This document shows positions 1 through 64,000 of a stretch of DNA of 64,000 nucleotides, one piece after another. The translations under genes were made by a program, and so were the position numbers. Positions within the stretch are counted from its first letter, which is position 1. Every line of letters starts with the position of its first letter. The notes beneath the pieces were generated by a model that saw only the letters and a list, made by a program, of their open reading frames with translations, did not search any database and was not told the DNA's origin. The stretch is taken from IMG/VR virus record IMGVR_UViG_3300042319_002138, positions 62,001 through 126,000 of that record; one strand, 5' to 3'.

Positions 1-1480
1 CCCCAACAAAATCTCTTTTTGGTGATACGTCTGGTAAAGCTAAATTATTTTCATAAGACCATGCCATCATTAAAGTTTTCCACATTGTTGCGGTACCCAT
101 TGTAATTGAACGAACAAAGTTAGTCGGAACTAAAGCTGCGGTTAAGAATCCTGCTTGTGCATAAATGTCATCAACTTGTTCAGTTTCCCAAAGGTCATCA
201 TGAAGATATTCTTTAATTAAAAATTGACCGTCAACTATATTCCAAGTGTCTTCATAGGCATCAATAATTTCACCTTCAATTTCTTTCGGGTTTGGTTTAT
301 TTCCGTCTAATGAATACCACTGACCACTAGTCGGGTTATAATGATATTTTTTATTTTCTTTCCAAATCTTACCTAATTGAGCTCCATCAATATAAACACG
401 GTTGGGTCTTTCGATATTAGCCTCCTTAGCAATATATTTCAAACCACCTTCTTGTAAATTTGAATTTAAAGCCATCGCCTGTCTAACTCTGTGGTAAGTG
501 TCCATCACATTATAACCCCATAGTTGGGTTTGTTCATATTCCTCAGTTTCAGCACCCAATTTTAAACTAGCTTTTTTTCTAGATGCTTTAATCATTGGAT
601 GTTTTGTTTTAATAATGTCGTCAGTATTTAAACCTAAAAGTTGAGCACGTCCAGGAATTAATGTTTTCTTAACTTCAATCTTTCTTGTTTTTGGGTGTGT
701 GTATTTTTGTTCTTCTGTTCTGCCTATAAGGTAAGTCCAGTCAAAGTTTTCTGAGTTGTAACCAATAATAACTGTTGGTTCTAGTTCATGTATAATTTCA
801 AAAAATTCTTTTAACATTTTTTTTTCACCCTCTTTAGTATACTCACCGTCATTGTCGTAAGCAGTTAAAAGTTTTTGGAACCCACGATTATCTTTAATCC
901 CAATCATAAAAGCATGCCCTTCTGCTGGGTCAAGACTTGTGGTCTCAATATCGAATGTTAATTTGTGAACTTCTGTGTAATCCTCATAACCTTTAAATAA
1001 TCTTTTACCTGTTTGAATCATGAATTGTTCTACAGGGGGTAAAATTTGTATTAATCTTTTATCTCTATCCCAAGGATTGATTCCACCTTTTTTAAAGAAA
1101 TTAATTAGGTCACGGTAAGTACCTGTTGTTTTAACCAAAAAACTAAAACCATCTTCAAGTCTTTCGTTATCATCAGTATTTAATTTTTGTGTACTTATAC
1201 CATATTTTTTGGCCTCACGTCTAATGACATCTAGGTCATCACCGTAAAAACCACTTCCTCTTAATGATTTGGTCCAACAAAAAGGTGTAAATTTTTGGAC
1301 TTTAATTTTTTTACCCTTATTAGGGTCATCGATAATTAAATAAACTTTGTTGGTTTCGTCAATTGACCAATCGTCTGTTTGGTCTAATTCAATTGAGACA
1401 ATATATTTTTCAGGGTCATGTCCTTCTAAAAATAATTTAATGTCTTCAGGGGTTGCCTGTTTGATTTTTTCTTTTTTCAT
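1..1480 (-). CDS. Family B DNA polymerase, N-terminal and 3'-5' exonuclease part (runs off the window start)
   Basis: Not in the ORF track. Hand translation from ATG at 1480 gives MKKEKIKQATPEDIKLFLEG…, with ExoI FDIETT (~945), ExoII IIGYNSENFDW (~750) and ExoIII-like YLHDDLWE (~195). Confidence 0.85.
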   Translation of the reverse strand, partial: MKKEKIKQATPEDIKLFLEGHDPEKYIVSIELDQTDDWSIDETNKVYLIIDDPNKGKKIKVQKFTPFCWTKSLRGSGFYGDDLDVIRREAKKYGISTQKLNTDDNERLEDGFSFLVKTTGTYRDLINFFKKGGINPWDRDKRLIQILPPVEQFMIQTGKRLFKGYEDYTEVHKLTFDIETTSLDPAEGHAFMIGIKDNRGFQKLLTAYDNDGEYTKEGEKKMLKEFFEIIHELEPTVIIGYNSENFDWTYLIGRTEEQKYTHPKTRKIEVKKTLIPGRAQLLGLNTDDIIKTKHPMIKASRKKASLKLGAETEEYEQTQLWGYNVMDTYHRVRQAMALNSNLQEGGLKYIAKEANIERPNRVYIDGAQLGKIWKENKKYHYNPTSGQWYSLDGNKPNPKEIEGEIIDAYEDTWNIVDGQFLIKEYLHDDLWETEQVDDIYAQAGFLTAALVPTNFVRSITMGTATMWKTLMMAWSYENNLALPDVSPKRDFVG

Positions 1481-1586
1481 AAACTTTTTTGATTTTTGGT
1501 ACGGGGTAAATCTTAACCTCTCGTTATTTTATTAATTATACTACATTTATAAATAAAAACAAATATATTTATGATAAAAATAAGTT

Positions 1587-2366
1587 ATGTTTTTAAATAA
1601 AATAAATGTAAATAAATTAGATAATATAAAATATTTTGTTTTTTGTAGTGGAAAAACAGGGTCTAGAACTTTATTTGGTGGTATGAAAAATAAGTTTGGT
1701 TCTAACTCTGTCATACATTTACACAGTACGGCTCATTTTAAAGGTGGTCACCCAAGACACGGTGATGTAAAAAAATTAATTACTGACAGCTCAAAAAAAT
1801 TTGATAAAATCTATATTATAGATTCTTACAGGGAACCTTTTGAAAGGGGTATTTCCTCTTTTTTTCAGAACATAGACAAACATTGTCCTAATTGGCGCTC
1901 AATGTCAGTTGACGAGATTATCATTTTTTTTAATGAAAATAAATTATACCTTTTGGATATATATCATTCTTATCACGAATCGTGGGGTTATTTTAACATC
2001 CCTGTTGACGTAAGCTTTGATTTTGAAAAAGGTTATATTATTAGGGAACATGAAAATATGGTTTTTGTTAAAACCAGATTAAAAGAATCTCACAGATGGA
2101 ATCAGATATTTTCGGAAGTATTTGGGTCAGATATTAACTTTAATTATGAAAATGATTCTAGTGACAAAGATTATTTTACACTATATTCCGAATTTAAACA
2201 AAAATATAAATTACCACAAGAAATTAAAAATAATTTTTTATCTATTTTAAAGTCTGATTTAAATGACTTAAATAGAACTACCCCTTTTTATTTGACTTGG
2301 TCTGAGATGAAAAAGTTTATGACTAAAACAGAGATAAGTAATTACTTAAAAAAGTGGATTTATTAA
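1587..2366 (+). CDS. Sulfotransferase-fold protein (capsular polysaccharide synthesis / NKWYS-like)
   Basis: 5'-PSB-like GKTGSRT and 3'-PB-like YREPFERGISSFFQN; next to cysC. Confidence 0.6.
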   Translation: MFLNKINVNKLDNIKYFVFCSGKTGSRTLFGGMKNKFGSNSVIHLHSTAHFKGGHPRHGDVKKLITDSSKKFDKIYIIDSYREPFERGISSFFQNIDKHCPNWRSMSVDEIIIFFNENKLYLLDIYHSYHESWGYFNIPVDVSFDFEKGYIIREHENMVFVKTRLKESHRWNQIFSEVFGSDINFNYENDSSDKDYFTLYSEFKQKYKLPQEIKNNFLSILKSDLNDLNRTTPFYLTWSEMKKFMTKTEISNYLKKWIY

Positions 2367-2396
2367 AATTCATTATTAAATATTGGCATTATAAAA

Positions 2397-3260
2397 TTAT
2401 GTGTTTAAAATTATTTTTTTTAAGAATCCTTTAATACTTTCTTTTGAATACGAATTTTTTATTTTATCACCAATTAACCAAGGTTCTTTAAATTTTTTTA
2501 AATATTCCTCATTGTTATTATCCAAATAAATAATATATTCAATCATTTCGTTTTCATTTTTAAAATCATAATAATTTATAAAACTATTTGTGTTAAAGTC
2601 TTCATGTACTAATGGATTTCCCCAATATATAGGAATTGTATTTGCCAACATAGCGTTAGTTAATTTTTCAGAAGTATATCCTAGATATTCAACATTCTCA
2701 AAAGCTAAGGAAAATTTGTATTTTTTTTGGAAATCTAACTTATCAATAACACCTTCATTACCTATGTTATTGAGGAATCTACCACCTGAGTCGACTTTTT
2801 TATATTTACTTAATTTAAGAAAAAAATCATTTCTAAAAGAACATAATGGGTTAGATACAACAAAATTACAAAAATCCCTATTACACGAATCATCAATAAT
2901 ATTTTTATTTTCTAATTGGTAATAACTGTCACCCCATATAACATATAATGGTAACCTAAAATGATTATCACGTTCAATCCAATCATAACTCATCGAATAA
3001 TCACATTCATTATAGTTTGGGTGAACTGGTTCTCCAGAATAAAAAATTTTCTTACAATTATAATCTCTGTGTTTGACACCTCTTTTGTTATTAAAATAAC
3101 AACCGTTTTCATCAAAAACTGAAAAAAATAAAATGTCTGGATTTTCACTTATTGTAACATCAAAATCTTCTTTTAGTAAATTAAAAAATGGATTATTTAA
3201 TTTATCAAATCCTGACCAAAAATCAGAAAAATTTATTTTTAATTTATTGGAATTTGTCAT
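2397..3260 (-). CDS. GT10 alpha-1,3-fucosyltransferase-like glycosyltransferase
   Basis: YKFSLAFEN…YTSEKLTNAMLANTIPIYWG fucosyltransferase motif; FCNFVVSN; VDSGGR. Confidence 0.85.
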   Translation of the reverse strand: MTNSNKLKINFSDFWSGFDKLNNPFFNLLKEDFDVTISENPDILFFSVFDENGCYFNNKRGVKHRDYNCKKIFYSGEPVHPNYNECDYSMSYDWIERDNHFRLPLYVIWGDSYYQLENKNIIDDSCNRDFCNFVVSNPLCSFRNDFFLKLSKYKKVDSGGRFLNNIGNEGVIDKLDFQKKYKFSLAFENVEYLGYTSEKLTNAMLANTIPIYWGNPLVHEDFNTNSFINYYDFKNENEMIEYIIYLDNNNEEYLKKFKEPWLIGDKIKNSYSKESIKGFLKKIILNT

Positions 3261-4953
3261 TTAAATACGTTTTTATTTCATTTTCAAAATATTTAGAGTT
3301 ACCATTTATTCCATGACTTTTAACTAAATATCTAGATAATGATTCATCTATGAATCCTATTTTTTTATTATTGTAACCCAACCTTAACCAAAGTTCCCAA
3401 TCGTCTAAACAATCGCCTAGTTCAAGAATTTTATTGTCATAACACCCTAATTCTATTAAAGTTTTTTTATTAAACATTGCCATAGCATCTATATAGTTAT
3501 TTTTTTTTAAATCATGGTAATTAAATACTTTGTTAGATATATGATATATAAAATTATTTAATTCATCAAAACAATCTATTTTAGAATAAACAGCATCTAA
3601 ATCGTTTGATTTTAAATAATTTAGGTGTTTGATTAGGCAATCTTCATATATCTCATTATCAGCATCTAACATAAAAACATAATCACCTAATGATTCTCTT
3701 ATCGCTATATTTCTAGTATCTACTGTACCAGTATTTTTTTCTTTCTTTATTATAGTAAGGTTTATATCTTTGTTTAAAAAATTTATTATTTTTTTTAATG
3801 AATTGTCCGATGAATTATCATCAATAACTAAAACCTCAATATTTTTTAATTTATTTTTAATTACGGATTTTATTGATTTCTCAATGTATTTCTCATAGTT
3901 ATATGAAGTTATTATTACAGTTATTTCTGACTTTGTTAAATTATGATTTTTTATTATCTCATATTTATTTGTTAACAAGGATATATTTTTAATTTTTTTA
4001 GAAATTAATAATTTTTTTTCATATTTTTTTATAAAAAACTCACCATCAACAAAGTTATAAATTTTATGAAATCCAAATGGGTCGTCATAAAAATTTAAAT
4101 TATCTTTAAAATTGTATGAAGGTTCTATACTAAATTTTTTGGTGTCACCCATATCTTTATAGTAAAGATGGTTATATATTGAATAATAAACATCTTCTGG
4201 TATTTTTTCTAAGTCGTCAAATCCATTGGTAATTATTTTTTTAAAATTTTTATCGTTTAGTGCTTTTTTTATTAAACTAATACTTCTTAGTGATAACCCA
4301 CCGTTTCCTTGTGTCATATTAATAAATGTAATATTTGTTATCATTTTTTGAATTCCTTTAGTATGGTCCAATCCCCAGTTAGCCCCTAAATAGTCAAATT
4401 CTAAAAAGTAATCATCAAAATTTTTATAAATAAAAGTATCTGTTTGGTAAATTAAAACTTTTTCACAATCAATCTCATCCCAAAAGTTAATATCTAGTAA
4501 TAAGTTGTTATAATCGTTTCTATTTAATTCTCTTTTAATTAATCTAATTTCTATTTCTAAACTAATTTGGTTACAAATAGATTTAATTTGTTTGTAATTA
4601 TTTTGGTGACAATAAATAATGTGACCCCAACCGTCACCCAATTTTTGAATGGTGTTTTTTATAACAAATTCATTATGGTCTAAATTTCTGGTTTCAATTA
4701 TTAATGATTTCTTTTTTGATGATTTATCTATTTTTGGAAATTCTTTTGGTAGATGATTTGTTATATTTTTACAAATTTCTATGAATTTGGTAAAATCTAT
4801 TTTATTGCCATAAATAATTCTATTCTCAAATTGTCCATGATTTAAATAATGTGTATTAGCATCATTTTTTGTTTTAAGACCAGCGTTTCTTAAATCTTCA
4901 TAATACCCCAAATAGAATTCCCAATCAAAATCTTCAGGTAATTTATTTTTCAT
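3244..4953 (-). CDS. Multidomain glycosyltransferase (FDWEFY…HY N-terminal module, DUF5672-like GT, GT2)
   Basis: FDWEFYLGYYEDL…HYLNHG; LIYQTD, GNGGLSLRS, PEDVYY, PFGFHK; C-terminal GT2 with IITSYN, IDDNSSD, MLDAD, DDWELW. Confidence 0.75.
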   Translation of the reverse strand: MKNKLPEDFDWEFYLGYYEDLRNAGLKTKNDANTHYLNHGQFENRIIYGNKIDFTKFIEICKNITNHLPKEFPKIDKSSKKKSLIIETRNLDHNEFVIKNTIQKLGDGWGHIIYCHQNNYKQIKSICNQISLEIEIRLIKRELNRNDYNNLLLDINFWDEIDCEKVLIYQTDTFIYKNFDDYFLEFDYLGANWGLDHTKGIQKMITNITFINMTQGNGGLSLRSISLIKKALNDKNFKKIITNGFDDLEKIPEDVYYSIYNHLYYKDMGDTKKFSIEPSYNFKDNLNFYDDPFGFHKIYNFVDGEFFIKKYEKKLLISKKIKNISLLTNKYEIIKNHNLTKSEITVIITSYNYEKYIEKSIKSVIKNKLKNIEVLVIDDNSSDNSLKKIINFLNKDINLTIIKKEKNTGTVDTRNIAIRESLGDYVFMLDADNEIYEDCLIKHLNYLKSNDLDAVYSKIDCFDELNNFIYHISNKVFNYHDLKKNNYIDAMAMFNKKTLIELGCYDNKILELGDCLDDWELWLRLGYNNKKIGFIDESLSRYLVKSHGINGNSKYFENEIKTYLNDKFQ

Positions 4954-5410
4954 TTGTTTTATTTTTAATATCTTTTTTAATTCTTATATATTTATACCAC
5001 AATCTTTCATGACCAAAATATATAAATGGCTTCATAATAAGTTCACCAACACCAAGCAATGTCGAAACCTCAATTGTCGCACCTAACGAATATGCAACGA
5101 CAACTGTAGTTAAGGTTCCTAAAAATCTATAACTAACTGTTTTTAAAATATGTCTAATTAAAACAGATTCTTCTTTTATAGTTTTTATATATGCGACATT
5201 ATTTTCGACACTACAATAACCAACACAACTAACATGCCATTTATAATCATTAATTTCCGGTAACCAATCTTTAGTTGTTTGAGTGTGTCCATCAATAATG
5301 ATGTCTGAAACTAATGTCTCGTTACCGTTTTCAATTAATCTCCATCTTCCATCATCAGTTTTTGAATCTGTGTTAAATCTGATTTGATAAGTTTTACTTT
5401 GTATTTGCAT
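4943..5410 (-). CDS. Hypothetical protein with C-terminal DUF2061-like membrane domain
   Basis: RHILKTVSYRFLGTLTT…YFGHERLW pattern with a hydrophobic segment. Confidence 0.6.
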   Translation of the reverse strand: MQIQSKTYQIRFNTDSKTDDGRWRLIENGNETLVSDIIIDGHTQTTKDWLPEINDYKWHVSCVGYCSVENNVAYIKTIKEESVLIRHILKTVSYRFLGTLTTVVVAYSLGATIEVSTLLGVGELIMKPFIYFGHERLWYKYIRIKKDIKNKTNEK

Positions 5411-5858
5411 ATGTTAAAAAATTAATTATATAATCTTGTATCGATTCGTCCACCATATCCTTCCATTTGTCGTCTCCTTTAGCGATTGAGTTTCTTATTC
5501 CTGTTGCAGATATGAATCCGATATTATCTGGCGGTGTAAATTCATTTATTTCATACCCAACACCTCTACCGTAATTAACGGATTCAATATCAGGAATAAT
5601 GATAACTTTAACATCATCACCTTTTGAGTTATGATATTCTTCAATCATCTTTACCGTTTGTTTAGTGGTAAATGGATTTTTATCATCAGGTTCAATATCC
5701 CTAACCATTATTAAAGCTGGTATTCCCTCATTTAACTTTTGTTGTATTAGGTTAACATGTCCGTAGTGGTATGGTTGATATCGACCTATAAAAATAGCGT
5801 ATTTTTTATCTTTATTTGTGGTGGGTTGTCCACCGTGGTTTTTCTTTTCCCAACTCAT
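5394..5858 (-). CDS. HxGH nucleotidyltransferase (cytidylyltransferase-like)
   Basis: GRYQPYHYGH, NPF and ISATGIR motifs. Confidence 0.8.
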   Translation of the reverse strand: MSWEKKNHGGQPTTNKDKKYAIFIGRYQPYHYGHVNLIQQKLNEGIPALIMVRDIEPDDKNPFTTKQTVKMIEEYHNSKGDDVKVIIIPDIESVNYGRGVGYEINEFTPPDNIGFISATGIRNSIAKGDDKWKDMVDESIQDYIINFLTYANTK

Positions 5859-5862
5859 AGTT

Positions 5863-6828
5863 TTATTTTTTTATTTTAGGGTGTAATTGTAATTCATTTA
5901 AACACTTTTCCCAATTTTCAAACAACATACCTCTATCATCGATATAGACAGTTGCCGGGAATTTATGGTTAGAAACCTCAGTTATGTATTTAGATAAACC
6001 ATATTTTTCTAACCAAGGGTTGATAACCTCTTTTGGTCTTGATGAGAGAATTTTAAGGATATAACCCTCTTCATGTAATTTCTTAAGAGATTCTTCAGTA
6101 CCTTCCATGGGAGGGTCGTAAGCATTGCCTAAACCTTTAAATCCTTTAGAATATTTATGAATAACACCATCAAAATCAATTGCGATGGTATTTCTTTTAT
6201 CTAAGTTGTTTACTTCCTTCAAATTAGATTCAATGATACCTAAGTCTTTTAAGTCTACTATAATCACGTCAGTACATTGTTCTATCGACCATTTATCAGT
6301 GTCTAGTGTTCTAAATGGTTTAATTGGTTCTTCGTATGGTGAGTCTATTCCAGTAAATTGTTTAATTTCACCTGCTCTCGCTTTTTTATATAACCCTTTA
6401 GGGTCACGTTGTTCACAAATATCTAAATCTGCTTTTACATAAACCTCTAAAAAGTTATCTCTACCAATAATATCTTTTGCTTTTTCTCTTTCTTCTCTAA
6501 ATGGTGAAATAAATGCTGTAATAACAATTACACCAGAATCAGATAAAAGTTTAGCTACCTCAGCAATTCTCCTAATATTTTCTTTTCTGTCATCATCAGA
6601 AAAACCTAAATCTTTGTTAAGGCCCATTCTAATATTATCACCATCTAAGATATAAGCTAATTTACCTTCTTTTTGGAGTCTAAGTGCTAATTCATTTGCT
6701 ATTGTTGATTTACCTGACGCTGATAACCCAGTTAACCAAATAACTGGCGATTTTTGTTTAATAAGTTTTTGCCTATCTTCTTTTGTTACCACATGTTTGT
6801 GTTCTATTAAATTTGTATTCATTTTCAT
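5863..6828 (-). CDS. cysC: Adenylyl-sulfate (APS) kinase fused to a C-terminal HAD-like domain
   Basis: WLTGLSASGKST P-loop, LDGDNIR, RDPKGLY, FTGIDSPYE; C-terminal IAIDFDGVIH…SSR…YIDDRG. Confidence 0.9.
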   Translation of the reverse strand: MKMNTNLIEHKHVVTKEDRQKLIKQKSPVIWLTGLSASGKSTIANELALRLQKEGKLAYILDGDNIRMGLNKDLGFSDDDRKENIRRIAEVAKLLSDSGVIVITAFISPFREEREKAKDIIGRDNFLEVYVKADLDICEQRDPKGLYKKARAGEIKQFTGIDSPYEEPIKPFRTLDTDKWSIEQCTDVIIVDLKDLGIIESNLKEVNNLDKRNTIAIDFDGVIHKYSKGFKGLGNAYDPPMEGTEESLKKLHEEGYILKILSSRPKEVINPWLEKYGLSKYITEVSNHKFPATVYIDDRGMLFENWEKCLNELQLHPKIKK

Positions 6829-8399
6829 ATTTTAATAAATTTATCATTTTTATATATAAAAGTATTTATAACTTTAATCCATTTACTAACCAAATTTTTA
6901 TTTTCCAATATAAAAGGGTGAAGTGTTTCTTTAAAATCTTTTTTAGATTCATCTAAATATTTTTCATCATTTTTTCTGGTATAACTTTCTTTATGGTAAG
7001 CAACAGAATAACCATCGTTATAGTTTTTAAACCCATTAGATAATACTTTTATACCTAACTCAACGTCTTCAAAACAATTATTATAATTTTCATTAAAAAG
7101 TCCCATTTTAATAAATAAATCTTTATTTATTAATAGTAATGCGGCTGTATTACAAAAAACTTCTCTAACAGTGTTATTAAAATTATAGTAGTTATTTAAT
7201 TTTTCGTGGGTTAGATTTATGGATGGATAAAGTTCTTCAAAATTGTTAGCATTTAAAACTTTATCGGAATGAACTATAACTCCATTATGTTGTATGGTGT
7301 TATTTGGGTAATGTAACCTACACCCAACAGAACCACAATCTTTATTTGTTAAAAAAACGTTTAACATAGAACTAAGAACATCATTTTTGATTTCAATATC
7401 ATTATTACAAAATAATAAAAAATCGTGACCGTTACCTACATAGTTTTTAACAACATCGTTATTTATTTTAGCGAAATTATAATAATCATACTCAATTATT
7501 TTTAAATTCTTATAATCTTCAAAACTAATTTTTATTTGGTCCAATTCTTCTTTTGTAGACCCAGTATCAGCAATAAAAATACTAAATATGTCATGGTCAC
7601 AATTACTGTAAAATGAATTAACACAATTTATTAAAAGTTCTAAATTTCCTTTTGTTGGTATTATTATTGCTACTTTTTTTAATTTTTTAAAATTTTTTCT
7701 TTTTATTTTTTCGTAAAATATATTTTTAGGTTTTAAATCTAATGGTAAATATTTTTTATATTTTTCTAAAAAAATTTCTTTTATTTTAAAAAATTCTTCA
7801 TTAGGTTTACCCTCTGAATTGTGTGTAATGTCGAAAGAAAATGTAACACCTAATTTTACACCCTCAATAAAATTACTAACACAAAAAGAATGGTCATAAA
7901 AATGAAACCCATTTATATCCTCGTCAAATAGTTTTTTAATTTTATTTTTATCAACAGAAATAAAGAGTCCATCTAGGGTGACTACTTCAATTAAATCATT
8001 AAATTTAGGTGAGTATTTGGTTAACGTTTTTTTGTTATTATTTCTGTGGTAAACTTGTCCCACCATAGTTTGGTCCCTTTTGCTCCAAAAAATACCTGAT
8101 TCAGACATGAAACAAGAACCGGCTTTACCTATAACACCAAACTCAGGATTTTTTAAAAAATCATTTAACAATTTTACACCCCAATTCTGTGATAAAAAAA
8201 TATCATCATGACAAAAAACTAGAATATCGTATTTAGATTCTTTTAATCCTCTATTGTAAATTTCTGATAAGGAAAACTCATTTTGATTATTATATAATAA
8301 TATTTCATATTCCTTTAAACCAATAGTTTTTTTTATGTGATTTTTAAACTTATCAACACATAAATTGTCTTTATTAGAAGAAACAATAACACTAATCAT
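6825..8399 (-). CDS. Two-domain GT2-family glycosyltransferase
   Basis: FCHDD, TLDGLF, FHFYD in domain 1; IIPTK, ADTGS, CNND, FEDVEL in domain 2. Confidence 0.8.
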   Translation of the reverse strand: MISVIVSSNKDNLCVDKFKNHIKKTIGLKEYEILLYNNQNEFSLSEIYNRGLKESKYDILVFCHDDIFLSQNWGVKLLNDFLKNPEFGVIGKAGSCFMSESGIFWSKRDQTMVGQVYHRNNNKKTLTKYSPKFNDLIEVVTLDGLFISVDKNKIKKLFDEDINGFHFYDHSFCVSNFIEGVKLGVTFSFDITHNSEGKPNEEFFKIKEIFLEKYKKYLPLDLKPKNIFYEKIKRKNFKKLKKVAIIIPTKGNLELLINCVNSFYSNCDHDIFSIFIADTGSTKEELDQIKISFEDYKNLKIIEYDYYNFAKINNDVVKNYVGNGHDFLLFCNNDIEIKNDVLSSMLNVFLTNKDCGSVGCRLHYPNNTIQHNGVIVHSDKVLNANNFEELYPSINLTHEKLNNYYNFNNTVREVFCNTAALLLINKDLFIKMGLFNENYNNCFEDVELGIKVLSNGFKNYNDGYSVAYHKESYTRKNDEKYLDESKKDFKETLHPFILENKNLVSKWIKVINTFIYKNDKFIKI

Positions 8400-8438
8400 T
8401 ATATAACTTTTTATAAATAAAACCTTATTTTTTAAAAT

Positions 8439-9476
8439 TTAAACCCTAGAAATTTTAAACATTTCAGATTCTCGTTCTCTTCTAGTTTTTAAACCTGGAT
8501 ATTCGTCAAACATATTACTTGAGATATTTTTTATCTCTTCTTTAGCTTCTTGGAACTCACTTCGTTTAACGTATTGAATAAATTTGCTTGTCCTTAAATT
8601 ACCCACACCATGATTATAGGTTATAGAAACCATAGCATCATACATACCTTGTGTAATTTCAGGTTCTATACCTTTTTTATTCCACCCATCTAATATATTA
8701 TTAACACCTTCAGAAGCTTTTAACATATCATCTTGTAATAATTGTTCAGCCTGTTCTCTAGTAATTCTTGTAATTTTTTTACCAGGGTTACGTTTATTGT
8801 AAGGTATAATATCTTCATGATTTGGTACAAAACTATAATCACCCCCCGTACTACCTCTTTCGGGGTTAGAAAAGACAGCGTGACCATAACCTGTGGTATA
8901 AGCACCATCACCTAAATTATAGAAATATAAAACAGGTTTACCACCAATACCCTCTTCTTTTTTCAAATGTTTAAATAATCTTTGGCTAGGTTTTCTAATT
9001 TTTTGTGTTTTAACTACAGGTGTTTCTTTTTTAAATGAAGGCATTTCAAATCTAATACCACTCTGATAATCATTGCCTTCAATGGTGTTGGTGATACTAG
9101 TTATTTGGTTTACGGTTAAAATACCTAAAAAAGATGCCAAAACATATTTTATTATTTTTTTCCTAAGTTGGTTGGGTAAAGATTTTATTTTTTTCAATAA
9201 AAGATTTAGATACCCAATAACATCTTCTTTTGTTTTAACCCATTTTTTAGATAAATCTAATTCTTTTTTAGTTTCTTGTGGAAAATCCCACACATACTCT
9301 GGACTAGTTTTGTCATTAGAAATAACGTCCCATTCAAATTCGGGGCTGAGAACATCTTTAACTTCATTTAATAATAAAAGTTTATGTAAAAATTTATCTA
9401 AATATTTATTAGATTCTTCTATTTTATTAGAACTTAGACTTTGGATTTCTTCTCTAATAATTTTTCTGATATTCAT
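8439..9476 (-). CDS. GH24 (T4-type) lysozyme with long N-terminal extension
   Basis: EEG…DGAYTTGYGH, YDAMVSITYNHGVG, RRERESEMF; N-terminal IRKIIREE leader and a hydrophobic stretch. Confidence 0.8.
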   Translation of the reverse strand: MNIRKIIREEIQSLSSNKIEESNKYLDKFLHKLLLLNEVKDVLSPEFEWDVISNDKTSPEYVWDFPQETKKELDLSKKWVKTKEDVIGYLNLLLKKIKSLPNQLRKKIIKYVLASFLGILTVNQITSITNTIEGNDYQSGIRFEMPSFKKETPVVKTQKIRKPSQRLFKHLKKEEGIGGKPVLYFYNLGDGAYTTGYGHAVFSNPERGSTGGDYSFVPNHEDIIPYNKRNPGKKITRITREQAEQLLQDDMLKASEGVNNILDGWNKKGIEPEITQGMYDAMVSITYNHGVGNLRTSKFIQYVKRSEFQEAKEEIKNISSNMFDEYPGLKTRRERESEMFKISRV

Positions 9477-10897
9477 AAAGATTCTGTATCTATTTTAAAT
9501 TTTAATTGTTTAACAAATTCTTCAGAAAATCTCTTTAAAAATGGAACACCGTCTTTACCAAAATACATTAATCCTGATATATTAGTTATACATTTATGGC
9601 CACCAGAATTAGCCTGAACCATATCCCAACCAGTAATTTTTAACATCTTTAAAGCTTTAATTTCTCTATCAGAAAGTGATGTGTAAGGTTTATCCATTAT
9701 TTTTTTAATGGCGTTTTGCCATCTTTCTAATGTATAATCTGGTGAACCACCATTAGGTATTTCATCTAATCCCATAATACCATTCTCAGTATCACCTAAA
9801 ATAGCTACCATATCATTAAAACTAAAACCAACAGATTCTTCCGAAAATTCTTTATTTTTTTCAGCAAAATACTTTACAGTATCAATAGATATAATTTTGT
9901 TTTCTAGTTCAGATTTAAATATACTTAAAACGTCTTGTGCTATTTCACCTAAATTAACACCTTTAAGTTCCCTACCCTTTTTATAAGGATTACAAGAAGC
10001 TTGTAATAAACCTAATGGCCATGTTATAACCAAAAAATTGGCGTTAGGGTATAATTTAAAAGGTACGTATCTATCATAAGAACCTGGTTTAAACATAGAA
10101 CCCCCACCGTATTGTTTTACAATCCCATACTCTTCATCGTATTCTACATTACCACTTTTTGATTGGACCTCAATATAATTGGAAAGGTTAACTTTCATTT
10201 CTTGAGCTGTGGCGTAACCATATTCTTTTGCTAATCTAACTATATTTTGGTAAATGTTTAAAAGTGATGGTGTACATTCCATCACAAGAGTTTCTAAAAA
10301 TTTTGGTTTATTTTTGTAAGCTAATAATAATTTATTAGTTACAAGTGCCATACTAATTTTATTACGTTCTAAATCTTTTCCTTTATCTAGGGTAAAAACA
10401 TAGTTCATAACATCATCTGGTGTAATATCTAATCTAGCATAATCAGCACTATCTACAGTAGATATCATCATAATATCTTTTGATGGGAAAATGTCTGATG
10501 GTGAAAGAACGTTAGAGATAGTCTCAACGTTTGACCTTGAGTGTCTAAAACTTGTTGACGTACTTTTTTCAACACCAACTTGTGAATCGTGGTGGTCAGT
10601 ATGTATAACAAACATTGGTTTACCGTGAGCAAAATCTACCAATACAGGCATTATTTCACCACTAGCGTCAGGTTTTTTAATTGAGAATTCTTTATCACCG
10701 TATTGAATTACTTCAACATCAACAACTTCAATACCGTTGTTTTCTAAATAATTTTTCATGGCAATTGCCGTAGTAACTCCATCTAAATCCTGATGAAAAT
10801 AAATTTTAGCTTTTTGATATCTTTTAGCTAATGTATTTATATTTTGTATACCAGTTTCGACTAACAAAGCCTGTAGTATGTTTTCACTAATAATCAT
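9473..10897 (-). CDS. DHH-family phosphoesterase-like protein
   Basis: HQDLDG, VDFAH, TDHH and C-terminal GGH motifs. Confidence 0.7.
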   Translation of the reverse strand: MIISENILQALLVETGIQNINTLAKRYQKAKIYFHQDLDGVTTAIAMKNYLENNGIEVVDVEVIQYGDKEFSIKKPDASGEIMPVLVDFAHGKPMFVIHTDHHDSQVGVEKSTSTSFRHSRSNVETISNVLSPSDIFPSKDIMMISTVDSADYARLDITPDDVMNYVFTLDKGKDLERNKISMALVTNKLLLAYKNKPKFLETLVMECTPSLLNIYQNIVRLAKEYGYATAQEMKVNLSNYIEVQSKSGNVEYDEEYGIVKQYGGGSMFKPGSYDRYVPFKLYPNANFLVITWPLGLLQASCNPYKKGRELKGVNLGEIAQDVLSIFKSELENKIISIDTVKYFAEKNKEFSEESVGFSFNDMVAILGDTENGIMGLDEIPNGGSPDYTLERWQNAIKKIMDKPYTSLSDREIKALKMLKITGWDMVQANSGGHKCITNISGLMYFGKDGVPFLKRFSEEFVKQLKFKIDTESL

Positions 10898-10922
10898 TAT
10901 ACTTATTGTTTTTCAATAAATA

Positions 10923-11135
10923 TCACGACTTTTGGTTCAGTTCAATTAACTTATTTAGATACTGGAGGCATTTTTCTAAATCTTGTAAACCGTTTTTATG
11001 TCTCCATCTAGTAACATACTTAACAATATTGCCTTCAAAAAAGTCTAATTTTTGTGAGTGTGCGTAATCCCACATCTCAATTCCTTGGTTATAATGTGAG
11101 GGATGTTCTATTTGTTCTTTATTTTTATCTTCCAT
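10923..11135 (-). CDS. DUF3310 / T7 gp1.7-like putative nucleotide kinase domain
   Basis: HPSHY…GNIVKYVTRWRHKNGLQDLEK. Confidence 0.75.
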   Translation of the reverse strand: MEDKNKEQIEHPSHYNQGIEMWDYAHSQKLDFFEGNIVKYVTRWRHKNGLQDLEKCLQYLNKLIELNQKS

Positions 11136-11139
11136 TATT

Positions 11140-11169
11140 TTTGTTTTTAATTAAAAATAGTTATATTTG
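11140..11169 (+). promoter_or_regulatory. Bacteroidota-type housekeeping promoter
   Basis: TTTG at 11140-11143, 18 nt spacer, TATATTTG at 11162-11169, upstream of ATG 11188. Confidence 0.5.
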
Positions 11170-11187
11170 TAAAAATAAAAAAGTTTT

Positions 11188-11778
11188 ATGGAAAGAAAAA
11201 AATTAAATATATTTGAAAAAGTTGGTCTTTGGTGGAAATTTGAGGGTAGGTATTACCATAAAGATTTTATTAAAGGTGTTAAAAACCTTTGGTCATGGTT
11301 CCCTGTTATATGGAAAGACCGTGATTATGATGACCATTATATATTTGAAGTTTTAAAATTTAAATTAAATAAGCAAGCTGATTATATTGGTGGTAATGAT
11401 AGACATTTAAGTGCTAAAAGAAATACTGAAATAATGCGTCTTGTAACTAAACTAATTAAGTTACAACAAGATGATTTTTACGGTATGGAGTTTATGGATT
11501 ACCATAAAACTAAATATGACTTTATCCCAACAGACGAAAGTAAAAAATGGTATTCCATGGAAGATACTTTAGTGTCTGAAACTTTTGATGAGTATTTTAA
11601 AAAATACCCACGTCAATATAAAAAAGTGGTAAGTGGTGAAATAAATCTATATCAAAGACCTTTTGAAGAAAAAGATAAAAAATTAATTGCTATGGAGATT
11701 GCACATGAAAATCAAGATAGATGTAATAAACTTATTTTTAAACTTCTTGAAAAGAATATACAAAAATGGTGGGATTAA
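11188..11778 (+). CDS. Hypothetical phage protein
   Basis: 196-aa ORF with its own promoter; Trp-rich KNLWSWFPVIWKDRDYD segment. Confidence 0.7.
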   Translation: MERKKLNIFEKVGLWWKFEGRYYHKDFIKGVKNLWSWFPVIWKDRDYDDHYIFEVLKFKLNKQADYIGGNDRHLSAKRNTEIMRLVTKLIKLQQDDFYGMEFMDYHKTKYDFIPTDESKKWYSMEDTLVSETFDEYFKKYPRQYKKVVSGEINLYQRPFEEKDKKLIAMEIAHENQDRCNKLIFKLLEKNIQKWWD

Positions 11779-13595
11779 TAACCCACCATTAATTTTTTAA
11801 AGAAATCGGTTGAGATGTCAAATTCTTCTTGTTCATCACCGACAACTGTATTAATAACACGTTTTTTCTTTTGTAACATTTCATACATCATTTCATCAAT
11901 AGTACCTTGAGCTATTGGGTAATAAACATTAACAGTTTTTGACTGACCGATGCGAAAGGCCCTATCTTCCGCCTGTGCGTGATTAGCTGGTACAAAATCT
12001 AAATCATTCATAATAACTACCTGTGCCGCTGTAAGTGTAATTGCGGTACCAGCAGATACAAGATTGCCAACAAAGACTTTAATATTTTCATTCTCTTGGA
12101 ACCCGTCAATAGACTTTTGTTTTTGTGTACCACTCAGTTTACCGTTATGACCCACAGCTATTCTACCAAAATGATTCATTAATGCATCAAATGAGTGGGT
12201 GAAGTTTGTAAATATAATTACCTTTTGACCGTTCTCAATTGCTTGTTCAGCTAATTCAATCGTGTGTTTAACTTTTTCTTGTGCTAAATATTTTCTAAGA
12301 ACAACTAATTCAACCATGTGTCTACCTGAACCAAGACGTTTACCTTCACTTTTGGCCCATTCAAGATATTCCTCAAATACATTACCATACCCTTTCATAT
12401 CATCAATCTCAATATAATAAGGTGCCACAATTTTTGGTGGTAGGTCTAGGTGGTCTTCTTTTTTTCTTCTTAAGATAAGTGATTTAGTTCTTTCATGTAA
12501 CTCTTCTAAGTTAGAAGCTCCATCAGTTAACCATATATCTTTGTATTGTCCACTATTTAATTTCTTTTTAAATTTTTTACCATCACAATATCTAAATGCA
12601 AAGTATTTCCAACTAGAAGTTACTGGTGATTCACAGAGATTAAGTAGGTTAAAATAATCCATTGGTCTGTTTGCGATAGGTGTACCCGTTAATAACCACC
12701 TTTTACCAATACTTTCAGCAATCTGGTTAACTATTTTAGTCCTATCAGCTTTAGGATTTTTAACCATGTGAGCTTCATCTAATATAATAATGTCGTAACC
12801 TTCATTAACCAAATGTCTATTTATTTCCCACTCTTCATAATTTTTTCTGTTATCTATTAAAGTATGGAAATTTTTAAGTATGTCATAATTAATGATAGTA
12901 AATTTTTTGGGATTCCAATGACCAGTTTTTAAAATACTAATATCTTCTTCAGGAACAAAATTTGATATCTCACGGTACCAATTAATTTTGGCGTTAGCCG
13001 GACAAACTACTAAAACTTTTTCCGCTCCCGTTTCTAAAGCTGAAACAATGGATTGAAATGTTTTGCCAAGACCCATGTCATCAGCAAGAATACAATTTTT
13101 TTTACTTAAAAGAAATTTAATACCCTTTTCTTGGTGGGGGAAAGCTTTCCACCCTCTTCTATCTAATTTTTGGTATTTTTCAAAATCAACCTCAACATTA
13201 ATTTCGGTATCATATAAGTTCTCAAATACCTGTGTTTTTGGTACATAAAAAAGTGGTGAGTATTTTTGATTTTTAAAAACCTTACCCCTAACATGATAAC
13301 TTTTTTCTGTATCACCTAAAACAGTTTCAACAAATATTTTTTCAGGTACATGATTAAGTTCAAACTTTTCTTGTAACTGTTTACCCAAAAACTCTGTTAT
13401 GGTAATAACTTTATTAACATCAACAGGGTCCTTATCAAAATTATTTTCTACATACTCAGATACACTGGGTGATATAGGAAAAGAACCTTCCTTATCTAAT
13501 CTTTCTTTTAACGATATTAAATACTCATTTTTACCTTCATAGGTCTCTAGTTTTAATAAAGTTTTTCTATTCTTTAATTTACCAATATCTAGCAT
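11775..13595 (-). CDS. SNF2-family (SF2) helicase/ATPase
   Basis: DDMGLGKT, DEAH, LTGTP, QAEDRAFRIGQ motifs. Confidence 0.92.
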   Translation of the reverse strand: MLDIGKLKNRKTLLKLETYEGKNEYLISLKERLDKEGSFPISPSVSEYVENNFDKDPVDVNKVITITEFLGKQLQEKFELNHVPEKIFVETVLGDTEKSYHVRGKVFKNQKYSPLFYVPKTQVFENLYDTEINVEVDFEKYQKLDRRGWKAFPHQEKGIKFLLSKKNCILADDMGLGKTFQSIVSALETGAEKVLVVCPANAKINWYREISNFVPEEDISILKTGHWNPKKFTIINYDILKNFHTLIDNRKNYEEWEINRHLVNEGYDIIILDEAHMVKNPKADRTKIVNQIAESIGKRWLLTGTPIANRPMDYFNLLNLCESPVTSSWKYFAFRYCDGKKFKKKLNSGQYKDIWLTDGASNLEELHERTKSLILRRKKEDHLDLPPKIVAPYYIEIDDMKGYGNVFEEYLEWAKSEGKRLGSGRHMVELVVLRKYLAQEKVKHTIELAEQAIENGQKVIIFTNFTHSFDALMNHFGRIAVGHNGKLSGTQKQKSIDGFQENENIKVFVGNLVSAGTAITLTAAQVVIMNDLDFVPANHAQAEDRAFRIGQSKTVNVYYPIAQGTIDEMMYEMLQKKKRVINTVVGDEQEEFDISTDFFKKLMVGY

Positions 13596-13675
13596 AACTT
13601 ATTAAATATAGAAACAAATAGAAAAAAATAAATGAAATACGATTCTTCTAAATATTTATAAGAAAATATACTTAA

Positions 13676-14191
13676 ATGTCAGATAAAAGAAGATTTCCAA
13701 TAACTCGTGTTCATAAATTTTATGATGAGACTGATTTTGGTTTTGATAATGAGTTAGCCAGAGAATTTGTAGAAGGTGATTTAAATTTTGTTGTAATTCT
13801 TTTTAGGGTTGATAGGATTAAAAGTCAAACAGATAGTGTATACGGTGAGTCTGATGTAGAAGAAATTAAATTTCATCCTCCTGTAGAAATTAAAGTTCGA
13901 CCAAATTTGGAAGAATCACAGTCTAAAGCATATTCAGAAGGTTATATGAGATATGAGGATTATGGTAATTTAACTTTTACAGTTTTTACCGACCATTTAA
14001 AAGAGTTAGGTGTTGATATAACATACGGTGATTATATCGGTTACCCTGATAAAGAAGATAATATTAAATATTTTACTGTCACAAATGACGGTAAAATTAA
14101 TTCTGATAACACTAAAACTAGATTAGGTTACAAATCTTACTATAGAAAAGTAGTTTGTACAACGGCTGACCCAGAAGAGTTTATGGGTTAA
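13676..14191 (+). CDS. Putative neck / head-closure protein (T4 gp14-like)
   Basis: DSVYGES…KF motif and position upstream of terminator and sheath genes. Confidence 0.5.
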   Translation: MSDKRRFPITRVHKFYDETDFGFDNELAREFVEGDLNFVVILFRVDRIKSQTDSVYGESDVEEIKFHPPVEIKVRPNLEESQSKAYSEGYMRYEDYGNLTFTVFTDHLKELGVDITYGDYIGYPDKEDNIKYFTVTNDGKINSDNTKTRLGYKSYYRKVVCTTADPEEFMG

Positions 14192-14204
14192 TATAAATAA
14201 AATT

Positions 14205-15248
14205 ATGGCATTACCAAAAAAAAGAAAAACTGATTTACAAATTAAAAGTATAGACCCACAAGGTGGTCCTGCTCATTGGGTTGAACAGTTTTTAGAACAA
14301 AATAAACAATTTTTACCTAGGTCAGTTGATTTTGCTGATTTAGATGAGGGTTTTGTTGAATTTGTTGAAAACGACTTAGGTATAGTTTTAAAGGGTGAAA
14401 AAGTACCTGTTAATTTTTTAACATTACAAAGATGGAATGAATTTACAAAAATTTGGCCAAATACAGATAAATATAAAAATGTTAAAATACCTTTTGTTTC
14501 TGTTGTTAGAAAACCTAATCCCGAAAAAGGTACTAACCCAGCCGACTTTAAAATACCCGTAAGAAAAAATTTCCCTTATATGCAAATACCCGTTTGGGAT
14601 GGTAATCGTAAAGGTGCTGACATTTACGGAATACCAAATCCCGTAGGTGTCGACATGATGTATACCGTTAGATTGTTTTGTTACAAAATGAGGGATTTAA
14701 ACAAATTAAATCAAAAAGTATTACAGGCATTTGCTTCAGCTCAAGCTTACGTTAATATTAAAGGACACTACTTCCCAATCATGTTAGAAACCATTGGTGA
14801 TGAAAGTCAAATTGATGATTTAGAAGGAAAAAGATTTTATGTACAAACTTATGAAATGAGGTTAATGGGTTATTTGGTTGATTCGGAAGAATTTGATGTT
14901 AAACCAGCAATCAGTAGAGCTTTAGTTACTTTTGAAACTAGTAGTAGGATACCAAAACCTTTAGCTAGATTTATTAAAGATAATGCTAAAGATGATAAAA
15001 CATTAAAATGTATTATACAGTTTTTACCTGGTTCATCAACTTCTATAAGATTTTCTACCGAAGTTAAAACTAGTTTTAGTTCTGTAGATTTAGATAACAT
15101 AACATCTTATACAATTTATGTAAATGGGGTTTTAACAACCATACCTTTTGTAGTCGAACCTTCTGACGTTATAATTATAAACATAGTAAAGGACGATTCA
15201 ACCATGATTGGTGAAATAACACTTAGAGGATTAATTATTACAGAATGA
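14205..15248 (+). CDS. Putative tail terminator / completion protein (T4 gp15-like)
   Basis: Position; KIPFVSV and PVGVDMMYTV segments. Confidence 0.45.
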   Translation: MALPKKRKTDLQIKSIDPQGGPAHWVEQFLEQNKQFLPRSVDFADLDEGFVEFVENDLGIVLKGEKVPVNFLTLQRWNEFTKIWPNTDKYKNVKIPFVSVVRKPNPEKGTNPADFKIPVRKNFPYMQIPVWDGNRKGADIYGIPNPVGVDMMYTVRLFCYKMRDLNKLNQKVLQAFASAQAYVNIKGHYFPIMLETIGDESQIDDLEGKRFYVQTYEMRLMGYLVDSEEFDVKPAISRALVTFETSSRIPKPLARFIKDNAKDDKTLKCIIQFLPGSSTSIRFSTEVKTSFSSVDLDNITSYTIYVNGVLTTIPFVVEPSDVIIINIVKDDSTMIGEITLRGLIITE

Positions 15249-17239
15249 GTAATTGTGGACCAGATATAGTAAAATATTTTATAGTAACACCATTAACAGG
15301 AGATACGTATGTAATTGGGGGGGTAAATACTCCTGCTACAAATAACACAAATAGTGCTTTAATAAACTTAATATACAATCAAGGGATACCTTTTGGGACT
15401 TATTCTTTGCCTTATACGGATGTTTATGTGACTGGTGGTACTTTTTCAAATGATATTTTATCTTTAAGAAGAAATGATGGTATTTCAATACCTATTACAG
15501 GATTTTCTTCATCACCAACAACCGATGTTTATGTAACTGGAGGAACTTTTTCAATTAATACTTTAACTTTAAGAAGAAATGACGGCATTTCAATACCTAT
15601 TACAGGGTTTTCTTCGGTTATACCACCAGATGTTTATGTGACTGGTGGTACTTACTCAAGTGGTAATTTAACTCTTGGTAGAAATGATGGTGTTTTAATT
15701 TCAGTTTCAGGATTTTTTACGGGGTCTACTGATACATACGTAACTGGGGGTACTTATTCAAGTGGTAATTTAACTTTAAATAGTCAAGATAATACTATAA
15801 CAATTACAGGTTTCACTGATTATTATACAACAGGTGTTACTTTAAATGGTAATGTATTAGAGTTTGATAGGAATGATACAAATAATGCTTACTCCGTAGA
15901 CCTATCCTCAATTAAATTCAGTGGTAATACATCGGGTGATTGTATTACCGATATTTATGTGTCTAATTTAAATTCTTGTTCACCATTACATATTCAAAAT
16001 ATAAGTTCAGGTGATGTTTTAATACTTGAGAACGGTAATGGTTTTGTAGGTATAGGTACTTTAACACCAACTGAAAGATTAGATGTTAATGGTAAAACAA
16101 AAACTACAAGATTACAAGTAACTAACGGAGCTGTATCTAATTATGTTTTGACATCAGATTCTTTTGGTAATGCCTCTTGGTCACAGGGTTTAGACAATTA
16201 TGTTACAGGTGGAACCTATTCTAATGGTTCTATTACCCTTAATAGACAAAACGGTTTAGTTACTATTAATGGTTTATCAACAGGTTACACATTAACTTCA
16301 TCAGCTATTAACACAGCCTTAGGTTATACACCACTTTCAGCATCTACAGATACATTTGTCACAGGTGGTACATACTCTAACGGAACTTTAACATTTAACA
16401 GACAAAATGGTACATTTAATGTAACTGGGTTATCTACAGGATACACCTTAACATCTTCAGCTATTAATACGGCTTTAGGTTATACTCCTTTATCAGCATT
16501 TACCGATACTTTTATTACTGGGATTACTTATTCTAATAATAATATTATAGTTGGTAGAAACCAAGGTCAATCATCTTTAACTACAAATATTTCTACAATG
16601 ACAGGTTTAACTGTTAATGGAAATTTAACTGTAACAGGTAACACATCAATGGAAGGTGTAACCGCATCAACATTAAACCTATCAACAACACCAGCAAACG
16701 ACTCAACAAACAATAATGTTTTAGTAAGGGATGTCTTAACAGGTGTTGTTAAACAAAGAGATATTACAAATGCTTTAAATAAAAATTACGCATCTTTTTA
16801 TGATACTGGTAATCAAACAGGTCTTGCTAATACAGTATTAACTATGTCGGCAAACACATCAGATTCTTGGAATACTGGAATTACTTTAAGTGCAAATACA
16901 AGATTTGTAATACAAAATCCTGGTGTTTATAATTTAGCATTTAGCGCTCAAATGGTAAAAACTGGTGGTAATAGTTCTACACACGCACACATATGGCTTT
17001 ATCAAAACGGTCTTGATGTATTATATAGTGCTAGTCAGATTGGATTTCCTTCAAATAGTGTATATGTTGTTCCTGCTTGGAATTTCTTTTTTAGTACTAC
17101 AACACCAAATGAATATGTTGAATTAAAATGGGAAATAAATAGTAATGTAGATAACCAATTGTCAATAAAACATCAACCAGCCGCTGGAAGTGTACCCGCA
17201 ATCCCATCTCTTATTGTTACTATCAACCAAGTAAATTAG
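15245..17239 (+). CDS. Repeat-rich fibre or collar protein with probable C-terminal beta-sandwich head
   Basis: Repeated D(V/T)YVTGGT(F/Y)S units, GIGTLTPTERLDVNG motif, Thr/Ser/Gly/Asn-rich, C-terminal PGVYNLAFSAQ (C1q/BclA-like). Confidence 0.6.
   Translation: MSNCGPDIVKYFIVTPLTGDTYVIGGVNTPATNNTNSALINLIYNQGIPFGTYSLPYTDVYVTGGTFSNDILSLRRNDGISIPITGFSSSPTTDVYVTGGTFSINTLTLRRNDGISIPITGFSSVIPPDVYVTGGTYSSGNLTLGRNDGVLISVSGFFTGSTDTYVTGGTYSSGNLTLNSQDNTITITGFTDYYTTGVTLNGNVLEFDRNDTNNAYSVDLSSIKFSGNTSGDCITDIYVSNLNSCSPLHIQNISSGDVLILENGNGFVGIGTLTPTERLDVNGKTKTTRLQVTNGAVSNYVLTSDSFGNASWSQGLDNYVTGGTYSNGSITLNRQNGLVTINGLSTGYTLTSSAINTALGYTPLSASTDTFVTGGTYSNGTLTFNRQNGTFNVTGLSTGYTLTSSAINTALGYTPLSAFTDTFITGITYSNNNIIVGRNQGQSSLTTNISTMTGLTVNGNLTVTGNTSMEGVTASTLNLSTTPANDSTNNNVLVRDVLTGVVKQRDITNALNKNYASFYDTGNQTGLANTVLTMSANTSDSWNTGITLSANTRFVIQNPGVYNLAFSAQMVKTGGNSSTHAHIWLYQNGLDVLYSASQIGFPSNSVYVVPAWNFFFSTTTPNEYVELKWEINSNVDNQLSIKHQPAAGSVPAIPSLIVTINQVN
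15419..16510 (+). repeat. Intragenic coding repeats in the fibre gene
   Basis: Four ~35-aa DxYVTGGT units at about 15419-15815, and two 52-aa units (…GLSTGYTLTSSAINTALGYTPLSA) at about 16193-16510. Confidence 0.8.
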
Positions 17240-17297
17240 TTCACTTTAAAGATTTTAACAATATATTTTCAAGAAACTTAACCCTTACTAAAATATT

Positions 17298-17456
17298 TTA
17301 ATTTAAATCTTCACCGTATATATCTGTTTTTGGTCTACATTTTTCTTTGATGAGTTTTTCAACAAAAGCAAACATCTTTAAACCATTTTTTTCACAATAC
17401 TCTTTTAATAGTTTATGTGTTTGTGGTGTAATTTTTAAGTTTTTATCTCTTTTCAT
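17298..17456 (-). CDS. Small ribbon-helix-helix-like DNA-binding protein (52 aa)
   Basis: Hand translation MKRDKNLKITPQTHKLLKEYCEKNGLKMFAFVEKLIKEKCRPKTDIYGEDLN; strand-helix-G-helix pattern; divergent from the sheath gene. Confidence 0.6.
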   Translation of the reverse strand: MKRDKNLKITPQTHKLLKEYCEKNGLKMFAFVEKLIKEKCRPKTDIYGEDLN

Positions 17457-17550
17457 CTACTATTTATTGATAAGTATGACAAAAGTATCTTTTTTGTCAC
17501 ACTCATTTTGTTGTTATAACAACAAAATAAAATTTTTGGTAAAGTCACCA

Positions 17551-17558
17551 ATATTTAT
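17551..17558 (+). promoter_or_regulatory. Putative late promoter motif ATATTTAT (representative copy, upstream of sheath)
   Basis: The same 8-mer lies 12-38 nt upstream of at least 12 gene starts, mostly structural (see findings). Confidence 0.55.
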
Positions 17559-17596
17559 TAATAAAATAACGAAAGAAAAAAAAATAAAATTAAAAA

Positions 17597-20389
17597 ATGG
17601 CATCAGACAAAATATTTGTATCACCAGGTGTATTTACATCAGAAAAAGATTTAAGTTTCGTAGCGCAACAAGTAGGTGTTACAACTTTGGGTGTTGTTGG
17701 TGAAACGACTAAAGGACCAGCTTTTGAACCAATCTTCATTACAAACTATGAAGAGTTCTTAGCTATTTTCGGTGGTCTAAACTCTAAGAAATTTGGGGGA
17801 GAAGATAAAAAACCAATGTATGAATTACCTTACATTGCTAAAAGTTATCTACAACAATCAAACCAAATGTTTGTTACAAGAATTCTTGGTTTAACTGGTT
17901 ATGACGCAGGAGCGGCTTGGTTAATTACAGCAAGTGCTAACTACGACCCAACAACAATTGTATCGGTAACAACTACAGGGTGGACAGCATCTTTTACAGG
18001 AAACACTTTTGGTTCAATTTCTAACGCTAACGTACAAGCGTTATACAATTTAGGATTGTTCCCTAACGGACCAACATTAACAACAACAGAACCAATACCA
18101 AATGATATAGCAACTTACCCTGAAGGTATTGTATTCACAAAAACAGGTCTTTCTTTTATAGGGACATCAGCAAATATAACCCAAACTAGTTATATATCTA
18201 GTGCGAATACTGGTTCTGTTTCTGGTACAGTTACAACTTATTCAGCATCTTCTTATTCTGAATATGAAGGTATGGCATTAGCAATGTTACGTTCTAGAGG
18301 TGATTATGGTGATGTAAATACAGTAACCGATACACTTACATTTAGAACTTTACAAACTTCAAATGGTGTGGTTATGAACCCACTTACAACAGCTACTAAC
18401 GCGGAAGCTAACTTTGTTCTTTCAGCTACAAACGCCACAACAAGTGCAGTAACTGCTTACGAAGTTTCTTTAAACACATCCTCAAGAGATTATATGCCAA
18501 GAGTACTTGGTACTGATTGTTTTGATAGAGACCCTTATATTTTTGTTGAGGAAATTTATCCAAACAAATTAGCTGATTTAGTTTCAGCTGGATATATCTT
18601 AGGATTAAATTCTACCGTAACATACACAAACGATTTTAACAATTATAAACAACAATGGCAAACTCCTGAAACTCCTTGGGTTGTTTCTGAATTACGTGGT
18701 AACCTTGTTGAAAAATTATTCAAATTTATTTCTATCTCTGACGGTAGTTCGGGTAACAAAGAGATTAAAATCTCAATAGCTAACATCAAACCTGATACAA
18801 AACAATTTGATATCCTTGTTAGAGAATTTTATGACAACGATACAAGACCAACAATTATTGAGTCTTTCCGTAAAGTTGTTATGAATCCTGCTGATGATAA
18901 CTATATTGCTAGAAGAATAGGTACCGCTGACGGTGAATTCTCTTTAAAGAGTAGATACATTATGATGGTTATGAACGCTGAAGCACCAATTGACTCATTC
19001 GCAGCGGGTTATGAAGGTTATGTTGTTAGAGATTATCCTGTAGGTGTATTAGCACCACAATTAAACTACAAAACACAATACGATATTGTTAATGATACAA
19101 TTAGAAAAGTTTACTTAGGTATTTCTGATACAGTTGGTATTGACCAAAACATGTTTAATTGGAAAGGTTATACTAATGACGCATCACCTAATCAATGGAC
19201 AGCTACAACAAAAGGTTTCCACATGGATAGTGGAGCTACAGTAGCAGGTACTTTTGAAGTAGGATGTTGTCCGTTTAGAACAATCGCTGGTATTGAAGGT
19301 ACTTCTTATCAGTCTATTCAAGCTAGAAAATTCACATTCGCACCTTATTTAGGATTTGACGGATGGAACTGTTATAGAAATACAAGAACAAATACTGATA
19401 GATATAGAGTTGGTAGAGCTGGTTTTGACGCAGGTTTACTTAACGGTGAATTTGAAAACATTACCGCTACTCAAGGTACTTCTGATTACTACGCATACCA
19501 AGAAGGTATCTACACATTTAGAAATCCTGAAGCAGTAAACATTAACGTATTAGCAACACCTGGTATTGATTACTCAGAAAATAATTCATTGGTTGGTTTA
19601 ACAATTGACATGGTTGAAGAAGAAAGAGCTGATTCAGTTTATATCTTAACTTCTCCTGAAGGTGTTACTTACAACAATGTTGTTCAATTAACTAGTATTG
19701 GGTTCGCAACAATTAGTAATTATACAGCTGATGACATGGTAGGTTTACTTGAAGCAGCAGATATTGACTCTAACTACACAGCCACTTATTGGCCATGGAT
19801 TCAATCAAAAGATACTGAAAATAATGTTAACGTTTGGTTACCACCTACATATGAAGTAGTACGTAACATCGCTTTAACTGATAACGTATCATTCCCTTGG
19901 TTCGCTTCAGCTGGTTACACAAGGGGTCTTACTTCAGCTATTCAAGCTAGAGTTAAATTGACTGAAGCTGATAGAGATACTTTATATGAAGGAAGAATTA
20001 ACCCAATGGCTACATTCTCTGACCAAGGAGTTGTAATTTGGGGTAACAAAAACTTACAAATAGCTGATTCAGCTCTTGATAGATTGAACATCAGAAGATT
20101 GTTACTACAAACAAGAAAGTTGATTTCAGCAGTAGCAGTAAGATTGTTGTTCGAACAAAACGACCAAATCGTAAGAAATCAATTCTTATCACTTGTTAAC
20201 CCAATCTTGGAAAACATTAAGAGAGAAAGAGGTTTGGCTGACTTTAGAGTTCAATTATCAAGTGACCCTGAAGAAATTGACAGAAATGAATTAAGAGGTA
20301 AAATCTTTTTAAAACCTGTACCAGCTTTAGAATTCATAATCTTAGAGTTCAACGTAACTTCAACAGGAGCGTCATTCGACAATCTATAA
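17597..20389 (+). CDS. Contractile tail sheath protein (gp18-like)
   Basis: SPGVFTSEKDLS, GETTKGPAFEP, YWPW, PWFASAG, RINP, WGNK, RLNIRRLL, LEFIILEF. Confidence 0.95.
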   Translation: MASDKIFVSPGVFTSEKDLSFVAQQVGVTTLGVVGETTKGPAFEPIFITNYEEFLAIFGGLNSKKFGGEDKKPMYELPYIAKSYLQQSNQMFVTRILGLTGYDAGAAWLITASANYDPTTIVSVTTTGWTASFTGNTFGSISNANVQALYNLGLFPNGPTLTTTEPIPNDIATYPEGIVFTKTGLSFIGTSANITQTSYISSANTGSVSGTVTTYSASSYSEYEGMALAMLRSRGDYGDVNTVTDTLTFRTLQTSNGVVMNPLTTATNAEANFVLSATNATTSAVTAYEVSLNTSSRDYMPRVLGTDCFDRDPYIFVEEIYPNKLADLVSAGYILGLNSTVTYTNDFNNYKQQWQTPETPWVVSELRGNLVEKLFKFISISDGSSGNKEIKISIANIKPDTKQFDILVREFYDNDTRPTIIESFRKVVMNPADDNYIARRIGTADGEFSLKSRYIMMVMNAEAPIDSFAAGYEGYVVRDYPVGVLAPQLNYKTQYDIVNDTIRKVYLGISDTVGIDQNMFNWKGYTNDASPNQWTATTKGFHMDSGATVAGTFEVGCCPFRTIAGIEGTSYQSIQARKFTFAPYLGFDGWNCYRNTRTNTDRYRVGRAGFDAGLLNGEFENITATQGTSDYYAYQEGIYTFRNPEAVNINVLATPGIDYSENNSLVGLTIDMVEEERADSVYILTSPEGVTYNNVVQLTSIGFATISNYTADDMVGLLEAADIDSNYTATYWPWIQSKDTENNVNVWLPPTYEVVRNIALTDNVSFPWFASAGYTRGLTSAIQARVKLTEADRDTLYEGRINPMATFSDQGVVIWGNKNLQIADSALDRLNIRRLLLQTRKLISAVAVRLLFEQNDQIVRNQFLSLVNPILENIKRERGLADFRVQLSSDPEEIDRNELRGKIFLKPVPALEFIILEFNVTSTGASFDNL

Positions 20390-20400
20390 AAAATAAAAAA

Positions 20401-20432
20401 GAAAAGGCTTTCGGGCCTTTTCTCTTTTTTTT
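20401..20432 (+). terminator. Intrinsic terminator after sheath
   Basis: GAAAAGGCT-TTCG-GGCCTTTTC followed by a T run. Confidence 0.85.
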
Positions 20433-20456
20433 AATATTTATAATAAAAAAGAAACT

Positions 20457-21011
20457 ATGTCAAAAATTATAACAAAAAGACAATTAAATACCTTAATCGA
20501 ATCTACATTAAAAGAGTATGTTCGAGACGAAGACGCTATTTACGCAATGCCAGGTGGTGAGGAATTTATGAACAAAATGGACCAAGAATACAATCCAAAT
20601 TCACCTTCTGAGTATCATAGAGATATTGATAAAAAGAATCAAGAAGCAGAAAAAAACAAGGCTAATACTAATGAAGACTATATGGAAGATAAAACTTGTT
20701 CTGAGTGTGGTGGAGTAATTAAAGAAGGTCTTTGTGAGTCTGGGTGTGGGTCACAAATGGAAGAAGGTAGTTACATGAAAGAAGACGAACTTGAGGAGGG
20801 TAACGCTTTTTCAGGAGCATTAGAAACAGCTAGAAAAGAAGGTAAAACTGAGTTTGAATTTAATGGTAAAACTTATCCTGTTGAGGGTGAGGATAAGGTT
20901 AAAGAATCAGTTAAAGATTTAGCCGAATCAGTTACAAAAACTTTTAACCCTTCATTCTTAACTGAAAATATGGATAACTTTAATAAGTTAATTAATTACA
21001 GAAACAAATAA
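20457..21011 (+). CDS. Acidic hypothetical virion / head protein
   Basis: LIESTLKE leader, CxxC pair, AFSGALETARKEGKTEFEFNGKTY motif; late motif upstream. Confidence 0.6.
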   Translation: MSKIITKRQLNTLIESTLKEYVRDEDAIYAMPGGEEFMNKMDQEYNPNSPSEYHRDIDKKNQEAEKNKANTNEDYMEDKTCSECGGVIKEGLCESGCGSQMEEGSYMKEDELEEGNAFSGALETARKEGKTEFEFNGKTYPVEGEDKVKESVKDLAESVTKTFNPSFLTENMDNFNKLINYRNK

Positions 21012-21022
21012 AAAAAAATAAA

Positions 21023-21622
21023 ATGAGTAAGATTAGATATAAAATCAGAAAAGAACAACTAGAAAGAGTTGTGGAATCTTTTGTAATGGAATCTACAGAA
21101 GGTAAGATGATAGTTAAAGACGCTGCCAAAAAACATAAAATGAATATGGGAGCTGAACAAAATGATGATATGGGTGATGGAATGAAAAAAGCTCCTGTAT
21201 CTAAAAAACACAAAATGAAACAAGCTCCTGAAGTTAAGAAAAACATTCATGGAAAAGTTTCTGAATCTAGAATGGCAGAAATTAAAAACATAATGGAAAC
21301 TTATGGAATTACTGAAGACGAACTAGAAGAAGGTATGATTTTTAAAACACCAGAAGAACTTATGGCTAGAGGACAAAAAATAATTTCTATGGACTCAAAC
21401 GCTGAAAGAATTTACAACACTATTAAAAGAGATGAAAGTAAGTATGGTGAAAACTCAGCTAATAAATATTTAATATTTATTGGAAAAAGTAAGGGTAGAA
21501 TGCTTTACGCTACTTGGGATAAAGGTCTTATGGCTCCAGATAAAACAATGGGTTATTGGATTGAAAGAGGTAAACCTAGAAGTGGTTATGACAAATCTAC
21601 TGGTAGTGGAACCGAACTATAA
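21023..21622 (+). CDS. Hypothetical protein (probable head cargo)
   Basis: 199-aa ORF; KEQLERVVESFVME leader. Confidence 0.6.
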   Translation: MSKIRYKIRKEQLERVVESFVMESTEGKMIVKDAAKKHKMNMGAEQNDDMGDGMKKAPVSKKHKMKQAPEVKKNIHGKVSESRMAEIKNIMETYGITEDELEEGMIFKTPEELMARGQKIISMDSNAERIYNTIKRDESKYGENSANKYLIFIGKSKGRMLYATWDKGLMAPDKTMGYWIERGKPRSGYDKSTGSGTEL

Positions 21623-21626
21623 AATT

Positions 21627-21656
21627 ATAAAAACCCCTTTTAAAGGGGTTTTTTTA
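21627..21656. terminator. Bidirectional intrinsic terminator
   Basis: AAAAACCCCTTT-T-AAAGGGGTTTTT between convergent genes. Confidence 0.8.
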
Positions 21657-21974
21657 TTTATCACCGTTAAGTCCCTCAAAAAATTTATAATGGTCTTCCA
21701 ATGACATGTTATTTACATGTACAATATCTGAGTACAATTGGTACTTGTTATTGAAAAATAAACCTGACAATAAAAAAACAATAAAAAAAGGTAGTGTGAC
21801 GTTCATTGGTGTCATAGTTAACATAGTTAAGGTGACAAAAGACAAACCAAAAGAATGTTTTGTAATTAAACCAAGAATATTTTTTTTACGCAAATTACTT
21901 TCTTTTTGCTTTTTGTACTCAATCTCCTGTTCAGGGGTTAGTCTAAATTGTTCTTTAAAATCTTCTAGTGTCAT
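21654..21974 (-). CDS. Small membrane protein
   Basis: Two adjacent hydrophobic segments; TATATTTG promoter element on the minus strand at 21994-22001. Confidence 0.6.
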   Translation of the reverse strand: MTLEDFKEQFRLTPEQEIEYKKQKESNLRKKNILGLITKHSFGLSFVTLTMLTMTPMNVTLPFFIVFLLSGLFFNNKYQLYSDIVHVNNMSLEDHYKFFEGLNGDK

Positions 21975-22039
21975 AACTTTATCTATTTTTTATCAAATAT
22001 AACAATATTTATCTATATATCATAAATATTTTAAAAAAT

Positions 22040-22900
22040 ATGAAAAAAATTATTTTAACAGAATCACAAAAAATAAAACTACAACAATATCTTAAAGAAG
22101 AAAAAAATATTCGTATGTATGTTTTTGATTGGGATGACAACATTTTAAGGATGCCTACAGAGGTTAAAATGGAGAAGAATGAAAACGGTAAGTGGGTCCC
22201 ATTAAGAGTTTCCACAGAAGATTTTGCTCATTTTAGAACTGACCCTAATTATAGAACAACCCCTGATTCATTTTCCGATTTTACAAATAATGAGGCTTTT
22301 TTAATTGACGCAAAAAAAGCTATTAATAATAAAAGTTTTGCACCAAGTTACAAAAAATTTATTGAATCATTAATATACGCAAACCCATTCGCAATTAATA
22401 CTGCTAGGGGTCATAGTCCAAACACATTAAAAGAGGGGGTAAAACTTTTCATTCAAACGGTATTAAGTGATGATGAAAAAATGATGATGATTAATAATAT
22501 CAAAAAAGAATTACCACAAAGTTTAGTAAAAGGATTAAACAATAAACAATTAATAGATTTATATTTAGATGAGATGGGTGAGTTTTACCCTGTTACTTCT
22601 GAAGAGTTTGGTGATAGGTTTGGCCTTAATGTAAAAGGTGGGGCTTCAAATCCTGAAAATTCTAAAAAAGTGGCTATTGCTCACTTTGTAGAAAAGGTGT
22701 TTAAAAACGTAGAAAAATTAATCCAAAGTGGTGAATATACAAAAGTATCTTTTGGTTTTTCTGATGATGATGTTAGAAATGTTAAAGCTACGGTTGAGTT
22801 ACTGGAAGATGAATTATCTAAAATGTATCCTGAAATACACTTTGTTATATATGATACATCTGACGGTGGGAATAAAAAAATAGTTATTGAGAAAGAATGA
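22040..22900 (+). CDS. HAD-superfamily hydrolase-like protein with N-terminal leader
   Basis: VFDWDDNI (motif I), INTARGH (II), K, FSDDD (IV); MKKIILTESQ…LKEE leader. Confidence 0.65.
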   Translation: MKKIILTESQKIKLQQYLKEEKNIRMYVFDWDDNILRMPTEVKMEKNENGKWVPLRVSTEDFAHFRTDPNYRTTPDSFSDFTNNEAFLIDAKKAINNKSFAPSYKKFIESLIYANPFAINTARGHSPNTLKEGVKLFIQTVLSDDEKMMMINNIKKELPQSLVKGLNNKQLIDLYLDEMGEFYPVTSEEFGDRFGLNVKGGASNPENSKKVAIAHFVEKVFKNVEKLIQSGEYTKVSFGFSDDDVRNVKATVELLEDELSKMYPEIHFVIYDTSDGGNKKIVIEKE

Positions 22901-23016
22901 GGTTAATTTTAATAATATTAGGTGTCACTATTTTATTTTCTTGTAAAAGTACAAGAAATGGTGATTGTGATGCTTACAGTAAAAATGAAGTAAAAAGTGA
23001 AGTTAATCAGATGTAA
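22897..23016 (+). CDS. Small lipoprotein (39 aa)
   Basis: Hand translation MRLILIILGVTILFSCKSTRNGDCDAYSKNEVKSEVNQM; LFSC lipobox; ATGA overlap with the upstream stop. Confidence 0.65.
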   Translation: MRLILIILGVTILFSCKSTRNGDCDAYSKNEVKSEVNQM

Positions 23017-23941
23017 TACTTGTGAAGATGTTGTTAGATTAGTACATACTAAGTGGAAGACTTGTGAATGTGGTAAATCTGGTGGTCAATACAATGACGA
23101 TTTAATTAGTGCTACTATCGGTGGTGACTGTGAAGTTATAGGTTTAAGAAATGATTTTTTTAAAGAACAACCATTTTCTAAAAAAAGAAATGGTAAAGAC
23201 GTAATCATACAAGGTGAATACTTGGGTGATAATCAGATACACAGAATCAAATCAGGAAAAGGACCAAAATTAAAAATGGAAATTAAAGATAATGGTGATG
23301 GAACACATGATATTATCTTTAAAGATAAACGAGATTATACTGTAAATGTAAAAGGTAGTGATAAAAAGCCCAAAGAACTAAAGGGGGTAACATCTAATAC
23401 CGAACCAAGTTTTAAAGATAAAAAGGTTAAAAAAGAATCTTTTATTTCTATTAAAAAAATAATTAAAGAAGAGATGGAAGATTTTGAATGGACAAATCAA
23501 ATAGACCCATTAGAAAACTTTAAGGAATTCTTTTACGGTACTGGTGAATACGAATCTAATAGAAAAAATTCTCCAGGTATTTATATTGCTCGTGATATTA
23601 AATGGTGGTACAATTGGATTCATGAGATTGAAATGTCTCACGCCAGTTTTTTAGAAGATATTGAAGACTTAAATAACATGGTACATGACTTAGTTAATCC
23701 AATAGATGGTTCAGAAAAATATCGAATCTTAGCTATAGACGTATATTCTTACCTTTCACCCACAAGACATTTAGGTGGTAAAAATTATTTACAAGATTCA
23801 GCTAGAACAATAGTTGATGGTTATGAAACATTAGGTCTTTTTGCTAAAAAAAATAATTTAACTCTTTTAGAAACTTTATTTATTTTTGAACAGTTCTTGG
23901 ATAAAATGCGTCATGAAGGTAAACCTTTACACAAAAATTAA
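22997..23941 (+). CDS. Hypothetical protein with N-terminal Zn-ribbon; probable two-part fusion
   Basis: CNTC…CECG; internal IKKIIKEEMEDFEW leader-like segment; GTG start. Confidence 0.55.
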   Translation: MKLIRCNTCEDVVRLVHTKWKTCECGKSGGQYNDDLISATIGGDCEVIGLRNDFFKEQPFSKKRNGKDVIIQGEYLGDNQIHRIKSGKGPKLKMEIKDNGDGTHDIIFKDKRDYTVNVKGSDKKPKELKGVTSNTEPSFKDKKVKKESFISIKKIIKEEMEDFEWTNQIDPLENFKEFFYGTGEYESNRKNSPGIYIARDIKWWYNWIHEIEMSHASFLEDIEDLNNMVHDLVNPIDGSEKYRILAIDVYSYLSPTRHLGGKNYLQDSARTIVDGYETLGLFAKKNNLTLLETLFIFEQFLDKMRHEGKPLHKN

Positions 23942-23948
23942 TAGAATA

Positions 23949-23977
23949 TAAAAAAAGGGTCCGAAGACCCTTTTTTA
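23949..23977. terminator. Bidirectional intrinsic terminator
   Basis: AAAAAAGGGTC-CGAA-GACCCTTTTTT. Confidence 0.85.
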
Positions 23978-24664
23978 TTTTTTCTTGACTTTACCAATTA
24001 CCTCATCAATAATACCATATTCCAAAGCTTCATCAGAGCTTAACCATAAATCACGTTGAGCGTCTTTTTCAACTTGTGAAGGTTTTTTACCACAATACTC
24101 ACCCAAAAGTTCAAACAACAATTTGTTTGTTTTTTCCCATTCAATCATAGTAATACGTGCGTCTTGGATATTACCCCCAGCACCACCACTAGATTGGTGT
24201 AACATTGTTTTTGAAAAACGTAGAGAACTTCTCATACCTTTTGTACCCGCTCCTAAAAGGACTGAACCCATTGAAGCTGCCATACCCGTGTTAATTGTTT
24301 GGATTTTTGTGTCAATATAGTTCATTACGTCAACCATAGAGAGACCTGATTTAACAGAACCACCTGGACTATCAATGTGCATTGTGATTGTTTTCTTTGG
24401 GTCTTGTTGTGACAAGAAAAGAAGTTGTGCCTGTACCGTGATAGCCATTCTATCATCAACAGGACCAGCACACCAAATAATTCTATCCATCATCAATCTA
24501 TCGAATACTGACATTGCTGCAACGTTCATCTGACGTTCTTCAATAATTGTTGGGGTAACTGAACCAATCACGTTTGGTATTGCTGATTGAAAATTTTGGT
24601 AGTCGTGTAGGGTTTGTGAGCCAATACCCATATGCTTTATTGCATATTTATCAAATTCTGTCAT
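23975..24664 (-). CDS. clpP: ATP-dependent Clp protease proteolytic subunit
   Basis: IDSPGGSV, GMAASMGS (Ser), MLHQ (His), RDLWLSSDEALEYGIID. Confidence 0.95.
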   Translation of the reverse strand: MTEFDKYAIKHMGIGSQTLHDYQNFQSAIPNVIGSVTPTIIEERQMNVAAMSVFDRLMMDRIIWCAGPVDDRMAITVQAQLLFLSQQDPKKTITMHIDSPGGSVKSGLSMVDVMNYIDTKIQTINTGMAASMGSVLLGAGTKGMRSSLRFSKTMLHQSSGGAGGNIQDARITMIEWEKTNKLLFELLGEYCGKKPSQVEKDAQRDLWLSSDEALEYGIIDEVIGKVKKK

Positions 24665-24725
24665 ATTTTATCTTTTATTATTTTTTTCTTAAAACAAGAA
24701 TATTTATAATAAAACAATTTGTCAA

Positions 24726-27146
24726 ATGAAAAAACCTAATTACGATAATGCTTTAACTCTTTTGTTTGAAAATAAAGAAAGCAATGAATTAGAATACAAC
24801 ATACTTACCCTTGAGGGTGAAGACTTATATAGAGAACTAGCTTTTATTTTAACAGAACTTTCATTAATTGATAGGAATAGTGGTAAAAAAATTATTTCTG
24901 AAGGTGAAAGAAGATTAATGGAAGAAAGTTTCATGTCTAGTTTAAGAGATTCATGGAAAAATTTATGGGGAACTGCTAATAAACAAGCTCAACAAAATAC
25001 AGGGAAAAATTTAACAGCACAACAACAACAAGCAATACAACAATCTCAAAAAGCTGTAGCTGATGCTACTCAAATATGTATCGAAAGAAAAGAAGCTGAT
25101 TGGGAAGTTTATGGTACCGATAAAACCGACAAGAGTGAGGAAGCTAAAAAGGTTTGGATGCAGAAACAAATTAAATCTTGTGTTGAGGAAGTTCTTAGAG
25201 GTAGTAAAGGACAATCTATTATTGGTAAATTGGGAGATTTTTTACGTGATACTGTAGTTGGTAAAGTTTTAGTTGGTGTTATTGCTATAGGTGCTATGGC
25301 TTATGTAACAGGAGCTATTGGTTCACATACTAAAACTACTACAAAACAAGTTGATGACGGTAATGTAGATGTTTCTGATAGTGTAGTTAAAAACGCTTCT
25401 GATAGTACTTTAGATAATCAAGTACATGTTAAGGTTAATCCTGATGGTGGTATAGTTAAAGTTAAGGTTGGTTCCGATGGTAGTACCGTTGGTGTAATAG
25501 AAAGGGACCACGGAGTTACCGATTTAAAACCTGACCAAGTACAACAAGTTGCTGACAATATTATTAAAACAATAAAAGATGTTAACAAAGACCCAGACTT
25601 AGGTGGGAAACAAGTTAAATCTATCACATTAAAATTCCATTCTGATAAATCTAATACTGATGGTAATGCTGATTCTGACAATGATGGTGTTCCTGACAGT
25701 AATGATTGTAAGGGAGGACCTTGTGCTGAAACACATAATCAGAAAACTATTGACTCTGTTTTGAAATTAGTAAAACAAGGTTTAGAAAAAGATGGTATTA
25801 CAACAAAAGTTAAAGTTAAATCAGAAATTGGTGGTTTAGCTAAAGACCAAGTAAGTAAAAATAGTACTGACGCGAAAGCGGAACAAGGAACTACTGTAAG
25901 TGTCGATGGTATAGATGCCCCTATTAAAACTGTTAAAGATACTAGTTTTCAACAAGGACCTTATGGACCATTAGTGGATAACCCACCAGCACCAGTTCCT
26001 AAAGCTTGTTATTTAGTTTTAAATGGTAAAAAAGTTACTTTAGGTAATGGTGATTACATTTATTTCTACGGTAAGTTAGTAAATAAAAAAATACAAACAA
26101 AAAAAGACGGTCAGACATTTGAAGGTATGATTATTAAAGGTAGTGAAGCTGCTGGAGATACTGATTATGATTTAAAAGTATTGGGTGGATTCACACTTGA
26201 GGAAAATGCTTCTGGAATAAATAAAGGTAGATATCTATCTGTACAAGTTAATAAACCTGAAGGTATTAAAGGTATGTATTTAATTGCATGTGGTACTGAA
26301 GGTGAAGGTGGTCAAGGTGGAGAAGACGTTGGCAGAGGTGAGGACAAACCTATTAAAGGTGGTGATGAACCAATACAAGGTGACGAACCAATTGTAGAAC
26401 CTATGGTACCAACTGATTTCTTACAAGGTAACAGAAATATGCAATTAGCTTATTTGGCTAGTAACTTCTTACCTGAAGGAAAAGATTTTTGGTCAAACAT
26501 GTACATTAAAAAAGGAACAGTAATCCCTAGTGGGTTTTTAGATGCCGCTCTAAACCAAGGTAAATATGACCCTGAAAAATATTTAACAGCTTTTTATAAT
26601 AAACTTAAAAAAGATAATTCACTTACTAGAGATATTAATCTTGGTGCGTGGTTAGCTAAAGTACGTAGTACAGAAAATTTAGGTTTAATAAAATGGGTTA
26701 GGAATACAAGAAAAGGTATTGGTAGTTTTATTAAAAATTTACAAAAATCATTCCCTGAGTTTGGTATTGGTAAAAGACAAAAAGCTAAATCTGTTAGACC
26801 AGGTGCTGAAGGACAAGCTATGGGATTGGCAGGTGAATCTTTAAATGGTAGAGTTGATTTAATTAATGAATTAAGTGGTTCCGCTGAACAAGCTGGTTTT
26901 GACCAAAATCAGTTTATGAAAAATTTACCACAATTTATGGCTATGTTAAGTGCAATGTATTACAGCGTTGGGGGTACTAAATTACCGTACGACAAGGAAG
27001 CTGTATTACAAAAATGTAAAAAATATGGATGTAAAACAGGTGGTGGTACCAAATATAAGAAAACAAAGTCAGATGACTATAAATTTTTAGAATCTAATTC
27101 ACCTTTAAAAGAAGAATTAAATAGAATAAAAAAGTTGATGAAATAA
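24726..27146 (+). CDS. Large hypothetical virion protein with one predicted TM segment
   Basis: VLVGVIAIGAMAYVTGAIG hydrophobic stretch, DSDNDGVPD Ca-binding-like motif, C-terminal LKEELNRIKKLM; late motif upstream. Confidence 0.55.
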   Translation: MKKPNYDNALTLLFENKESNELEYNILTLEGEDLYRELAFILTELSLIDRNSGKKIISEGERRLMEESFMSSLRDSWKNLWGTANKQAQQNTGKNLTAQQQQAIQQSQKAVADATQICIERKEADWEVYGTDKTDKSEEAKKVWMQKQIKSCVEEVLRGSKGQSIIGKLGDFLRDTVVGKVLVGVIAIGAMAYVTGAIGSHTKTTTKQVDDGNVDVSDSVVKNASDSTLDNQVHVKVNPDGGIVKVKVGSDGSTVGVIERDHGVTDLKPDQVQQVADNIIKTIKDVNKDPDLGGKQVKSITLKFHSDKSNTDGNADSDNDGVPDSNDCKGGPCAETHNQKTIDSVLKLVKQGLEKDGITTKVKVKSEIGGLAKDQVSKNSTDAKAEQGTTVSVDGIDAPIKTVKDTSFQQGPYGPLVDNPPAPVPKACYLVLNGKKVTLGNGDYIYFYGKLVNKKIQTKKDGQTFEGMIIKGSEAAGDTDYDLKVLGGFTLEENASGINKGRYLSVQVNKPEGIKGMYLIACGTEGEGGQGGEDVGRGEDKPIKGGDEPIQGDEPIVEPMVPTDFLQGNRNMQLAYLASNFLPEGKDFWSNMYIKKGTVIPSGFLDAALNQGKYDPEKYLTAFYNKLKKDNSLTRDINLGAWLAKVRSTENLGLIKWVRNTRKGIGSFIKNLQKSFPEFGIGKRQKAKSVRPGAEGQAMGLAGESLNGRVDLINELSGSAEQAGFDQNQFMKNLPQFMAMLSAMYYSVGGTKLPYDKEAVLQKCKKYGCKTGGGTKYKKTKSDDYKFLESNSPLKEELNRIKKLMK

Positions 27147-27211
27147 AAATAAAATATTTTATCAGCATATTTATAATTAAACATAACAAAAAATTAAAAA
27201 AAAATTAAACT

Positions 27212-27700
27212 ATGGCAGATTTGTTAATGAGAATGCCTGTTCCTTACGAACCAAAGAAAAAGAATAGGTTTATATTTAGATTCCCTACACCATTGGGTAT
27301 CCAAGAATGGTTTGTATCAACAGGTGCTAGACCGACTTATACAGCAGAAGAAACTGAGATTCAATTCTTAAATACTTCTACTTTTGTAATTGGTAGATTT
27401 ACTTGGGAAACAATCGATGTTACTTTCCGTGACCCAATCGGTCCTTCAGCTACTCAAGCACTTATGGAGTGGGTTCGCCTTCACTCTGAATCTGTTACAG
27501 GTAGACAAGGTTACGCAGCTGGTTACAAGAAAGATGTAGAGTTGGAGTTGTTAGACCCAACAGGAGTTGTTATCGAAAAGTGGATTCTACAAGGTACAAT
27601 GATTACTTCAGCTAACTTTGGTGATTTGGATTACTCTTCATCAGATATCGCTGATATCTCTGTTACTTTAAGATTTGACAGAGCAATTAGTGTATTCTGA
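27212..27700 (+). CDS. Tail tube protein (gp19-like)
   Basis: YEPKKKNRF, WETIDVTFRDPI, YKKDVELELLDPTGVVIEKW, FGDLDY. Confidence 0.9.
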   Translation: MADLLMRMPVPYEPKKKNRFIFRFPTPLGIQEWFVSTGARPTYTAEETEIQFLNTSTFVIGRFTWETIDVTFRDPIGPSATQALMEWVRLHSESVTGRQGYAAGYKKDVELELLDPTGVVIEKWILQGTMITSANFGDLDYSSSDIADISVTLRFDRAISVF

Positions 27701-27723
27701 TATTTCTTTATTGAACATAAATT

Positions 27724-27763
27724 ATACCCCTTTTATAAATTTTTATATGAAAGGGGTATTTTT
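27724..27763. terminator. Inverted repeat / terminator between convergent genes
   Basis: ATACCCCTTT…AAAGGGGTAT followed by Ts. Confidence 0.65.
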
Positions 27764-28211
27764 ATTTACTTATTATCCTAAAACCAATTAATTTTTTATT
27801 AAAAGTATTATCTCCTACTAAAAAATTTTGACTTTTATGATATAAACCTATATTGAATATTACTAAACGGTTTAATTTATTTTCAACTAATTGTTCATCA
27901 GCACCATCAAAGAAAATAGTACCTCCATTTGGTACTTCATTTAAATAAATAAACATTTTATATTTTTCATTACGTATTTTTTTATCTAAATGTTTATTTA
28001 CCGGTTCTGAGTTATTTGTCTTTGTTACATTATTATATAGACCAATCCAATCAGAATTTATATTTTGTATTTTTTCTTTATTTTCTTCCCAAAAATTATT
28101 AACAAAATTTTTATCACCAATAATACCTTGTCCATAAAAATTATCAATGTAGTCTTGGCAAGTTTTTAAAACTTCATCAGATAAAAAATTGTCTATATAA
28201 ATAACGTCCAT
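27762..28211 (-). CDS. 2OG-Fe(II) oxygenase
   Basis: HLD, FIYLN, GGT and distal His (LYHKS). Confidence 0.75.
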   Translation of the reverse strand: MDVIYIDNFLSDEVLKTCQDYIDNFYGQGIIGDKNFVNNFWEENKEKIQNINSDWIGLYNNVTKTNNSEPVNKHLDKKIRNEKYKMFIYLNEVPNGGTIFFDGADEQLVENKLNRLVIFNIGLYHKSQNFLVGDNTFNKKLIGFRIISK

Positions 28212-28231
28212 ATTTATAAATATTTAATGAT

Positions 28232-28264
28232 AAAAAAAAAGACCCTTTTGGGTCCCTTTTTTTT
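28232..28264 (-). terminator. Intrinsic terminator after the peptidase gene
   Basis: GACCC-TTTT-GGGTC flanked by A and T runs. Confidence 0.6.
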
Positions 28265-29279
28265 AATAATCATATCTGAAATACTCTTCATTATCTGTTC
28301 CGTAATTTACGATTGAATAACCTCCATTAAATTCATCATAATCCCATAGGTCAGAAAAATCTTCATCATCCTTGTAATGATAATCTAAGTCATTGTCATC
28401 ATTATCCTCATCGTAAAACAAGTCTTCTTTTTCTGTTAGAATAGTTTTAGTATTTTCTTTCTTCACAGGAGCCCAAGAAGTTGATACGTAACTAACAATT
28501 GGGTCTTCAACTCTTTCGTAGAAGTTTTCACCAAGAGTTTTATGAAGTTTAAGACCTAATTCAAAACCATTTTGAACCTCGTCAATAACAACATACTCAT
28601 TTGCTGTGTGGTAACGGTGATAACCTGCTGCCAAGTTCAAACACGAGAAACCAAACTTCTCCATCAAAGGCCAAATATCAGTATAAGGGTGACGTTCCCA
28701 ATGTGTGATACCGTGTTCAGTGATAAGACCACCTACTTTTGAGCCAAATTCAGATTTTTTACCAAAAAGTTGTTTACCCATAAGTGTCATACTCATTGAG
28801 TCTCCTTCAGGTGAATCATACTGAATAGCGTAACCAACATTTTTAAAGAACTCAGGGTCAGCTTGGCGTGAACCAACACAACCTACTTCTTCCGATACAA
28901 AGAATGCTGCTTTAACGTTGTCCAATGTATCCAACATTTCAAGACAAAGATAAACACCACACTTATCATCACCACCAATACCGGATGGTTTCATAGTTTC
29001 TTTATCGATACCAGTAAGAATAACTCTACCGTTTTCTTCTAATTGAACTACTTTAAAGTTTGGGTTAACTTTGTGGACAGTATCCGTGTGTGATACAAAA
29101 CAAGGGTACCATTCAGCTTTACCTTTAGTAACATAGATATTACCGATTTTATCTGTGTAATGCTCAAAACCTTTTTCTGTCAAGACATTTTGTAAGTAAG
29201 TAATCATCAACTCCTCATCACCTGAGTATGTAGGTACTGATAATACTTCTTTTAATCTTTGTAATTTTCTATCTTCCAT
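28263..29279 (-). CDS. M20/M28-family zinc peptidase
   Basis: SHTDTV, GGDDKCG, SEEVG, YH motifs; acidic tail. Confidence 0.85.
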   Translation of the reverse strand: MEDRKLQRLKEVLSVPTYSGDEELMITYLQNVLTEKGFEHYTDKIGNIYVTKGKAEWYPCFVSHTDTVHKVNPNFKVVQLEENGRVILTGIDKETMKPSGIGGDDKCGVYLCLEMLDTLDNVKAAFFVSEEVGCVGSRQADPEFFKNVGYAIQYDSPEGDSMSMTLMGKQLFGKKSEFGSKVGGLITEHGITHWERHPYTDIWPLMEKFGFSCLNLAAGYHRYHTANEYVVIDEVQNGFELGLKLHKTLGENFYERVEDPIVSYVSTSWAPVKKENTKTILTEKEDLFYDEDNDDNDLDYHYKDDEDFSDLWDYDEFNGGYSIVNYGTDNEEYFRYDY

Positions 29280-29301
29280 AGTGTGTTTTTTAATTATAAA
29301 G

Positions 29302-29332
29302 CAAATATACGTTATGTTTTTACTTTGGCAAA
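29302..29332 (-). promoter_or_regulatory. Bacteroidota-type promoter (-33 TTTG, N19, -7 TATATTTG)
   Basis: CAAATATA at 29302-29309 and CAAA at 29329-29332 on the + strand, 19 nt apart, upstream of the peptidase start. Confidence 0.65.
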
Positions 29333-29457
29333 ATTTTTGTTGAAAAAAAATTAAAACTTTTTCTATTTATAGAGAAATGAATAAATCTTTACTTTGTTAA
29401 TAAAGGGTTTAAGATTAAAATATAAAATAATATAAAATATAAAAAAAAGTTTTTAAA

Positions 29458-30219
29458 ATGTCAAATCAAGAAAACGAATTTAATTTTGATGCTCCATTCG
29501 ATGTACTAGAGTTACCATCAAAAGGATTATTGTACCCAGGTAGACCATCTACGGTTAGGGTAGAATATCTTACTGCTTCCGATGAGAATATTTTAACTTC
29601 ACCAAACTTAATTAAAAGTGGTAAAGTTTTAGATATTCTTCTACAAAAGAAAATTAAAAGTACAGAAATCTCTTTAGACCAAATGTTAGTTGGTGATAGA
29701 AACTCCATTATGATTTGGTTAAGAGCCACAGGATATGGTGAAATGTATCCAGTTAAAATGATGGACCCTGAAACAGGTGATGAATTTGAAACAGAAATTG
29801 ATTTGTCTGCTTTAGGTACAAAAGAATTAACTGCTGAACCAGATGAAAATGGTGAGTTTGACTTTTTCTTACCTAGAAGTAAAAAGAAAATTAAATTTAA
29901 ATTGTTAACTGTTTCTGATGAATCTTCTATCAGTAAAAAAACAGACCAAAGAAACAAAGCAACAAAATCTTTAATTAGTAACGCTTTAACATATAGATTA
30001 CAGGCACAAATTAAAGAAATTGACGGTAACAGAGACCCTGCTTTCCTTGCTAAGTTTATTGAAGTTATGCCAGCTTTTGATTCTCTAAAGTTTAGAGAAT
30101 ATTCAGACGAAATTGAGCCAGGAATAGAACTGGAGGTGGACGTGGAGGGACCATCTGGTCCATTTCGTAGTCCCTTTAACATTGGACTCAACTTTTTTTG
30201 GCCTAACGCTAGAGTATAG
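29458..30219 (+). CDS. Baseplate hub assembly / tail assembly chaperone (T4 gp26-like)
   Basis: LPSKGLLY, LTASDENIL, GDRNSIMIWLRATGYG, C-terminal FFWP; lies between tube and tape measure. Confidence 0.7.
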   Translation: MSNQENEFNFDAPFDVLELPSKGLLYPGRPSTVRVEYLTASDENILTSPNLIKSGKVLDILLQKKIKSTEISLDQMLVGDRNSIMIWLRATGYGEMYPVKMMDPETGDEFETEIDLSALGTKELTAEPDENGEFDFFLPRSKKKIKFKLLTVSDESSISKKTDQRNKATKSLISNALTYRLQAQIKEIDGNRDPAFLAKFIEVMPAFDSLKFREYSDEIEPGIELEVDVEGPSGPFRSPFNIGLNFFWPNARV

Positions 30220-30388
30220 AAAAAACCTAATAGAGGTAATCTATTATATGGTTAAACATATGCGTTTTAGTTATTCAGAAATTTTAAAAATGCCTGTTTG
30301 GGAAAGGAGAATCTATGTTGACCTTTGGCAAAAAGAAATGGAAGAACAACAAAAACAGTATAAAAATGCTCAAAGCAAAAAAAGATAA
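30182..30388 (+). CDS. Second tail chaperone ORF (gp51-like / 'GT'-type), possibly made by frameshift
   Basis: FSYSEILKMPVWERRIYV motif; overlaps the upstream ORF across a T7 run. Confidence 0.6.
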   Translation: MDSTFFGLTLEYRKNLIEVIYYMVKHMRFSYSEILKMPVWERRIYVDLWQKEMEEQQKQYKNAQSKKR

Positions 30389-30428
30389 AACAAAATTAAG
30401 GCATATTTATCAATAAAAAGAAATCAAA

Positions 30429-32201
30429 ATGCCTAGAAGTATAAAAGAAATACTTGAAGATTATAAACAAGAGGTAAATTCAGGCTCAAAAGGCCTGAAT
30501 TTTAGTGCATATAAAAATGAAATGATTACCGAAAAAAGAGTAAAGGTACCTGGTATTGAAAAAAACGTTGCTACAAGTGCTGGTGAAGGGTACTCAAACA
30601 TGGATGTTGTTAAACAAAATCTAAGGTCTTTAGGTTTTGACGTTGATGATTTGGGTAAACAAAAAACTGTTGCTCAATTAATGGCAGCACCTTTTGGTTT
30701 TAAATTTTCACTTCTTTGGCCTAAAGAAAATAAATGGGGTGAAAAAAGTTATGTTACTCTATCAATAAATGATAAAGCAGTAGAAGCCGATAGAATTGAT
30801 ACTAGAGCAAAAGTTTCTAACCCAAATAGTAATGGTAAATTAATATTAGAAACAAAATTAGGTCCGGCAATTATTTTTATAGACCCTAAAGAAATAGAAA
30901 GAACTTTAGGTGGTGATGCCGGTAAGTTACCACCAGGTAAAAAAGGTGAAAACTATAAAAGAATGTTAGAAGAAGGTGTTACTTATAAAGTACAAGTAGA
31001 TTCAGACGTTATTTTATCAGGAGAAGGTAATGAAGAAACAGAGGGGGAGGAAACAGAAAAAGAAATTCCAATTCCAGAAGAAATCGCTTCAGGTAAAAAT
31101 AGAAATGAAATTTTTAGATTATTACTAAAAGGTTTTGGTAAATACGATGGAGCTGTTGTTTATGGTGATGGTTTTAAAGACCCTGAAATGGCTAAAGAAT
31201 ATTCTAAACTACAAAGAGAAGTACAAAAGGGTAATGCTAGTAAAGAAGATTTAAAAGAGTTTAGGGAAAAGTCTGGTAGGGATTCTTACAGTATGATGGT
31301 TTCTAATTTAAGAAAGTCATTTCCAAATAACTTTTTAAAAAACTTATCAAAAGTTTTCCCTGAATTTAATATTCAATTTACAAAACAAAATGTCGAAGAA
31401 AATTATACTTTATCTGAAGATGAAAAAAACAAAGACAAATATAAAAGATGGAATTTAGTTTTTCCTGGTAAAGTTGTGGGGGGTCAGACCTTAGACAATT
31501 TAGATAAGAACGTTAGAGAATTTATGGTGGCAGTTAAAAAATGGTTTGCTGTACCTGTAAAGGGGCCTGATGGTAAAAAACGTTCTTATAGTATTTCTTA
31601 TGATGAAGACAAGGTAAATCAGTACTGGAATAATTTTTACGGTACTAAAACTGAATCTAAGTTAACACTTTCAAATATTTTAATGGAAATGTTAAAAGAA
31701 GAAGATGATACAAATGGTGGTAAAACAGTTAAACCCGATTATCTTTTATTAAAAATATTACCTGGTGGATTACAAACTATTGATGAAGGTCAAGAAGACG
31801 TTGAATCTCGTGAGGTGGGGGGTTCAAAAGGTTCTAAAAAACAACTTATTGATGCTGTTTTAGTTGAAGCGTCAGCTTTCTTTAAAGAAGGGGAGGACGG
31901 TAAAATAAATCAAAATGATTTAAATGTATTACCTGGTTATTCTAACGATAAAACTTATAGTGATAAAAAAGGTAAGTCCAATTTAAACATCGAATACACT
32001 AAGGACGGTAAAGTAACTAAAGGTGTTATAACCATTAAAAATAATACTAAATTAACTAATTTATTAACAGAAGTTATTAGGGGTGGTGATATGAAAATCA
32101 AAAAATCTAAAACAGATAGTAAATTTATTATCTTATATTATCCTTCACAAACAGAAGTTTCAAATAAAATTAATAACACTTGGAGTGAAATTTTAAAATA
32201 A
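30429..32201 (+). CDS. Hypothetical virion protein (probable head cargo)
   Basis: 590 aa; late motif upstream; shares NRN… and FPEF segments with 24726-27146. Confidence 0.55.
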   Translation: MPRSIKEILEDYKQEVNSGSKGLNFSAYKNEMITEKRVKVPGIEKNVATSAGEGYSNMDVVKQNLRSLGFDVDDLGKQKTVAQLMAAPFGFKFSLLWPKENKWGEKSYVTLSINDKAVEADRIDTRAKVSNPNSNGKLILETKLGPAIIFIDPKEIERTLGGDAGKLPPGKKGENYKRMLEEGVTYKVQVDSDVILSGEGNEETEGEETEKEIPIPEEIASGKNRNEIFRLLLKGFGKYDGAVVYGDGFKDPEMAKEYSKLQREVQKGNASKEDLKEFREKSGRDSYSMMVSNLRKSFPNNFLKNLSKVFPEFNIQFTKQNVEENYTLSEDEKNKDKYKRWNLVFPGKVVGGQTLDNLDKNVREFMVAVKKWFAVPVKGPDGKKRSYSISYDEDKVNQYWNNFYGTKTESKLTLSNILMEMLKEEDDTNGGKTVKPDYLLLKILPGGLQTIDEGQEDVESREVGGSKGSKKQLIDAVLVEASAFFKEGEDGKINQNDLNVLPGYSNDKTYSDKKGKSNLNIEYTKDGKVTKGVITIKNNTKLTNLLTEVIRGGDMKIKKSKTDSKFIILYYPSQTEVSNKINNTWSEILK

Positions 32202-32208
32202 GTTTTAA

Positions 32209-35004
32209 ATGGCTGACGAAAATTTTGGGCAAAATAAAAAAGACGCCAAAGAATACTACGATACCCAAAGGCAAATAGCCAAGGTTATTAAACAACAAAC
32301 CGAAAGTTGGTCAACATATGGTGATGCTCAAAAAACTGTTTCTGAAAATGCTAAACAGATACGAGATACACAGAAAAGAATTAATGAGTTATTAGCTGAA
32401 GGTTCTAAGGAAGCTAAAGCTGAAGCAGCTGAACTACAAAAACAAGTTGATTATACTAGAGAATTAAACAAAGAATTAGCTAAAACTAGTGTCCTATTAA
32501 AAGCTGGTGGTAAAGCCATTGGTAAATGGGGTATGGACAAATTGTCAAAAGGTTTTGACAATATTCTAGATAGGTACAACAGAATGGATAGGTCTTCTAG
32601 AGAAGCAGCTATCAACATCGGTATGTCCACCACTAGAATGAACCAGTTTAGAATGGTTGTGGCAAAATCACAGTCTAGTTTAACCGCGATGGGTGTTGAA
32701 CTTGAGAAAGCTGGTCAAATGCAAGAATCTTTTGCTGACGCTACAGGTAGACAAGTGATGTTAACCGAAAAGACATTGGTACAAATGGCTGCTTTAGCTA
32801 AGACAACTGGAATGGCTGAAGAAGAAATGGCTGGTTTAGTTGGTCAGATGGATTCTTTCGGTATGGGGGCACAAGCCTCGTCACAAGCAATAAGTAATAT
32901 TGTACAAAGAACAAATAAGTTAGGACTTAATACCAAAAACGTGATGAAAAAGATTACACAGAATGTGGGTCTTTTAAATAAACTTAGTTTTAAAAATGGT
33001 ATTAATGGTTTAGCTAAAATGGCTAGATATTCAGAAAAATATAAATTGTCGTTAGAAGCTGCAGCTGGTTTCGCTGAAAAGGTAATGAGACCTGAAGGTG
33101 CTATTGATGCGGCAGCTAATTTACAGGTGTTAGGTGGTAGTATGGCTCAAATGGGTGATGCTTTTCAGTTAATGGGTCAGGCAAGAAATAACCCTGAAGA
33201 ATTTATAAAGACTATCACAAAAGGTGCTGCGGAAGCTGCACAATGGGACGATGTTTCCAAAAGTTTTAAAGTTAGTGCTTATCAAATGGATAGGTTAAGA
33301 GAGGCGTCTGAAGCAACAGGTATCTCTGTGGAAGAATTAGCTGGGACTGCTAAACAAACAGCTAAGATGAATATGTTTGGTAACCTAATTAAAATTTCTG
33401 GTGATGATAAGGAATTCTTGTCGGGGATAATGGAACTTGACAGTAAAGGTCAGGCTTTCCTTTTTGATGAGAAGGGTCATAAACAATATTTAAAAGATTT
33501 AAGTGCAACAGACCAACAAGCTATAGCGGATAAATTAACCGCGGAAAAAGAAACTGAAAAAGAAAGAGCAATATCAAGACAAACTTCACAAGATTTATTA
33601 GTGAATAATTTAAATGCATTGTTAGATAAATTAATGCCAGCAATAGTTAAATTTGACGATAGTCTTAGACCTATGTTGGAATCTTTGTTAAAGAAACTTG
33701 GTTCATGGGTTGATTCTTTAATTAAAAACCCTTGGTTACTTAAACTAGCTTTAGGTCTATTGGTATTTGCTAAAGTGGCACCAATATTATCAGCAATTCT
33801 TTCCCCATTAGCTTGGTTGTTGAAGGGTAGAATGTTAGCTCGTGGTTTTAATGCAGGTGTTGCTAAAGGACCTTTAGGTGCCGCGGGTGCAGCTAAAAGT
33901 GGTGCACAAAGTGGTGCTGGTGGTAATATGGTTAAAGCTAAATCAGGTAAAATGTACAACGCTGATAGCCCACAAGGAAAAATGATTAGTACTAAAGGTG
34001 GGACTCAACCATTAGGTGGAGGTCAGTCTGGTCAAGCAGGTAAGGCTAGTCAAATGGGTGATTCAACGGGAAAATCGGCAACAAACATGTTAAAAGGAGC
34101 CGCAGCTATATTAATCTTATCAGCAGCTTTATTTGTATTCGCTAAAGCGTTACAGGAGTTTGAAAAGTTACAAAATGGGTGGCAAACATTAGCTTTAGCC
34201 GCAGTTAGTCTACTTGTTTTATCTGGAGCTTTATACGTTGTCGGTCAGATAATGAGTAAAGCAAGTACAAATATATTATTGGGGTCTGTAGCTATATTAG
34301 CCTTAGGTATTGCGTTGATACCGTTTGCTTACGCGATGTCATTACTCGCTGGTGTGGGTGTGGGTACTATGTTAGGTGCCGCATTAGCCCTTGGTGCTTT
34401 TGCGTTAGCAGCATTTTTAATGGGTGTGGCTCTTGTACCTATTTTATTAGGTGCTGTAGCAATTGCCGTTTTGAGTTTAGCTTTGATGTTATTCGGGACA
34501 GCTCTACAAATGGTAGCACCTGGAATGGAAATGTTCTTATCTTCACTTTCACAATTACCTTCATTAATTGGTCCGTTATTTATGTTTGGTCCGGCCTTAA
34601 TGTTAGCGTCTGTTGGTATATTTGCTTTATCAGTTTCTTTATTCGCGTTAGGTGCCGCTTGGTGGTTTGGTGGGAGTGCCTTTAAAGATTTAACACATAG
34701 TCTTGCAGCACTTAAAGGATTAGACCTTTCTGGTATGTCATCTTCCATAAGGGCAATAAATCGTGTTGATTTGGATAAGATTGAGGCTATTAAAGATTTG
34801 GCTTCAATGCTTTCTTTAGTTAGTTTGTTTGGTGGTATTAAAATTGAATTTGGTGATATCGATGTTAAAGGTACTATTAATCTTAAAGGAGGGAGTGGGG
34901 TTAGTAGAGGTACTGATTGGGTTAACGACCCTGTATTTGTTTCCAAACTTAAAAACCTTATTTGGGAATCTACCGGTAAAGGTAAAAAGGGCGGCAAATC
35001 CTAA
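32209..35004 (+). CDS. Tape measure protein
   Basis: Helical Ala/Gln/Lys-rich N half, long hydrophobic Ala/Leu/Gly-rich C region, downstream of tube and chaperones. Confidence 0.8.
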   Translation: MADENFGQNKKDAKEYYDTQRQIAKVIKQQTESWSTYGDAQKTVSENAKQIRDTQKRINELLAEGSKEAKAEAAELQKQVDYTRELNKELAKTSVLLKAGGKAIGKWGMDKLSKGFDNILDRYNRMDRSSREAAINIGMSTTRMNQFRMVVAKSQSSLTAMGVELEKAGQMQESFADATGRQVMLTEKTLVQMAALAKTTGMAEEEMAGLVGQMDSFGMGAQASSQAISNIVQRTNKLGLNTKNVMKKITQNVGLLNKLSFKNGINGLAKMARYSEKYKLSLEAAAGFAEKVMRPEGAIDAAANLQVLGGSMAQMGDAFQLMGQARNNPEEFIKTITKGAAEAAQWDDVSKSFKVSAYQMDRLREASEATGISVEELAGTAKQTAKMNMFGNLIKISGDDKEFLSGIMELDSKGQAFLFDEKGHKQYLKDLSATDQQAIADKLTAEKETEKERAISRQTSQDLLVNNLNALLDKLMPAIVKFDDSLRPMLESLLKKLGSWVDSLIKNPWLLKLALGLLVFAKVAPILSAILSPLAWLLKGRMLARGFNAGVAKGPLGAAGAAKSGAQSGAGGNMVKAKSGKMYNADSPQGKMISTKGGTQPLGGGQSGQAGKASQMGDSTGKSATNMLKGAAAILILSAALFVFAKALQEFEKLQNGWQTLALAAVSLLVLSGALYVVGQIMSKASTNILLGSVAILALGIALIPFAYAMSLLAGVGVGTMLGAALALGAFALAAFLMGVALVPILLGAVAIAVLSLALMLFGTALQMVAPGMEMFLSSLSQLPSLIGPLFMFGPALMLASVGIFALSVSLFALGAAWWFGGSAFKDLTHSLAALKGLDLSGMSSSIRAINRVDLDKIEAIKDLASMLSLVSLFGGIKIEFGDIDVKGTINLKGGSGVSRGTDWVNDPVFVSKLKNLIWESTGKGKKGGKS

Positions 35005-35122
35005 TTAATATATAAGCATTTATTATTTATTATTAATACTTATTTTTAATTAAAGCTGATATGCGCTAAAATTAGTAAGTAAATTTAAATATGTAAATAT
35101 TTATATAAAAAAGTTTAAAGGT

Positions 35123-38100
35123 ATGCCAAACGCGATAAACCCAAATGATTATAATATAGATTTTTTCGCCACCGATTTTATTGGTGTTACGACAGCAGAA
35201 AGTTTTAGAGATTATCTTTTTAGTAAAAATTTACCTGACTTACCACCTGAATTAATTAACGGTGCGGCAGGTAACTTTAGTAGTGACTATGCTGAAAAAG
35301 GTTTGGAGAAATCCATTAATTATACAAGTATATCGAATCCCGGTGATATTGATGAGTGGTTGGTGGAGGGTAATTTTTCCACTTCACTTCACGAAGTTAG
35401 AGATATTAATTTATTATCAGGTAATAACTATGGGCCACCGACAATCGAGGCCTATAATGAACCAGGTTTAATACCTGAAAACACAGGTTTCTTACAATAC
35501 CCTACTTCTTCAGGTGGAGACGACCTTAAATCAATTTTATTAAGTGACCAATTAGCAGGTTTAGGACCTGGAGCGGCAATTAATTTTCCTTCAGACTTAA
35601 ATGATATTGCGAAAGATAGAAGAAAAGAAGAAGCTATTAATAGACTTAAACTTAAAGCTCAAGATAATATTTTAGGTAAATTAAATTTAGACCCTTTTGG
35701 ATTATTAGCGGGAGAAGATTTAATCCTTAGAGATTATAAAATCACAACAAGACCGACAGTTTTAGGTAAGGTATTTGAATTTTTTAGTGATGCAGCAGAT
35801 GTAACAATACCGAATAGTCCAATACCGTCAGGTGCCTTTGGTTCCTACGGAGATTTAGATAACCCAGTTTCGTATTCCGATTTAATGGACTCTACTGGTT
35901 CTGGTACAAAAACTTTAATCTATAACGCTGTAGCTAGAAATAAATACGGACCTACATTAAGTGAACCAAAAGGTTTCTTAGCAAATACTTTTGGAGCAGG
36001 ACAAGCTGCACAAAAAAATAATTATTTATCACCCGCTAGTACAACATTAGGACAAGCGTTAGGAATTCCTTTAATAGATAAAATAAATCAGGCTGTAGGA
36101 AAAGCGGTTGACGCTTTAAATGGTGGGGTTAATAACGGGGTTGGTATAGAAGGAAATACACCACCCACAGAAACAGAAAACCCATCAATCACATTAGACA
36201 ATATCCAAGAAAACGCACAGGCTGAATTTGATACATTATGGAATGGTCAAAATATAGATACTTGGCAAACACAGGGACCCATAACTAAAATAGAGATACC
36301 TGGTATTGGATTAAGTCTAACTATTCCTGATAATGGACCCGATGGACCTATAGGTACAAAAATACCTATGAATGTTGGTGATGAATTTTACCCAGGAGAA
36401 ATAAATGGTTCTAAAAATAGTGGTATATCTTATGATAGGGGAATGTATTGGGGTAGTCACACCAACAACCCATTTAAAAAAGGTATTTTAAAATACACAC
36501 AAGATTTAATTAATAATTCTAGAAATACAAAAGATTATAAAGATAAAGCAAGATTTGTCGGTGCAACAAACGACGCCTCAAATTTTGATGCAAAAAGTGG
36601 TAGACATAATAATTACTCTATGGGTAACACCGTTACTGATGCAGAAAACAATTTTTATTGTCGTTCTTGGTCTGTAAGAAATCCATACAGAAAAGTTAGT
36701 GATTTAATTAGACACGGAGGTGGTGTTGATTCTTCTGGTAATACAAGAAGTTTAACAAGAGAAGATTTAAATTTAAGTGTATTAGATAATAATGGTTTTG
36801 TTAAAATAGCACCATATGTTGGGGATTTTAAATCTAGAAGTTTCAGCACTGATGGTAGTGAAAATAATTTAGAATCTGGTGTATTAAAATTAGGAAATCC
36901 ACAAATTCAAAAATACATGTTGTCTATTGAAAATTTAGCTTGGCAAAATAGTGAACATATATTACATGTTGCTCCTTGTGAGGTAGGACCTAACGGTGGA
37001 CGTATAATGTGGTTCCCACCCTATGATATTAGTTTTACCGATAACTCTAGTGCCAATTGGGAAGCAACAAGTTTTATTGGTAGAGGTGAACCTGTGTACA
37101 CTTACAATAATACCGAAAGAAGTGGTACCCTTAGTTTTACCTTGATTATTGACCACTCAATGGCAATGACTGAAATAAAACAAAAGGGGGAAGAAGCTTT
37201 ATTTAGATATTTCGCTGGATGTGAAAATCCAATAGAAGCCTTTACGTCAATTGTACCTAAAGCAGTTGAAGATGAAACAAAGGTACAACAAGTTACAGAA
37301 ACAACAACAACTAAAACTGATGTAACTAAAGATAACCCTGAAGTTTGTGACCCTGAACCACCACCAGTAACTAAGTTACAATTTTATTTTAGGAATGCTA
37401 GAAGATTTGAATTAGATTCTGTTGGTACAAACTTAACAACTGAATTAGGTTCTAATGCTGATGAAAAACCACCCAATTATTTATCTCAATATACTAAACT
37501 TTGGCCTAATGGTTATTTAAGAGGTAGTTCAGGTACACCACCACCTACCATACCTAACCCGAATAATCCTGGTCAGTTTATACCTAACCCTGCTTTTACA
37601 TCTAGTACACAAACTGATATAGAAACTTTAAACCAACAAGCTTTAGACAATTTAAATACTTTAGTTGATTTCTTATTAACACCTGACGGTAAAAGATATA
37701 AAATTAAAATTATTGGTAAAACAAGTGATGCAGGACCAACTTCAGGTGGTAAAAGTAATGAAAAATTAGCTCAAAAACGTGCTAATTCAACAAAAGATTA
37801 TTTATTAAACACACTTTACGCTGTAGAAACAGCTGTTGGTGTTGTTAAAGCAGAAAATTTAGGTTCACAAAAAACATACCCAACGGAAAAAGAATGGCGA
37901 GATAGTAATTTAAGATGGGAAGTTTTAGCTGTTGGTGAAACCGATTCTAGTTTATCAGTATCTTATGATGATGGTACTGGACAAAAAACGGAACAAAAAG
38001 ATGATAATAGAACTTTTGGTGATTCACAAACAAGTGTACCACAAGCTATAAGAAATAGAACAACACTAGTTACTTTAGAATATAATAAAGAAATTGATGA

Positions 38101-39496
38101 TACTTTAATTGGTGCGGCACAACCACCAATAACAGAGCAAACAGAACAAACAGTAGTTACTGTTAGAGATGTTGAAACCACAATACCCGCTAGTAAAGAA
38201 AAAATAGAAAGACAACGTGAAGCTGAATTAGCTGCAGCGTTAGCAGCGAAAGCTTCTAGATACATGGCTTGGGAATGTTCTTATTTTGAAAAAATGAAAC
38301 AAGATGATTCATTTATTTATGAAACATTAACACAGAAATTAAAATATTTCCACCCAGCATTTCACTCAATGACACCTGAAGGTTTTAATGCTAGATTAAC
38401 ATTCTTAAAACAATGTACAAGACAAGGACCTAACATTGCTGTAGGTGAACCTAGTAATTTAGCATTTGGTAAACCACCTGTTTGTGTTTTAAGAATTGGT
38501 GATTTTTATCATACCAAAATTATTATAGATTCAGTTAATTTAACTTTTGACCCATTACAATGGGATTTAAATCCTGAAGGTATTGGTGTACAACCAATGT
38601 TATGTAAAGCTGATTTAAGTTTTAAATTTATTGGTGGTTCTTCACTAGGTGGACCTATATCACAATTACAAAATGCAGTAGGATTTAACTTCTTTGCTAA
38701 TACGGCCTTATATAACCCAAGAGTAATTTCTAAATCGGTTGGTAAATATGTAACAAAAAGGGTTGACCCACTTACAGGACAAGAAACTGAATTTACAGTA
38801 CAAACACCTGCAGGAGCTAATGGTTCTATTGAATACGGTGCTTTCATGACACCTAGACAATCAACATCAACAAGTTTATCTAATAATGACTCTAATGGGT
38901 CTACATCAAATTCTAGTACAGATACGGTACCAAATGATAAAGCAAAAGCTACAGCTGATGCACAACAAGCGGACCAACAAGTAGCTGGTAAAGAGGCACA
39001 ATCAACAGTTGCTGAACAAACTAAAGTTGACCAAGAGTTCACTAAAAAAGAAGAAGAAATAGCTGATAGCTCAACAGCAGAAAATGATGGTGTGAAAGGA
39101 AATACATTCCCTGGATTTGATAAAAAGACTGGTGTATATACAATGCAATATACACAAATATTAACATGGAAAAAAGGTGGTGGAACAAATGCCGCACCTG
39201 CCGGTGTTAATAAGTTAAAGGTAGAAAAAGGACAAAAAGTTTATTTACAAACTACCACAAACGGAAAAGAAATTTTTATTGGTGGTTCATTTAAAAACCC
39301 TGATAATAATAAAGTATATAGTACAATAAACAACCCTCTTAGGGTATACTGTAACGGGGATAACGGTTTCAATTTCTTCTTTGTAGAATCATCTGGAAAT
39401 AGTGGTTTTTATACAAACACAGGATTCTATAATGTGGTAAAAAAAGTATTCTGTAAAGGTACTGTACCTAAAACATGGGCTGAATTAACAGCATAA
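35123..39496 (+). CDS. Large baseplate / tube-initiator-like protein with an inserted OmpA-like domain
   Basis: WFPPYDISF…FIGRGEPVYTYNNTERSGTLSF and PPVCVLRIGDF…QPML segments; IKIIGKTS…NEKLAQKRANSTKDYL…RNR is OmpA-like. Confidence 0.6.
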   Translation: MPNAINPNDYNIDFFATDFIGVTTAESFRDYLFSKNLPDLPPELINGAAGNFSSDYAEKGLEKSINYTSISNPGDIDEWLVEGNFSTSLHEVRDINLLSGNNYGPPTIEAYNEPGLIPENTGFLQYPTSSGGDDLKSILLSDQLAGLGPGAAINFPSDLNDIAKDRRKEEAINRLKLKAQDNILGKLNLDPFGLLAGEDLILRDYKITTRPTVLGKVFEFFSDAADVTIPNSPIPSGAFGSYGDLDNPVSYSDLMDSTGSGTKTLIYNAVARNKYGPTLSEPKGFLANTFGAGQAAQKNNYLSPASTTLGQALGIPLIDKINQAVGKAVDALNGGVNNGVGIEGNTPPTETENPSITLDNIQENAQAEFDTLWNGQNIDTWQTQGPITKIEIPGIGLSLTIPDNGPDGPIGTKIPMNVGDEFYPGEINGSKNSGISYDRGMYWGSHTNNPFKKGILKYTQDLINNSRNTKDYKDKARFVGATNDASNFDAKSGRHNNYSMGNTVTDAENNFYCRSWSVRNPYRKVSDLIRHGGGVDSSGNTRSLTREDLNLSVLDNNGFVKIAPYVGDFKSRSFSTDGSENNLESGVLKLGNPQIQKYMLSIENLAWQNSEHILHVAPCEVGPNGGRIMWFPPYDISFTDNSSANWEATSFIGRGEPVYTYNNTERSGTLSFTLIIDHSMAMTEIKQKGEEALFRYFAGCENPIEAFTSIVPKAVEDETKVQQVTETTTTKTDVTKDNPEVCDPEPPPVTKLQFYFRNARRFELDSVGTNLTTELGSNADEKPPNYLSQYTKLWPNGYLRGSSGTPPPTIPNPNNPGQFIPNPAFTSSTQTDIETLNQQALDNLNTLVDFLLTPDGKRYKIKIIGKTSDAGPTSGGKSNEKLAQKRANSTKDYLLNTLYAVETAVGVVKAENLGSQKTYPTEKEWRDSNLRWEVLAVGETDSSLSVSYDDGTGQKTEQKDDNRTFGDSQTSVPQAIRNRTTLVTLEYNKEIDDTLIGAAQPPITEQTEQTVVTVRDVETTIPASKEKIERQREAELAAALAAKASRYMAWECSYFEKMKQDDSFIYETLTQKLKYFHPAFHSMTPEGFNARLTFLKQCTRQGPNIAVGEPSNLAFGKPPVCVLRIGDFYHTKIIIDSVNLTFDPLQWDLNPEGIGVQPMLCKADLSFKFIGGSSLGGPISQLQNAVGFNFFANTALYNPRVISKSVGKYVTKRVDPLTGQETEFTVQTPAGANGSIEYGAFMTPRQSTSTSLSNNDSNGSTSNSSTDTVPNDKAKATADAQQADQQVAGKEAQSTVAEQTKVDQEFTKKEEEIADSSTAENDGVKGNTFPGFDKKTGVYTMQYTQILTWKKGGGTNAAPAGVNKLKVEKGQKVYLQTTTNGKEIFIGGSFKNPDNNKVYSTINNPLRVYCNGDNGFNFFFVESSGNSGFYTNTGFYNVVKKVFCKGTVPKTWAELTA

Positions 39497-39507
39497 AATT
39501 TTAAAAT

Positions 39508-39822
39508 ATGGCAATATACTACGATAGATATAGAGATTTCAGGAAAGACGGTATGGTAACAACCTTACCGTTTATAAAAATACCTGTAAAACCATCAGAC
39601 AAAAGAATTGTTACGGATAATAAAACAAGATTTGATAAAATAAGTCAAACTTATTATGGGAATCCCTTCCATGGTTGGTTGATATTACAAGCTAATCCAG
39701 AATTCGGTGGTTTAGAGTTTGACATTCCTGAAAATACAGTTATAATAGTACCATTTCCTTTAAACAAATCATTAGAGGAATACCAATCTCAAGTAGAGAG
39801 ATATAAAAGATTATACGGATAA
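39508..39822 (+). CDS. LysM-like baseplate protein (gp53 / P2 gpX-like)
   Basis: RFDKISQTYYGNPFHGWLILQANP…IIVP. Confidence 0.75.
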   Translation: MAIYYDRYRDFRKDGMVTTLPFIKIPVKPSDKRIVTDNKTRFDKISQTYYGNPFHGWLILQANPEFGGLEFDIPENTVIIVPFPLNKSLEEYQSQVERYKRLYG

Positions 39823-39836
39823 ATAATAAGTTTTTT

Positions 39837-42800
39837 ATGGCACTTAATCAAGGACCACAACCAAAAGTTCAAGATATGGGTAACGGAATTAGATACGTTG
39901 ACCCAAACCCAACAGATGAAATAGTTAATCACGAAGACTTGGTGATGTATGTAAAACTAGTTGCTAGGTCTAAAGGTAGAAGTATCTTAACATTTGATGA
40001 CGCTAATGACCAAGTTACTAATATTGTAGAACAAAGAAATGTAAAATCAGAAACTAACTTCACATACCCAACAGGTAAAGATAGTATTGATACTAGTTGG
40101 ACTAACATTGGGGGTGGTAACTTAAACTTTGGTGAAGATTTAGGTTCATTTGGTATCACAAATATTAATATAGAATTTAAATCTAGTTTCATGCCACAAA
40201 TTGTAATTGATTTTGTGGATGTTCGTGGAGCAGCTTTATTTGAACAAGGACCCTGTTCACCTTACGCAGTCTTTTTTCACTTACCTTACCCTGTTTTTGA
40301 ATTAACAGTAAAAGGATATTATGGTAGACCAGTTACATACACATTAGCTTTAACTAAATTTAATACAAAATTTAATTCGGACACAGGTAACTTTGAATCG
40401 AAAGCAGAATTTGTGGGTTATACTTATGCATTCTTAGCGGATATCCCTATGGGATATGTTATGGCAGCTGGATTTATGGAAAAACCACATAATGGTAAAG
40501 ATATTTTGGCTGAAAAATGGAAATTATTAATGGATAAAAAAGTTTTGGTTAATAATGTAGAAACACCATTAATAGACCAAACGTCATTCACTGATGCTAC
40601 AAAACCTATAAACGTTTATGATTTAATTAAATCCTCTAAAAAACTAGAATCAAGAACAAGTGAATTAAAAAATTCTACACAAGTAACCAATTTAGGTAAA
40701 ATTAATAAAACCAAAAATGAGTTAAAGGGGTTACGAGAATCAGTTTTAGAATTTAGACAAAAATTTTTAGAAAAAATAGCTAATTCCCCCAATGGTGGGT
40801 ATAGAATTAGTCCCAATACTACAAACCAAAAAAACACATTATATTTAAAATTACCCAACGTTAGTGCATCAGATGATAATCCAGTATTAGTTGAACTTAA
40901 AAAAGTAGTTGAAACTTATTTTGGTACAGGGGAAAACTCTCAATTAGGTGGTACTATAGGTGCAAAATATAATTCCGTAAATAGTTATTACACAAATAAT
41001 GCTATTGATGGACCACCAATACTTTCTTGGGATACAATTAAAACTAATGCTTCTGGATTTTTCGGTACACCAATAAATATAGTTGATGGTTTAAGAGATT
41101 ATTATATTGATATATATGAAAGTTTATTAAAACCTATTGATGTTGCTAGTGTAGAACTTAATAAAAAATATATAATTGAAAAAGATAATACTAAAAATTT
41201 CTTAAACAAAGAAGTTGTGACCACGTTAGGTTTTTTACCTACAATTAGTAATGTTTTTGCTATAATTCTAACAAACGTTGAGGTATTTCTAGAATTACTA
41301 TTAAGAACTTCTCGTGACGCAGAAAAATATCACCAAGAAAATAATGTGAATATTGGCCTAGATAAAACTGGGCTCCAACAAATTTTAGATTTAAAAGGTA
41401 CCCAAAATAATGGTGCTGAATTATCTGATGAAGAGAACGATAAACAAAAAAACAAAGTATATCCTTGGCCAACATATTATGAAAAGAAACAAGGTTCTGA
41501 TAGTGAAGTTGGGGATAAAGAAACATACCCAGGGGAAAATCCCGAATTTGTTAGTTGGCCTGAAGTAATATTTGTTGAATCGTTTATTAAAGCTTTAACA
41601 AAATTAAAAGGTGAATTAGCTGTTTTAGAATTACAATTAGAAAATTTACCTGGTTATGATAATTTTGCCCCAATCACACCCTACGAAACTCACGCATTTG
41701 GTGTAGTAGAATCACCAAATAGATGGTTAAAAATACAAAACGGTAGTAGTGACCAAGCTTCTTGGGCTGATTCAATCTATAAAGTAATGGGTGAAAATGC
41801 TTTTATTATTGGTGACTACACTATGATTAATAGTTTAAGTGTTTGGAAATCACAATTAGGTTTTAAAAATGGTTGGGGTGTAGAAACATTAACTAATGGT
41901 AATGGGGCTAGTAATGGATATTCTAACACTGGTAATAAGTATTCTATTAAACCACAAAGATTAGCAGAAAACCCAAAAGTATTACAAAATATTGCTGCAA
42001 ATAACCAATTAGGTAGATATGGTGGTGAAGGATTTACCTACGGTTCACAAGGGAAAGATACAGATTCTTTTAAAAGAAAAATAGTTCCCGCTACCACAAA
42101 AAGAATGAAAGATTGGGGTTATGTTGATGCTTTAAATTTGATGACAACCCTTAAATTAGATGGCGGGGTAAATACGACCCTAGAATGGTTACAAAATGAT
42201 ATTACAACAGCAAAGAAAGATTTTATTATAACAGAAATAAAAAGAGTTTTAACCAATAAACTTAAAACACAAAAATTTGATGAGTGGAAAGTTTCGGCTA
42301 CCGCGGCTATTGGTGGTACACCAGCTCTTGTAGATAAACAATCACAAATATGGAATAGCTATTTCCAATACGTTACAGCTAAAAATGTATTAACACTAAC
42401 AGGCCCAATTTATTTAAATGATAGGGTTGATAGTGCTAAAGATATAAAAATATCAGCAAACCCACATAATAATGACGGAAGTGGAGCTGTTTTAGTAAAA
42501 GACACTGATTTAACAGCAAGAGAAATAGATTTTAGTAGTGATTCATTAATAGAAGAAATTAAAAATGGTTATAAAAAATATTATGCTAGTACTGAAGAAA
42601 CTGATAGTGGTATAGCCGAAAATCTTTTAGAAGTTGGTTCTTTAGCGTATAGATTATTAAAATTCAGGCCAAAAACACCTAGGGACAAACCAACTACCGC
42701 TTATGATACAAAAAAAGTGATAGAGACAGAGGCTGACATAAATTTAAGTAGAGATAAAAATACAAATATGCTTACTTTAGGTGATTATTTTGCACCTAAT

Positions 42801-45014
42801 TTTTATCATACATATGAAAACCTAAAAGACCTACCACAAGAGGGACCAATATTAGATTTAAGTTCATCGAGAACAATTTATGACAGTTATTCTCCAAAAT
42901 ATATATTTTGGTCTAATTTTATGGGTGCCTCAAATACTAATACTTCTGTTGGTTCCGCGGATTCAATAATAAACACACCACTATGGTTACTTAATTATCC
43001 TTTATGGAAAAATTCTTGGCAATACGCTGAGTCTGGTGGTGATAACGGTACCGTGGCTCTTGATGAAGTAGTTTCAATAGTGGCTGGTAAAACTTCTGGT
43101 GAATTTGCTACTTACCTTGGAGAAGATATTGGTACATACCCATCTTACCATAATAAAGCTGATTCAAACCAAAGAAGAAATTGGTCTACTTGGTGGGGAT
43201 TAAATCAGTGGGGTGTAGATAATACTAATAATATATACAAACCATTGGCTTATATGGCGGTAATGTCATTTGGTTTTGATAATTTAAAATCTGAATTTAG
43301 AACAGGACATTTTCCACCTTGGGATGGCAATAGTGATACAGATTTATCATCATTTTCTAATTTCACAACTTCAGCTATTATGGCATATCCACCTAAAGCT
43401 TATATATTATTAATTGGAGCCATTTTATGGAGAATGAAAGAAACTAATTTATTATTATGGGACGAAATAAAACCTACAAAAGACCCTTTTCCTTATGACG
43501 CTAGTATAAATTCAGGGTGGAATAGATTAAATAAATCATACCTTTCTGACAATTCAAATATAGGTATAGATGACATAAACGACCCTGTATGGTTTTTCCA
43601 TACATCTACGTCTAGACCTTGGTTTAAAGGTGGTTCTGTATACGCAATAAAACCAGAACAAAATGCTTTATCTTTTGGTGGTACAAATTCTAGTTATCAA
43701 AGAAGATGGTTAGGTGCCCAAGGGGGTGTAGATAGATGGACCAATGGTGGAGCATCCATAAGTAAAAATTTTGGAACTCAAAAACCAGTAATTATCGGAC
43801 CTAATAACAGTATTAATTTTCCTCCTGGTTTATCTGCTTCTGATTTTAACTTTACAAATTCATTATATCGAGCCGGATGGACTAAATCAAGTTCTATTTT
43901 TGGTAAAAATGATGATAAAGTCCCTAGTAATGGTATATTTAGAAGTGCTGTAGGTAATATTACCAAAGGATGGTTTGACCAATGTAGACCCGACCAAATG
44001 CCTTTTATTTTAAGTGATAGTGGTAGAGGTATTGATTTTACAAGTCCTAAAACATTGGTTATTACTAATCTAAGTACTGAAACAAATAAGAATATCAATT
44101 ACAGTGATAAGACACCTAATTTATTAAATAATAAATACCCTATTTTAAAAGAAGAATGTAAAGAATTAATGTTTATACCAAAAAGTTTAAAAATACAATT
44201 TATTGATGCTTTTGAATCTTGGGCAACAGGTGAAAATGCTAGATGGTTATTAGGCTTAGACCCATTAAATTGGAATGATAATGGTAGTTTAGATAATTGG
44301 TCAACAACAAGTGGTGGTTTTGATAATTCATATGTTTTAAATGGGTATAAAGGATTTTTAACTCAGACTGTTAGAAAAGATAGACAGTATTTAACATACA
44401 CCAAAGAAGATAAGAAAAATTACTATACACAACGTTTTACTTTTCTTGATGAGGGTGAATTATCTGGCACAAAACCAAAACCAAAAAAACAAAAGAAAAG
44501 TAATAGTAATACTGATTACGAACCAGCATCACCTACTTATGATGTTTCATGTTTTGTGGCTGGTTCTAAAATTAAGTTAAGTAGTGGTAAAAATATTAAT
44601 ATTGAAGATTTAGTAGTTGGTGATATTGTATTAAGTTATAATGTAAATACAAATATTTTTGAAGAAAGTAGTATTGAAAACGTTACAATAAATTATAAAG
44701 ATAATCTTGTAATTTACAATTTTGATAACGGAATTAAAATAACTTGTACCGATACCCACCCTATTTGGGTTGTTGGTAAAGGTTGGTCTTCTTATAGACA
44801 AACTGATGTAAATGATTCTGAACATATAGGACCCACAAAACAAATTAGTAGTGGTGATGAATGTTTTTATTATTCTAACAATAAATTTAATAAAGTTAAA
44901 ATTTCTAAAATAATTGAAAAACAAAATAAAATGGTTAGGGTTTGGAACGTTAAAAACGTTACTGGTAACCATAACTTCATCATAAATAATGTTTTAGTAC
45001 ATAACGTTACATAA
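39837..45014 (+). CDS. Giant baseplate hub-like protein (N-terminal part) ending in a Hint domain
   Basis: Follows the LysM gene; FGITNINIEF…FVDVRG…PYPVFELTVKGYYG hub-like N-terminus; C-terminal Hint. Confidence 0.7.
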   Translation: MALNQGPQPKVQDMGNGIRYVDPNPTDEIVNHEDLVMYVKLVARSKGRSILTFDDANDQVTNIVEQRNVKSETNFTYPTGKDSIDTSWTNIGGGNLNFGEDLGSFGITNINIEFKSSFMPQIVIDFVDVRGAALFEQGPCSPYAVFFHLPYPVFELTVKGYYGRPVTYTLALTKFNTKFNSDTGNFESKAEFVGYTYAFLADIPMGYVMAAGFMEKPHNGKDILAEKWKLLMDKKVLVNNVETPLIDQTSFTDATKPINVYDLIKSSKKLESRTSELKNSTQVTNLGKINKTKNELKGLRESVLEFRQKFLEKIANSPNGGYRISPNTTNQKNTLYLKLPNVSASDDNPVLVELKKVVETYFGTGENSQLGGTIGAKYNSVNSYYTNNAIDGPPILSWDTIKTNASGFFGTPINIVDGLRDYYIDIYESLLKPIDVASVELNKKYIIEKDNTKNFLNKEVVTTLGFLPTISNVFAIILTNVEVFLELLLRTSRDAEKYHQENNVNIGLDKTGLQQILDLKGTQNNGAELSDEENDKQKNKVYPWPTYYEKKQGSDSEVGDKETYPGENPEFVSWPEVIFVESFIKALTKLKGELAVLELQLENLPGYDNFAPITPYETHAFGVVESPNRWLKIQNGSSDQASWADSIYKVMGENAFIIGDYTMINSLSVWKSQLGFKNGWGVETLTNGNGASNGYSNTGNKYSIKPQRLAENPKVLQNIAANNQLGRYGGEGFTYGSQGKDTDSFKRKIVPATTKRMKDWGYVDALNLMTTLKLDGGVNTTLEWLQNDITTAKKDFIITEIKRVLTNKLKTQKFDEWKVSATAAIGGTPALVDKQSQIWNSYFQYVTAKNVLTLTGPIYLNDRVDSAKDIKISANPHNNDGSGAVLVKDTDLTAREIDFSSDSLIEEIKNGYKKYYASTEETDSGIAENLLEVGSLAYRLLKFRPKTPRDKPTTAYDTKKVIETEADINLSRDKNTNMLTLGDYFAPNFYHTYENLKDLPQEGPILDLSSSRTIYDSYSPKYIFWSNFMGASNTNTSVGSADSIINTPLWLLNYPLWKNSWQYAESGGDNGTVALDEVVSIVAGKTSGEFATYLGEDIGTYPSYHNKADSNQRRNWSTWWGLNQWGVDNTNNIYKPLAYMAVMSFGFDNLKSEFRTGHFPPWDGNSDTDLSSFSNFTTSAIMAYPPKAYILLIGAILWRMKETNLLLWDEIKPTKDPFPYDASINSGWNRLNKSYLSDNSNIGIDDINDPVWFFHTSTSRPWFKGGSVYAIKPEQNALSFGGTNSSYQRRWLGAQGGVDRWTNGGASISKNFGTQKPVIIGPNNSINFPPGLSASDFNFTNSLYRAGWTKSSSIFGKNDDKVPSNGIFRSAVGNITKGWFDQCRPDQMPFILSDSGRGIDFTSPKTLVITNLSTETNKNINYSDKTPNLLNNKYPILKEECKELMFIPKSLKIQFIDAFESWATGENARWLLGLDPLNWNDNGSLDNWSTTSGGFDNSYVLNGYKGFLTQTVRKDRQYLTYTKEDKKNYYTQRFTFLDEGELSGTKPKPKKQKKSNSNTDYEPASPTYDVSCFVAGSKIKLSSGKNINIEDLVVGDIVLSYNVNTNIFEESSIENVTINYKDNLVIYNFDNGIKITCTDTHPIWVVGKGWSSYRQTDVNDSEHIGPTKQISSGDECFYYSNNKFNKVKISKIIEKQNKMVRVWNVKNVTGNHNFIINNVLVHNVT
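44550..45005 (+). other. Intein-like Hint domain (residues 1572-1723), no endonuclease, followed only by Val-Thr-stop
   Basis: Block A CFVAGSKI, IEDLVVGDIVLS, block B ITCTDTHPIWV, blocks F/G VWNVKNVTGNHNFIINNVLVHN. Confidence 0.92.
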
Positions 45015-46942
45015 TGAGTGATAACACAAGATTAGTAGGATTAAAAAAAGATAAAAACAAAGAACTGTATGAAGAATTATTTGTAACTGATTCTAAATAC
45101 CGTTTAATTTCTTCATCACCTAAAGTTTTTTCTGCCATACATCCTGATGATTTTAATGAAGAATTTTATATATCTGAGGATGAATTAAGTTCATACGTCG
45201 ACGGATTTATTCAAGCGGTGTCAGACAATTCCAAAAAAATTATTGAGTCAATTACACAAAATACGGATAATAACGATAATATAGCTGATTCCGCTTTAAA
45301 TGACACAGACCTAAAACTTTCTTTATATCGTTCATTTAAATCACTTTACGATAAATGGATTTCTTGTTCTGTAATTGGTTCAGATAGTACTTCGGGTAAT
45401 ACTTCAGGTTATTTCTATAATAACTATGGTAGTAGTAGTCCATCTGAAACAAGGATGTTATATGAACATTTTAGTTTTGTTAATAGAGGTAATGGTGATG
45501 TGGGTAAAAAAGCAGTTATAGATTTTTCATACCTTTCTAATTTAGCTAGTACCAAAAACGGACAAGGGCCAACACAATCCCTATACGAATCTATAACTAA
45601 TTTATTAACAAAAAACAATTTTGAATTTTTTGCAATGCCAAACGTAATTGGGTATTCTACAGGGGGCAATGAAGTTCTTGAAAATATTTTTAGAGCTTTC
45701 GATAGTCCTATAGATAGAATACCCGCTAAACCTGGATTTGTGTGTATGTTTATTGGGGGTAATTCTAGGACATTAGATATACCAAAAACTTCATGTAGTA
45801 ATAATGGTATTAATTTTGATTATGTAGACGATACCTTTGATATAGATAAACCCACTACATACCCAGAAGATTTTATTAAAAATGGTGGTATAACAGCTTT
45901 TAAAGTTAGATACGGACAACAAACCCAAAATCATTTTAAATCTTTAGAACTAGACCAATCCGAATTTAAAGAAACTCAAGAATCACTTTTGGTAATTGAT
46001 GCCTTAACAAATCCTAGTAGTGGCTCAGACCCAACACAAATTGGTAAGGGTAATAATATTTATGATATGTATTTGACAAGAAACTATTCTTGTACTGTTA
46101 ACACATTTGGTAACATGCAAATACAACCAATGATGGTCTTTAAATTAGAGAACGTCCCAATGTATAAAGGAACTTATTTAATTACAAACGTCAGTCATTC
46201 CATAAAACCACACAATGTAGAAACAACATTTAAAGGTGTGAGACAACCAATAGTCACCGTACCTATTGTAACAGAAGCTTTGAGTTTGATTGACCTAGCT
46301 CTAGCTGAAACACTACAAGGAGATGCTGCTTTAGGTAACACTGGTGGGGGAGGTGGAGGAACCACAACTACAACTACAATATTACCAGCCAACCAAATAT
46401 TCATAGACGATACTGTTTATGGAGATAGTTCAAATGAACAATGCCCTAAAATAGACGGTATAACAGATGGTGGTGTTGGTGACGCTTATACCGGTGGTAA
46501 ATTATTTAAAATTAGGTTATGTAAGGTAAAAGGTGCACTTATAAACGTCAAAATGGCGGAAAATTTAAATAATATGGTTAATGCCGCACAAGCGGATGGT
46601 GTACCATTAACTTGTGGTAGTAACTTTAGAACAATGGAAGACCAAATAAATACGGCTAAAGCTAATGGGTGTTATAAAACAGGTGTTTATGTAAAAGGTA
46701 ATTGTGACCCTGATACTGCCACACCAGGGAGGTCAAGACACCAAAGTGGATTTGCAATAGATTTTGGTTGTAATGGGTCGACAATTTGTTATAAACACGA
46801 TTCAGCTTGGTGTGCCGCAAATGGTGCTTCTAAAAAACCAAACGAATATGTTTGTTTTAATTGGTTGGTTAATAACGCCTCAAAATACGGATTTATTAAT
46901 TACAACGGTGAGGCTTGGCACTGGTCAATAGATGGTACATAA
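45014..46942 (+). CDS. Hub C-terminal cassette 1: shared core plus M15 (VanY-like) peptidase tip
   Basis: TAATG overlap with the Hint gene; core GNMQIQP…GTYLITNVSHSI…TTFKGVR; tip FRTMEDQ, PGRSRHQSGFAIDF, EAWHW. Confidence 0.8.
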   Translation: MSDNTRLVGLKKDKNKELYEELFVTDSKYRLISSSPKVFSAIHPDDFNEEFYISEDELSSYVDGFIQAVSDNSKKIIESITQNTDNNDNIADSALNDTDLKLSLYRSFKSLYDKWISCSVIGSDSTSGNTSGYFYNNYGSSSPSETRMLYEHFSFVNRGNGDVGKKAVIDFSYLSNLASTKNGQGPTQSLYESITNLLTKNNFEFFAMPNVIGYSTGGNEVLENIFRAFDSPIDRIPAKPGFVCMFIGGNSRTLDIPKTSCSNNGINFDYVDDTFDIDKPTTYPEDFIKNGGITAFKVRYGQQTQNHFKSLELDQSEFKETQESLLVIDALTNPSSGSDPTQIGKGNNIYDMYLTRNYSCTVNTFGNMQIQPMMVFKLENVPMYKGTYLITNVSHSIKPHNVETTFKGVRQPIVTVPIVTEALSLIDLALAETLQGDAALGNTGGGGGGTTTTTTILPANQIFIDDTVYGDSSNEQCPKIDGITDGGVGDAYTGGKLFKIRLCKVKGALINVKMAENLNNMVNAAQADGVPLTCGSNFRTMEDQINTAKANGCYKTGVYVKGNCDPDTATPGRSRHQSGFAIDFGCNGSTICYKHDSAWCAANGASKKPNEYVCFNWLVNNASKYGFINYNGEAWHWSIDGT

Positions 46943-46996
46943 AATATTATGGGTGATAAAAAAAATTAATAGGATTAAAAAAATAAGATAAAAATA

Positions 46997-48982
46997 ATGA
47001 GTGATAACACAAGATTAGTAGGATTAAAAAAAGATAAAAATGATGAACTGTACAAAGAATTATTTGTAACTGATTCTAAATACCGTTTAATTTCTTCATC
47101 ACCTAAAGTTTTTAGTGCAATTCACCCTGAAGATTTTGGAGAAGATTTTTATATTTCAGAGGATGAACTAGGTTCTTATATTGATGGATTTATTCAAGCG
47201 GTGACCGATAACTCTCAAAAAATCATTGATTCCATCACACAAAATACAGATAATAACGATAATATAGCTGATTCTGCTTTAAATGACACAGACCTAAAAC
47301 TTTCTTTATATCGCTCATTTAAATCTCTTTACGATAAATGGATTTCTAGTTCAGAATATAACCAACAACAAACATCTAATTATTTTTATAATGCATATTC
47401 AGCAGAAAAAACTGACGAAAGAATGTTATACGAACATTTTAATTTTGTTAATAGATGTGGTACTGACATAGGTAAAAAGGCTGTTATAGATTTTGCTTAC
47501 CTTTCTAATTTAGCTAGTACCAAAAATGGGCAAGGACCTACACAATCACTATACGAATCTATAACTGGAGTTTTAAGTAAAAATAATTTTAATTTCTTAC
47601 CATTACCTGGGTATATTAAATATTCAGACGCAAATACAAGTGAATTAGAAGATATGTTTAGAGCTTTTGATGGTCCACTAACTAAAATGAGAGCAAACCC
47701 TAAATTTGTGTGTATGTTTATTGGTGGTAGTTCTAGAAGTTTAGATATACCTAGGTCTTATTGTGGTACTAACGGAACTAATTTTGAATATAAAGATGAT
47801 TCTTTTGACATATTTGACCCAACCACTTACCCCCAAGATTTTAATAACGATAAAACAAGTGGTATTGTGGCTTTTAAAGTTAGATACGGACAAGAAACCC
47901 AAAACCACTTTATTAAAGTGGAGTTAGACCAAGCTGAGTTTAGGGAAACACAAGATTCACTTTTGGTAATTGACGCTTTGGTAAACCCAAGTAGTGGTTC
48001 GGACCCAACACAAATTGGTAAGGGTAATAATTTATATGATGTTAACTTAACTAGAGGTTACACTTGTAAGGTTGAGACTTTGGGTAACATGCAAATACAA
48101 CCCACAATGTTTTTTAAATTAGAAAATATCCCAATGTTTAGAGGTACTTATCTAATTACAGATGTATCACACACAATCGTACCACATAACGCTAAAACAA
48201 CTTTTACAGCAACAAGACAACCAATAATTACGGTACCAATTGTGACCGAAGCTTTGAGTATATTAGATTTATCTTTAGTTGAAACAGTACAAGGAGACAC
48301 GAATTTAAATAACACTGGAGGTGGAGGAACCACAACAACCACAACAACTGATAATAATTATGACGAATCTACAGTAACAACATTCAGTGGAATTGATGAT
48401 TGTGTAACAACTTCTTTAAATAGTGTTAAAAATGATGGGTCCTTCCCAGTAATCATAAAAGGATGTTATACGGCTAAAGATTTAGGTGGAGACGCCTTAC
48501 ACTCTTTTAATACTAGAAAAAGTGATAATTTTGGTGGTTATATGTTTACTGAATCAGCAGTACCAGCTAATTTTAGTAATAGAGTTAAAGTTGGTACACA
48601 GGGTGGAGTTTATGCTGGAAAAGGTGTTAACACTGTAATAAAAGAAATAAATAGTAAGGGTGTTAAAGTAAAAGTTTCAAAAATAGAAATTAATATAGAT
48701 TGGACTAATTATTTTGTTAGTTGGGCAGTTACAATAGAAAAAAGTACTGACGAAAAATCTTACATTGGAGTAGCTACTAGAGGTTCAATAGGTAGTATAT
48801 CTTCTGGAAACTATTCAGACAGAGCAGATTCACAAATACCGACATTAAAAAGCCAAAACCCAGAATACGCAAATTGGGTTTCACCAAAAATTATTTATAA
48901 TAAAAATATAATGGCAACTGGTTATTTAGAAGACCCTAAAAAACAATTAAGACAATATTTTTTAGCTTATACAAAAGCTTAA
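46997..48982 (+). CDS. Hub C-terminal cassette 2: shared core plus unknown tip domain
   Basis: Same MSDNTRLVGLKKDKN start and ~435-aa core; GGGGTTTTTT linker; unrecognised ~200-aa tip (DALHSF…). Confidence 0.75.
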   Translation: MSDNTRLVGLKKDKNDELYKELFVTDSKYRLISSSPKVFSAIHPEDFGEDFYISEDELGSYIDGFIQAVTDNSQKIIDSITQNTDNNDNIADSALNDTDLKLSLYRSFKSLYDKWISSSEYNQQQTSNYFYNAYSAEKTDERMLYEHFNFVNRCGTDIGKKAVIDFAYLSNLASTKNGQGPTQSLYESITGVLSKNNFNFLPLPGYIKYSDANTSELEDMFRAFDGPLTKMRANPKFVCMFIGGSSRSLDIPRSYCGTNGTNFEYKDDSFDIFDPTTYPQDFNNDKTSGIVAFKVRYGQETQNHFIKVELDQAEFRETQDSLLVIDALVNPSSGSDPTQIGKGNNLYDVNLTRGYTCKVETLGNMQIQPTMFFKLENIPMFRGTYLITDVSHTIVPHNAKTTFTATRQPIITVPIVTEALSILDLSLVETVQGDTNLNNTGGGGTTTTTTTDNNYDESTVTTFSGIDDCVTTSLNSVKNDGSFPVIIKGCYTAKDLGGDALHSFNTRKSDNFGGYMFTESAVPANFSNRVKVGTQGGVYAGKGVNTVIKEINSKGVKVKVSKIEINIDWTNYFVSWAVTIEKSTDEKSYIGVATRGSIGSISSGNYSDRADSQIPTLKSQNPEYANWVSPKIIYNKNIMATGYLEDPKKQLRQYFLAYTKA

Positions 48983-49021
48983 TTATACTATCTGTTTTAG
49001 TTAAAAAAATAATAAAGTAAT

Positions 49022-51559
49022 ATGAGTGATAACACAAGATTAGTAGGATTAAAAAAAGATAAAAACAAAGAACTGTATGAAGAATTATTTGTAACTGATT
49101 CTAAATATAGGCTCATATCTTCTTCACCTAAAGTTTTTTCTGCTATTCACCCCGAAGATTTTGGTGAAGATTTTTATATATCTGAGGATGAATTAAGTTC
49201 TTATGTTGATGGGTTTATTCAAGCGGTGACAGACAATTCCAAAAAAATTATTGAATCAATTACACAAAATACAAATAATAACTCTATTGAGGATAACATG
49301 TCAAGTGACCCAGATGTTAAACTTTCATTATATCGTTCATTTAAATCATTTTATGATAAATGGGTATCTAATTCTTATGATAGTGTAAATAAATCTTCTG
49401 GTTATTTCTTTAATAATTACGGTGAAGAAGATGATAGAATGTTATATGAACATTTTAAATTTATTAATAGAGCAAATCAAGACGTGGGTAAAAAAGCAGT
49501 TATAGACTTTTCATACCTTTCTAATTTAGCTAGTACCAAAAACGGACAAGGGCCAACACAATCACTATATGAGTCATTGACAAGTTTATTAAGTAAAAAC
49601 AATTTTGATTTTTGGCCATTACCAGCAAACATTGATTTATCAACAGTATCATTAACAAATGAACAAGTAAAAGATATTTTTAGACCATTAACATTTATAG
49701 ATAAGGTACATCCAGGACCATCATTTGTTTGTGTTCATATTGGGGGTAGTTCTAGGTCTCTAGCTGATTTAAAAGACAATAGTAATACTTGTAGTGTTAA
49801 TGGTGGTAATTTTGAATATGTTGATGACTCTTTTGATATTACAAATACAGTAGATTTACCGGTTGAATACACTAAAGAAGGTGAGGGTTTAGTTGTTTTT
49901 AAAGTTAGATATGGGCAAGAAGCACAAAATCATTTTAACTCAATAGAGTTAGACCAAACAGAATTTAAAGAAACACAAGAATCTTTACAAATAATAGATG
50001 CCTTAACAAATCCTAATAGTGGCTCAAACCCATCACAAATTGGTAAAGGTAATAACATGTATGATGTTTATTTAACAAGGGCTTATAATTGTACGGTTTC
50101 AGGTTTGGGTAATATGTCAATACAACCTTTAATGTATTTTAAATTAGAAAACGTACCAATGTTTAGAGGTACTTATCTAATTAATGCCGTTAGCCATACA
50201 ATAACAAATAATAAAATTACTACTGAATTTACTGGTATGAGACAACCCAAAGTAACCGTACCTGTTGTAACTGAAGCTTTGAGTTTAATTGATTTAGCTT
50301 TAGTTGAAGTAGTACAAACTGATACAACTACCACTAATACTAATGGTAATGGAAGTACTACTGATAGTGGTGATTATAGTGGTGGTGATATTTCAGTATT
50401 TAATAGTGTTGATACAAACGCTAAAGGTTGTGAGATTATAGGAAGACTTAAGGGTGATTTGGGTATAACTGATGCACAGGCCGCTGGTATTATTGGTAAT
50501 TTAATTGCTGAATCAGGTTTAATACCTGATAGAATACAAGATAGAAAAGGGAGAAAACCAAGGGGACTTATAACAGAATCTGGTGGATGGAATGGAACTA
50601 CATTTTCTAAAGGTGGGGAAGATGAAGAAGGTTATGGTTGGGCACAATGGACTTTCTATACATTAAAAAATGATTTTATAGAATATGCAAGTACTAAAGG
50701 TTTTGATTTAAAAACAAAACCAGCAACAGATGAAATTAATTATGGTTATTTAATATATTGGTTAACTGTATCAGAAGGTGGTAAAAAATTTGAAAAATTT
50801 AAAAGTGAAGATACAGTTTATAAAGCAGCAAAATATGTTGCTCAAAAATGGGAAAGATGTGAATTTTGTCAAACAGAGGCTGAATGGAAAAAAAGAAGTG
50901 CTTTTGCACAAAACGTGTTTGATAGTTGTGGTAAAACACCAACTGGTGGGGGTGGTACAGGAAAACCACCAGAACCAAAAAATTGTAGTAGTTCTGTTAA
51001 ATTTGGTCTTAATGGTGGTGGTACTTTAGCTAACGCTAAAAACGCTATTGTTGGTTCTTCAAGTGTTGGGACCCTTAATGGTATGAGTAAATCTAGTACT
51101 TACGGTAACTTAACTAGTAATAATATATACGTATACTATAACTGTGGTGGTAAAACACTCTCTTGGTTAAAACAACAAATTAATGGAGACGGTAATGTTT
51201 ACACAAGTGTAGAATCATTCTTCCAAGTAGGTATTGGTACTAATGACGGGTATCCAACAAAGGATAGTACCAAGAAAGATATTAAAGCATATACTGATTT
51301 GGTTAGAAAAAAATTCCCTAACGCTACATTATATATTTTACCTGGTACTCGTGGTTGGGGAAGTGTTTCTAATACTACACTTAGTCAAATGAAATCTTAT
51401 TATAAACAATATACAGATTTAGGTTGGACTTTATTGTGGCCTTTAAATAGTTCTAGTAATGAAATAGACCCTTATTTTGACACACAAACAAAAGCTCACA
51501 ACAGTAATGATGAATGGTTTAAAAAACAAATGAAAAGAATCAAAGATAATAAGAGTTAA
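49022..51559 (+). CDS. Hub C-terminal cassette 3: shared core plus phage-tail lysozyme and SGNH-like domain
   Basis: AQAAGIIGNLIAESGL…GYGWAQWT (phage tail lysozyme-like); VGSSS, GGKT, GIGTNDG and a late His (SGNH-like). Confidence 0.75.
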   Translation: MSDNTRLVGLKKDKNKELYEELFVTDSKYRLISSSPKVFSAIHPEDFGEDFYISEDELSSYVDGFIQAVTDNSKKIIESITQNTNNNSIEDNMSSDPDVKLSLYRSFKSFYDKWVSNSYDSVNKSSGYFFNNYGEEDDRMLYEHFKFINRANQDVGKKAVIDFSYLSNLASTKNGQGPTQSLYESLTSLLSKNNFDFWPLPANIDLSTVSLTNEQVKDIFRPLTFIDKVHPGPSFVCVHIGGSSRSLADLKDNSNTCSVNGGNFEYVDDSFDITNTVDLPVEYTKEGEGLVVFKVRYGQEAQNHFNSIELDQTEFKETQESLQIIDALTNPNSGSNPSQIGKGNNMYDVYLTRAYNCTVSGLGNMSIQPLMYFKLENVPMFRGTYLINAVSHTITNNKITTEFTGMRQPKVTVPVVTEALSLIDLALVEVVQTDTTTTNTNGNGSTTDSGDYSGGDISVFNSVDTNAKGCEIIGRLKGDLGITDAQAAGIIGNLIAESGLIPDRIQDRKGRKPRGLITESGGWNGTTFSKGGEDEEGYGWAQWTFYTLKNDFIEYASTKGFDLKTKPATDEINYGYLIYWLTVSEGGKKFEKFKSEDTVYKAAKYVAQKWERCEFCQTEAEWKKRSAFAQNVFDSCGKTPTGGGGTGKPPEPKNCSSSVKFGLNGGGTLANAKNAIVGSSSVGTLNGMSKSSTYGNLTSNNIYVYYNCGGKTLSWLKQQINGDGNVYTSVESFFQVGIGTNDGYPTKDSTKKDIKAYTDLVRKKFPNATLYILPGTRGWGSVSNTTLSQMKSYYKQYTDLGWTLLWPLNSSSNEIDPYFDTQTKAHNSNDEWFKKQMKRIKDNKS

Positions 51560-51599
51560 AATAGTTTATTCTTAGTTATTTTTTTGGTATAATTGTTTT

Positions 51600-52166
51600 A
51601 TGAACATCATTAAAATTACAACAGACGATATAGATTTGGTTAAACCATATATGAACGATATCATGTCTTTTGATAATGGTTTGATTGAGATAATTGTTGG
51701 TTGGGATTTAGCTAAATCTAAGGGTGCTTCTATTTTAAATCATATAATTAATGATACTACTTACTGGACTTTTTCACCTAGAGAAAAGAGAAAAATTTTT
51801 GAAGAACATTTAAAAACTTTTTTAGAAGATTCACTAGAAAATATGACTAGTAAAATCAAAATAAATAATTTAAATCCATTAGATTTTAATACGGAAAAGG
51901 ATTATTTAAATTATGTAAAAGAGAACGTTGCGGGATGTGACGGATATTTATATTCGAATAGACTTTATATTTATTGTGGTAAAACAATTCATCACATAGA
52001 TATGGGTCTTTTGTCTTTTATTTCTTGGGATTTAAAGGATAAAATTACAGAATTAATAACATTAAAAAAATACGAAGAATTACCTAAAAATTTAGGTAAA
52101 ATCGATATAAAATATATCCCGTACTTAAATGCAAAAGAAGATATTATTAGTCGCGACATTTATTAA
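51600..52166 (+). CDS. Hypothetical protein
   Basis: 188-aa ORF in operon orientation. Confidence 0.6.
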   Translation: MNIIKITTDDIDLVKPYMNDIMSFDNGLIEIIVGWDLAKSKGASILNHIINDTTYWTFSPREKRKIFEEHLKTFLEDSLENMTSKIKINNLNPLDFNTEKDYLNYVKENVAGCDGYLYSNRLYIYCGKTIHHIDMGLLSFISWDLKDKITELITLKKYEELPKNLGKIDIKYIPYLNAKEDIISRDIY

Positions 52167-52533
52167 TTCGTCATCTCTAGATAAATTCCTATATAAAATA
52201 TACAAATCCTTTGGTGTTAAAAAAAATTCAGTTTTTGTTTTTGAAACAGACACAGAAGATTTATTATTAACTTATAAAATATTTTTAGAATTCGACCAAA
52301 AAATAGACATTAGAAAAGAATTACCTAAGACAATACAAATACATAAAAAAGGTACAACATTTTTTACCATAAATGCTCTAAATAAATTAATCGAAAAAGA
52401 ATTCAACCTAAATTCCGGCAATGTAAACTATTCTGAATATAATTTAGAATGGTCAAAATACGAAAACTCTATTATTTTAATTAAAAATAATGAATTAGAT
52501 ATTTTACAACTAAAGAAGAAGATTACTGAATAA
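52129..52533 (+). CDS. Hypothetical phage protein
   Basis: 134-aa ORF; IHKKGTTFFTINALNKLIE segment. Confidence 0.6.
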   Translation: MQKKILLVATFINSSSLDKFLYKIYKSFGVKKNSVFVFETDTEDLLLTYKIFLEFDQKIDIRKELPKTIQIHKKGTTFFTINALNKLIEKEFNLNSGNVNYSEYNLEWSKYENSIILIKNNELDILQLKKKITE

Positions 52534-52559
52534 GAGCATATTTATAAGAAAAAAGGGTT

Positions 52560-52748
52560 ATGGAAGATAATAGAAAAAAAGAAAAACAACTTCAGGATAA
52601 ACTGAATAACTTCCTAAAGAATAATGATAATGATTGTGACGGTGAGGAATGTTTAATTAAAGACCCACAAGAAATAGTTCAAAGAGAACAGAAAAAAATT
52701 ATCACTAATGATGGAAGACAATTACTTAGTGAATATACAAGATATTAA
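52560..52748 (+). CDS. Small hypothetical protein
   Basis: 62 aa, late motif at 52538; CDGEEC and DGRQLLSE segments. Confidence 0.55.
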   Translation: MEDNRKKEKQLQDKLNNFLKNNDNDCDGEECLIKDPQEIVQREQKKIITNDGRQLLSEYTRY

Positions 52749-52751
52749 GAA

Positions 52752-53696
52752 ATGGCAAAAACTAAAATCAACGAAGACTTAGAAAGGTTTAAAAAACTTT
52801 TTGGTTACAACCCGTCTAAGGGTAACGAATTAAATGAAGTTAGAAGACACACATATTCTATAAATGAATATGGTGATTATGCTGATGACGATGAAGAAGG
52901 TACTGATACTGAAGAAGATGCTGGTACTGAAGAAGAAAACACTGATTTTGATTTTGGTGATGAAGGCAATCCTGAAGATACCGAAGGGACTGATGATTTT
53001 GGTACGGAAGAACCAACTGAAGAACCTGAAGAAGAAACTGATGAGTTTGGTACCGCAGATGAATTTAGTGCTGTTGATGAATTAGAAGATGAAGATTCTG
53101 ATGTTGAAGAAGTAGATGTTACAGACATCATCAAAAAATCTGACGAAGCAACAGAATTTGCTAGACAAGCTTTAACTGTTGGACAAGAGAATGGTCAGTT
53201 CTTACAATCTTTAACTGATAAACTATCTAATCTTGAGTCACAAATAATGAAGATGGACACAATAGCTTCTAAAATTTCTAAATTGGAACAAGATATTAAA
53301 ACTCCTGAAGAAAAGTTAGAACTTCGTTCATTAGATAGTTATCCATTTAATTTGAAACTTACTGACTATTGGTCAGAAAAGGCGGCACAAAATAAACATT
53401 ATGATATTTCTGGTGGTGAATCAAATGTTAATGGTAAAGAAGTTGAATATAAATTAACACCAGAAGATATTGACGATTTTGATGATGTGAATGTTAAAAA
53501 TTCTTTTGTACCTGAATCTTACAATCGAAAAAAAAGAGTTTTAAAAGAAGGTGAAGAAGAACAAAATATTGCTAAAAGTAAAATTGAATCAATTTTCAGG
53601 AATTTATCAAAAGAAGATAAAGAAGAAGTTATAAAATCACTGTCTCGTAAAGAAATTACTAGAGATGAGGTTTTGAAAAATTTTAAAAAAAAGTAA
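52752..53696 (+). CDS. Highly acidic coiled-coil protein (possible head / scaffold component)
   Basis: INEDLERFKKL leader, Asp/Glu-rich tract, heptad region, SLDSYPFN motif. Confidence 0.55.
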   Translation: MAKTKINEDLERFKKLFGYNPSKGNELNEVRRHTYSINEYGDYADDDEEGTDTEEDAGTEEENTDFDFGDEGNPEDTEGTDDFGTEEPTEEPEEETDEFGTADEFSAVDELEDEDSDVEEVDVTDIIKKSDEATEFARQALTVGQENGQFLQSLTDKLSNLESQIMKMDTIASKISKLEQDIKTPEEKLELRSLDSYPFNLKLTDYWSEKAAQNKHYDISGGESNVNGKEVEYKLTPEDIDDFDDVNVKNSFVPESYNRKKRVLKEGEEEQNIAKSKIESIFRNLSKEDKEEVIKSLSRKEITRDEVLKNFKKK

Positions 53697-53720
53697 TAAA
53701 ATAAAAAAAAGTAATAAAAT

Positions 53721-53747
53721 AAAAGAGGTTTAAAAGACCTCTTTTTT
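53721..53747 (+). terminator. Intrinsic terminator
   Basis: AAAAGAGGTT-TAAA-AGACCTCTTTTTT. Confidence 0.75.
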
Positions 53748-53820
53748 GTTTACTAATGGTAATGTTTTACCTATAATTAACACATAACATAATTTATTAA
53801 TTAACTAAAAAAAAAGTAAC

Positions 53821-54705
53821 ATGGGTGTACTAGACGCAATTGCGAAACAGTATGAAAAAAACAAAACTGGAAACAGTGGAGGGAGTACTTCATACGAACA
53901 AGACTTCAGTAAATATTTTGCTGTTAGACTTGAAGACGGACATGATAGTGGAGAGTCTACTATCAGAATTATGCCACCTAAGAATGGTGTTCATCCCGTT
54001 AATAAAGACGGTGATACTCCTTTTGATGAAGGGCATTGGCACAGTGTTAAAGTCGGTGGTAAGTGGAGAAAAATCTACTGTAGAAAACACAACGACGGAG
54101 AACAATGTCCACTTTGTGATGTTTCTGATGATTTGTTTAAATCATGGAAAGAAACTGGTAACAAAACAGACAAAGAGTTGGCAACTCAGTATTCAGCTAA
54201 AAAATTCTATTTAGCTAGAATCATTGATAGAGCTAACGAAAAAGATGGGATTAAATTTTGGAGATTCCCACACAACTACAAAGGTGAAGGTGCCTTAGAT
54301 AAAATCATCCCTCTTTTCACTAAGAAAGGTGATATTACTGACCCTAGAGAAGGTAGAGATTTAACTATTATTATCGGTAAAGATAATAAAGGTTATGCTA
54401 AGATTACTTCTATTATGTCAGAGGACCCATCAGTATTGACTGACCCCAAATCTCCAAACGCTAAAGAATGGATGGGTGATACATTGACATGGAAAGAGAT
54501 TTATAAAGCTCAACCATTGGATTATGTACAACTTATTGCAGATGGTGAAACACCTATGTGGGATAAAAATCTTGAGAAGTTTATCGCTAAAGGTGATGAC
54601 AGTGAAACTGAATCTTCTTTCAAGACACAACCATCAGCACCAGTACAAAAAGCAAAAACATCATCAGCTAAAGATGATGATTACGATGAAGAAGAACCGT
54701 TTTAA
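53821..54705 (+). CDS. Single-stranded DNA-binding protein (gp32-like)
   Basis: IRIMP, H…C…CPLC Zn ligands, DITDPREGRDL, acidic C-terminus ending EEPF. Confidence 0.8.
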   Translation: MGVLDAIAKQYEKNKTGNSGGSTSYEQDFSKYFAVRLEDGHDSGESTIRIMPPKNGVHPVNKDGDTPFDEGHWHSVKVGGKWRKIYCRKHNDGEQCPLCDVSDDLFKSWKETGNKTDKELATQYSAKKFYLARIIDRANEKDGIKFWRFPHNYKGEGALDKIIPLFTKKGDITDPREGRDLTIIIGKDNKGYAKITSIMSEDPSVLTDPKSPNAKEWMGDTLTWKEIYKAQPLDYVQLIADGETPMWDKNLEKFIAKGDDSETESSFKTQPSAPVQKAKTSSAKDDDYDEEEPF

Positions 54706-54715
54706 TTAAATTTAC

Positions 54716-55774
54716 ATGGCTAAGAAAACAATATCAAAAAAAGAGTTTTCTTTGGATTCTATTTCAGATAGATTCTCATCGAAAACCAAATATAAACCCG
54801 ATACTTTTATCGATTTAGGTAAAGTGTTCCAACAAGCGACAGGAGTTCCTGGTCCCGCTATTGGACACTTAAATGTATTCTTAGGACATTCTGATACAGG
54901 TAAGACCACGGCACTCATTAAGAGTGCCATTTGGTGTCAGAAGAACGGAATTTTACCAATCTTTATTATCACTGAAAAGAAATGGAGTTTTAAACACGCC
55001 CAATTGATGGGGTTTGATTGTACTGAGACTGCACCAGGTGATTGGGGTGGGTTCTTTATTTTTAAAGATGACTTTGAATATATCGAACAAATTACTGATT
55101 ACATGAATGAAATTCTTGAAGCTCAAGCTAAAGAGAAATGGGAAAAAGATGGTAAACCATTAGACATTTGTTTCTTTTGGGATTCAGTTGGTTCTATTCC
55201 ATGTAAGATGACTTTTGACGGTAAGGGTGGTAAGATGCATAACGCTTCAGTATTAGCTGATAAAATCGGTATGGGTCTTAATGGTAGAATTACGGGTTCT
55301 AGAAAAGAAACTAGTATGCATACTAACACTTTAGTCATTGTTAACCAGCCTTGGGTAGAGTTACCTGATTCACCAATGGGTCAACCAAGAATTAAAATGA
55401 AAGGTGGTGAAGCTATTTATCTTAACAGTACTCTAATTTTCTTGTTCGGTAGTCAAAAAAATGCTGGAACAAACAAATTGAAAGCTACTAAAAACGGTAG
55501 AAGTATTAATTACGGAACTCGTTCCAAAATTTCAATCCTTAAAAATCACGTTAATGGAATTGGGTATCAGGATGGTAAAGTAATTGTAACACCTCATGAT
55601 TTTATTGAGGATACTAAAGAGGCAGAAAAAGACTACAAAGATGAACACGCTGATTATTGGATTAGCATGTTTATTAAAAGTGGACTTGGAGAAGTTGATG
55701 AAAACGATTTGGATTTTGCTATTGAAGAATCTGAAAACGATTTTGAAAACGAAGAAATTGACGGACTTATTTAA
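54716..55774 (+). CDS. RecA/UvsX-like recombinase
   Basis: GHSDTGKT Walker A, FFWDSVG Walker B, VNQ, KGGEA. Confidence 0.85.
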   Translation: MAKKTISKKEFSLDSISDRFSSKTKYKPDTFIDLGKVFQQATGVPGPAIGHLNVFLGHSDTGKTTALIKSAIWCQKNGILPIFIITEKKWSFKHAQLMGFDCTETAPGDWGGFFIFKDDFEYIEQITDYMNEILEAQAKEKWEKDGKPLDICFFWDSVGSIPCKMTFDGKGGKMHNASVLADKIGMGLNGRITGSRKETSMHTNTLVIVNQPWVELPDSPMGQPRIKMKGGEAIYLNSTLIFLFGSQKNAGTNKLKATKNGRSINYGTRSKISILKNHVNGIGYQDGKVIVTPHDFIEDTKEAEKDYKDEHADYWISMFIKSGLGEVDENDLDFAIEESENDFENEEIDGLI

Positions 55775-55786
55775 AGAATACCAAAG

Positions 55787-56035
55787 ATGAAAATTAATTA
55801 TAATGTATTGAAAGTACTTAACGAACAAGCTTTGACATCATCAGGTGACCAAATGACTTGTTTTTGGACAATCCAAAGTGGAGTTGAAAAATTACTACAT
55901 GGGGAAACAATTACTGATATGCAAAAAAAATTATTATTTGAGGTAGGTGTTCTTGAAGAATCCGAAGATGAATTAAATAGAAGAAATATTGTAGGACCTT
56001 TTAAATTCTCGGAAGATGGGTCTACGAACTCCTAA
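55787..56035 (+). CDS. Hypothetical protein
   Basis: 82-aa ORF inside the replication operon. Confidence 0.55.
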   Translation: MKINYNVLKVLNEQALTSSGDQMTCFWTIQSGVEKLLHGETITDMQKKLLFEVGVLEESEDELNRRNIVGPFKFSEDGSTNS

Positions 56036-57044
56036 GAGTAAACCTAAAAAAACAAAAACACTAATTGTCGATGGTAACGTTCTTATGAAACGTTCTTATA
56101 ACGGAGCTAAGAACGTTTACCATAAAGACAAACACATTGGTGGTATATCTGCTTTTTATAGTACTTTACGAAAATTAATCTCTGAACATAAGATTGATAA
56201 AGCTGTAATCACTTGGGACGGTGAAAGAGGTGGTACTTTGCGTTTAGATTATTATCCTGAATACAAAGAAAACAGACCTAGATTTTTTGACCAAGATTAC
56301 GAAATCCAAAAACTCAGAGTTAAACAATACGCTGAGGACCTTTTCATTAGACAATATGAACATCCCGATGTTGAATCAGATGATTTAATAGCTTTCTATT
56401 GCCAAAACAGAAAGAAGATGGAGGAGGTTATGATTTACACTAATGATAGAGACCTTTGCCAATTGATTAATGAAAACGTTACAATATTCTTAGCAGATAA
56501 AAGAATGGAGGTTGGTATAGGTAATTACCAATGGTTCTTTGAACACCATTATTCAAATGCTGGGTTAATAAAGATGATTGAGGGATGTAAAAGTGATAAC
56601 GTTAAGGGTATTGATGGTGTAACTGAAAATACACTCTTAACACACTTCCCACAACTAAAAGAACGTAACGTAACATTAGAAGAAATATTCGAATCAAGTA
56701 AACTTATACAAGAAGAAAGAACGACACCACTAAAAGCATTAGATAACATCTTAAACGGTGTATCTAGAGGAGTCCATAAAGGACCATTCTATGAAATAAA
56801 TAAAAAAATAATTGATTTAAATAACCCTTTATTACCTGAAGAGGCTAGAGAATCAATTAGAAATTTAGTAGAATTACCATTAGACCCCGAAGGTAGAGAT
56901 TACAAAAACGTTTTAAAAATGATGATAGAAGACGGAGTAATGTATGTAATACCTGGAGGTGAAAACGGTTACCTAAATTTCATGGAACCATTTATTAATT
57001 TATTAAAAAAAGAAAAGTTAAACTTTAAAAACCAAAAAAAATGA
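56016..57044 (+). CDS. 5'-3' exonuclease / T4 RNase H-like flap nuclease
   Basis: IVDGN, WDG, YKENR, ESDDLIA, DRDLCQL, SDNVKGIDGV. Confidence 0.9.
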   Translation: MGLRTPKSKPKKTKTLIVDGNVLMKRSYNGAKNVYHKDKHIGGISAFYSTLRKLISEHKIDKAVITWDGERGGTLRLDYYPEYKENRPRFFDQDYEIQKLRVKQYAEDLFIRQYEHPDVESDDLIAFYCQNRKKMEEVMIYTNDRDLCQLINENVTIFLADKRMEVGIGNYQWFFEHHYSNAGLIKMIEGCKSDNVKGIDGVTENTLLTHFPQLKERNVTLEEIFESSKLIQEERTTPLKALDNILNGVSRGVHKGPFYEINKKIIDLNNPLLPEEARESIRNLVELPLDPEGRDYKNVLKMMIEDGVMYVIPGGENGYLNFMEPFINLLKKEKLNFKNQKK

Positions 57045-57478
57045 AAAAATTTGAATTTGTATTGTACATTAATGGGAACATTATCTGTCAAAGATTTTTC
57101 GCAATCAAAAATTTTAATAACAAAATTTTAAATTCTTTAGAATTAACTGATTGTGTAAATGATTGTGTAAAACTTATTGAGGACGACCTCAAAGAAAAAA
57201 CCTATGAATACTTGTACAAAAATTACAACCCTTACAAAGAACAAACCAAAGAAGAAATCCTAGTTGAAAACATTTATGATAATGAAGACATTTTTGATTT
57301 TGAAATTAAGATTGATGAGAAATGTGTGGTTAAAAAGAGGTTCTCTGGTAACGTTTATCCACAACGTGTAAGATACTCTGTGGATGTTCGTAAAATTATT
57401 CCTGCCTTAATCAAAGAAATACAAGAAGTATTTTCTTTAGAAAATTTTAGTGTGGAATATAGTGGAATTGCACTGTAA
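57041..57478 (+). CDS. Hypothetical phage protein
   Basis: 145-aa ORF overlapping the upstream stop; NIICQRFF and YPQRVRYSVD segments. Confidence 0.6.
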   Translation: MKKFEFVLYINGNIICQRFFAIKNFNNKILNSLELTDCVNDCVKLIEDDLKEKTYEYLYKNYNPYKEQTKEEILVENIYDNEDIFDFEIKIDEKCVVKKRFSGNVYPQRVRYSVDVRKIIPALIKEIQEVFSLENFSVEYSGIAL

Positions 57479-57498
57479 ATATATACTTATTATTATAA

Positions 57499-58914
57499 AT
57501 GTTGGGTATGAGTAAAGAAGTTACATTAGGTTATTTAGGATATAAGTTTCAAACAGAGTTTATTAATCAAATTCTACATCCAGCAAATAAAAAATTCTCA
57601 GATAGAATTATCGATATTGTTCACGCGAAATATTTTGATAATGAGTATTTCAGGTTGATTATTGCCACAATAAAAGATTATTTTGAAAGATTTGAAAAAG
57701 TTCCTGCTTGGGATACATTAGAAACTATTCTAAAAGTAGAAATTAAGGATAAGATAACCCAAGATTATGTGTTTGAAATCACAAAAGAAATAAGAAATCT
57801 AGGTGTTGAGGATTGGGAATTTGTTCAGGATAAAGCCTTAAATTTCTGTAGACAACAAGAACTTAAAAAAGCCAACGATAAGATATCAAAAATTATTGAT
57901 GACGGTGATTTTGATAAGTATGAAGAGTGTGCAGATATAATGAAAGAAGCTCTTTCCATCGGAGCTGAAAAAGATGATGGGACATCAATTACCGAAGGTT
58001 GGGATACAGTGTTACAAGAGGATTTTAGACATCCAGTTCCTACGGGAATAAGTGGTATCGACGAATTAACTGACGGTGGTTTATCACGGGGAGAATTAGG
58101 GGTTATTCTAGCACCTTATGGTGTTGGTAAAACAACAATTCTAACCAAAATAGCAAATACCGCATATAATGTGGGGTATAATGTTTTACAAATTGTTTTT
58201 GAAGACATACCTGATGTTATCAAAAGAAAACATGCCGCTTGTTGGAGTGGGATAGAACTTAACTCTCTATCTGACGAAGAAGAAAGAGTCATGGAAGTAA
58301 TTAAAGAAAGAACAAATGGTAAAGAAAACGATTTAGTTATTCGAAAGTTTTCGTCTGAAGGAGTTACGGTTAATCACCTTAAAACCTACGTAAGACATTT
58401 AATTTCAGTTGGGTTTAAACCTGACATGATTGTATTAGATTACATTGACTGTGTTGAATCGGCAAGAAGATATAACGATGAATGGTCAGGTGAGGGTAAC
58501 GTCATGAGAGGTTTTGAATCCATGTTAGCTGAATATGGTATGGTGGGATGGACAGCGGTTCAAGGTAACAGGGCGTCAATCTCAGCTGATGTAGTAACAG
58601 GGGACCAAATGGGTGGGTCAATTAAAAAGGCTCAGATTGGTCACTTTATAATGTCTATCGCAAGAACTCTAACACAAAAAGAAAACAATAGAGCAACGAT
58701 AGCGGTTTTAAAATCTAGATTCGGTAAAGATGGTGTTATCTTTGAGGATTGTACGTTTGATAATGGTCGAGTATTCATTGATACAGAAACTTCAGACACT
58801 TTCTTAGGTTATGAGAGAAAGGTTGAGGAAAGAAAAGATGAGAATGTTCGTGAAAGATTGAAGATGGCAAAACTCAGAAAAAAACAAAAAGATACTGAAG
58901 AAAGTATTAATTAA
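57499..58914 (+). CDS. DnaB-like replicative helicase (gp41-like)
   Basis: PTGISGID, APYGVGKT, LDYID, WTAVQGNR, KSRFG. Confidence 0.9.
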   Translation: MLGMSKEVTLGYLGYKFQTEFINQILHPANKKFSDRIIDIVHAKYFDNEYFRLIIATIKDYFERFEKVPAWDTLETILKVEIKDKITQDYVFEITKEIRNLGVEDWEFVQDKALNFCRQQELKKANDKISKIIDDGDFDKYEECADIMKEALSIGAEKDDGTSITEGWDTVLQEDFRHPVPTGISGIDELTDGGLSRGELGVILAPYGVGKTTILTKIANTAYNVGYNVLQIVFEDIPDVIKRKHAACWSGIELNSLSDEEERVMEVIKERTNGKENDLVIRKFSSEGVTVNHLKTYVRHLISVGFKPDMIVLDYIDCVESARRYNDEWSGEGNVMRGFESMLAEYGMVGWTAVQGNRASISADVVTGDQMGGSIKKAQIGHFIMSIARTLTQKENNRATIAVLKSRFGKDGVIFEDCTFDNGRVFIDTETSDTFLGYERKVEERKDENVRERLKMAKLRKKQKDTEESIN

Positions 58915-58943
58915 TAATTAAAAGTTTATAAAAAATTTAAAAA

Positions 58944-60806
58944 ATGGAATTATCAAATCAGATTCTATCAGACATTACTGTCTACATGAAATACGCTAAG
59001 TATTTACCAGAAAAACAAAGAAGAGAAACTTGGGAAGAGTTGGTGACAAGAAACAAAGAAATGCACCAAAAAAAATATTCTCATTTAAAAGAAGAAATTG
59101 AAACCGTTTATAAAATGGTTTATGACCGTAAAGTTTTACCATCCATGCGTTCATTACAGTTTGGGGGGAGACCAATTGAAATCTCACCAAACAGAGTTTA
59201 TAACTGTGCTTTCTTACCGATTGACCACATTGATGCATTTCCAGAAACAATGTTCTTATTGTTAGGGGGTACAGGTGTAGGTTATTCAGTACAAAAACAC
59301 CACGTTGATAAGTTACCTGAAATTAGAAAACCAGACCCAAACAGAACTAGACGATATGTAGTTAGTGATTCAATTGAAGGATGGGCTGACGCAATCAAAG
59401 TTTTGATGAAATCTTATTTTGGGGTTAATTCATCAACACCTATCTTTGATTTCTCAGACATCAGACCAAAAGGAGCTTTATTGGTTACATCAGGTGGTAA
59501 AGCACCAGGTCCACAACCACTTAAAGATTGTGTTCACAATATTAAAAAAGTGTTGGATGCTAAGGTAGATAGAGAAAAACTAACAACACTAGAAACACAT
59601 GATATTGTATGTCACATTGCTGACGCAGTATTAGCTGGTGGTATCAGAAGAGCAGCACTTATCTCATTATTTTCAGCTGACGATGATGAAATGATTTCGT
59701 GTAAATCAGGACCTTGGTGGGAACTTAATCCACAAAGAGGTAGAGCTAATAACTCAGCAGTTCTATTAAGAAACAAAATCACTAAAGAATTCTTTATGGA
59801 TTTGTGGAAAAGAGTCGAGTTATCTGGAGCTGGTGAACCTGGAATTTATTTTTCTTACGACAAAGATTGGGGAACTAACCCTTGTTGTGAAATTGCTCTT
59901 AGACCTTATCAGTTCTGTAATCTTTGTGAGGTTAACGTATCAAACATTGAATCACAAGAAGACTTGAATGAGAGAGTTAAAGCGGCAGCATTTATTGGTA
60001 CGTTACAAGCTGGTTACACAGATTTTCATTACCTAAGAGATGTATGGAAACGAACTACCGAGAAAGACGCCTTAATCGGGGTATCAATGACAGGAATTGG
60101 TTCAGGTGTTGTATTGGGTTATAATATGACTGAAGCTGCTGAAATGGTTAACGCTGAAAATGAAAGAGTAGCTAATTTAATTAATATTAATCCTGCAGCA
60201 AGAACAACAACTGTTAAACCAGCTGGTACAACATCATTAACACTTGGAACTTCTTCAGGTATTCACGCTTGGCATAACGATTATTATGTTAGAAGAGTTA
60301 GAGTTGGTAAAAATGAGGCTATTTACACATACCTTTCTATCTACCACCCTGAACTAGTTGAGGACGAAGTATTTAGACCACACGATACAGCAGTTATTTC
60401 TGTACCACAAAAATCACCACTAGGCTCAATCCTTAGACATGAGTCACCTTTTGAACTTTTGGAAAGAGTTAAAAAAGTATCACAAGAATGGATTAAACCT
60501 GGACATAGAACAGGACAAAATACACATAACGTTTCAGCAACAATTTCATTGAAGGATGAAGATTGGGATTTGGCAGGTGAATGGATGTGGACTAATCGTA
60601 AATTCTATAACGGATTGTCAGTTTTACCTTATAATGGAGGTACCTACCAACAAGCTCCTTTTGAAGATTGTGATGAGGAAACTTACCATAGAATGATGAA
60701 ATCTCTATCTAACATAGATTTATCTAAAGTAGTAGAACTTTCTGATAATACTGACCTTAGTGGTGAGTTGGCTTGTAGTGGTGGAGCAGGATGTGAAGTG
60801 AAGTAA
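58944..60806 (+). CDS. nrdJ: Class II (adenosylcobalamin-dependent) ribonucleotide reductase
   Basis: PSMR, YNCAF, GGIRRAA, TNPCCEI, TTVKPAGT, C-terminal ACSGGAGC; no NrdB gene adjacent. Confidence 0.85.
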   Translation: MELSNQILSDITVYMKYAKYLPEKQRRETWEELVTRNKEMHQKKYSHLKEEIETVYKMVYDRKVLPSMRSLQFGGRPIEISPNRVYNCAFLPIDHIDAFPETMFLLLGGTGVGYSVQKHHVDKLPEIRKPDPNRTRRYVVSDSIEGWADAIKVLMKSYFGVNSSTPIFDFSDIRPKGALLVTSGGKAPGPQPLKDCVHNIKKVLDAKVDREKLTTLETHDIVCHIADAVLAGGIRRAALISLFSADDDEMISCKSGPWWELNPQRGRANNSAVLLRNKITKEFFMDLWKRVELSGAGEPGIYFSYDKDWGTNPCCEIALRPYQFCNLCEVNVSNIESQEDLNERVKAAAFIGTLQAGYTDFHYLRDVWKRTTEKDALIGVSMTGIGSGVVLGYNMTEAAEMVNAENERVANLININPAARTTTVKPAGTTSLTLGTSSGIHAWHNDYYVRRVRVGKNEAIYTYLSIYHPELVEDEVFRPHDTAVISVPQKSPLGSILRHESPFELLERVKKVSQEWIKPGHRTGQNTHNVSATISLKDEDWDLAGEWMWTNRKFYNGLSVLPYNGGTYQQAPFEDCDEETYHRMMKSLSNIDLSKVVELSDNTDLSGELACSGGAGCEVK

Positions 60807-60852
60807 TATTCATAACTTTATATAACATCATAAAAAGTAATGGTTAAAAATT

Positions 60853-60877
60853 AAACCCCTCACACGAGGGGTTTTTT
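60853..60877 (+). terminator. Intrinsic terminator after RNR
   Basis: AAACCCCTC-ACAC-GAGGGGTTTTTT. Confidence 0.85.
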
Positions 60878-60945
60878 ATGCTTAAAATTTACATTTCATA
60901 TTTATGGTATAAATTGTATAATTGAATATTTATAAATAAAAAGAA

Positions 60946-61350
60946 ATGGCAGAAAGGTTTATAAACATAGCATTCCCATTTAGGGATGACGATACGAAAA
61001 ACTATTTTCTTAAAATGAATAAGAATAGTTATGATGCTATTAAATCTGATTTATTACATCTTTTATTAACAACACCAGGGGATAGATTATATCTACCCGA
61101 CTTTGGTACAAATCTAAAACAATTTCTATTTGAACCAAACGACAATCAAGTTAGAGATGACATTAGGAACGAAGTTCAAAACGCAGTTAGTAAATACATA
61201 CCAAATTTAACAATAACAACATTAACTGTAGATAGACCCGATAGTAGTGAATACAATGGTAAGGGAGACCATTCCGCGGTAGTAAGGATAGATTATATTG
61301 TAACAGAAGGGGCATTAAATAAAGTAGATTTTGTAACTATCACAGTTTAA
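60946..61350 (+). CDS. Baseplate wedge protein (gp25-like)
   Basis: IKSDLLHLLLTTPGDRLYLPDFGTNLKQFLFEP. Confidence 0.9.
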   Translation: MAERFINIAFPFRDDDTKNYFLKMNKNSYDAIKSDLLHLLLTTPGDRLYLPDFGTNLKQFLFEPNDNQVRDDIRNEVQNAVSKYIPNLTITTLTVDRPDSSEYNGKGDHSAVVRIDYIVTEGALNKVDFVTITV

Positions 61351-61362
61351 ATAAAAAAAAAT

Positions 61363-63234
61363 ATGGCAACACAAAGTAAAAAAATAAATTATTTTGCGAG
61401 GAACTTCGCTGATGTAAGAACCGAACTAGTTAATTTCATTAAATTATATTACCCAGAAGTATTTTCTGATTTTAATGACGCATCAGTAGGGATGATGTTA
61501 TTAGAGTTAAATGCGGCTGTTGGAGATATGTTATCCAATCACACAGACCGAATGTTTAACGAAACTTTTTTGGATTATGCACAAGAAAGAAAAAATGTTT
61601 TAGCTATAGCAAGAACATTGGGGTTAAAAGTACCAGGTCTAAGACCTAGTATTACTTTAGTAGATTACTCCGTTGTAGTACCTGTATACGGTGATACATG
61701 GGATATTAGATACGCACCAACGATTAGATACGGTTCACAAGTTTTAGGTGGTGGACAAGTATTTGAAAATTTAGAGGATATAGACTTTTCTTCACCTTAT
61801 ACTGTAGGTGGTACACCTAATAGATTAATTCTACCTAACATAGATGATAATGGTACATTACAAAATTATACTATAGTTAAAAGAGAGTTAGTAATTAATG
61901 GTTTAACGAAAATCTTTAAAAAGAGTATCTCACAAAGTGAGTCAGTACCTTTCTTTGAAATATTTTTACCTGATACAAACGTACTTTCAATTGAAAGTAT
62001 AATAAATCTTGAAGGTACAAATTATAGTAATAACCCAACAATAGACCAGTTCATTGACCCAGATTTAAGATGGTATGAAATGGATTCGTTAGCTGAAGAT
62101 AAAGTTTTTATTGAAGACACTAGTAGAACTACTGATAATGAAGCGGTTAAACCTGGTAAGTATGTTCACACAACAAGAAAATTTGTTAGAGAATTTACTG
62201 ATAATAATTACTGTAAATTAACTTTTGGTAGTGGTGTTAGTACAGACGATGAACAATTACAAAACATATCTACAACTGGTATAAAAATAGGTGACTTTAT
62301 AAATACTACAGCTTTAGGTGAAATAATTAAACCAAACACAACCTTATTTATTAGATATAGAGTTGGTGGTGGACCTAGTAGTAATATAGGACCTAATGCT
62401 ATAAACGCAATTGGTAATGTTACTTTAAATGTAAATGGACCCAACACACCAACAAATCAATCGGTAATAAGGTCGTTAAGAGTTAATAACCCAATTCCAG
62501 CAATAGGTGGAGCTGGGGTACCTTCAGTTGACCAAATAAGACAATATACAAAGTATAATTTTGCCTCACAAAATAGAGCGGTTACTATTAAAGATTATGA
62601 AGCTATTTTAGCTAAAATACCTGGTAGATACGGCTCACCTTATAGACATAAAATAGCTGAGGAACAAAATAAAGTAATTATTTATACACTAGGTTTAGAT
62701 GCTTCAGGTAAGTTAACAAACCAATCTACTAATACTCTAAAAGAAAATATAGCAACTTGGTTATCAGATTATAGAATGATAAATGATTACGTATTAGTTG
62801 GTGATGGTAAAGTAGTTAACCTAGGATTTGAAATAGACTTATTTATAGATAAACAGATTAATCAATCAGAATTAATTAATAACGTTATTACTAGTGTTAA
62901 AAATTATTTTGATGTTAAGAAGTGGGAAATGGGTGATAATATTTATATCGCTCAATTGGTTGAAAACATTAATAATGTTGGTGGTGTACTAAATGTTATT
63001 GATATAAGAGCTTACAATTTAATAAGTTCTCCTTATTCATTAAACCAAACATCACAAAATTTCATACCAGAATCTTTAGTAAATGGTGTTATACCATTTA
63101 ATAATGGTAAACTAATTGATTTAGGTTCTGATTACGCTTTATTTGGTGATATAGACTCTATGTTTGAAATTAAGTTCCCTGAAAGGGATATAAAAGTAAG
63201 GATTAAGAGAAGTTCGACTGTAACTGAAGGGTAA
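61363..63234 (+). CDS. Baseplate wedge protein (gp6 / baseplate J-like)
   Basis: DFNDASVGMMLLE, ETFLDYAQ, FGSG, YRVGGG, QNRAVTIKDYE. Confidence 0.88.
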   Translation: MATQSKKINYFARNFADVRTELVNFIKLYYPEVFSDFNDASVGMMLLELNAAVGDMLSNHTDRMFNETFLDYAQERKNVLAIARTLGLKVPGLRPSITLVDYSVVVPVYGDTWDIRYAPTIRYGSQVLGGGQVFENLEDIDFSSPYTVGGTPNRLILPNIDDNGTLQNYTIVKRELVINGLTKIFKKSISQSESVPFFEIFLPDTNVLSIESIINLEGTNYSNNPTIDQFIDPDLRWYEMDSLAEDKVFIEDTSRTTDNEAVKPGKYVHTTRKFVREFTDNNYCKLTFGSGVSTDDEQLQNISTTGIKIGDFINTTALGEIIKPNTTLFIRYRVGGGPSSNIGPNAINAIGNVTLNVNGPNTPTNQSVIRSLRVNNPIPAIGGAGVPSVDQIRQYTKYNFASQNRAVTIKDYEAILAKIPGRYGSPYRHKIAEEQNKVIIYTLGLDASGKLTNQSTNTLKENIATWLSDYRMINDYVLVGDGKVVNLGFEIDLFIDKQINQSELINNVITSVKNYFDVKKWEMGDNIYIAQLVENINNVGGVLNVIDIRAYNLISSPYSLNQTSQNFIPESLVNGVIPFNNGKLIDLGSDYALFGDIDSMFEIKFPERDIKVRIKRSSTVTEG

Positions 63235-63236
63235 CA

Positions 63237-64000
63237 ATGGAAAGAATTGAACAACTATTGGGTAGGGCTAGATATAAAATGGCCCCTGACACTAATTTTA
63301 ACTATAAATTAAATTTAGATAGCAGCCTTAGTCCGTTAAAAAATAATTTTAATAAAATTATTTCAATCCTTAGTGCAGACCAAGTTTTTCAAGATGAAAG
63401 AGACAATTCTACAAAATATAGAATTCTAGGTAGATTAAACATTATTACCGACAATTCAATTAATTACACAGCAACAACAGTTACAACAGGGGCTAACCCA
63501 CAAACTATTGGTATAACAAGACCAAACAATTCTGATTGGACCCCACTTTTTGGTTCTGGTAATGTAATAACTAATCAAAACCCACCTATACCAAATAATT
63601 GGGTTTTACAAATACTGTACCCTAGTAAAATTGATAAATACACTAAAGTAGGAGACAATCAGGCTTATAAAGGTATTACTATAAAAAATTTAATTTCTAC
63701 TGACCCTTCTGGCACTAAAGAACAAGTTTTATTGGAGACCCAACAAAAAAATAAATTGGTTGAGGGTGATTTTTGTTACATATACAGTAACACACATAAT
63801 AGTATTTATACTGGTTTTCATGATGTAGATTTTTTAGGTGTTAACGGACAGTATTCGGAAACAAAATTTAGGTTAACAACTAAATATATTGGTCCCGATA
63901 ATGAATTGATTTTAAAAAGAGTGATAAATGTTTCTGATAACGACATAAATTTTCTTAACACACAGAACATTATAAAAGTAGTATCTACAGATTTAAGTGG
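63237..64000 (+). CDS. Probable baseplate / tail structural protein (runs off the window end)
   Basis: ATG at 63237, MERIEQLLGRARYKMAPDTNF…QVFQDERDNSTKYRILG; directly follows the gp6-like gene. Confidence 0.6.
   Translation, partial: MERIEQLLGRARYKMAPDTNFNYKLNLDSSLSPLKNNFNKIISILSADQVFQDERDNSTKYRILGRLNIITDNSINYTATTVTTGANPQTIGITRPNNSDWTPLFGSGNVITNQNPPIPNNWVLQILYPSKIDKYTKVGDNQAYKGITIKNLISTDPSGTKEQVLLETQQKNKLVEGDFCYIYSNTHNSIYTGFHDVDFLGVNGQYSETKFRLTTKYIGPDNELILKRVINVSDNDINFLNTQNIIKVVSTDLS

What the first reader, a model, noticed from the sequence alone, without database searches (positions are those of the whole stretch)
39837..51559. Candidate Hint-mediated trans-ligation system: one hub protein, three interchangeable enzymatic C-terminal cassettes
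Seen: the 1725-aa hub-like protein ends in a complete endonuclease-free Hint domain (Cys1572, TxxH, terminal His-Asn) followed only by Val-Thr-stop, so there is no Cys/Ser/Thr +1 nucleophile and no real C-extein. The next ORF overlaps by TAATG. It and two further paralogs all start Met-Ser-Asp-Asn-Thr, carry what looks like the missing C-terminal part of a hub protein (GNxxIQP…GTYLIT.VSH.I…T.F.G.R) and end in different tips. Established: Hint domains form a thioester at Cys1 that an external nucleophile can resolve (cholesterol in Hedgehog), and methionine aminopeptidase removes Met before Ser. Inference: the exposed N-terminal Ser of each cassette acts as the +1 residue in trans, joining hub residues 1-1571 to any of three tips. 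That would be combinatorial protein splicing without a split intein. From memory, related phages encode both parts as one ORF; I could not verify this. A simpler alternative is Hint self-cleavage followed by non-covalent assembly.
Basis: partly seen in the sequence, partly recalled or inferred. Interest (0 to 1): 0.95.

Follow-up and report, generated by a model that had tools for sequence, protein, structure and literature searches.

The report
Split phage baseplate hub ending in Hint
An uncultured large T4-like phage has broken its giant baseplate hub and cell-wall-lysin protein into a common front part, which ends in a self-processing Hint domain, and three swappable enzyme-bearing back parts; comparison with relatives favours self-cleavage plus non-covalent docking over the proposed protein ligation.

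Summary
The 1725-aa ORF ends in a complete Hint (Cys1572, TDTH1638-1641, His1722-Asn1723) followed by Val-Thr-TAA. Three paralogs starting MSDNT follow it. More distant relatives encode both parts in one ORF of 1600-2900 aa, and the break maps exactly to the Hint position. Ser2 is not conserved: residue 2 is Ala, Ser or Gly, unrelated to Hint presence. At least five lineages are split at the same site with no Hint at all. Three or more of them are nested inside the Hint-bearing clade, so the Hint was lost repeatedly. Within the Hints, Cys1 (or Ser) and the block-B His are conserved while the terminal Asn decays. This Hint belongs to a large BIL-like family with non-nucleophilic +1 residues, not to classical inteins. 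Best reading: a split baseplate hub/tail lysin whose front part sheds its Hint by N-terminal cleavage. One to three lysin modules dock non-covalently through a shared adaptor that is nearly identical among the modules of one genome. Amine-based ligation, as in Tetrahymena BIL2, remains possible (about 15%).

The parts
35123..39496 (+). Context: conserved upstream 1457-aa tail protein with an OmpA-like peptidoglycan-binding domain (possible tape measure; function inferred).
   Evidence: Pfam OmpA hit, 8.9e-7. A gene of 1323-1471 aa sits at the same place in L001-L004, L052 and L053.
39508..39822 (+). Context: conserved 104-aa gene directly upstream of the hub, weakly similar to a baseplate wedge subunit.
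   Evidence: phrog_7145, E 4e-4. A 104-106 aa gene occupies this position in all related loci.
39837..44471 (+). Hub N-part, residues 1-1545. The N-terminal beta-rich domain (about residues 100-200) has a tail-tube/gp27-like fold. The rest is helical or unassigned.
   Evidence: ORF. There are 478 homologs. AF2 model mean pLDDT 68.7. Foldseek local matches, probability 0.92-0.99, to PhiTE baseplate 9cuy_X, T4 gp27 (2z6b_D, 1k28_D) and VgrG, and in BFVD to tail lysins and baseplate proteins; all PDB E-values are above 1e-3.
44472..44549 (+). Low-complexity Lys/Pro/Ser/Asn linker (residues 1546-1571) ending at the -1 residue Ser1571.
   Evidence: Translation. Comparable variable linkers precede Cys1 in all Hint-bearing homologs.
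44550..45005 (+). Hint domain, residues 1572-1723: Cys1572, TDTH 1638-1641, blocks F/G ...NHNFIINNVLVHN, no endonuclease.
   Evidence: tblastn gives 29% identity to mini-inteins in Vibrio phage helicases.
45006..45014 (+). Val-Thr-TAA tail. The TAA overlaps the ATG of cassette 1 (TAATG).
45014..46942 (+). Cassette 1 (642 aa). Adaptor, about residues 1-105. Conserved core to about residue 430, containing GNMQIQP...GTYLITNVSH. Gly/Thr linker 441-456. VanY/M15 peptidase 510-637.
   Evidence: The AF2 model is confident only for the VanY domain.
46997..48982 (+). Cassette 2 (661 aa): same adaptor and core. The C-terminal ~210 residues have no recognisable family.
49022..51559 (+). Cassette 3 (845 aa): same adaptor and core, Phage_lysozyme2 at residues 474-634, then about 200 unassigned residues.

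Best explanation
The locus encodes a baseplate hub/tail-associated lysin of an uncultured contractile-tailed, T4-like phage (contigs 163-226 kb). In this clade the protein has undergone gene fission in a variable linker. The front part (residues 1-1571) carries the N-terminal tube/gp27-like domain. The back part has been duplicated into one to three paralogs. Each paralog has an adaptor that is nearly identical among the modules of one genome, a conserved core, a Gly/Thr linker and a different cell-wall hydrolase tip. The Hint at the end of the front part is a BIL-like autoprocessing domain. It makes a thioester at Ser1571|Cys1572 and removes itself by N-terminal cleavage (hydrolysis or thiolysis). 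That leaves the same kind of free C-terminal linker that Hint-less relatives encode directly. The modules then dock non-covalently on the front part. Because gp27-like hubs and Tal proteins are trimers, up to three different tips could sit on one virion. Shown: the split, the fused relatives, the exact junction, Hint-less split relatives, and the pattern of residue conservation. Inferred: self-cleavage, non-covalent docking, and trimer stoichiometry.
For: Fused single-ORF relatives, with the junction lying between the '[FY]YG..(D/N)' motif and the 'R-h-G-h-[KR]' motif. Hubs in L004, L013, L035, L036, L049 and L052 end at that same point with TAA and no Hint, with -1 to 66 nt before the cassette ATG and no room for a hidden Hint. 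In the tree of the N-terminal 900 aa, fused forms are basal and split forms make one clade (support 99). The Hint is present in the earliest branch of a 29-row clade, and Hint-less lineages are nested at three or more places. Among Hints, position 1 is Cys (Ser in two lineages) and the block-B His is invariant. The final His-Asn is replaced by HS, HT, VS, TT, VK or HQ in about 8 lineages, and the tails after it are 0-22 aa with no conserved nucleophile. The first ~100 aa of the three window cassettes are 87-100% identical in protein and 83-97% in DNA, against 40-80% further on. In L013 and L037 the enzyme tip is itself a separate ORF after a tip-less cassette, with no Hint. Myovirus context: sheath, tube and T4_baseplate genes. 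Tail-lysin/hub fold matches. Trimeric Tal with a gp27-like N-domain and a proteolytically removed lysin is an established precedent (PMC11409707).
Against: There is no biochemical or proteomic evidence for cleavage. If the Hint only removes itself, its long retention is unexplained, since a nonsense mutation would delete it. The Hint has also been exchanged between lineages and replaced by a very different Vint-type Hint in P0014, which hints at a positive function. Its closest characterised relative, BIL2, transfers its N-flank to amines of other proteins. All full-length cassettes have a small residue 2, so Met should be removed, against 55% of other window genes. The hub identity rests on weak fold matches (no PDB E-value at or below 1e-3). 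The cassette core could not be modelled (pLDDT below 50) and has no Pfam or PDB profile match.
Confidence: 0.55

Rival explanations
1. Amine-based trans-ligation. The Hint thioester is resolved by the free alpha-amine of the cassette's small N-terminal residue (after Met removal) or by a nearby lysine. This rejoins the N-part covalently to any of the modules. Hint-less lineages have given this up.
For: The nearest solved relative is BIL2 of Tetrahymena BUBL1. It forms an isopeptide bond between its N-flank and lysines of other proteins (PMC8616854). From memory, Dassa et al. 2004 proposed aminolysis by a free alpha-amine for an A-type BIL with Ala at +1; this paper was not readable here. Residue 2 is always small. 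A long flexible linker precedes Cys1. The Hint has been retained, exchanged and replaced at this site.
Against: The Hint was lost three or more times while the split was kept. A small residue 2 is equally universal in Hint-less loci. No lysine is conserved at a fixed position. The distance from the N-terminus to the conserved motif varies from 3 to 17 residues in both classes. There is no direct evidence.
Confidence: 0.15
2. One reading: Ser2, exposed by methionine aminopeptidase, acts as the +1 nucleophile, followed by an O-to-N acyl shift. This would be combinatorial splicing.
For: The window and its closest relatives (L002, L009) do combine a complete Hint with cassettes starting Met-Ser.
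Against: Ser2 is not conserved: A 28, S 24, G 13. L037 has the identical ...VLVHNVT* ending but cassettes starting MGNYL, L003 has MANARL and L040/L043 have MGNA. Hint-less splits exist at the same site.
Confidence: 0.04
3. Hog-like transfer. The thioester is resolved by a non-protein nucleophile (lipid, sugar or peptidoglycan amine), tagging the hub's C-terminus.
For: Hint domains at the extreme C-terminus are common in this Hint family (68 of 143 top representatives). Hedgehog gives a precedent for adduct formation (PMC7765530).
Against: No adduct-recognition region follows the Hint; only 0-22 non-conserved residues do. Hint-less relatives function without it.
Confidence: 0.07
4. The Hint is not processed. 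It stays on the virion protein as a decoration, or is an inert relic.
For: The terminal Asn decays and the Hint is dispensable in several lineages.
Against: Cys1 (or Ser) and the block-B His are retained in all Hint-bearing lineages over 37-94% hub identity. In the wider family, 257 of 259 complete Hints start with Cys.
Confidence: 0.1
5. Artefact or recoding. The two ORFs are really one (sequencing error, frameshift, readthrough or stop-codon reassignment), and the Hint is an ordinary intein.
For: The TAATG overlap occurs in the window and L002. In L003, L009, L040 and L043 the two ORFs are in the same frame, separated by one stop.
Against: All 19 hub genes examined end in TAA, several followed by further stops. 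Frame relations and spacing (-4 to 66 nt) vary. Four IMG/VR contigs are 100% identical to the window. The +1 residue is Val. Cassettes 2 and 3 cannot be reached by any recoding.
Confidence: 0.02

Closest known systems
Bacterial intein-like (BIL) domains, including BIL2 of Tetrahymena thermophila BUBL1 (PDB 6Y75/6TMM)
   Same: A small Hint without endonuclease: Cys1, block-B His, His-Asn end, non-nucleophilic +1 residue. It sits in a variable linker, not in a conserved site of a housekeeping enzyme. BIL2 is the best solved-structure match. The wider family shows the same HN-Lys ends, and one member is followed by ubiquitin.
   Different: Here the Hint is the last domain of a phage virion protein and sits exactly at a gene-fission point. 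No ubiquitin-like flank is present. Activity is untested.
Classical and naturally split inteins (e.g. cyanobacterial DnaE; 'fractured genes', PMC2677866)
   Same: A host protein encoded in two ORFs with Hint sequence at the break. The Hint is 29% identical to mini-inteins in Vibrio phage helicases.
   Different: All splicing blocks, including F and G, lie on the first ORF. The second ORF has no IntC and starts directly with sequence that is contiguous in fused homologs. The +1 residue is not a nucleophile. The terminal Asn is not conserved. There are three alternative partners.
Hedgehog/Hog C-terminal autoprocessing domains
   Same: The Hint is at the C-terminal end of the precursor and is released while the N-terminal product is kept.
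   Different: There is no sterol/adduct recognition region. The final Asn is present in the window copy.
Tail-associated lysin (Tal) and gp27-like baseplate hubs (TP901-1/Tuc2009 Tal, T4 gp27-gp5, Herelleviridae tail lysins)
   Same: An N-terminal gp27/tube-like domain, C-terminal peptidoglycan hydrolases, a Gly-rich linker before the enzyme, post-translational separation of the lysin part, and a baseplate gene neighbourhood.
   Different: The protein is far larger (1600-2900 aa when fused). Separation is genetic (stop plus start) rather than proteolytic. Several paralogous lysin modules exist. A Hint is present.
Polymorphic toxins with a pretoxin Hint (PT-HINT) and downstream alternative tips
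   Same: A Hint just before a variable C-terminal payload, and an array of alternative payloads downstream with a shared 5' region.
   Different: The payloads are complete, separately translated genes. The hub ORF contains none of the module. No immunity genes are present. The payloads are lysins of a virion.

Membership tests
HINT superfamily | Block A nucleophile at position 1 | tested here: met
   Cys1572. Position 1 is Cys, or Ser in two lineages, in all orthologs.
HINT superfamily | Block B TxxH | tested here: met
   TDTH at 1638-1641. The His is invariant in 12 of 12 and 18 of 18 aligned orthologs.
HINT superfamily | Significant match to Hint models or solved structures | tested here: met
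   Pfam Intein_splicing 1.4e-6 and Hint 2.9e-5, both below their curated cut-offs, and AXH above its cut-off. BIL2 E about 9e-5. A profile search finds 16150 Hint proteins.
Classical (class 1) intein | Embedded in one ORF between N- and C-extein | tested here: not met
   Only Val-Thr-stop follows the Hint.
Classical (class 1) intein | Cys/Ser/Thr at +1 | tested here: not met
   The +1 residue is Val. Orthologs have T, M, K, A, V, S or nothing.
Classical (class 1) intein | Conserved terminal Asn (or Gln/Asp) | tested here: inconclusive
   Present in the window and its close relatives. Absent in about 8 lineages.
Naturally split intein | IntC (blocks F/G) at the start of the second ORF | tested here: not met
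   Blocks F and G are on the hub. Cassette residues from about 6 onward align with contiguous sequence of fused homologs.
BIL (A-type-like) domain | His-Asn end with a non-nucleophilic C'-flank, in a variable region of a non-housekeeping protein | tested here: met
   The family description is taken from PMC7765530. No BIL-specific model was available.
BIL (A-type-like) domain | Autocleavage or ligation activity | not testable with these tools
   Needs expression and mass spectrometry.
Hog (Hedgehog-type) domain | Adduct/sterol recognition region after the Hint | tested here: not met
   Two residues follow the Hint.
Baseplate hub / tail-associated lysin | gp27/tube-like N-terminal domain | tested here: inconclusive
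   Foldseek probability 0.92-0.99 over about 170 columns to T4 gp27, the PhiTE hub and VgrG, but E is above 1e-3. BFVD matches to tail lysins have E 3e-3 to 2e-2.
Baseplate hub / tail-associated lysin | Peptidoglycan hydrolase domain(s) | tested here: met
   VanY 2e-13 and Phage_lysozyme2 2.4e-20. Homologs carry M23, Amidase_2, GH24 and M74 domains.
Baseplate hub / tail-associated lysin | Located in the tail/baseplate module of a tailed phage | tested here: met
   Sheath, tube and T4_baseplate genes lie upstream.
Polymorphic toxin with PT-HINT | Payload fused after the Hint in the main ORF, orphan tips without their own starts, and immunity genes | tested here: not met

The most novel reading that the evidence does not exclude
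A BIL-type Hint at the C-terminus of a phage hub protein works as a ligase that acts only once. Its thioester is captured by the free N-terminal amine (or a lysine) of whichever lysin module docks. This rebuilds, after translation, the covalent chain that relatives encode as one ORF, and lets one hub gene be joined to up to three different enzymatic tips. It would be natural 'expressed protein ligation' in virion assembly.
Probability: 0.15. Interest if true: 0.9.

Novelty: new variant of a known kind. Interest (0 to 1): 0.6.

Why it matters
Hint domains are known as inteins, Hedgehog processing domains and poorly understood bacterial BIL domains. A Hint sitting exactly at a gene-fission point of a phage baseplate protein appears not to be described; this rests on literature searches and on the absence of any GenBank phage relative. 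The same site exists in nature in three states: fused, split with a Hint, and split without a Hint. That makes the locus a clean natural experiment on what a terminal Hint contributes. It is also easy to test by co-expression in E. coli. If the Hint only cleaves, the locus shows a route by which self-processing domains accompany gene fission and modular diversification of virion lysins. If it ligates, it is a new natural protein-ligation system with obvious uses as a tool. Separately, the Hint profile search uncovered a very large family of tandem and C-terminal 'VHN-K-stop' Hints that deserves its own study.

Tried and rejected
- **Sequencing error, frameshift, readthrough or stop-codon recoding.** Rejected. 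All hub genes end in TAA, with variable frame and spacing. Four IMG/VR contigs are identical to the window.
- **Split intein.** Rejected. There is no IntC on the cassettes.
- **Search for a fused hub gene with an internal Hint** (an ancestral intein state). None was found among the 120 listed homologs, in the Hint-region search (3 hits), or among the top 150 Hint representatives, where only 5 hub fragments appeared. This is not exhaustive.
- **Identity of the cassette core as a gp27/gpD domain.** No answer. The AF2 model was poor (pLDDT below 50). The profile search against PDB found nothing. Pfam found nothing across 32 members. hhalign of A1 against A2 only re-found the fused members.
- **Relatives in public collections.** GenBank phages have no relative of the hub or cassette, even at E up to 1. 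Representative bacterial and archaeal genomes have none.
- **Promoter and terminator scan.** Counts do not exceed chance, and there is no + strand terminator between the four genes.
- **Rhs protein ending in a Hint (P0313).** Its neighbour is a small membrane protein, not a payload, so it is not a parallel case.

Full report
**1. Observation.** The 1725-aa protein has Cys at residue 1572, TDTH at 1638-1641, and His1722-Asn1723 followed by Val-Thr-TAA. The stop overlaps the next start as TAATG. Its last 152 residues match Pfam AXH, Intein_splicing and Hint. They also match, at 29% identity, mini-inteins in Vibrio phage helicases. Among solved structures, the best match is BIL2 of Tetrahymena BUBL1 (6Y75/6TMM, E about 9e-5). 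The three downstream proteins all begin MSDNTRLVGLKKDKN and share a ~430-aa N-domain. Their tips are a VanY/M15 peptidase, an unassigned domain, and Phage_lysozyme2 plus about 200 unassigned residues. So 'enzymatic' is verified for two of the three.

**2. What the locus belongs to.**
- The window is a contractile-tailed phage. Tail sheath (17597-20389), gp19-like tube (27212-27700) and a T4_baseplate/hub-subunit gene (29458-30219) lie upstream.
- gp32, a UvsX-like recombinase, a 5'-3' exonuclease and a DnaB-like helicase lie downstream.
- Identical copies sit on IMG/VR contigs of 163-226 kb.
- No GenBank phage has a detectable relative of the hub or of the cassette N-domain, even at E up to 1. 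Representative prokaryotic genomes have none either.
- An AF2 model of hub residues 1-830 (mean pLDDT 68.7) gives weak but thematically consistent Foldseek matches for its N-terminal beta domain. These are the PhiTE baseplate, T4 gp27, the phiCD508 needle, VgrG, AFP and tail-tube proteins, at probability 0.92-0.99 but E above 1e-3. In BFVD the matches are tail lysins and baseplate proteins of SPO1-like, Listeria and Lactobacillus phages.
- 'Baseplate hub/tail-associated lysin' is therefore the best label, with moderate support. The cassette core itself could not be assigned.

**3. Fused relatives and the junction.**
- The hub has 478 homologs in metagenomes.
- P0028 (1839 aa, one ORF) aligns with the hub over its residues 14-1134 and with cassette 1 over 1165-1780 (E 3e-110).
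- About 90 further homologs of 1600-2900 aa have the hub N-terminus and the cassette core in one ORF, and none has a Hint. hhalign confirms this (probability 100, E 5e-109).
- In the fused proteins, a '[FY]YG..(D/N)' motif is followed within a few residues by 'R-h-G-h-[KR]-N-G'.
- In split phages the first motif ends the N-part, and the second is the cassette's 'RLVGLKK'. The break, and the Hint, lie exactly between the two motifs.

**4. Tests of the trans-ligation idea.**
- *Ser2.* Among 79 stand-alone cassettes, residue 2 is A 28, S 24, G 13, V 3, T 2, P 1. Hubs with an intact His-Asn end pair with MS, MA or MG cassettes. L037 has the very same ...VLVHNVT* ending as the window, yet its cassettes start MGNYL.
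- *Hint-less splits.* L004, L013, L035, L036, L049 and L052 end their N-part at the same motif with TAA. The cassette ATG follows within -1 to 66 nt, which leaves no room for a Hint.
- *Phylogeny.* On a tree of the N-terminal 900 residues, fused forms are basal and split forms make one clade (support 99). The Hint is present in the earliest branch (P0023) of a 29-row clade. Hint-less lineages are nested at three or more places. The Hint was therefore lost repeatedly while the split stayed.
- *Residue conservation.* Cys1 (Ser in two lineages) and the block-B His are kept throughout. The terminal His-Asn is replaced in about 8 lineages, and the tails after it vary from 0 to 22 residues. Only the N-terminal, thioester-forming chemistry is under selection.
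- *Recoding.* It is excluded. All hub genes end in TAA, and frame and spacing vary.

**5. How the modules attach.**
- The first ~100 residues of the three window cassettes are 87-100% identical in protein and 83-97% in DNA. The rest of the N-domain is 40-80% identical, and the tips are unrelated. The same holds in other genomes.
- This region differs between genomes.
- That pattern fits a docking adaptor that is homogenised within a genome and co-adapted to its own N-part (inference).
- Copy number is 1 (L052, L053), 2 or 3, and never more in the loci seen. This fits a trimeric hub (inference; Tal is trimeric, PMC11409707).
- In L013 and L037 the tip itself is a separate CHAP-like ORF after a tip-less cassette. 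Non-covalent modularity is therefore common in this clade.

**6. What kind of Hint it is.**
- A profile of the hub Hints finds 16150 proteins at E up to 1e-3.
- Among the top 143, 257 of 259 complete Hints start with Cys. Most end VHN, AHN or THN, and the next residue is usually Lys.
- 88 of these proteins carry two or more tandem Hints, and 68 end within 6 residues after a Hint.
- One is followed by ubiquitin, as in BUBL proteins. One is an Rhs-repeat protein.
- This is a BIL-like family (description in PMC7765530), not classical inteins.
- The Hint tree disagrees with the hub tree. P0007's Hint is 75% identical to the window's although the hubs are 48% identical. P0002's Hint is 52% identical although the hubs are 70% identical.
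- P0014 carries a quite different Vint-type Hint at the same place. The module has therefore been exchanged and replaced.

**7. Verdict on mechanism.**
- *Best supported (about 0.55).* The Hint removes itself by N-terminal cleavage and the modules dock non-covalently.
- *A possible history (inference).* A BIL-type Hint in the linker first cut the protein post-translationally. That made genetic fission and module duplication tolerable. The terminal Asn then became useless and decayed, and the Hint was eventually lost in several lines. No fused gene with an internal Hint was found to support this.
- *Not excluded (about 0.15).* The thioester is captured by the cassette's free N-terminal amine or by a lysine, as BIL2 does with lysines (PMC8616854). 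In favour are the universal small residue 2 (against 55% of other window genes) and the retention and replacement of the Hint. Against are its repeated loss and the same small residue 2 in Hint-less loci.
- *The Ser(+1) version* is unlikely (about 0.04).

**8. Novelty.** This is a new variant of known kinds: a BIL/Hog-like terminal Hint combined with a tail-associated lysin/hub. The combination seems undescribed: a Hint at a gene-fission point of a virion protein, with up to three paralogous lysin modules. Literature searches found nothing similar. The question can be settled by a simple co-expression experiment.

Noticed in passing
window 44550-45005; P0238, P0253, P0231 and others: Pfam's AXH model (Ataxin-1/HBP1 module) scores above its curated cut-off on these Hint domains (36.9 against 33 bits in the window, up to 83.8 bits in relatives). 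The Hint and intein models stay below their cut-offs. This is an annotation trap.
   Followed up: partly
P0200-P0346: There is a very large family (16150 hits) of small Hints with Cys1, a VHN end and Lys at +1. They often occur as 2-7 tandem copies, and often as the last domain of the protein (...VHNK-stop). It includes a recurrent ~750-790-aa architecture with two terminal Hints. Function unknown.
   Followed up: partly
P0205 residues 577-736: A Hint of this family is followed directly by a ubiquitin sequence, the BUBL-like arrangement known from ciliates.
   Followed up: no
L054 3674-9210: An Rhs-type protein (DUF6443 plus RHS repeats) ends in this Hint (...VHNRYN-stop) with no toxin domain after it. 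The next ORF is a 118-aa membrane protein.
   Followed up: partly
L037 11449-12378; L013 7365-8306: In several relatives the first cassette lacks an enzyme tip. It is followed by a separate 309-313-aa ORF with a CHAP-like Cys...His motif. This is a second gene fission, at the core/tip boundary.
   Followed up: partly
window 46334-46381, 48320-48360, and homologs: Gly/Thr-rich linkers (runs of G followed by runs of T) separate the cassette core from the tip. They resemble the Gly-rich proteolytic processing motif of lactococcal Tal (PMC11409707).
   Followed up: no
L003 4812-9826: This relative's hub gene is interrupted. The 1416-aa ORF and a 139-aa Hint ORF overlap in different frames, so there is a frameshift or an assembly error.
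   Followed up: no
L003, L009, L040, L043 hub/cassette junctions: In four relatives the hub and the first cassette are in the same frame, separated by a single TAA and 0-2 codons. In the others the frames differ.
   Followed up: yes
window 39719-39746: A perfect sigma-70 consensus (TTGACA, 16 nt, TATAAT) lies inside the 104-aa gene, about 90 nt upstream of the hub start. The overall promoter-like count is at chance level.
   Followed up: no
window 7351-7446 (-): ARAGORN calls a 96-nt tRNA-Tyr inside a 524-aa ORF on the same strand (6825-8399). It is unusually long and oddly placed.
   Followed up: no
window 28263-29279 (-): A peptidase gene (phrog_4191; weak M28/M42 Pfam hits) lies on the opposite strand, between the tail tube and baseplate genes.
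   Followed up: no
window 45014-45330, 46997-47310, 49022-49330: The 5' ~300 nt of the three cassettes are 83-97% identical in DNA, with few synonymous differences. This suggests gene conversion between paralogs, not purifying selection alone.
   Followed up: partly

What the first reader, a model, noticed from the sequence alone, without database searches (positions are those of the whole stretch)
45014..51559. Three-way polymorphic tail-tip arsenal, possibly a heterotrimeric hub
Seen: three tandem paralogs share a ~435-aa core ending VTEALS(L/I)(I/L)DL, then a Gly/Thr-rich linker, then unrelated tips: an M15 Zn peptidase (H-x6-D, ExxH), an unknown domain, and a lysozyme plus SGNH-like domain. 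Established: gp27/gp5 and VgrG hubs are trimers, and evolved VgrGs carry variable C-terminal effectors. Inference: three cassettes could fill the three positions of one trimer, giving peptide, glycan and ester cleavage together, or produce virion subpopulations with different host range.
Basis: partly seen in the sequence, partly recalled or inferred. Interest (0 to 1): 0.8.

Follow-up and report, generated by a model that had tools for sequence, protein, structure and literature searches.

The report
Split tail-tip protein with swappable lysins
An uncultured lake-water phage has split one giant tail-tip protein in two: a shared "body" gene that ends in a self-cleaving intein-like domain, and three tandem copies of the end piece, each carrying a different cell-wall-cutting tip.

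Summary
Three tandem + strand ORFs (45014-46942, 46997-48982, 49022-51559) share a ~435-aa core, a Gly/Thr linker and unrelated tips. The tips are a VanY/M15 peptidase, an unknown domain, and a Phage_lysozyme2 domain plus a weakly SGNH-like domain.

- **Fold:** the core does resemble gp27/gpD/VgrG hubs, but only weakly. All named Foldseek hits are hub or spike proteins, yet TM-scores are 0.1-0.3 and there is no Pfam match.
the core is not a free-standing hub. In most of ~2,100 related protein clusters it is the C-terminal part of one giant 1,500-3,650-aa protein. That protein's N-terminal part is homologous to the upstream 1,725-aa ORF (39837-45014).
- **Fission:** this clade split the gene and multiplied the C-terminal module. 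Relatives carry one to three cassettes, and tips within a genome are never alike.
- **Hint domain:** in most split genomes the body ends in a Hint domain. It keeps its N-terminal Cys/Ser nucleophile but has no C-extein.
- **Selection:** all three cassettes are under purifying selection.

The variable cassette number argues against an obligate 1:1:1 heterotrimer. Mixed loading of shared docking sites is more likely. Expression and virion content could not be tested.

The parts
39508..39822 (+). 104-aa small baseplate protein (gp25-like sheath-initiator/wedge type). It always sits immediately upstream of the body or giant gene.
   Evidence: phrog_7145 'baseplate wedge subunit', E 4e-4. Its positional counterpart in Flavobacterium phage immuto (101 aa) hits the same PHROG at 1e-10 and aligns to it at E 2e-5. 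It is conserved next to the giant gene in most of the related loci examined.
39837..45014 (+). 'Body' ORF of 1,725 aa. It is the N-terminal part of the ancestral giant tail-tip protein. Its stop codon overlaps the ATG of cassette A (TAATG).
   Evidence: Residues ~8-690 are homologous to the N-termini of single giant ORFs (1,315-2,650 aa) that carry the core near their C-terminus in loci L016-L039. Synteny is identical. No Pfam or PHROG family matches outside the Hint domain.
44259..44273 (+). DPLNW motif (body residues 1475-1479), a landmark of the old body-core junction.
   Evidence: The same (I/L)DP(L/I/V)N(F/W) motif lies ~30-45 aa upstream of the core in the fused giants. In the split bodies it lies 35-110 aa before the end or before the Hint domain.
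44550..45005 (+). Hint (intein-like) domain, body residues C1572-N1723. Only Val-Thr-stop follows it.
   Evidence: Pfam AXH 36.9 bits, Intein_splicing 28.7, Hint 24.2. CFVAGSKI (Cys1), TDTHP (block B) and VLVHN can be read directly. Alignment A6 of 7 homologues shows Cys/Ser at position 1 in 7/7, an invariant His-Pro, a terminal Asn in only 2/7, and no C-extein.
45014..46942 (+). Cassette A: core (45014-46318), Gly/Thr linker, VanY/M15 peptidase tip (46541-46924).
   Evidence: dN/dS against sister strain L049 is 0.07.
46997..48982 (+). Cassette B: core (46997-48292), Gly/Thr linker, 206-aa tip of unknown fold (48362-48979).
   Evidence: The tip has one homologue only (P0002, 98.5% identical). 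The Atlas lead to ConA-like/Laminin_G_3 scores 0.84, below the tool's own reliability line. dN/dS is 0.06.
49022..51559 (+). Cassette C: core (49022-50317), linker, Phage_lysozyme2 domain (50441-50923), possible SGNH-like esterase domain (50957-51556).
   Evidence: Core dN/dS is 0.05. Between strains the lysozyme domain is replaced (49% aa identity) while the flanks stay ~97% identical.

Best explanation
The three ORFs are alternative C-terminal modules of one giant tail-tip (baseplate-centre) protein that has undergone gene fission.

In most relatives a single 1,500-3,650-aa chain reads [body]-[~440-aa core with a hub-like domain]-[linker]-[one or two cell-wall hydrolase domains]. In this clade the gene was cut just after a conserved DPLN(F/W) motif. 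The N-terminal body (39837-45014) became its own gene. The core-plus-tip module acquired its own start codon and was multiplied to two or three tandem copies. Each copy kept the conserved core and carries a different tip.

Inferred mechanism. The cassettes are probably co-transcribed with the body. Each docks on a body subunit through its conserved N-terminal ~120 residues and hub-like domain, recreating non-covalently what used to be one chain. The virion tail tip, or the virion population, then displays a mixture of a peptide-cleaving enzyme, a glycan-cleaving enzyme (possibly with an esterase) and an unknown module, which open the peptidoglycan during tail penetration.

The Hint domain at the end of the body most likely forms a (thio)ester at its first residue and cuts itself off. 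That would expose the body's native C-terminus where a cassette docks.

Shown: paralogy, tip identities for A and C, the fission, synteny, Hint residue conservation, purifying selection, tip non-redundancy. Inferred: virion location, docking, mixed loading, Hint self-cleavage.
For: Fission. A profile search found 2,103 representative clusters. Apart from the close stand-alone cassettes and some shorter proteins, the listed hits are 1,200-3,650 aa long with the core at ~1,100-2,700. IMG/VR giants carry the core near the C-terminus and an N-terminus homologous to the window's 1,725-aa ORF, in identical synteny. The split clade is monophyletic (97/99) and nested among fused forms.

Shared junction. 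The DPLN(F/W) motif lies upstream of the core in the giants and near the end of the split bodies.

Tips. They include VanY, Phage_lysozyme2, GH24, Amidase_2, Peptidase_M74 and GH19-like. All identifiable ones are peptidoglycan hydrolases. Cassettes of one genome never share a tip in 11 of 11 genomes. The fused sister L018 has a VanY-like and a tip-C-like domain in one chain, and P0093 has VanY plus Phage_lysozyme2.

All three maintained. The sister strain keeps all three. Core dN/dS is 0.02-0.07 and tips A and B are 0.08-0.16.

Conserved docking end. The first ~30 codons are 83-93% identical even at third positions among A, B and C, and paralogues group by genome. Both point to gene conversion or homogenisation of the common part.

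Tail context. Sheath, tube, hub-subunit and gp25-like genes lie upstream. A separate GH24 endolysin-like gene lies elsewhere (8439-9476). A positional analogue exists in the cultured Flavobacterium phage immuto: a 101-aa gp25-like protein followed by a 938-aa VanY-bearing protein.

Hub-like fold..

Hint..
Against: No direct evidence exists that any of these proteins is in the virion or is expressed, since no RNA run was listed. The core model is only moderate (pLDDT 70, pTM 0.60), and the fold matches have low TM-scores. The body has no recognisable family, so its place in the baseplate is inferred from gene order alone. Three split genomes (L013, L042, L044) lack the Hint domain, so its role cannot be essential to the split design. 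Tip B has no predicted activity. Grouping of paralogues by genome could reflect independent duplications rather than gene conversion.
Confidence: 0.6

Rival explanations
1. The core is a gp27/VgrG-type hub, and the three paralogues each fill one position of a single obligate 1:1:1 heterotrimer, so every virion carries all three tips.
For: Hub-like fold hits. Three cassettes here, in sister strain L049, and in L002 and L043. Tips are complementary. VgrG heterotrimers are documented in type VI secretion (10.1101/2022.04.29.490089).
Against: Seven related genomes have two cassettes, and one has one intact plus one broken copy. Fused relatives have a single chain. The core alone is only part of the ancestral protein. 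The cores are 55-74% identical with no paralogue-specific interface evident, and they are homogenised by recombination. That pattern suits interchangeable subunits rather than position-specific ones.
Confidence: 0.12
2. Population-level diversification. Each virion is loaded mostly with one cassette type, or with a random mix, giving subpopulations that suit hosts with different cell-wall chemistries (bet-hedging).
For: The cores look interchangeable. Cassette number varies. Tips turn over quickly, including replacement of the lysozyme domain of cassette C between strains whose flanks are ~97% identical. Many tip types occur across the clade.
Against: Nothing distinguishes this from mixed loading within each virion. 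No terminator-like site lies on the + strand between the cassettes, and promoter-like sites are at chance level. That suggests co-expression rather than a choice between cassettes.
Confidence: 0.18
3. Hint-mediated covalent re-joining. The (thio)ester formed at Hint residue 1 is attacked by the free N-terminus of a cassette, so the body is ligated to one of three alternative C-terminal modules. This would be a natural form of expressed-protein ligation.
For: The Hint domain sits exactly where the ancestral peptide bond between body and core used to be. Only its N-terminal chemistry is conserved: Cys/Ser1 in 7/7 and an invariant His-Pro, against a terminal Asn in 2/7 and no C-extein. Two divergent Hint types occupy the same site in phages whose bodies are 72% identical, so a Hint at this site appears to be selected or repeatedly acquired.
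Against: Three split genomes have no Hint domain. Cassette N-termini have no conserved Cys/Ser/Thr after Met; the second residue is S, A, G, T, V or P. Hint domains in polymorphic toxins sit between the conserved and variable parts (MafB, PMC4436062), and are generally thought to release the variable part rather than ligate it (my own knowledge). No experiment supports ligation.
Confidence: 0.07
4. The cassettes are redundant or decaying duplicates, or soluble lysis enzymes unrelated to the tail, and only one of them matters.
For: One relative (L044) has a broken second cassette. Tip B has no recognisable activity.
Against: All three are intact and under strong purifying selection. They are conserved in the tail module across the clade. 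The core is covalently part of a giant structural-module protein in relatives. A separate endolysin-like gene exists.
Confidence: 0.03

Closest known systems
Tail-associated lysins built on a gp27-like hub domain (Tal of lactococcal siphophages TP901-1/Tuc2009; T4 gp27-gp5; phi29 gp13)
   Same: A tail-tip protein with a hub-like domain is followed by a flexible linker and a C-terminal peptidoglycan hydrolase, and it is encoded in the baseplate module. From my own knowledge: Tal trimers can hold two forms (full-length and truncated) in one virion. Background on Tal is in PMC11409707 (listed).
   Different: Here the hub-like core is the C-terminal part of a much larger protein that has been split. 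The module is present in 2-3 genomic copies with different enzymes. The sequence matches no Tal, gp27 or gpD profile.
Evolved VgrG proteins of type VI secretion, which form heterotrimers
   Same: Several paralogues share a gp27-like core and carry different C-terminal effector domains, including cell-wall hydrolases. Mixed trimers are documented.
   Different: Those belong to a bacterial secretion system, their genes are scattered, and there is no split body or Hint arrangement. The fold match to VgrG is weak (4mtk_A, E 1e-3, TM 0.22).
Polymorphic toxin loci (Rhs, CdiA, MafB) with bacterial intein-like/Hint domains and downstream alternative cassettes
   Same: A conserved N-terminal part, a Hint domain at the boundary, and variable C-terminal enzymatic modules arranged in tandem. 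[quoted passage not shown]
   Different: The cassettes here are complete genes with a 435-aa conserved core. No immunity genes lie between them (the spacers are 54 and 39 nt). The targets are peptidoglycan bonds during phage entry. The Hint domain is at the extreme C-terminus with nothing downstream.
Flavobacterium phage immuto gp033, a 938-aa 'carboxypeptidase' that follows a 101-aa gp25-like protein
   Same: Same position in a syntenic tail module: hub subunit, then large tail proteins, then a gp25-like protein, then a large VanY-bearing protein. Its sheath and hub-subunit proteins are among the closest cultured relatives of the window's.
   Different: It is a single unsplit gene with one tip. 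It has no significant sequence match to the core or body profiles, and the family is absent from 50,697 GenBank phage records at tblastn sensitivity.
Branched receptor-binding systems with a shared N-terminal anchor and different enzymatic tailspikes (for example CBA120 TSP1-4, PhiK64-1). Cited from my own knowledge, not checked here.
   Same: The design principle of one anchor with many enzymatic heads, encoded as tandem paralogues.
   Different: Those are peripheral tailspikes that degrade capsule or O-antigen. They are not central tail-tip lysins derived from a split giant protein.

Membership tests
gp27 / gpD / VgrG baseplate hub (Pfam Phage_GPD PF05954 and relatives) | Sequence match to a family profile | tested here: not met
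   No Pfam hit for A, B or C. None turned up for 60 family members even at E<=5. No PHROG hit to the core and no PDB sequence hit.
gp27 / gpD / VgrG baseplate hub (Pfam Phage_GPD PF05954 and relatives) | Hub fold (tube-like beta-barrel domains) | tested here: inconclusive
   The AF2 model has pLDDT 70.4 and pTM 0.60. Foldseek's named hits are almost all hubs or spikes: Pvc8 9qgm E 2.8e-4, VgrG1 4mtk 1e-3, 3d37 2.4e-3, the P1, Mu and pyocin hubs, T4 gp27, and BFVD 'Phage protein D' and 'baseplate hub' at ~1e-5. TM-scores are only 0.1-0.3. The Atlas leads agree.
gp27 / gpD / VgrG baseplate hub (Pfam Phage_GPD PF05954 and relatives) | Conserved C-terminal hairpin motif of gpD-type hubs | tested here: inconclusive
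   hhalign of a narrow P2 gpD profile (Neff 1.5) against A3 aligned gpD 326-371 to core 364-407 at 3% probability, pairwise E 0.014.
gp27 / gpD / VgrG baseplate hub (Pfam Phage_GPD PF05954 and relatives) | Trimer at the centre of the baseplate | not testable with these tools
   No multimer prediction or virion data were available.
Virion-associated peptidoglycan hydrolase (tail lysin) | Carries a peptidoglycan hydrolase domain | tested here: met
   A has VanY at 50.7 bits and C has Phage_lysozyme2 at 73.6 bits, both above their cut-offs. B has none.
Virion-associated peptidoglycan hydrolase (tail lysin) | Encoded in the tail/baseplate module, separate from the lysis endolysin | tested here: met
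   The endolysin-like GH24 gene lies at 8439-9476.
Virion-associated peptidoglycan hydrolase (tail lysin) | Physically present in the virion | not testable with these tools
   The phage is uncultured and no proteome exists.
LAS/M15 zinc peptidase (VanY) | Zinc ligands H-x6-D and a distal His; Pfam score above the gathering threshold | tested here: met
   HQSGFAID and EAWH can be read. PF02557 scores 50.7 against 25.
SGNH/GDSL hydrolase (second domain of tip C) | Blocks I (GDS), II (G), III (GxND) and V (DxxH); family profile match | tested here: inconclusive
   GSS, G and GTND are invariant in 10 homologues, and His181 is invariant, but no DxxH spacing is present. Lipase_GDSL_2 scores 14.7 bits against a cut-off of 32.9. 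No PDB hit.
Classical splicing intein | N-terminal Cys/Ser, block B TxxH, C-terminal (H)N, and a C-extein starting with Cys/Ser/Thr | tested here: not met
   Cys/Ser1 and His-Pro are conserved. The terminal Asn is present in only 2 of 7. Zero to a few residues follow the domain, so no C-extein exists.
Hint superfamily, N-terminal-cleaving type (Hedgehog-like or bacterial intein-like) | Hint fold or profile match with a conserved position-1 nucleophile and block B His, placed at the end of the cargo protein | tested here: met
   Pfam AXH (36.9 bits, above its 33-bit cut-off), Intein_splicing, Hint and Vint all cover residues 1570-1723. Homologues hit AXH, Intein_splicing or Vint. Residue conservation is in A6. 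Cleavage itself was not tested.
Polymorphic toxin system | Variable C-terminal toxin paired with an adjacent immunity gene | tested here: not met
   The spacers between cassettes are 54 and 39 nt with no ORF. The identifiable tips are peptidoglycan hydrolases.

The most novel reading that the evidence does not exclude
The Hint domain at the end of the body may not merely cut itself off. It may hand the body's C-terminus, as a (thio)ester, to the free N-terminus of any one of the tandem cassettes. That would re-create the ancestral peptide bond and give one structural protein three alternative, post-translationally ligated C-terminal heads. It would be a natural protein-ligation system that generates combinatorial virion proteins.
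Probability: 0.07. Interest if true: 0.95.

Novelty: new variant of a known kind. Interest (0 to 1): 0.62.

Why it matters
Tail-tip lysins fused to hub-like domains are well known. Three features appear to be undescribed: a large, entirely uncultured family of giant hub-lysin proteins (about 2,100 clusters); a clade that split the gene and multiplied only the enzyme-bearing end; and a Hint domain sitting exactly at the cut. My searches of the paper library for Hint or intein-like domains together with tail, baseplate or tape-measure terms found nothing comparable.

The locus offers a natural example of how a phage increases the enzymatic diversity of its penetration device without enlarging one polypeptide. 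It is also a clean case of gene fission followed by module duplication and tip swapping. And it provides a concrete, testable candidate for an unusual use of Hint chemistry in virion assembly.

The tips, including two unknown domains (tip B and the ~310-aa trans-encoded ORFs in relatives), are candidates for new cell-wall-active enzymes of aquatic bacteria.

Tried and rejected
- **GenBank phages.** Megablast of the locus and tblastn of the core, of the body N-terminus and of a distant core all found no match. The family is not in cultured or deposited phages at that sensitivity.
- **Family and structure libraries.** The core and body gave nothing in Pfam, PHROGs or PDB sequence searches.
- **Body versus core.** hhalign of the body N-terminus against the core was negative, so the two are not internal repeats.
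- **P2 gpD profile.** The listed homologues were all at least 77% identical, so the profile was too narrow (Neff 1.5) for a fair remote-homology test.
- **First AF2 model.** The model of whole cassette B was poor (pLDDT 49.5). I used it only as a lead and replaced it with a core-only model built on a 146-sequence alignment.
- **Programmed frameshift joining body and cassette A.** Rejected. The cassette frame has a stop at 45002-45004, there is no slippery heptamer, and relatives have gaps of a few to ~30 nt instead of an overlap.
- **Body as the tape measure protein.** Considered and set aside. In the syntenic Flavobacterium phage immuto an annotated tape measure lies upstream, and the window's 931-aa ORF weakly resembles it at E 0.005.
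- **Structural variants in metagenomes.** The 'joints' reported by read laying (47352>49439, 49583>45600) are cross-mapping of cassette A's own 5' part, which lay outside the stretch I laid, onto paralogues B and C. They are not evidence of rearrangement.
- **Expression.** No RNA run was listed.
- **Promoter and terminator scan.** At chance level.
- **Immuto gp033 as a family member.** Not significant against the core and body profiles. The motif resemblance I saw by eye is not claimed.
Full report
**1. The observation**

The window is a low-GC (~30%) phage genome fragment. It carries a contractile-tail module:
- sheath, 17597-20389;
- tube, 27212-27700;
- a hub-subunit-like gene, 29458-30219;
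- several large unknown proteins;
- a 104-aa gp25-like protein, 39508-39822.

Replication genes follow downstream: a gp32-like SSB and a UvsX-like recombinase.

Alignment A1 shows a ~435-aa shared core that ends VTEALS(L/I)(I/L)DL, then a Gly/Thr-rich linker, then unrelated tips.
- **Tip A** is a VanY/M15 peptidase above Pfam's threshold, with readable H-x6-D and ExxH motifs.
- **Tip C** starts with a Phage_lysozyme2 domain above threshold.
- **The last 200 aa of C** are SGNH-like only at motif level. GSS and GTND are invariant in ten homologues, and the Lipase_GDSL_2 hit is sub-threshold (14.7 bits).
- **Tip B** matches nothing. The ConA-like Atlas lead scores 0.84, below that tool's own reliability line.

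The locus is identical in several IMG/VR contigs of 163-226 kb. It is held by at least 24 lake-water metagenome runs. Relatives occur in TARA ocean assemblies and other JGI and ENA assemblies.

**2. What the core is**

A word-indexed search found 79 clusters with the same core. Their tips are swapped among VanY, Phage_lysozyme2, GH24 lysozyme, Amidase_2 and Peptidase_M74, plus unknowns, and a GH19-like tip turned up in one of them (P0054). Every recognisable tip cuts peptidoglycan.

An exhaustive profile search found 2,103 representative clusters. Apart from the close relatives, most hits are giant proteins of about 1,200-3,650 aa. In them the core sits at roughly residues 1,100-2,700, with 200-700 further residues after it. 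Some carry two enzymes in tandem, for example P0093 with VanY plus Phage_lysozyme2.

In IMG/VR loci L016-L039 the core lies inside single ORFs of 1,315-2,650 aa. The N-terminal several hundred residues of most of those ORFs are homologous to the window's upstream 1,725-aa ORF. Most of these loci show the same gene order as the window: 931-like, 1457-like, 104/106-aa, giant, 188-like, 134-like, 314-like, gp32.

A core tree places the stand-alone cassettes as one clade (97/99 support) nested among the fused forms.

The window's arrangement is therefore a gene fission of an ancestral [body]-[core]-[tip] protein. A conserved (I/L)DP(L/I/V)N(F/W) motif marks the junction. It lies 30-45 residues before the core in the giants and near the C-terminus of the split bodies.

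**3. Fold of the core**

A first AlphaFold model of whole cassette B was poor (pLDDT 49.5). A second model, core only, used a 146-sequence alignment that included the giants. It reached pLDDT 70.4 and pTM 0.60.

Foldseek against the PDB returned almost only central hub and spike proteins of contractile systems:
- PVC Pvc8;
- Pseudomonas VgrG1;
- the Neisseria Mu-like tail protein 3d37;
- the P1, Mu, pyocin R2 and diffocin hubs;
- T4 gp27.

Against BFVD, after two homologues, it returned 'baseplate hub subunit', 'COG3500 Phage protein D', 'late control protein D', 'YqbQ/XkdQ' and '43 kDa tail protein'.

Probabilities are high (0.97-1.0). E-values are modest (1e-5 to 1e-2) and TM-scores low (0.1-0.3). 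The Atlas gave the same leads: Phage_GPD, YQBQ and E217 gp41.

No sequence profile supports membership. hhalign against a narrow P2 gpD profile aligned only the most conserved core motif, residues 364-407, to gpD 326-371 at 3% probability.

I conclude that a gp27/gpD-like domain in the C-terminal half of the core is likely but not proven. The core as a whole is not a free-standing hub protein.

**4. The Hint domain**

The body ORF ends in a 152-residue Hint domain, C1572 to N1723 (nt 44550-45005). It hits Pfam AXH, Intein_splicing, Hint and Vint. It reads CFVAGSKI...TDTHP...VLVHN-VT-stop. The stop codon overlaps the ATG of cassette A (TAATG).

Homologous Hint domains end the body in L001, L002, L014, L043, L045, L046 and L049. 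Alignment A6 shows:
- Cys (6 of 7) or Ser (1 of 7) at position 1;
- an invariant His-Pro of block B;
- a terminal Asn in only two sequences;
- nothing, or only a few residues, downstream.

This is not a splicing intein. It is the N-terminal-cleaving kind of Hint, like the Hedgehog or bacterial intein-like arrangement.

Three split genomes lack the Hint domain altogether (L013, L042, L044). Two phages whose bodies are 72% identical (60-98% over most of their length) carry Hint regions only 19-38% identical (L001 and L046). The Hint module has therefore been exchanged or re-acquired at the same site.

None of the listed giants contains a Hint domain.

**5. Cassette number, tips and selection**

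Cassette counts:

| Cassettes | Genomes |
|---|---|
| 3 | window and sister strain L049, L002, L043 |
| 2 | L001, L013, L014, L042, L045, L046 |
| at least 2 | L011 |
| 1 intact + 1 broken | L044 |

In all eleven multi-cassette genomes the tips of one genome show no similarity to each other. The fused sister L018 has VanY-like and tip-C-like domains in one chain.

Paralogues group by genome in the tree. Identity among A, B and C is mosaic, with 83-93% third-position identity in the first 30 codons and again in codons 91-120 for A and B. This pattern fits gene conversion of the shared part.

Against sister strain L049 all three cassettes are intact. Core dN/dS is 0.02-0.07, and tips A and B are 0.08-0.16, though on few substitutions.

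In cassette C the lysozyme domain has been replaced between strains (49% identity). The core and the SGNH-like domain on either side are about 97% identical. Tip shuffling is therefore ongoing.

**6. Mechanism**

What is shown: paralogy, fission, synteny, the enzyme identity of tips A and C, Hint residue conservation, selection, and non-redundant tips.

What is inferred:
- The cassettes are co-expressed with the body. No terminator-like site lies between them on the + strand, although the scan is at chance level.
- Each cassette docks on a body subunit through the conserved N-terminal part, restoring the ancestral architecture without a covalent bond.
- The tail tip therefore carries a mixture of peptide-cleaving and glycan-cleaving (possibly ester-cleaving) activities, plus an unknown module, for local peptidoglycan digestion during penetration.
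- The Hint domain most likely removes itself to expose the docking end of the body.

Mixed loading within virions and virion subpopulations cannot be told apart here. The covalent-ligation idea is kept as a low-probability, high-interest alternative.

**7. Comparison with known systems**

The closest functional analogues are:
- hub-based tail-associated lysins (Tal, T4 gp27-gp5, phi29 gp13);
- evolved VgrGs that form heterotrimers;
- polymorphic toxin loci with a Hint domain at the boundary between conserved and variable parts.

A positional analogue exists in the cultured Flavobacterium phage immuto. There a 101-aa gp25-like protein is followed by a 938-aa VanY-bearing protein, and a separately annotated tape measure lies upstream. 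That protein does not match the family profiles significantly.

The family itself is absent from 50,697 GenBank phage records at tblastn sensitivity. The paper library holds nothing on Hint domains in phage tail or baseplate proteins.

**8. Verdict**

The three cassettes are the multiplied C-terminal module of a split giant tail-tip protein, and the other half of that protein is the upstream ORF, which ends in a Hint domain.

This is a new variant of a known kind (tail-tip lysins on a hub-like scaffold). It has one unusual feature, Hint at the fission point, that deserves an experiment.

Noticed in passing
window 7351-7446 (-): ARAGORN calls a 96-nt tRNA-Tyr (GTA) that lies entirely inside the 524-aa glycosyltransferase ORF 6825-8399 on the same strand. 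It is either a false call or an unusual overlap.
   Followed up: no
window 3244-8399 (-): A cluster of two family-2 glycosyltransferases (one with DUF5672) and an APS-kinase/HAD-phosphatase fusion (5863-6828). These are possible glycan or sulfation auxiliary genes in a phage.
   Followed up: no
window 35123-39496 (+): The 1,457-aa tail-module protein has an OmpA-like peptidoglycan-binding domain (residues 834-898, 29.6 bits). It is conserved upstream of the giant gene across the family.
   Followed up: partly
L013 7365-8306; L043 11104-12027; L041 1674-2471: Short cassettes (463-501 aa: core plus a ~40-50-aa tail, which in L013 and L043 ends ...DYNN) are followed by a conserved ~310-aa ORF of unknown function, 45-49% identical between loci. 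The tip may here be encoded as a separate gene, which would be a second fission.
   Followed up: partly
L044 11277-13045: A second cassette is broken into a 95-aa and a 479-aa ORF, whose core-HMM matches cover only positions 98-174 and 227-438. This is either decay or an assembly error. The body of this genome has no Hint domain.
   Followed up: partly
window 50441-50923 versus L049 (cassette C): Between two strains whose neighbouring genes differ by dS ~0.05, the Phage_lysozyme2 domain is only ~49% identical. The flanking core and C-terminal domain are ~97% identical. This points to a recent domain replacement.
   Followed up: yes
L001 versus L046, last ~200 residues of the body: Two divergent Hint types occupy the same site in phages with otherwise 72% identical bodies. 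Identity drops to 19-38% from the linker onward.
   Followed up: yes
window 50123-50169: All four lake runs show a depth spike and contig loose ends on both sides of this 47-nt stretch, which encodes the most conserved core motif. Co-occurring related phages probably share it.
   Followed up: no
window 28263-29279 (-): A 338-aa peptidase-like gene (phrog_4191, E 2e-44) sits on the opposite strand in the middle of the tail module, between the tube and hub-subunit genes.
   Followed up: no
L016 12312-14240; L018 12560-14086: In the fused-type sister phages an extra 642-aa or 508-aa ORF without a core follows the giant gene. Its relation to the tips was not examined.
   Followed up: no
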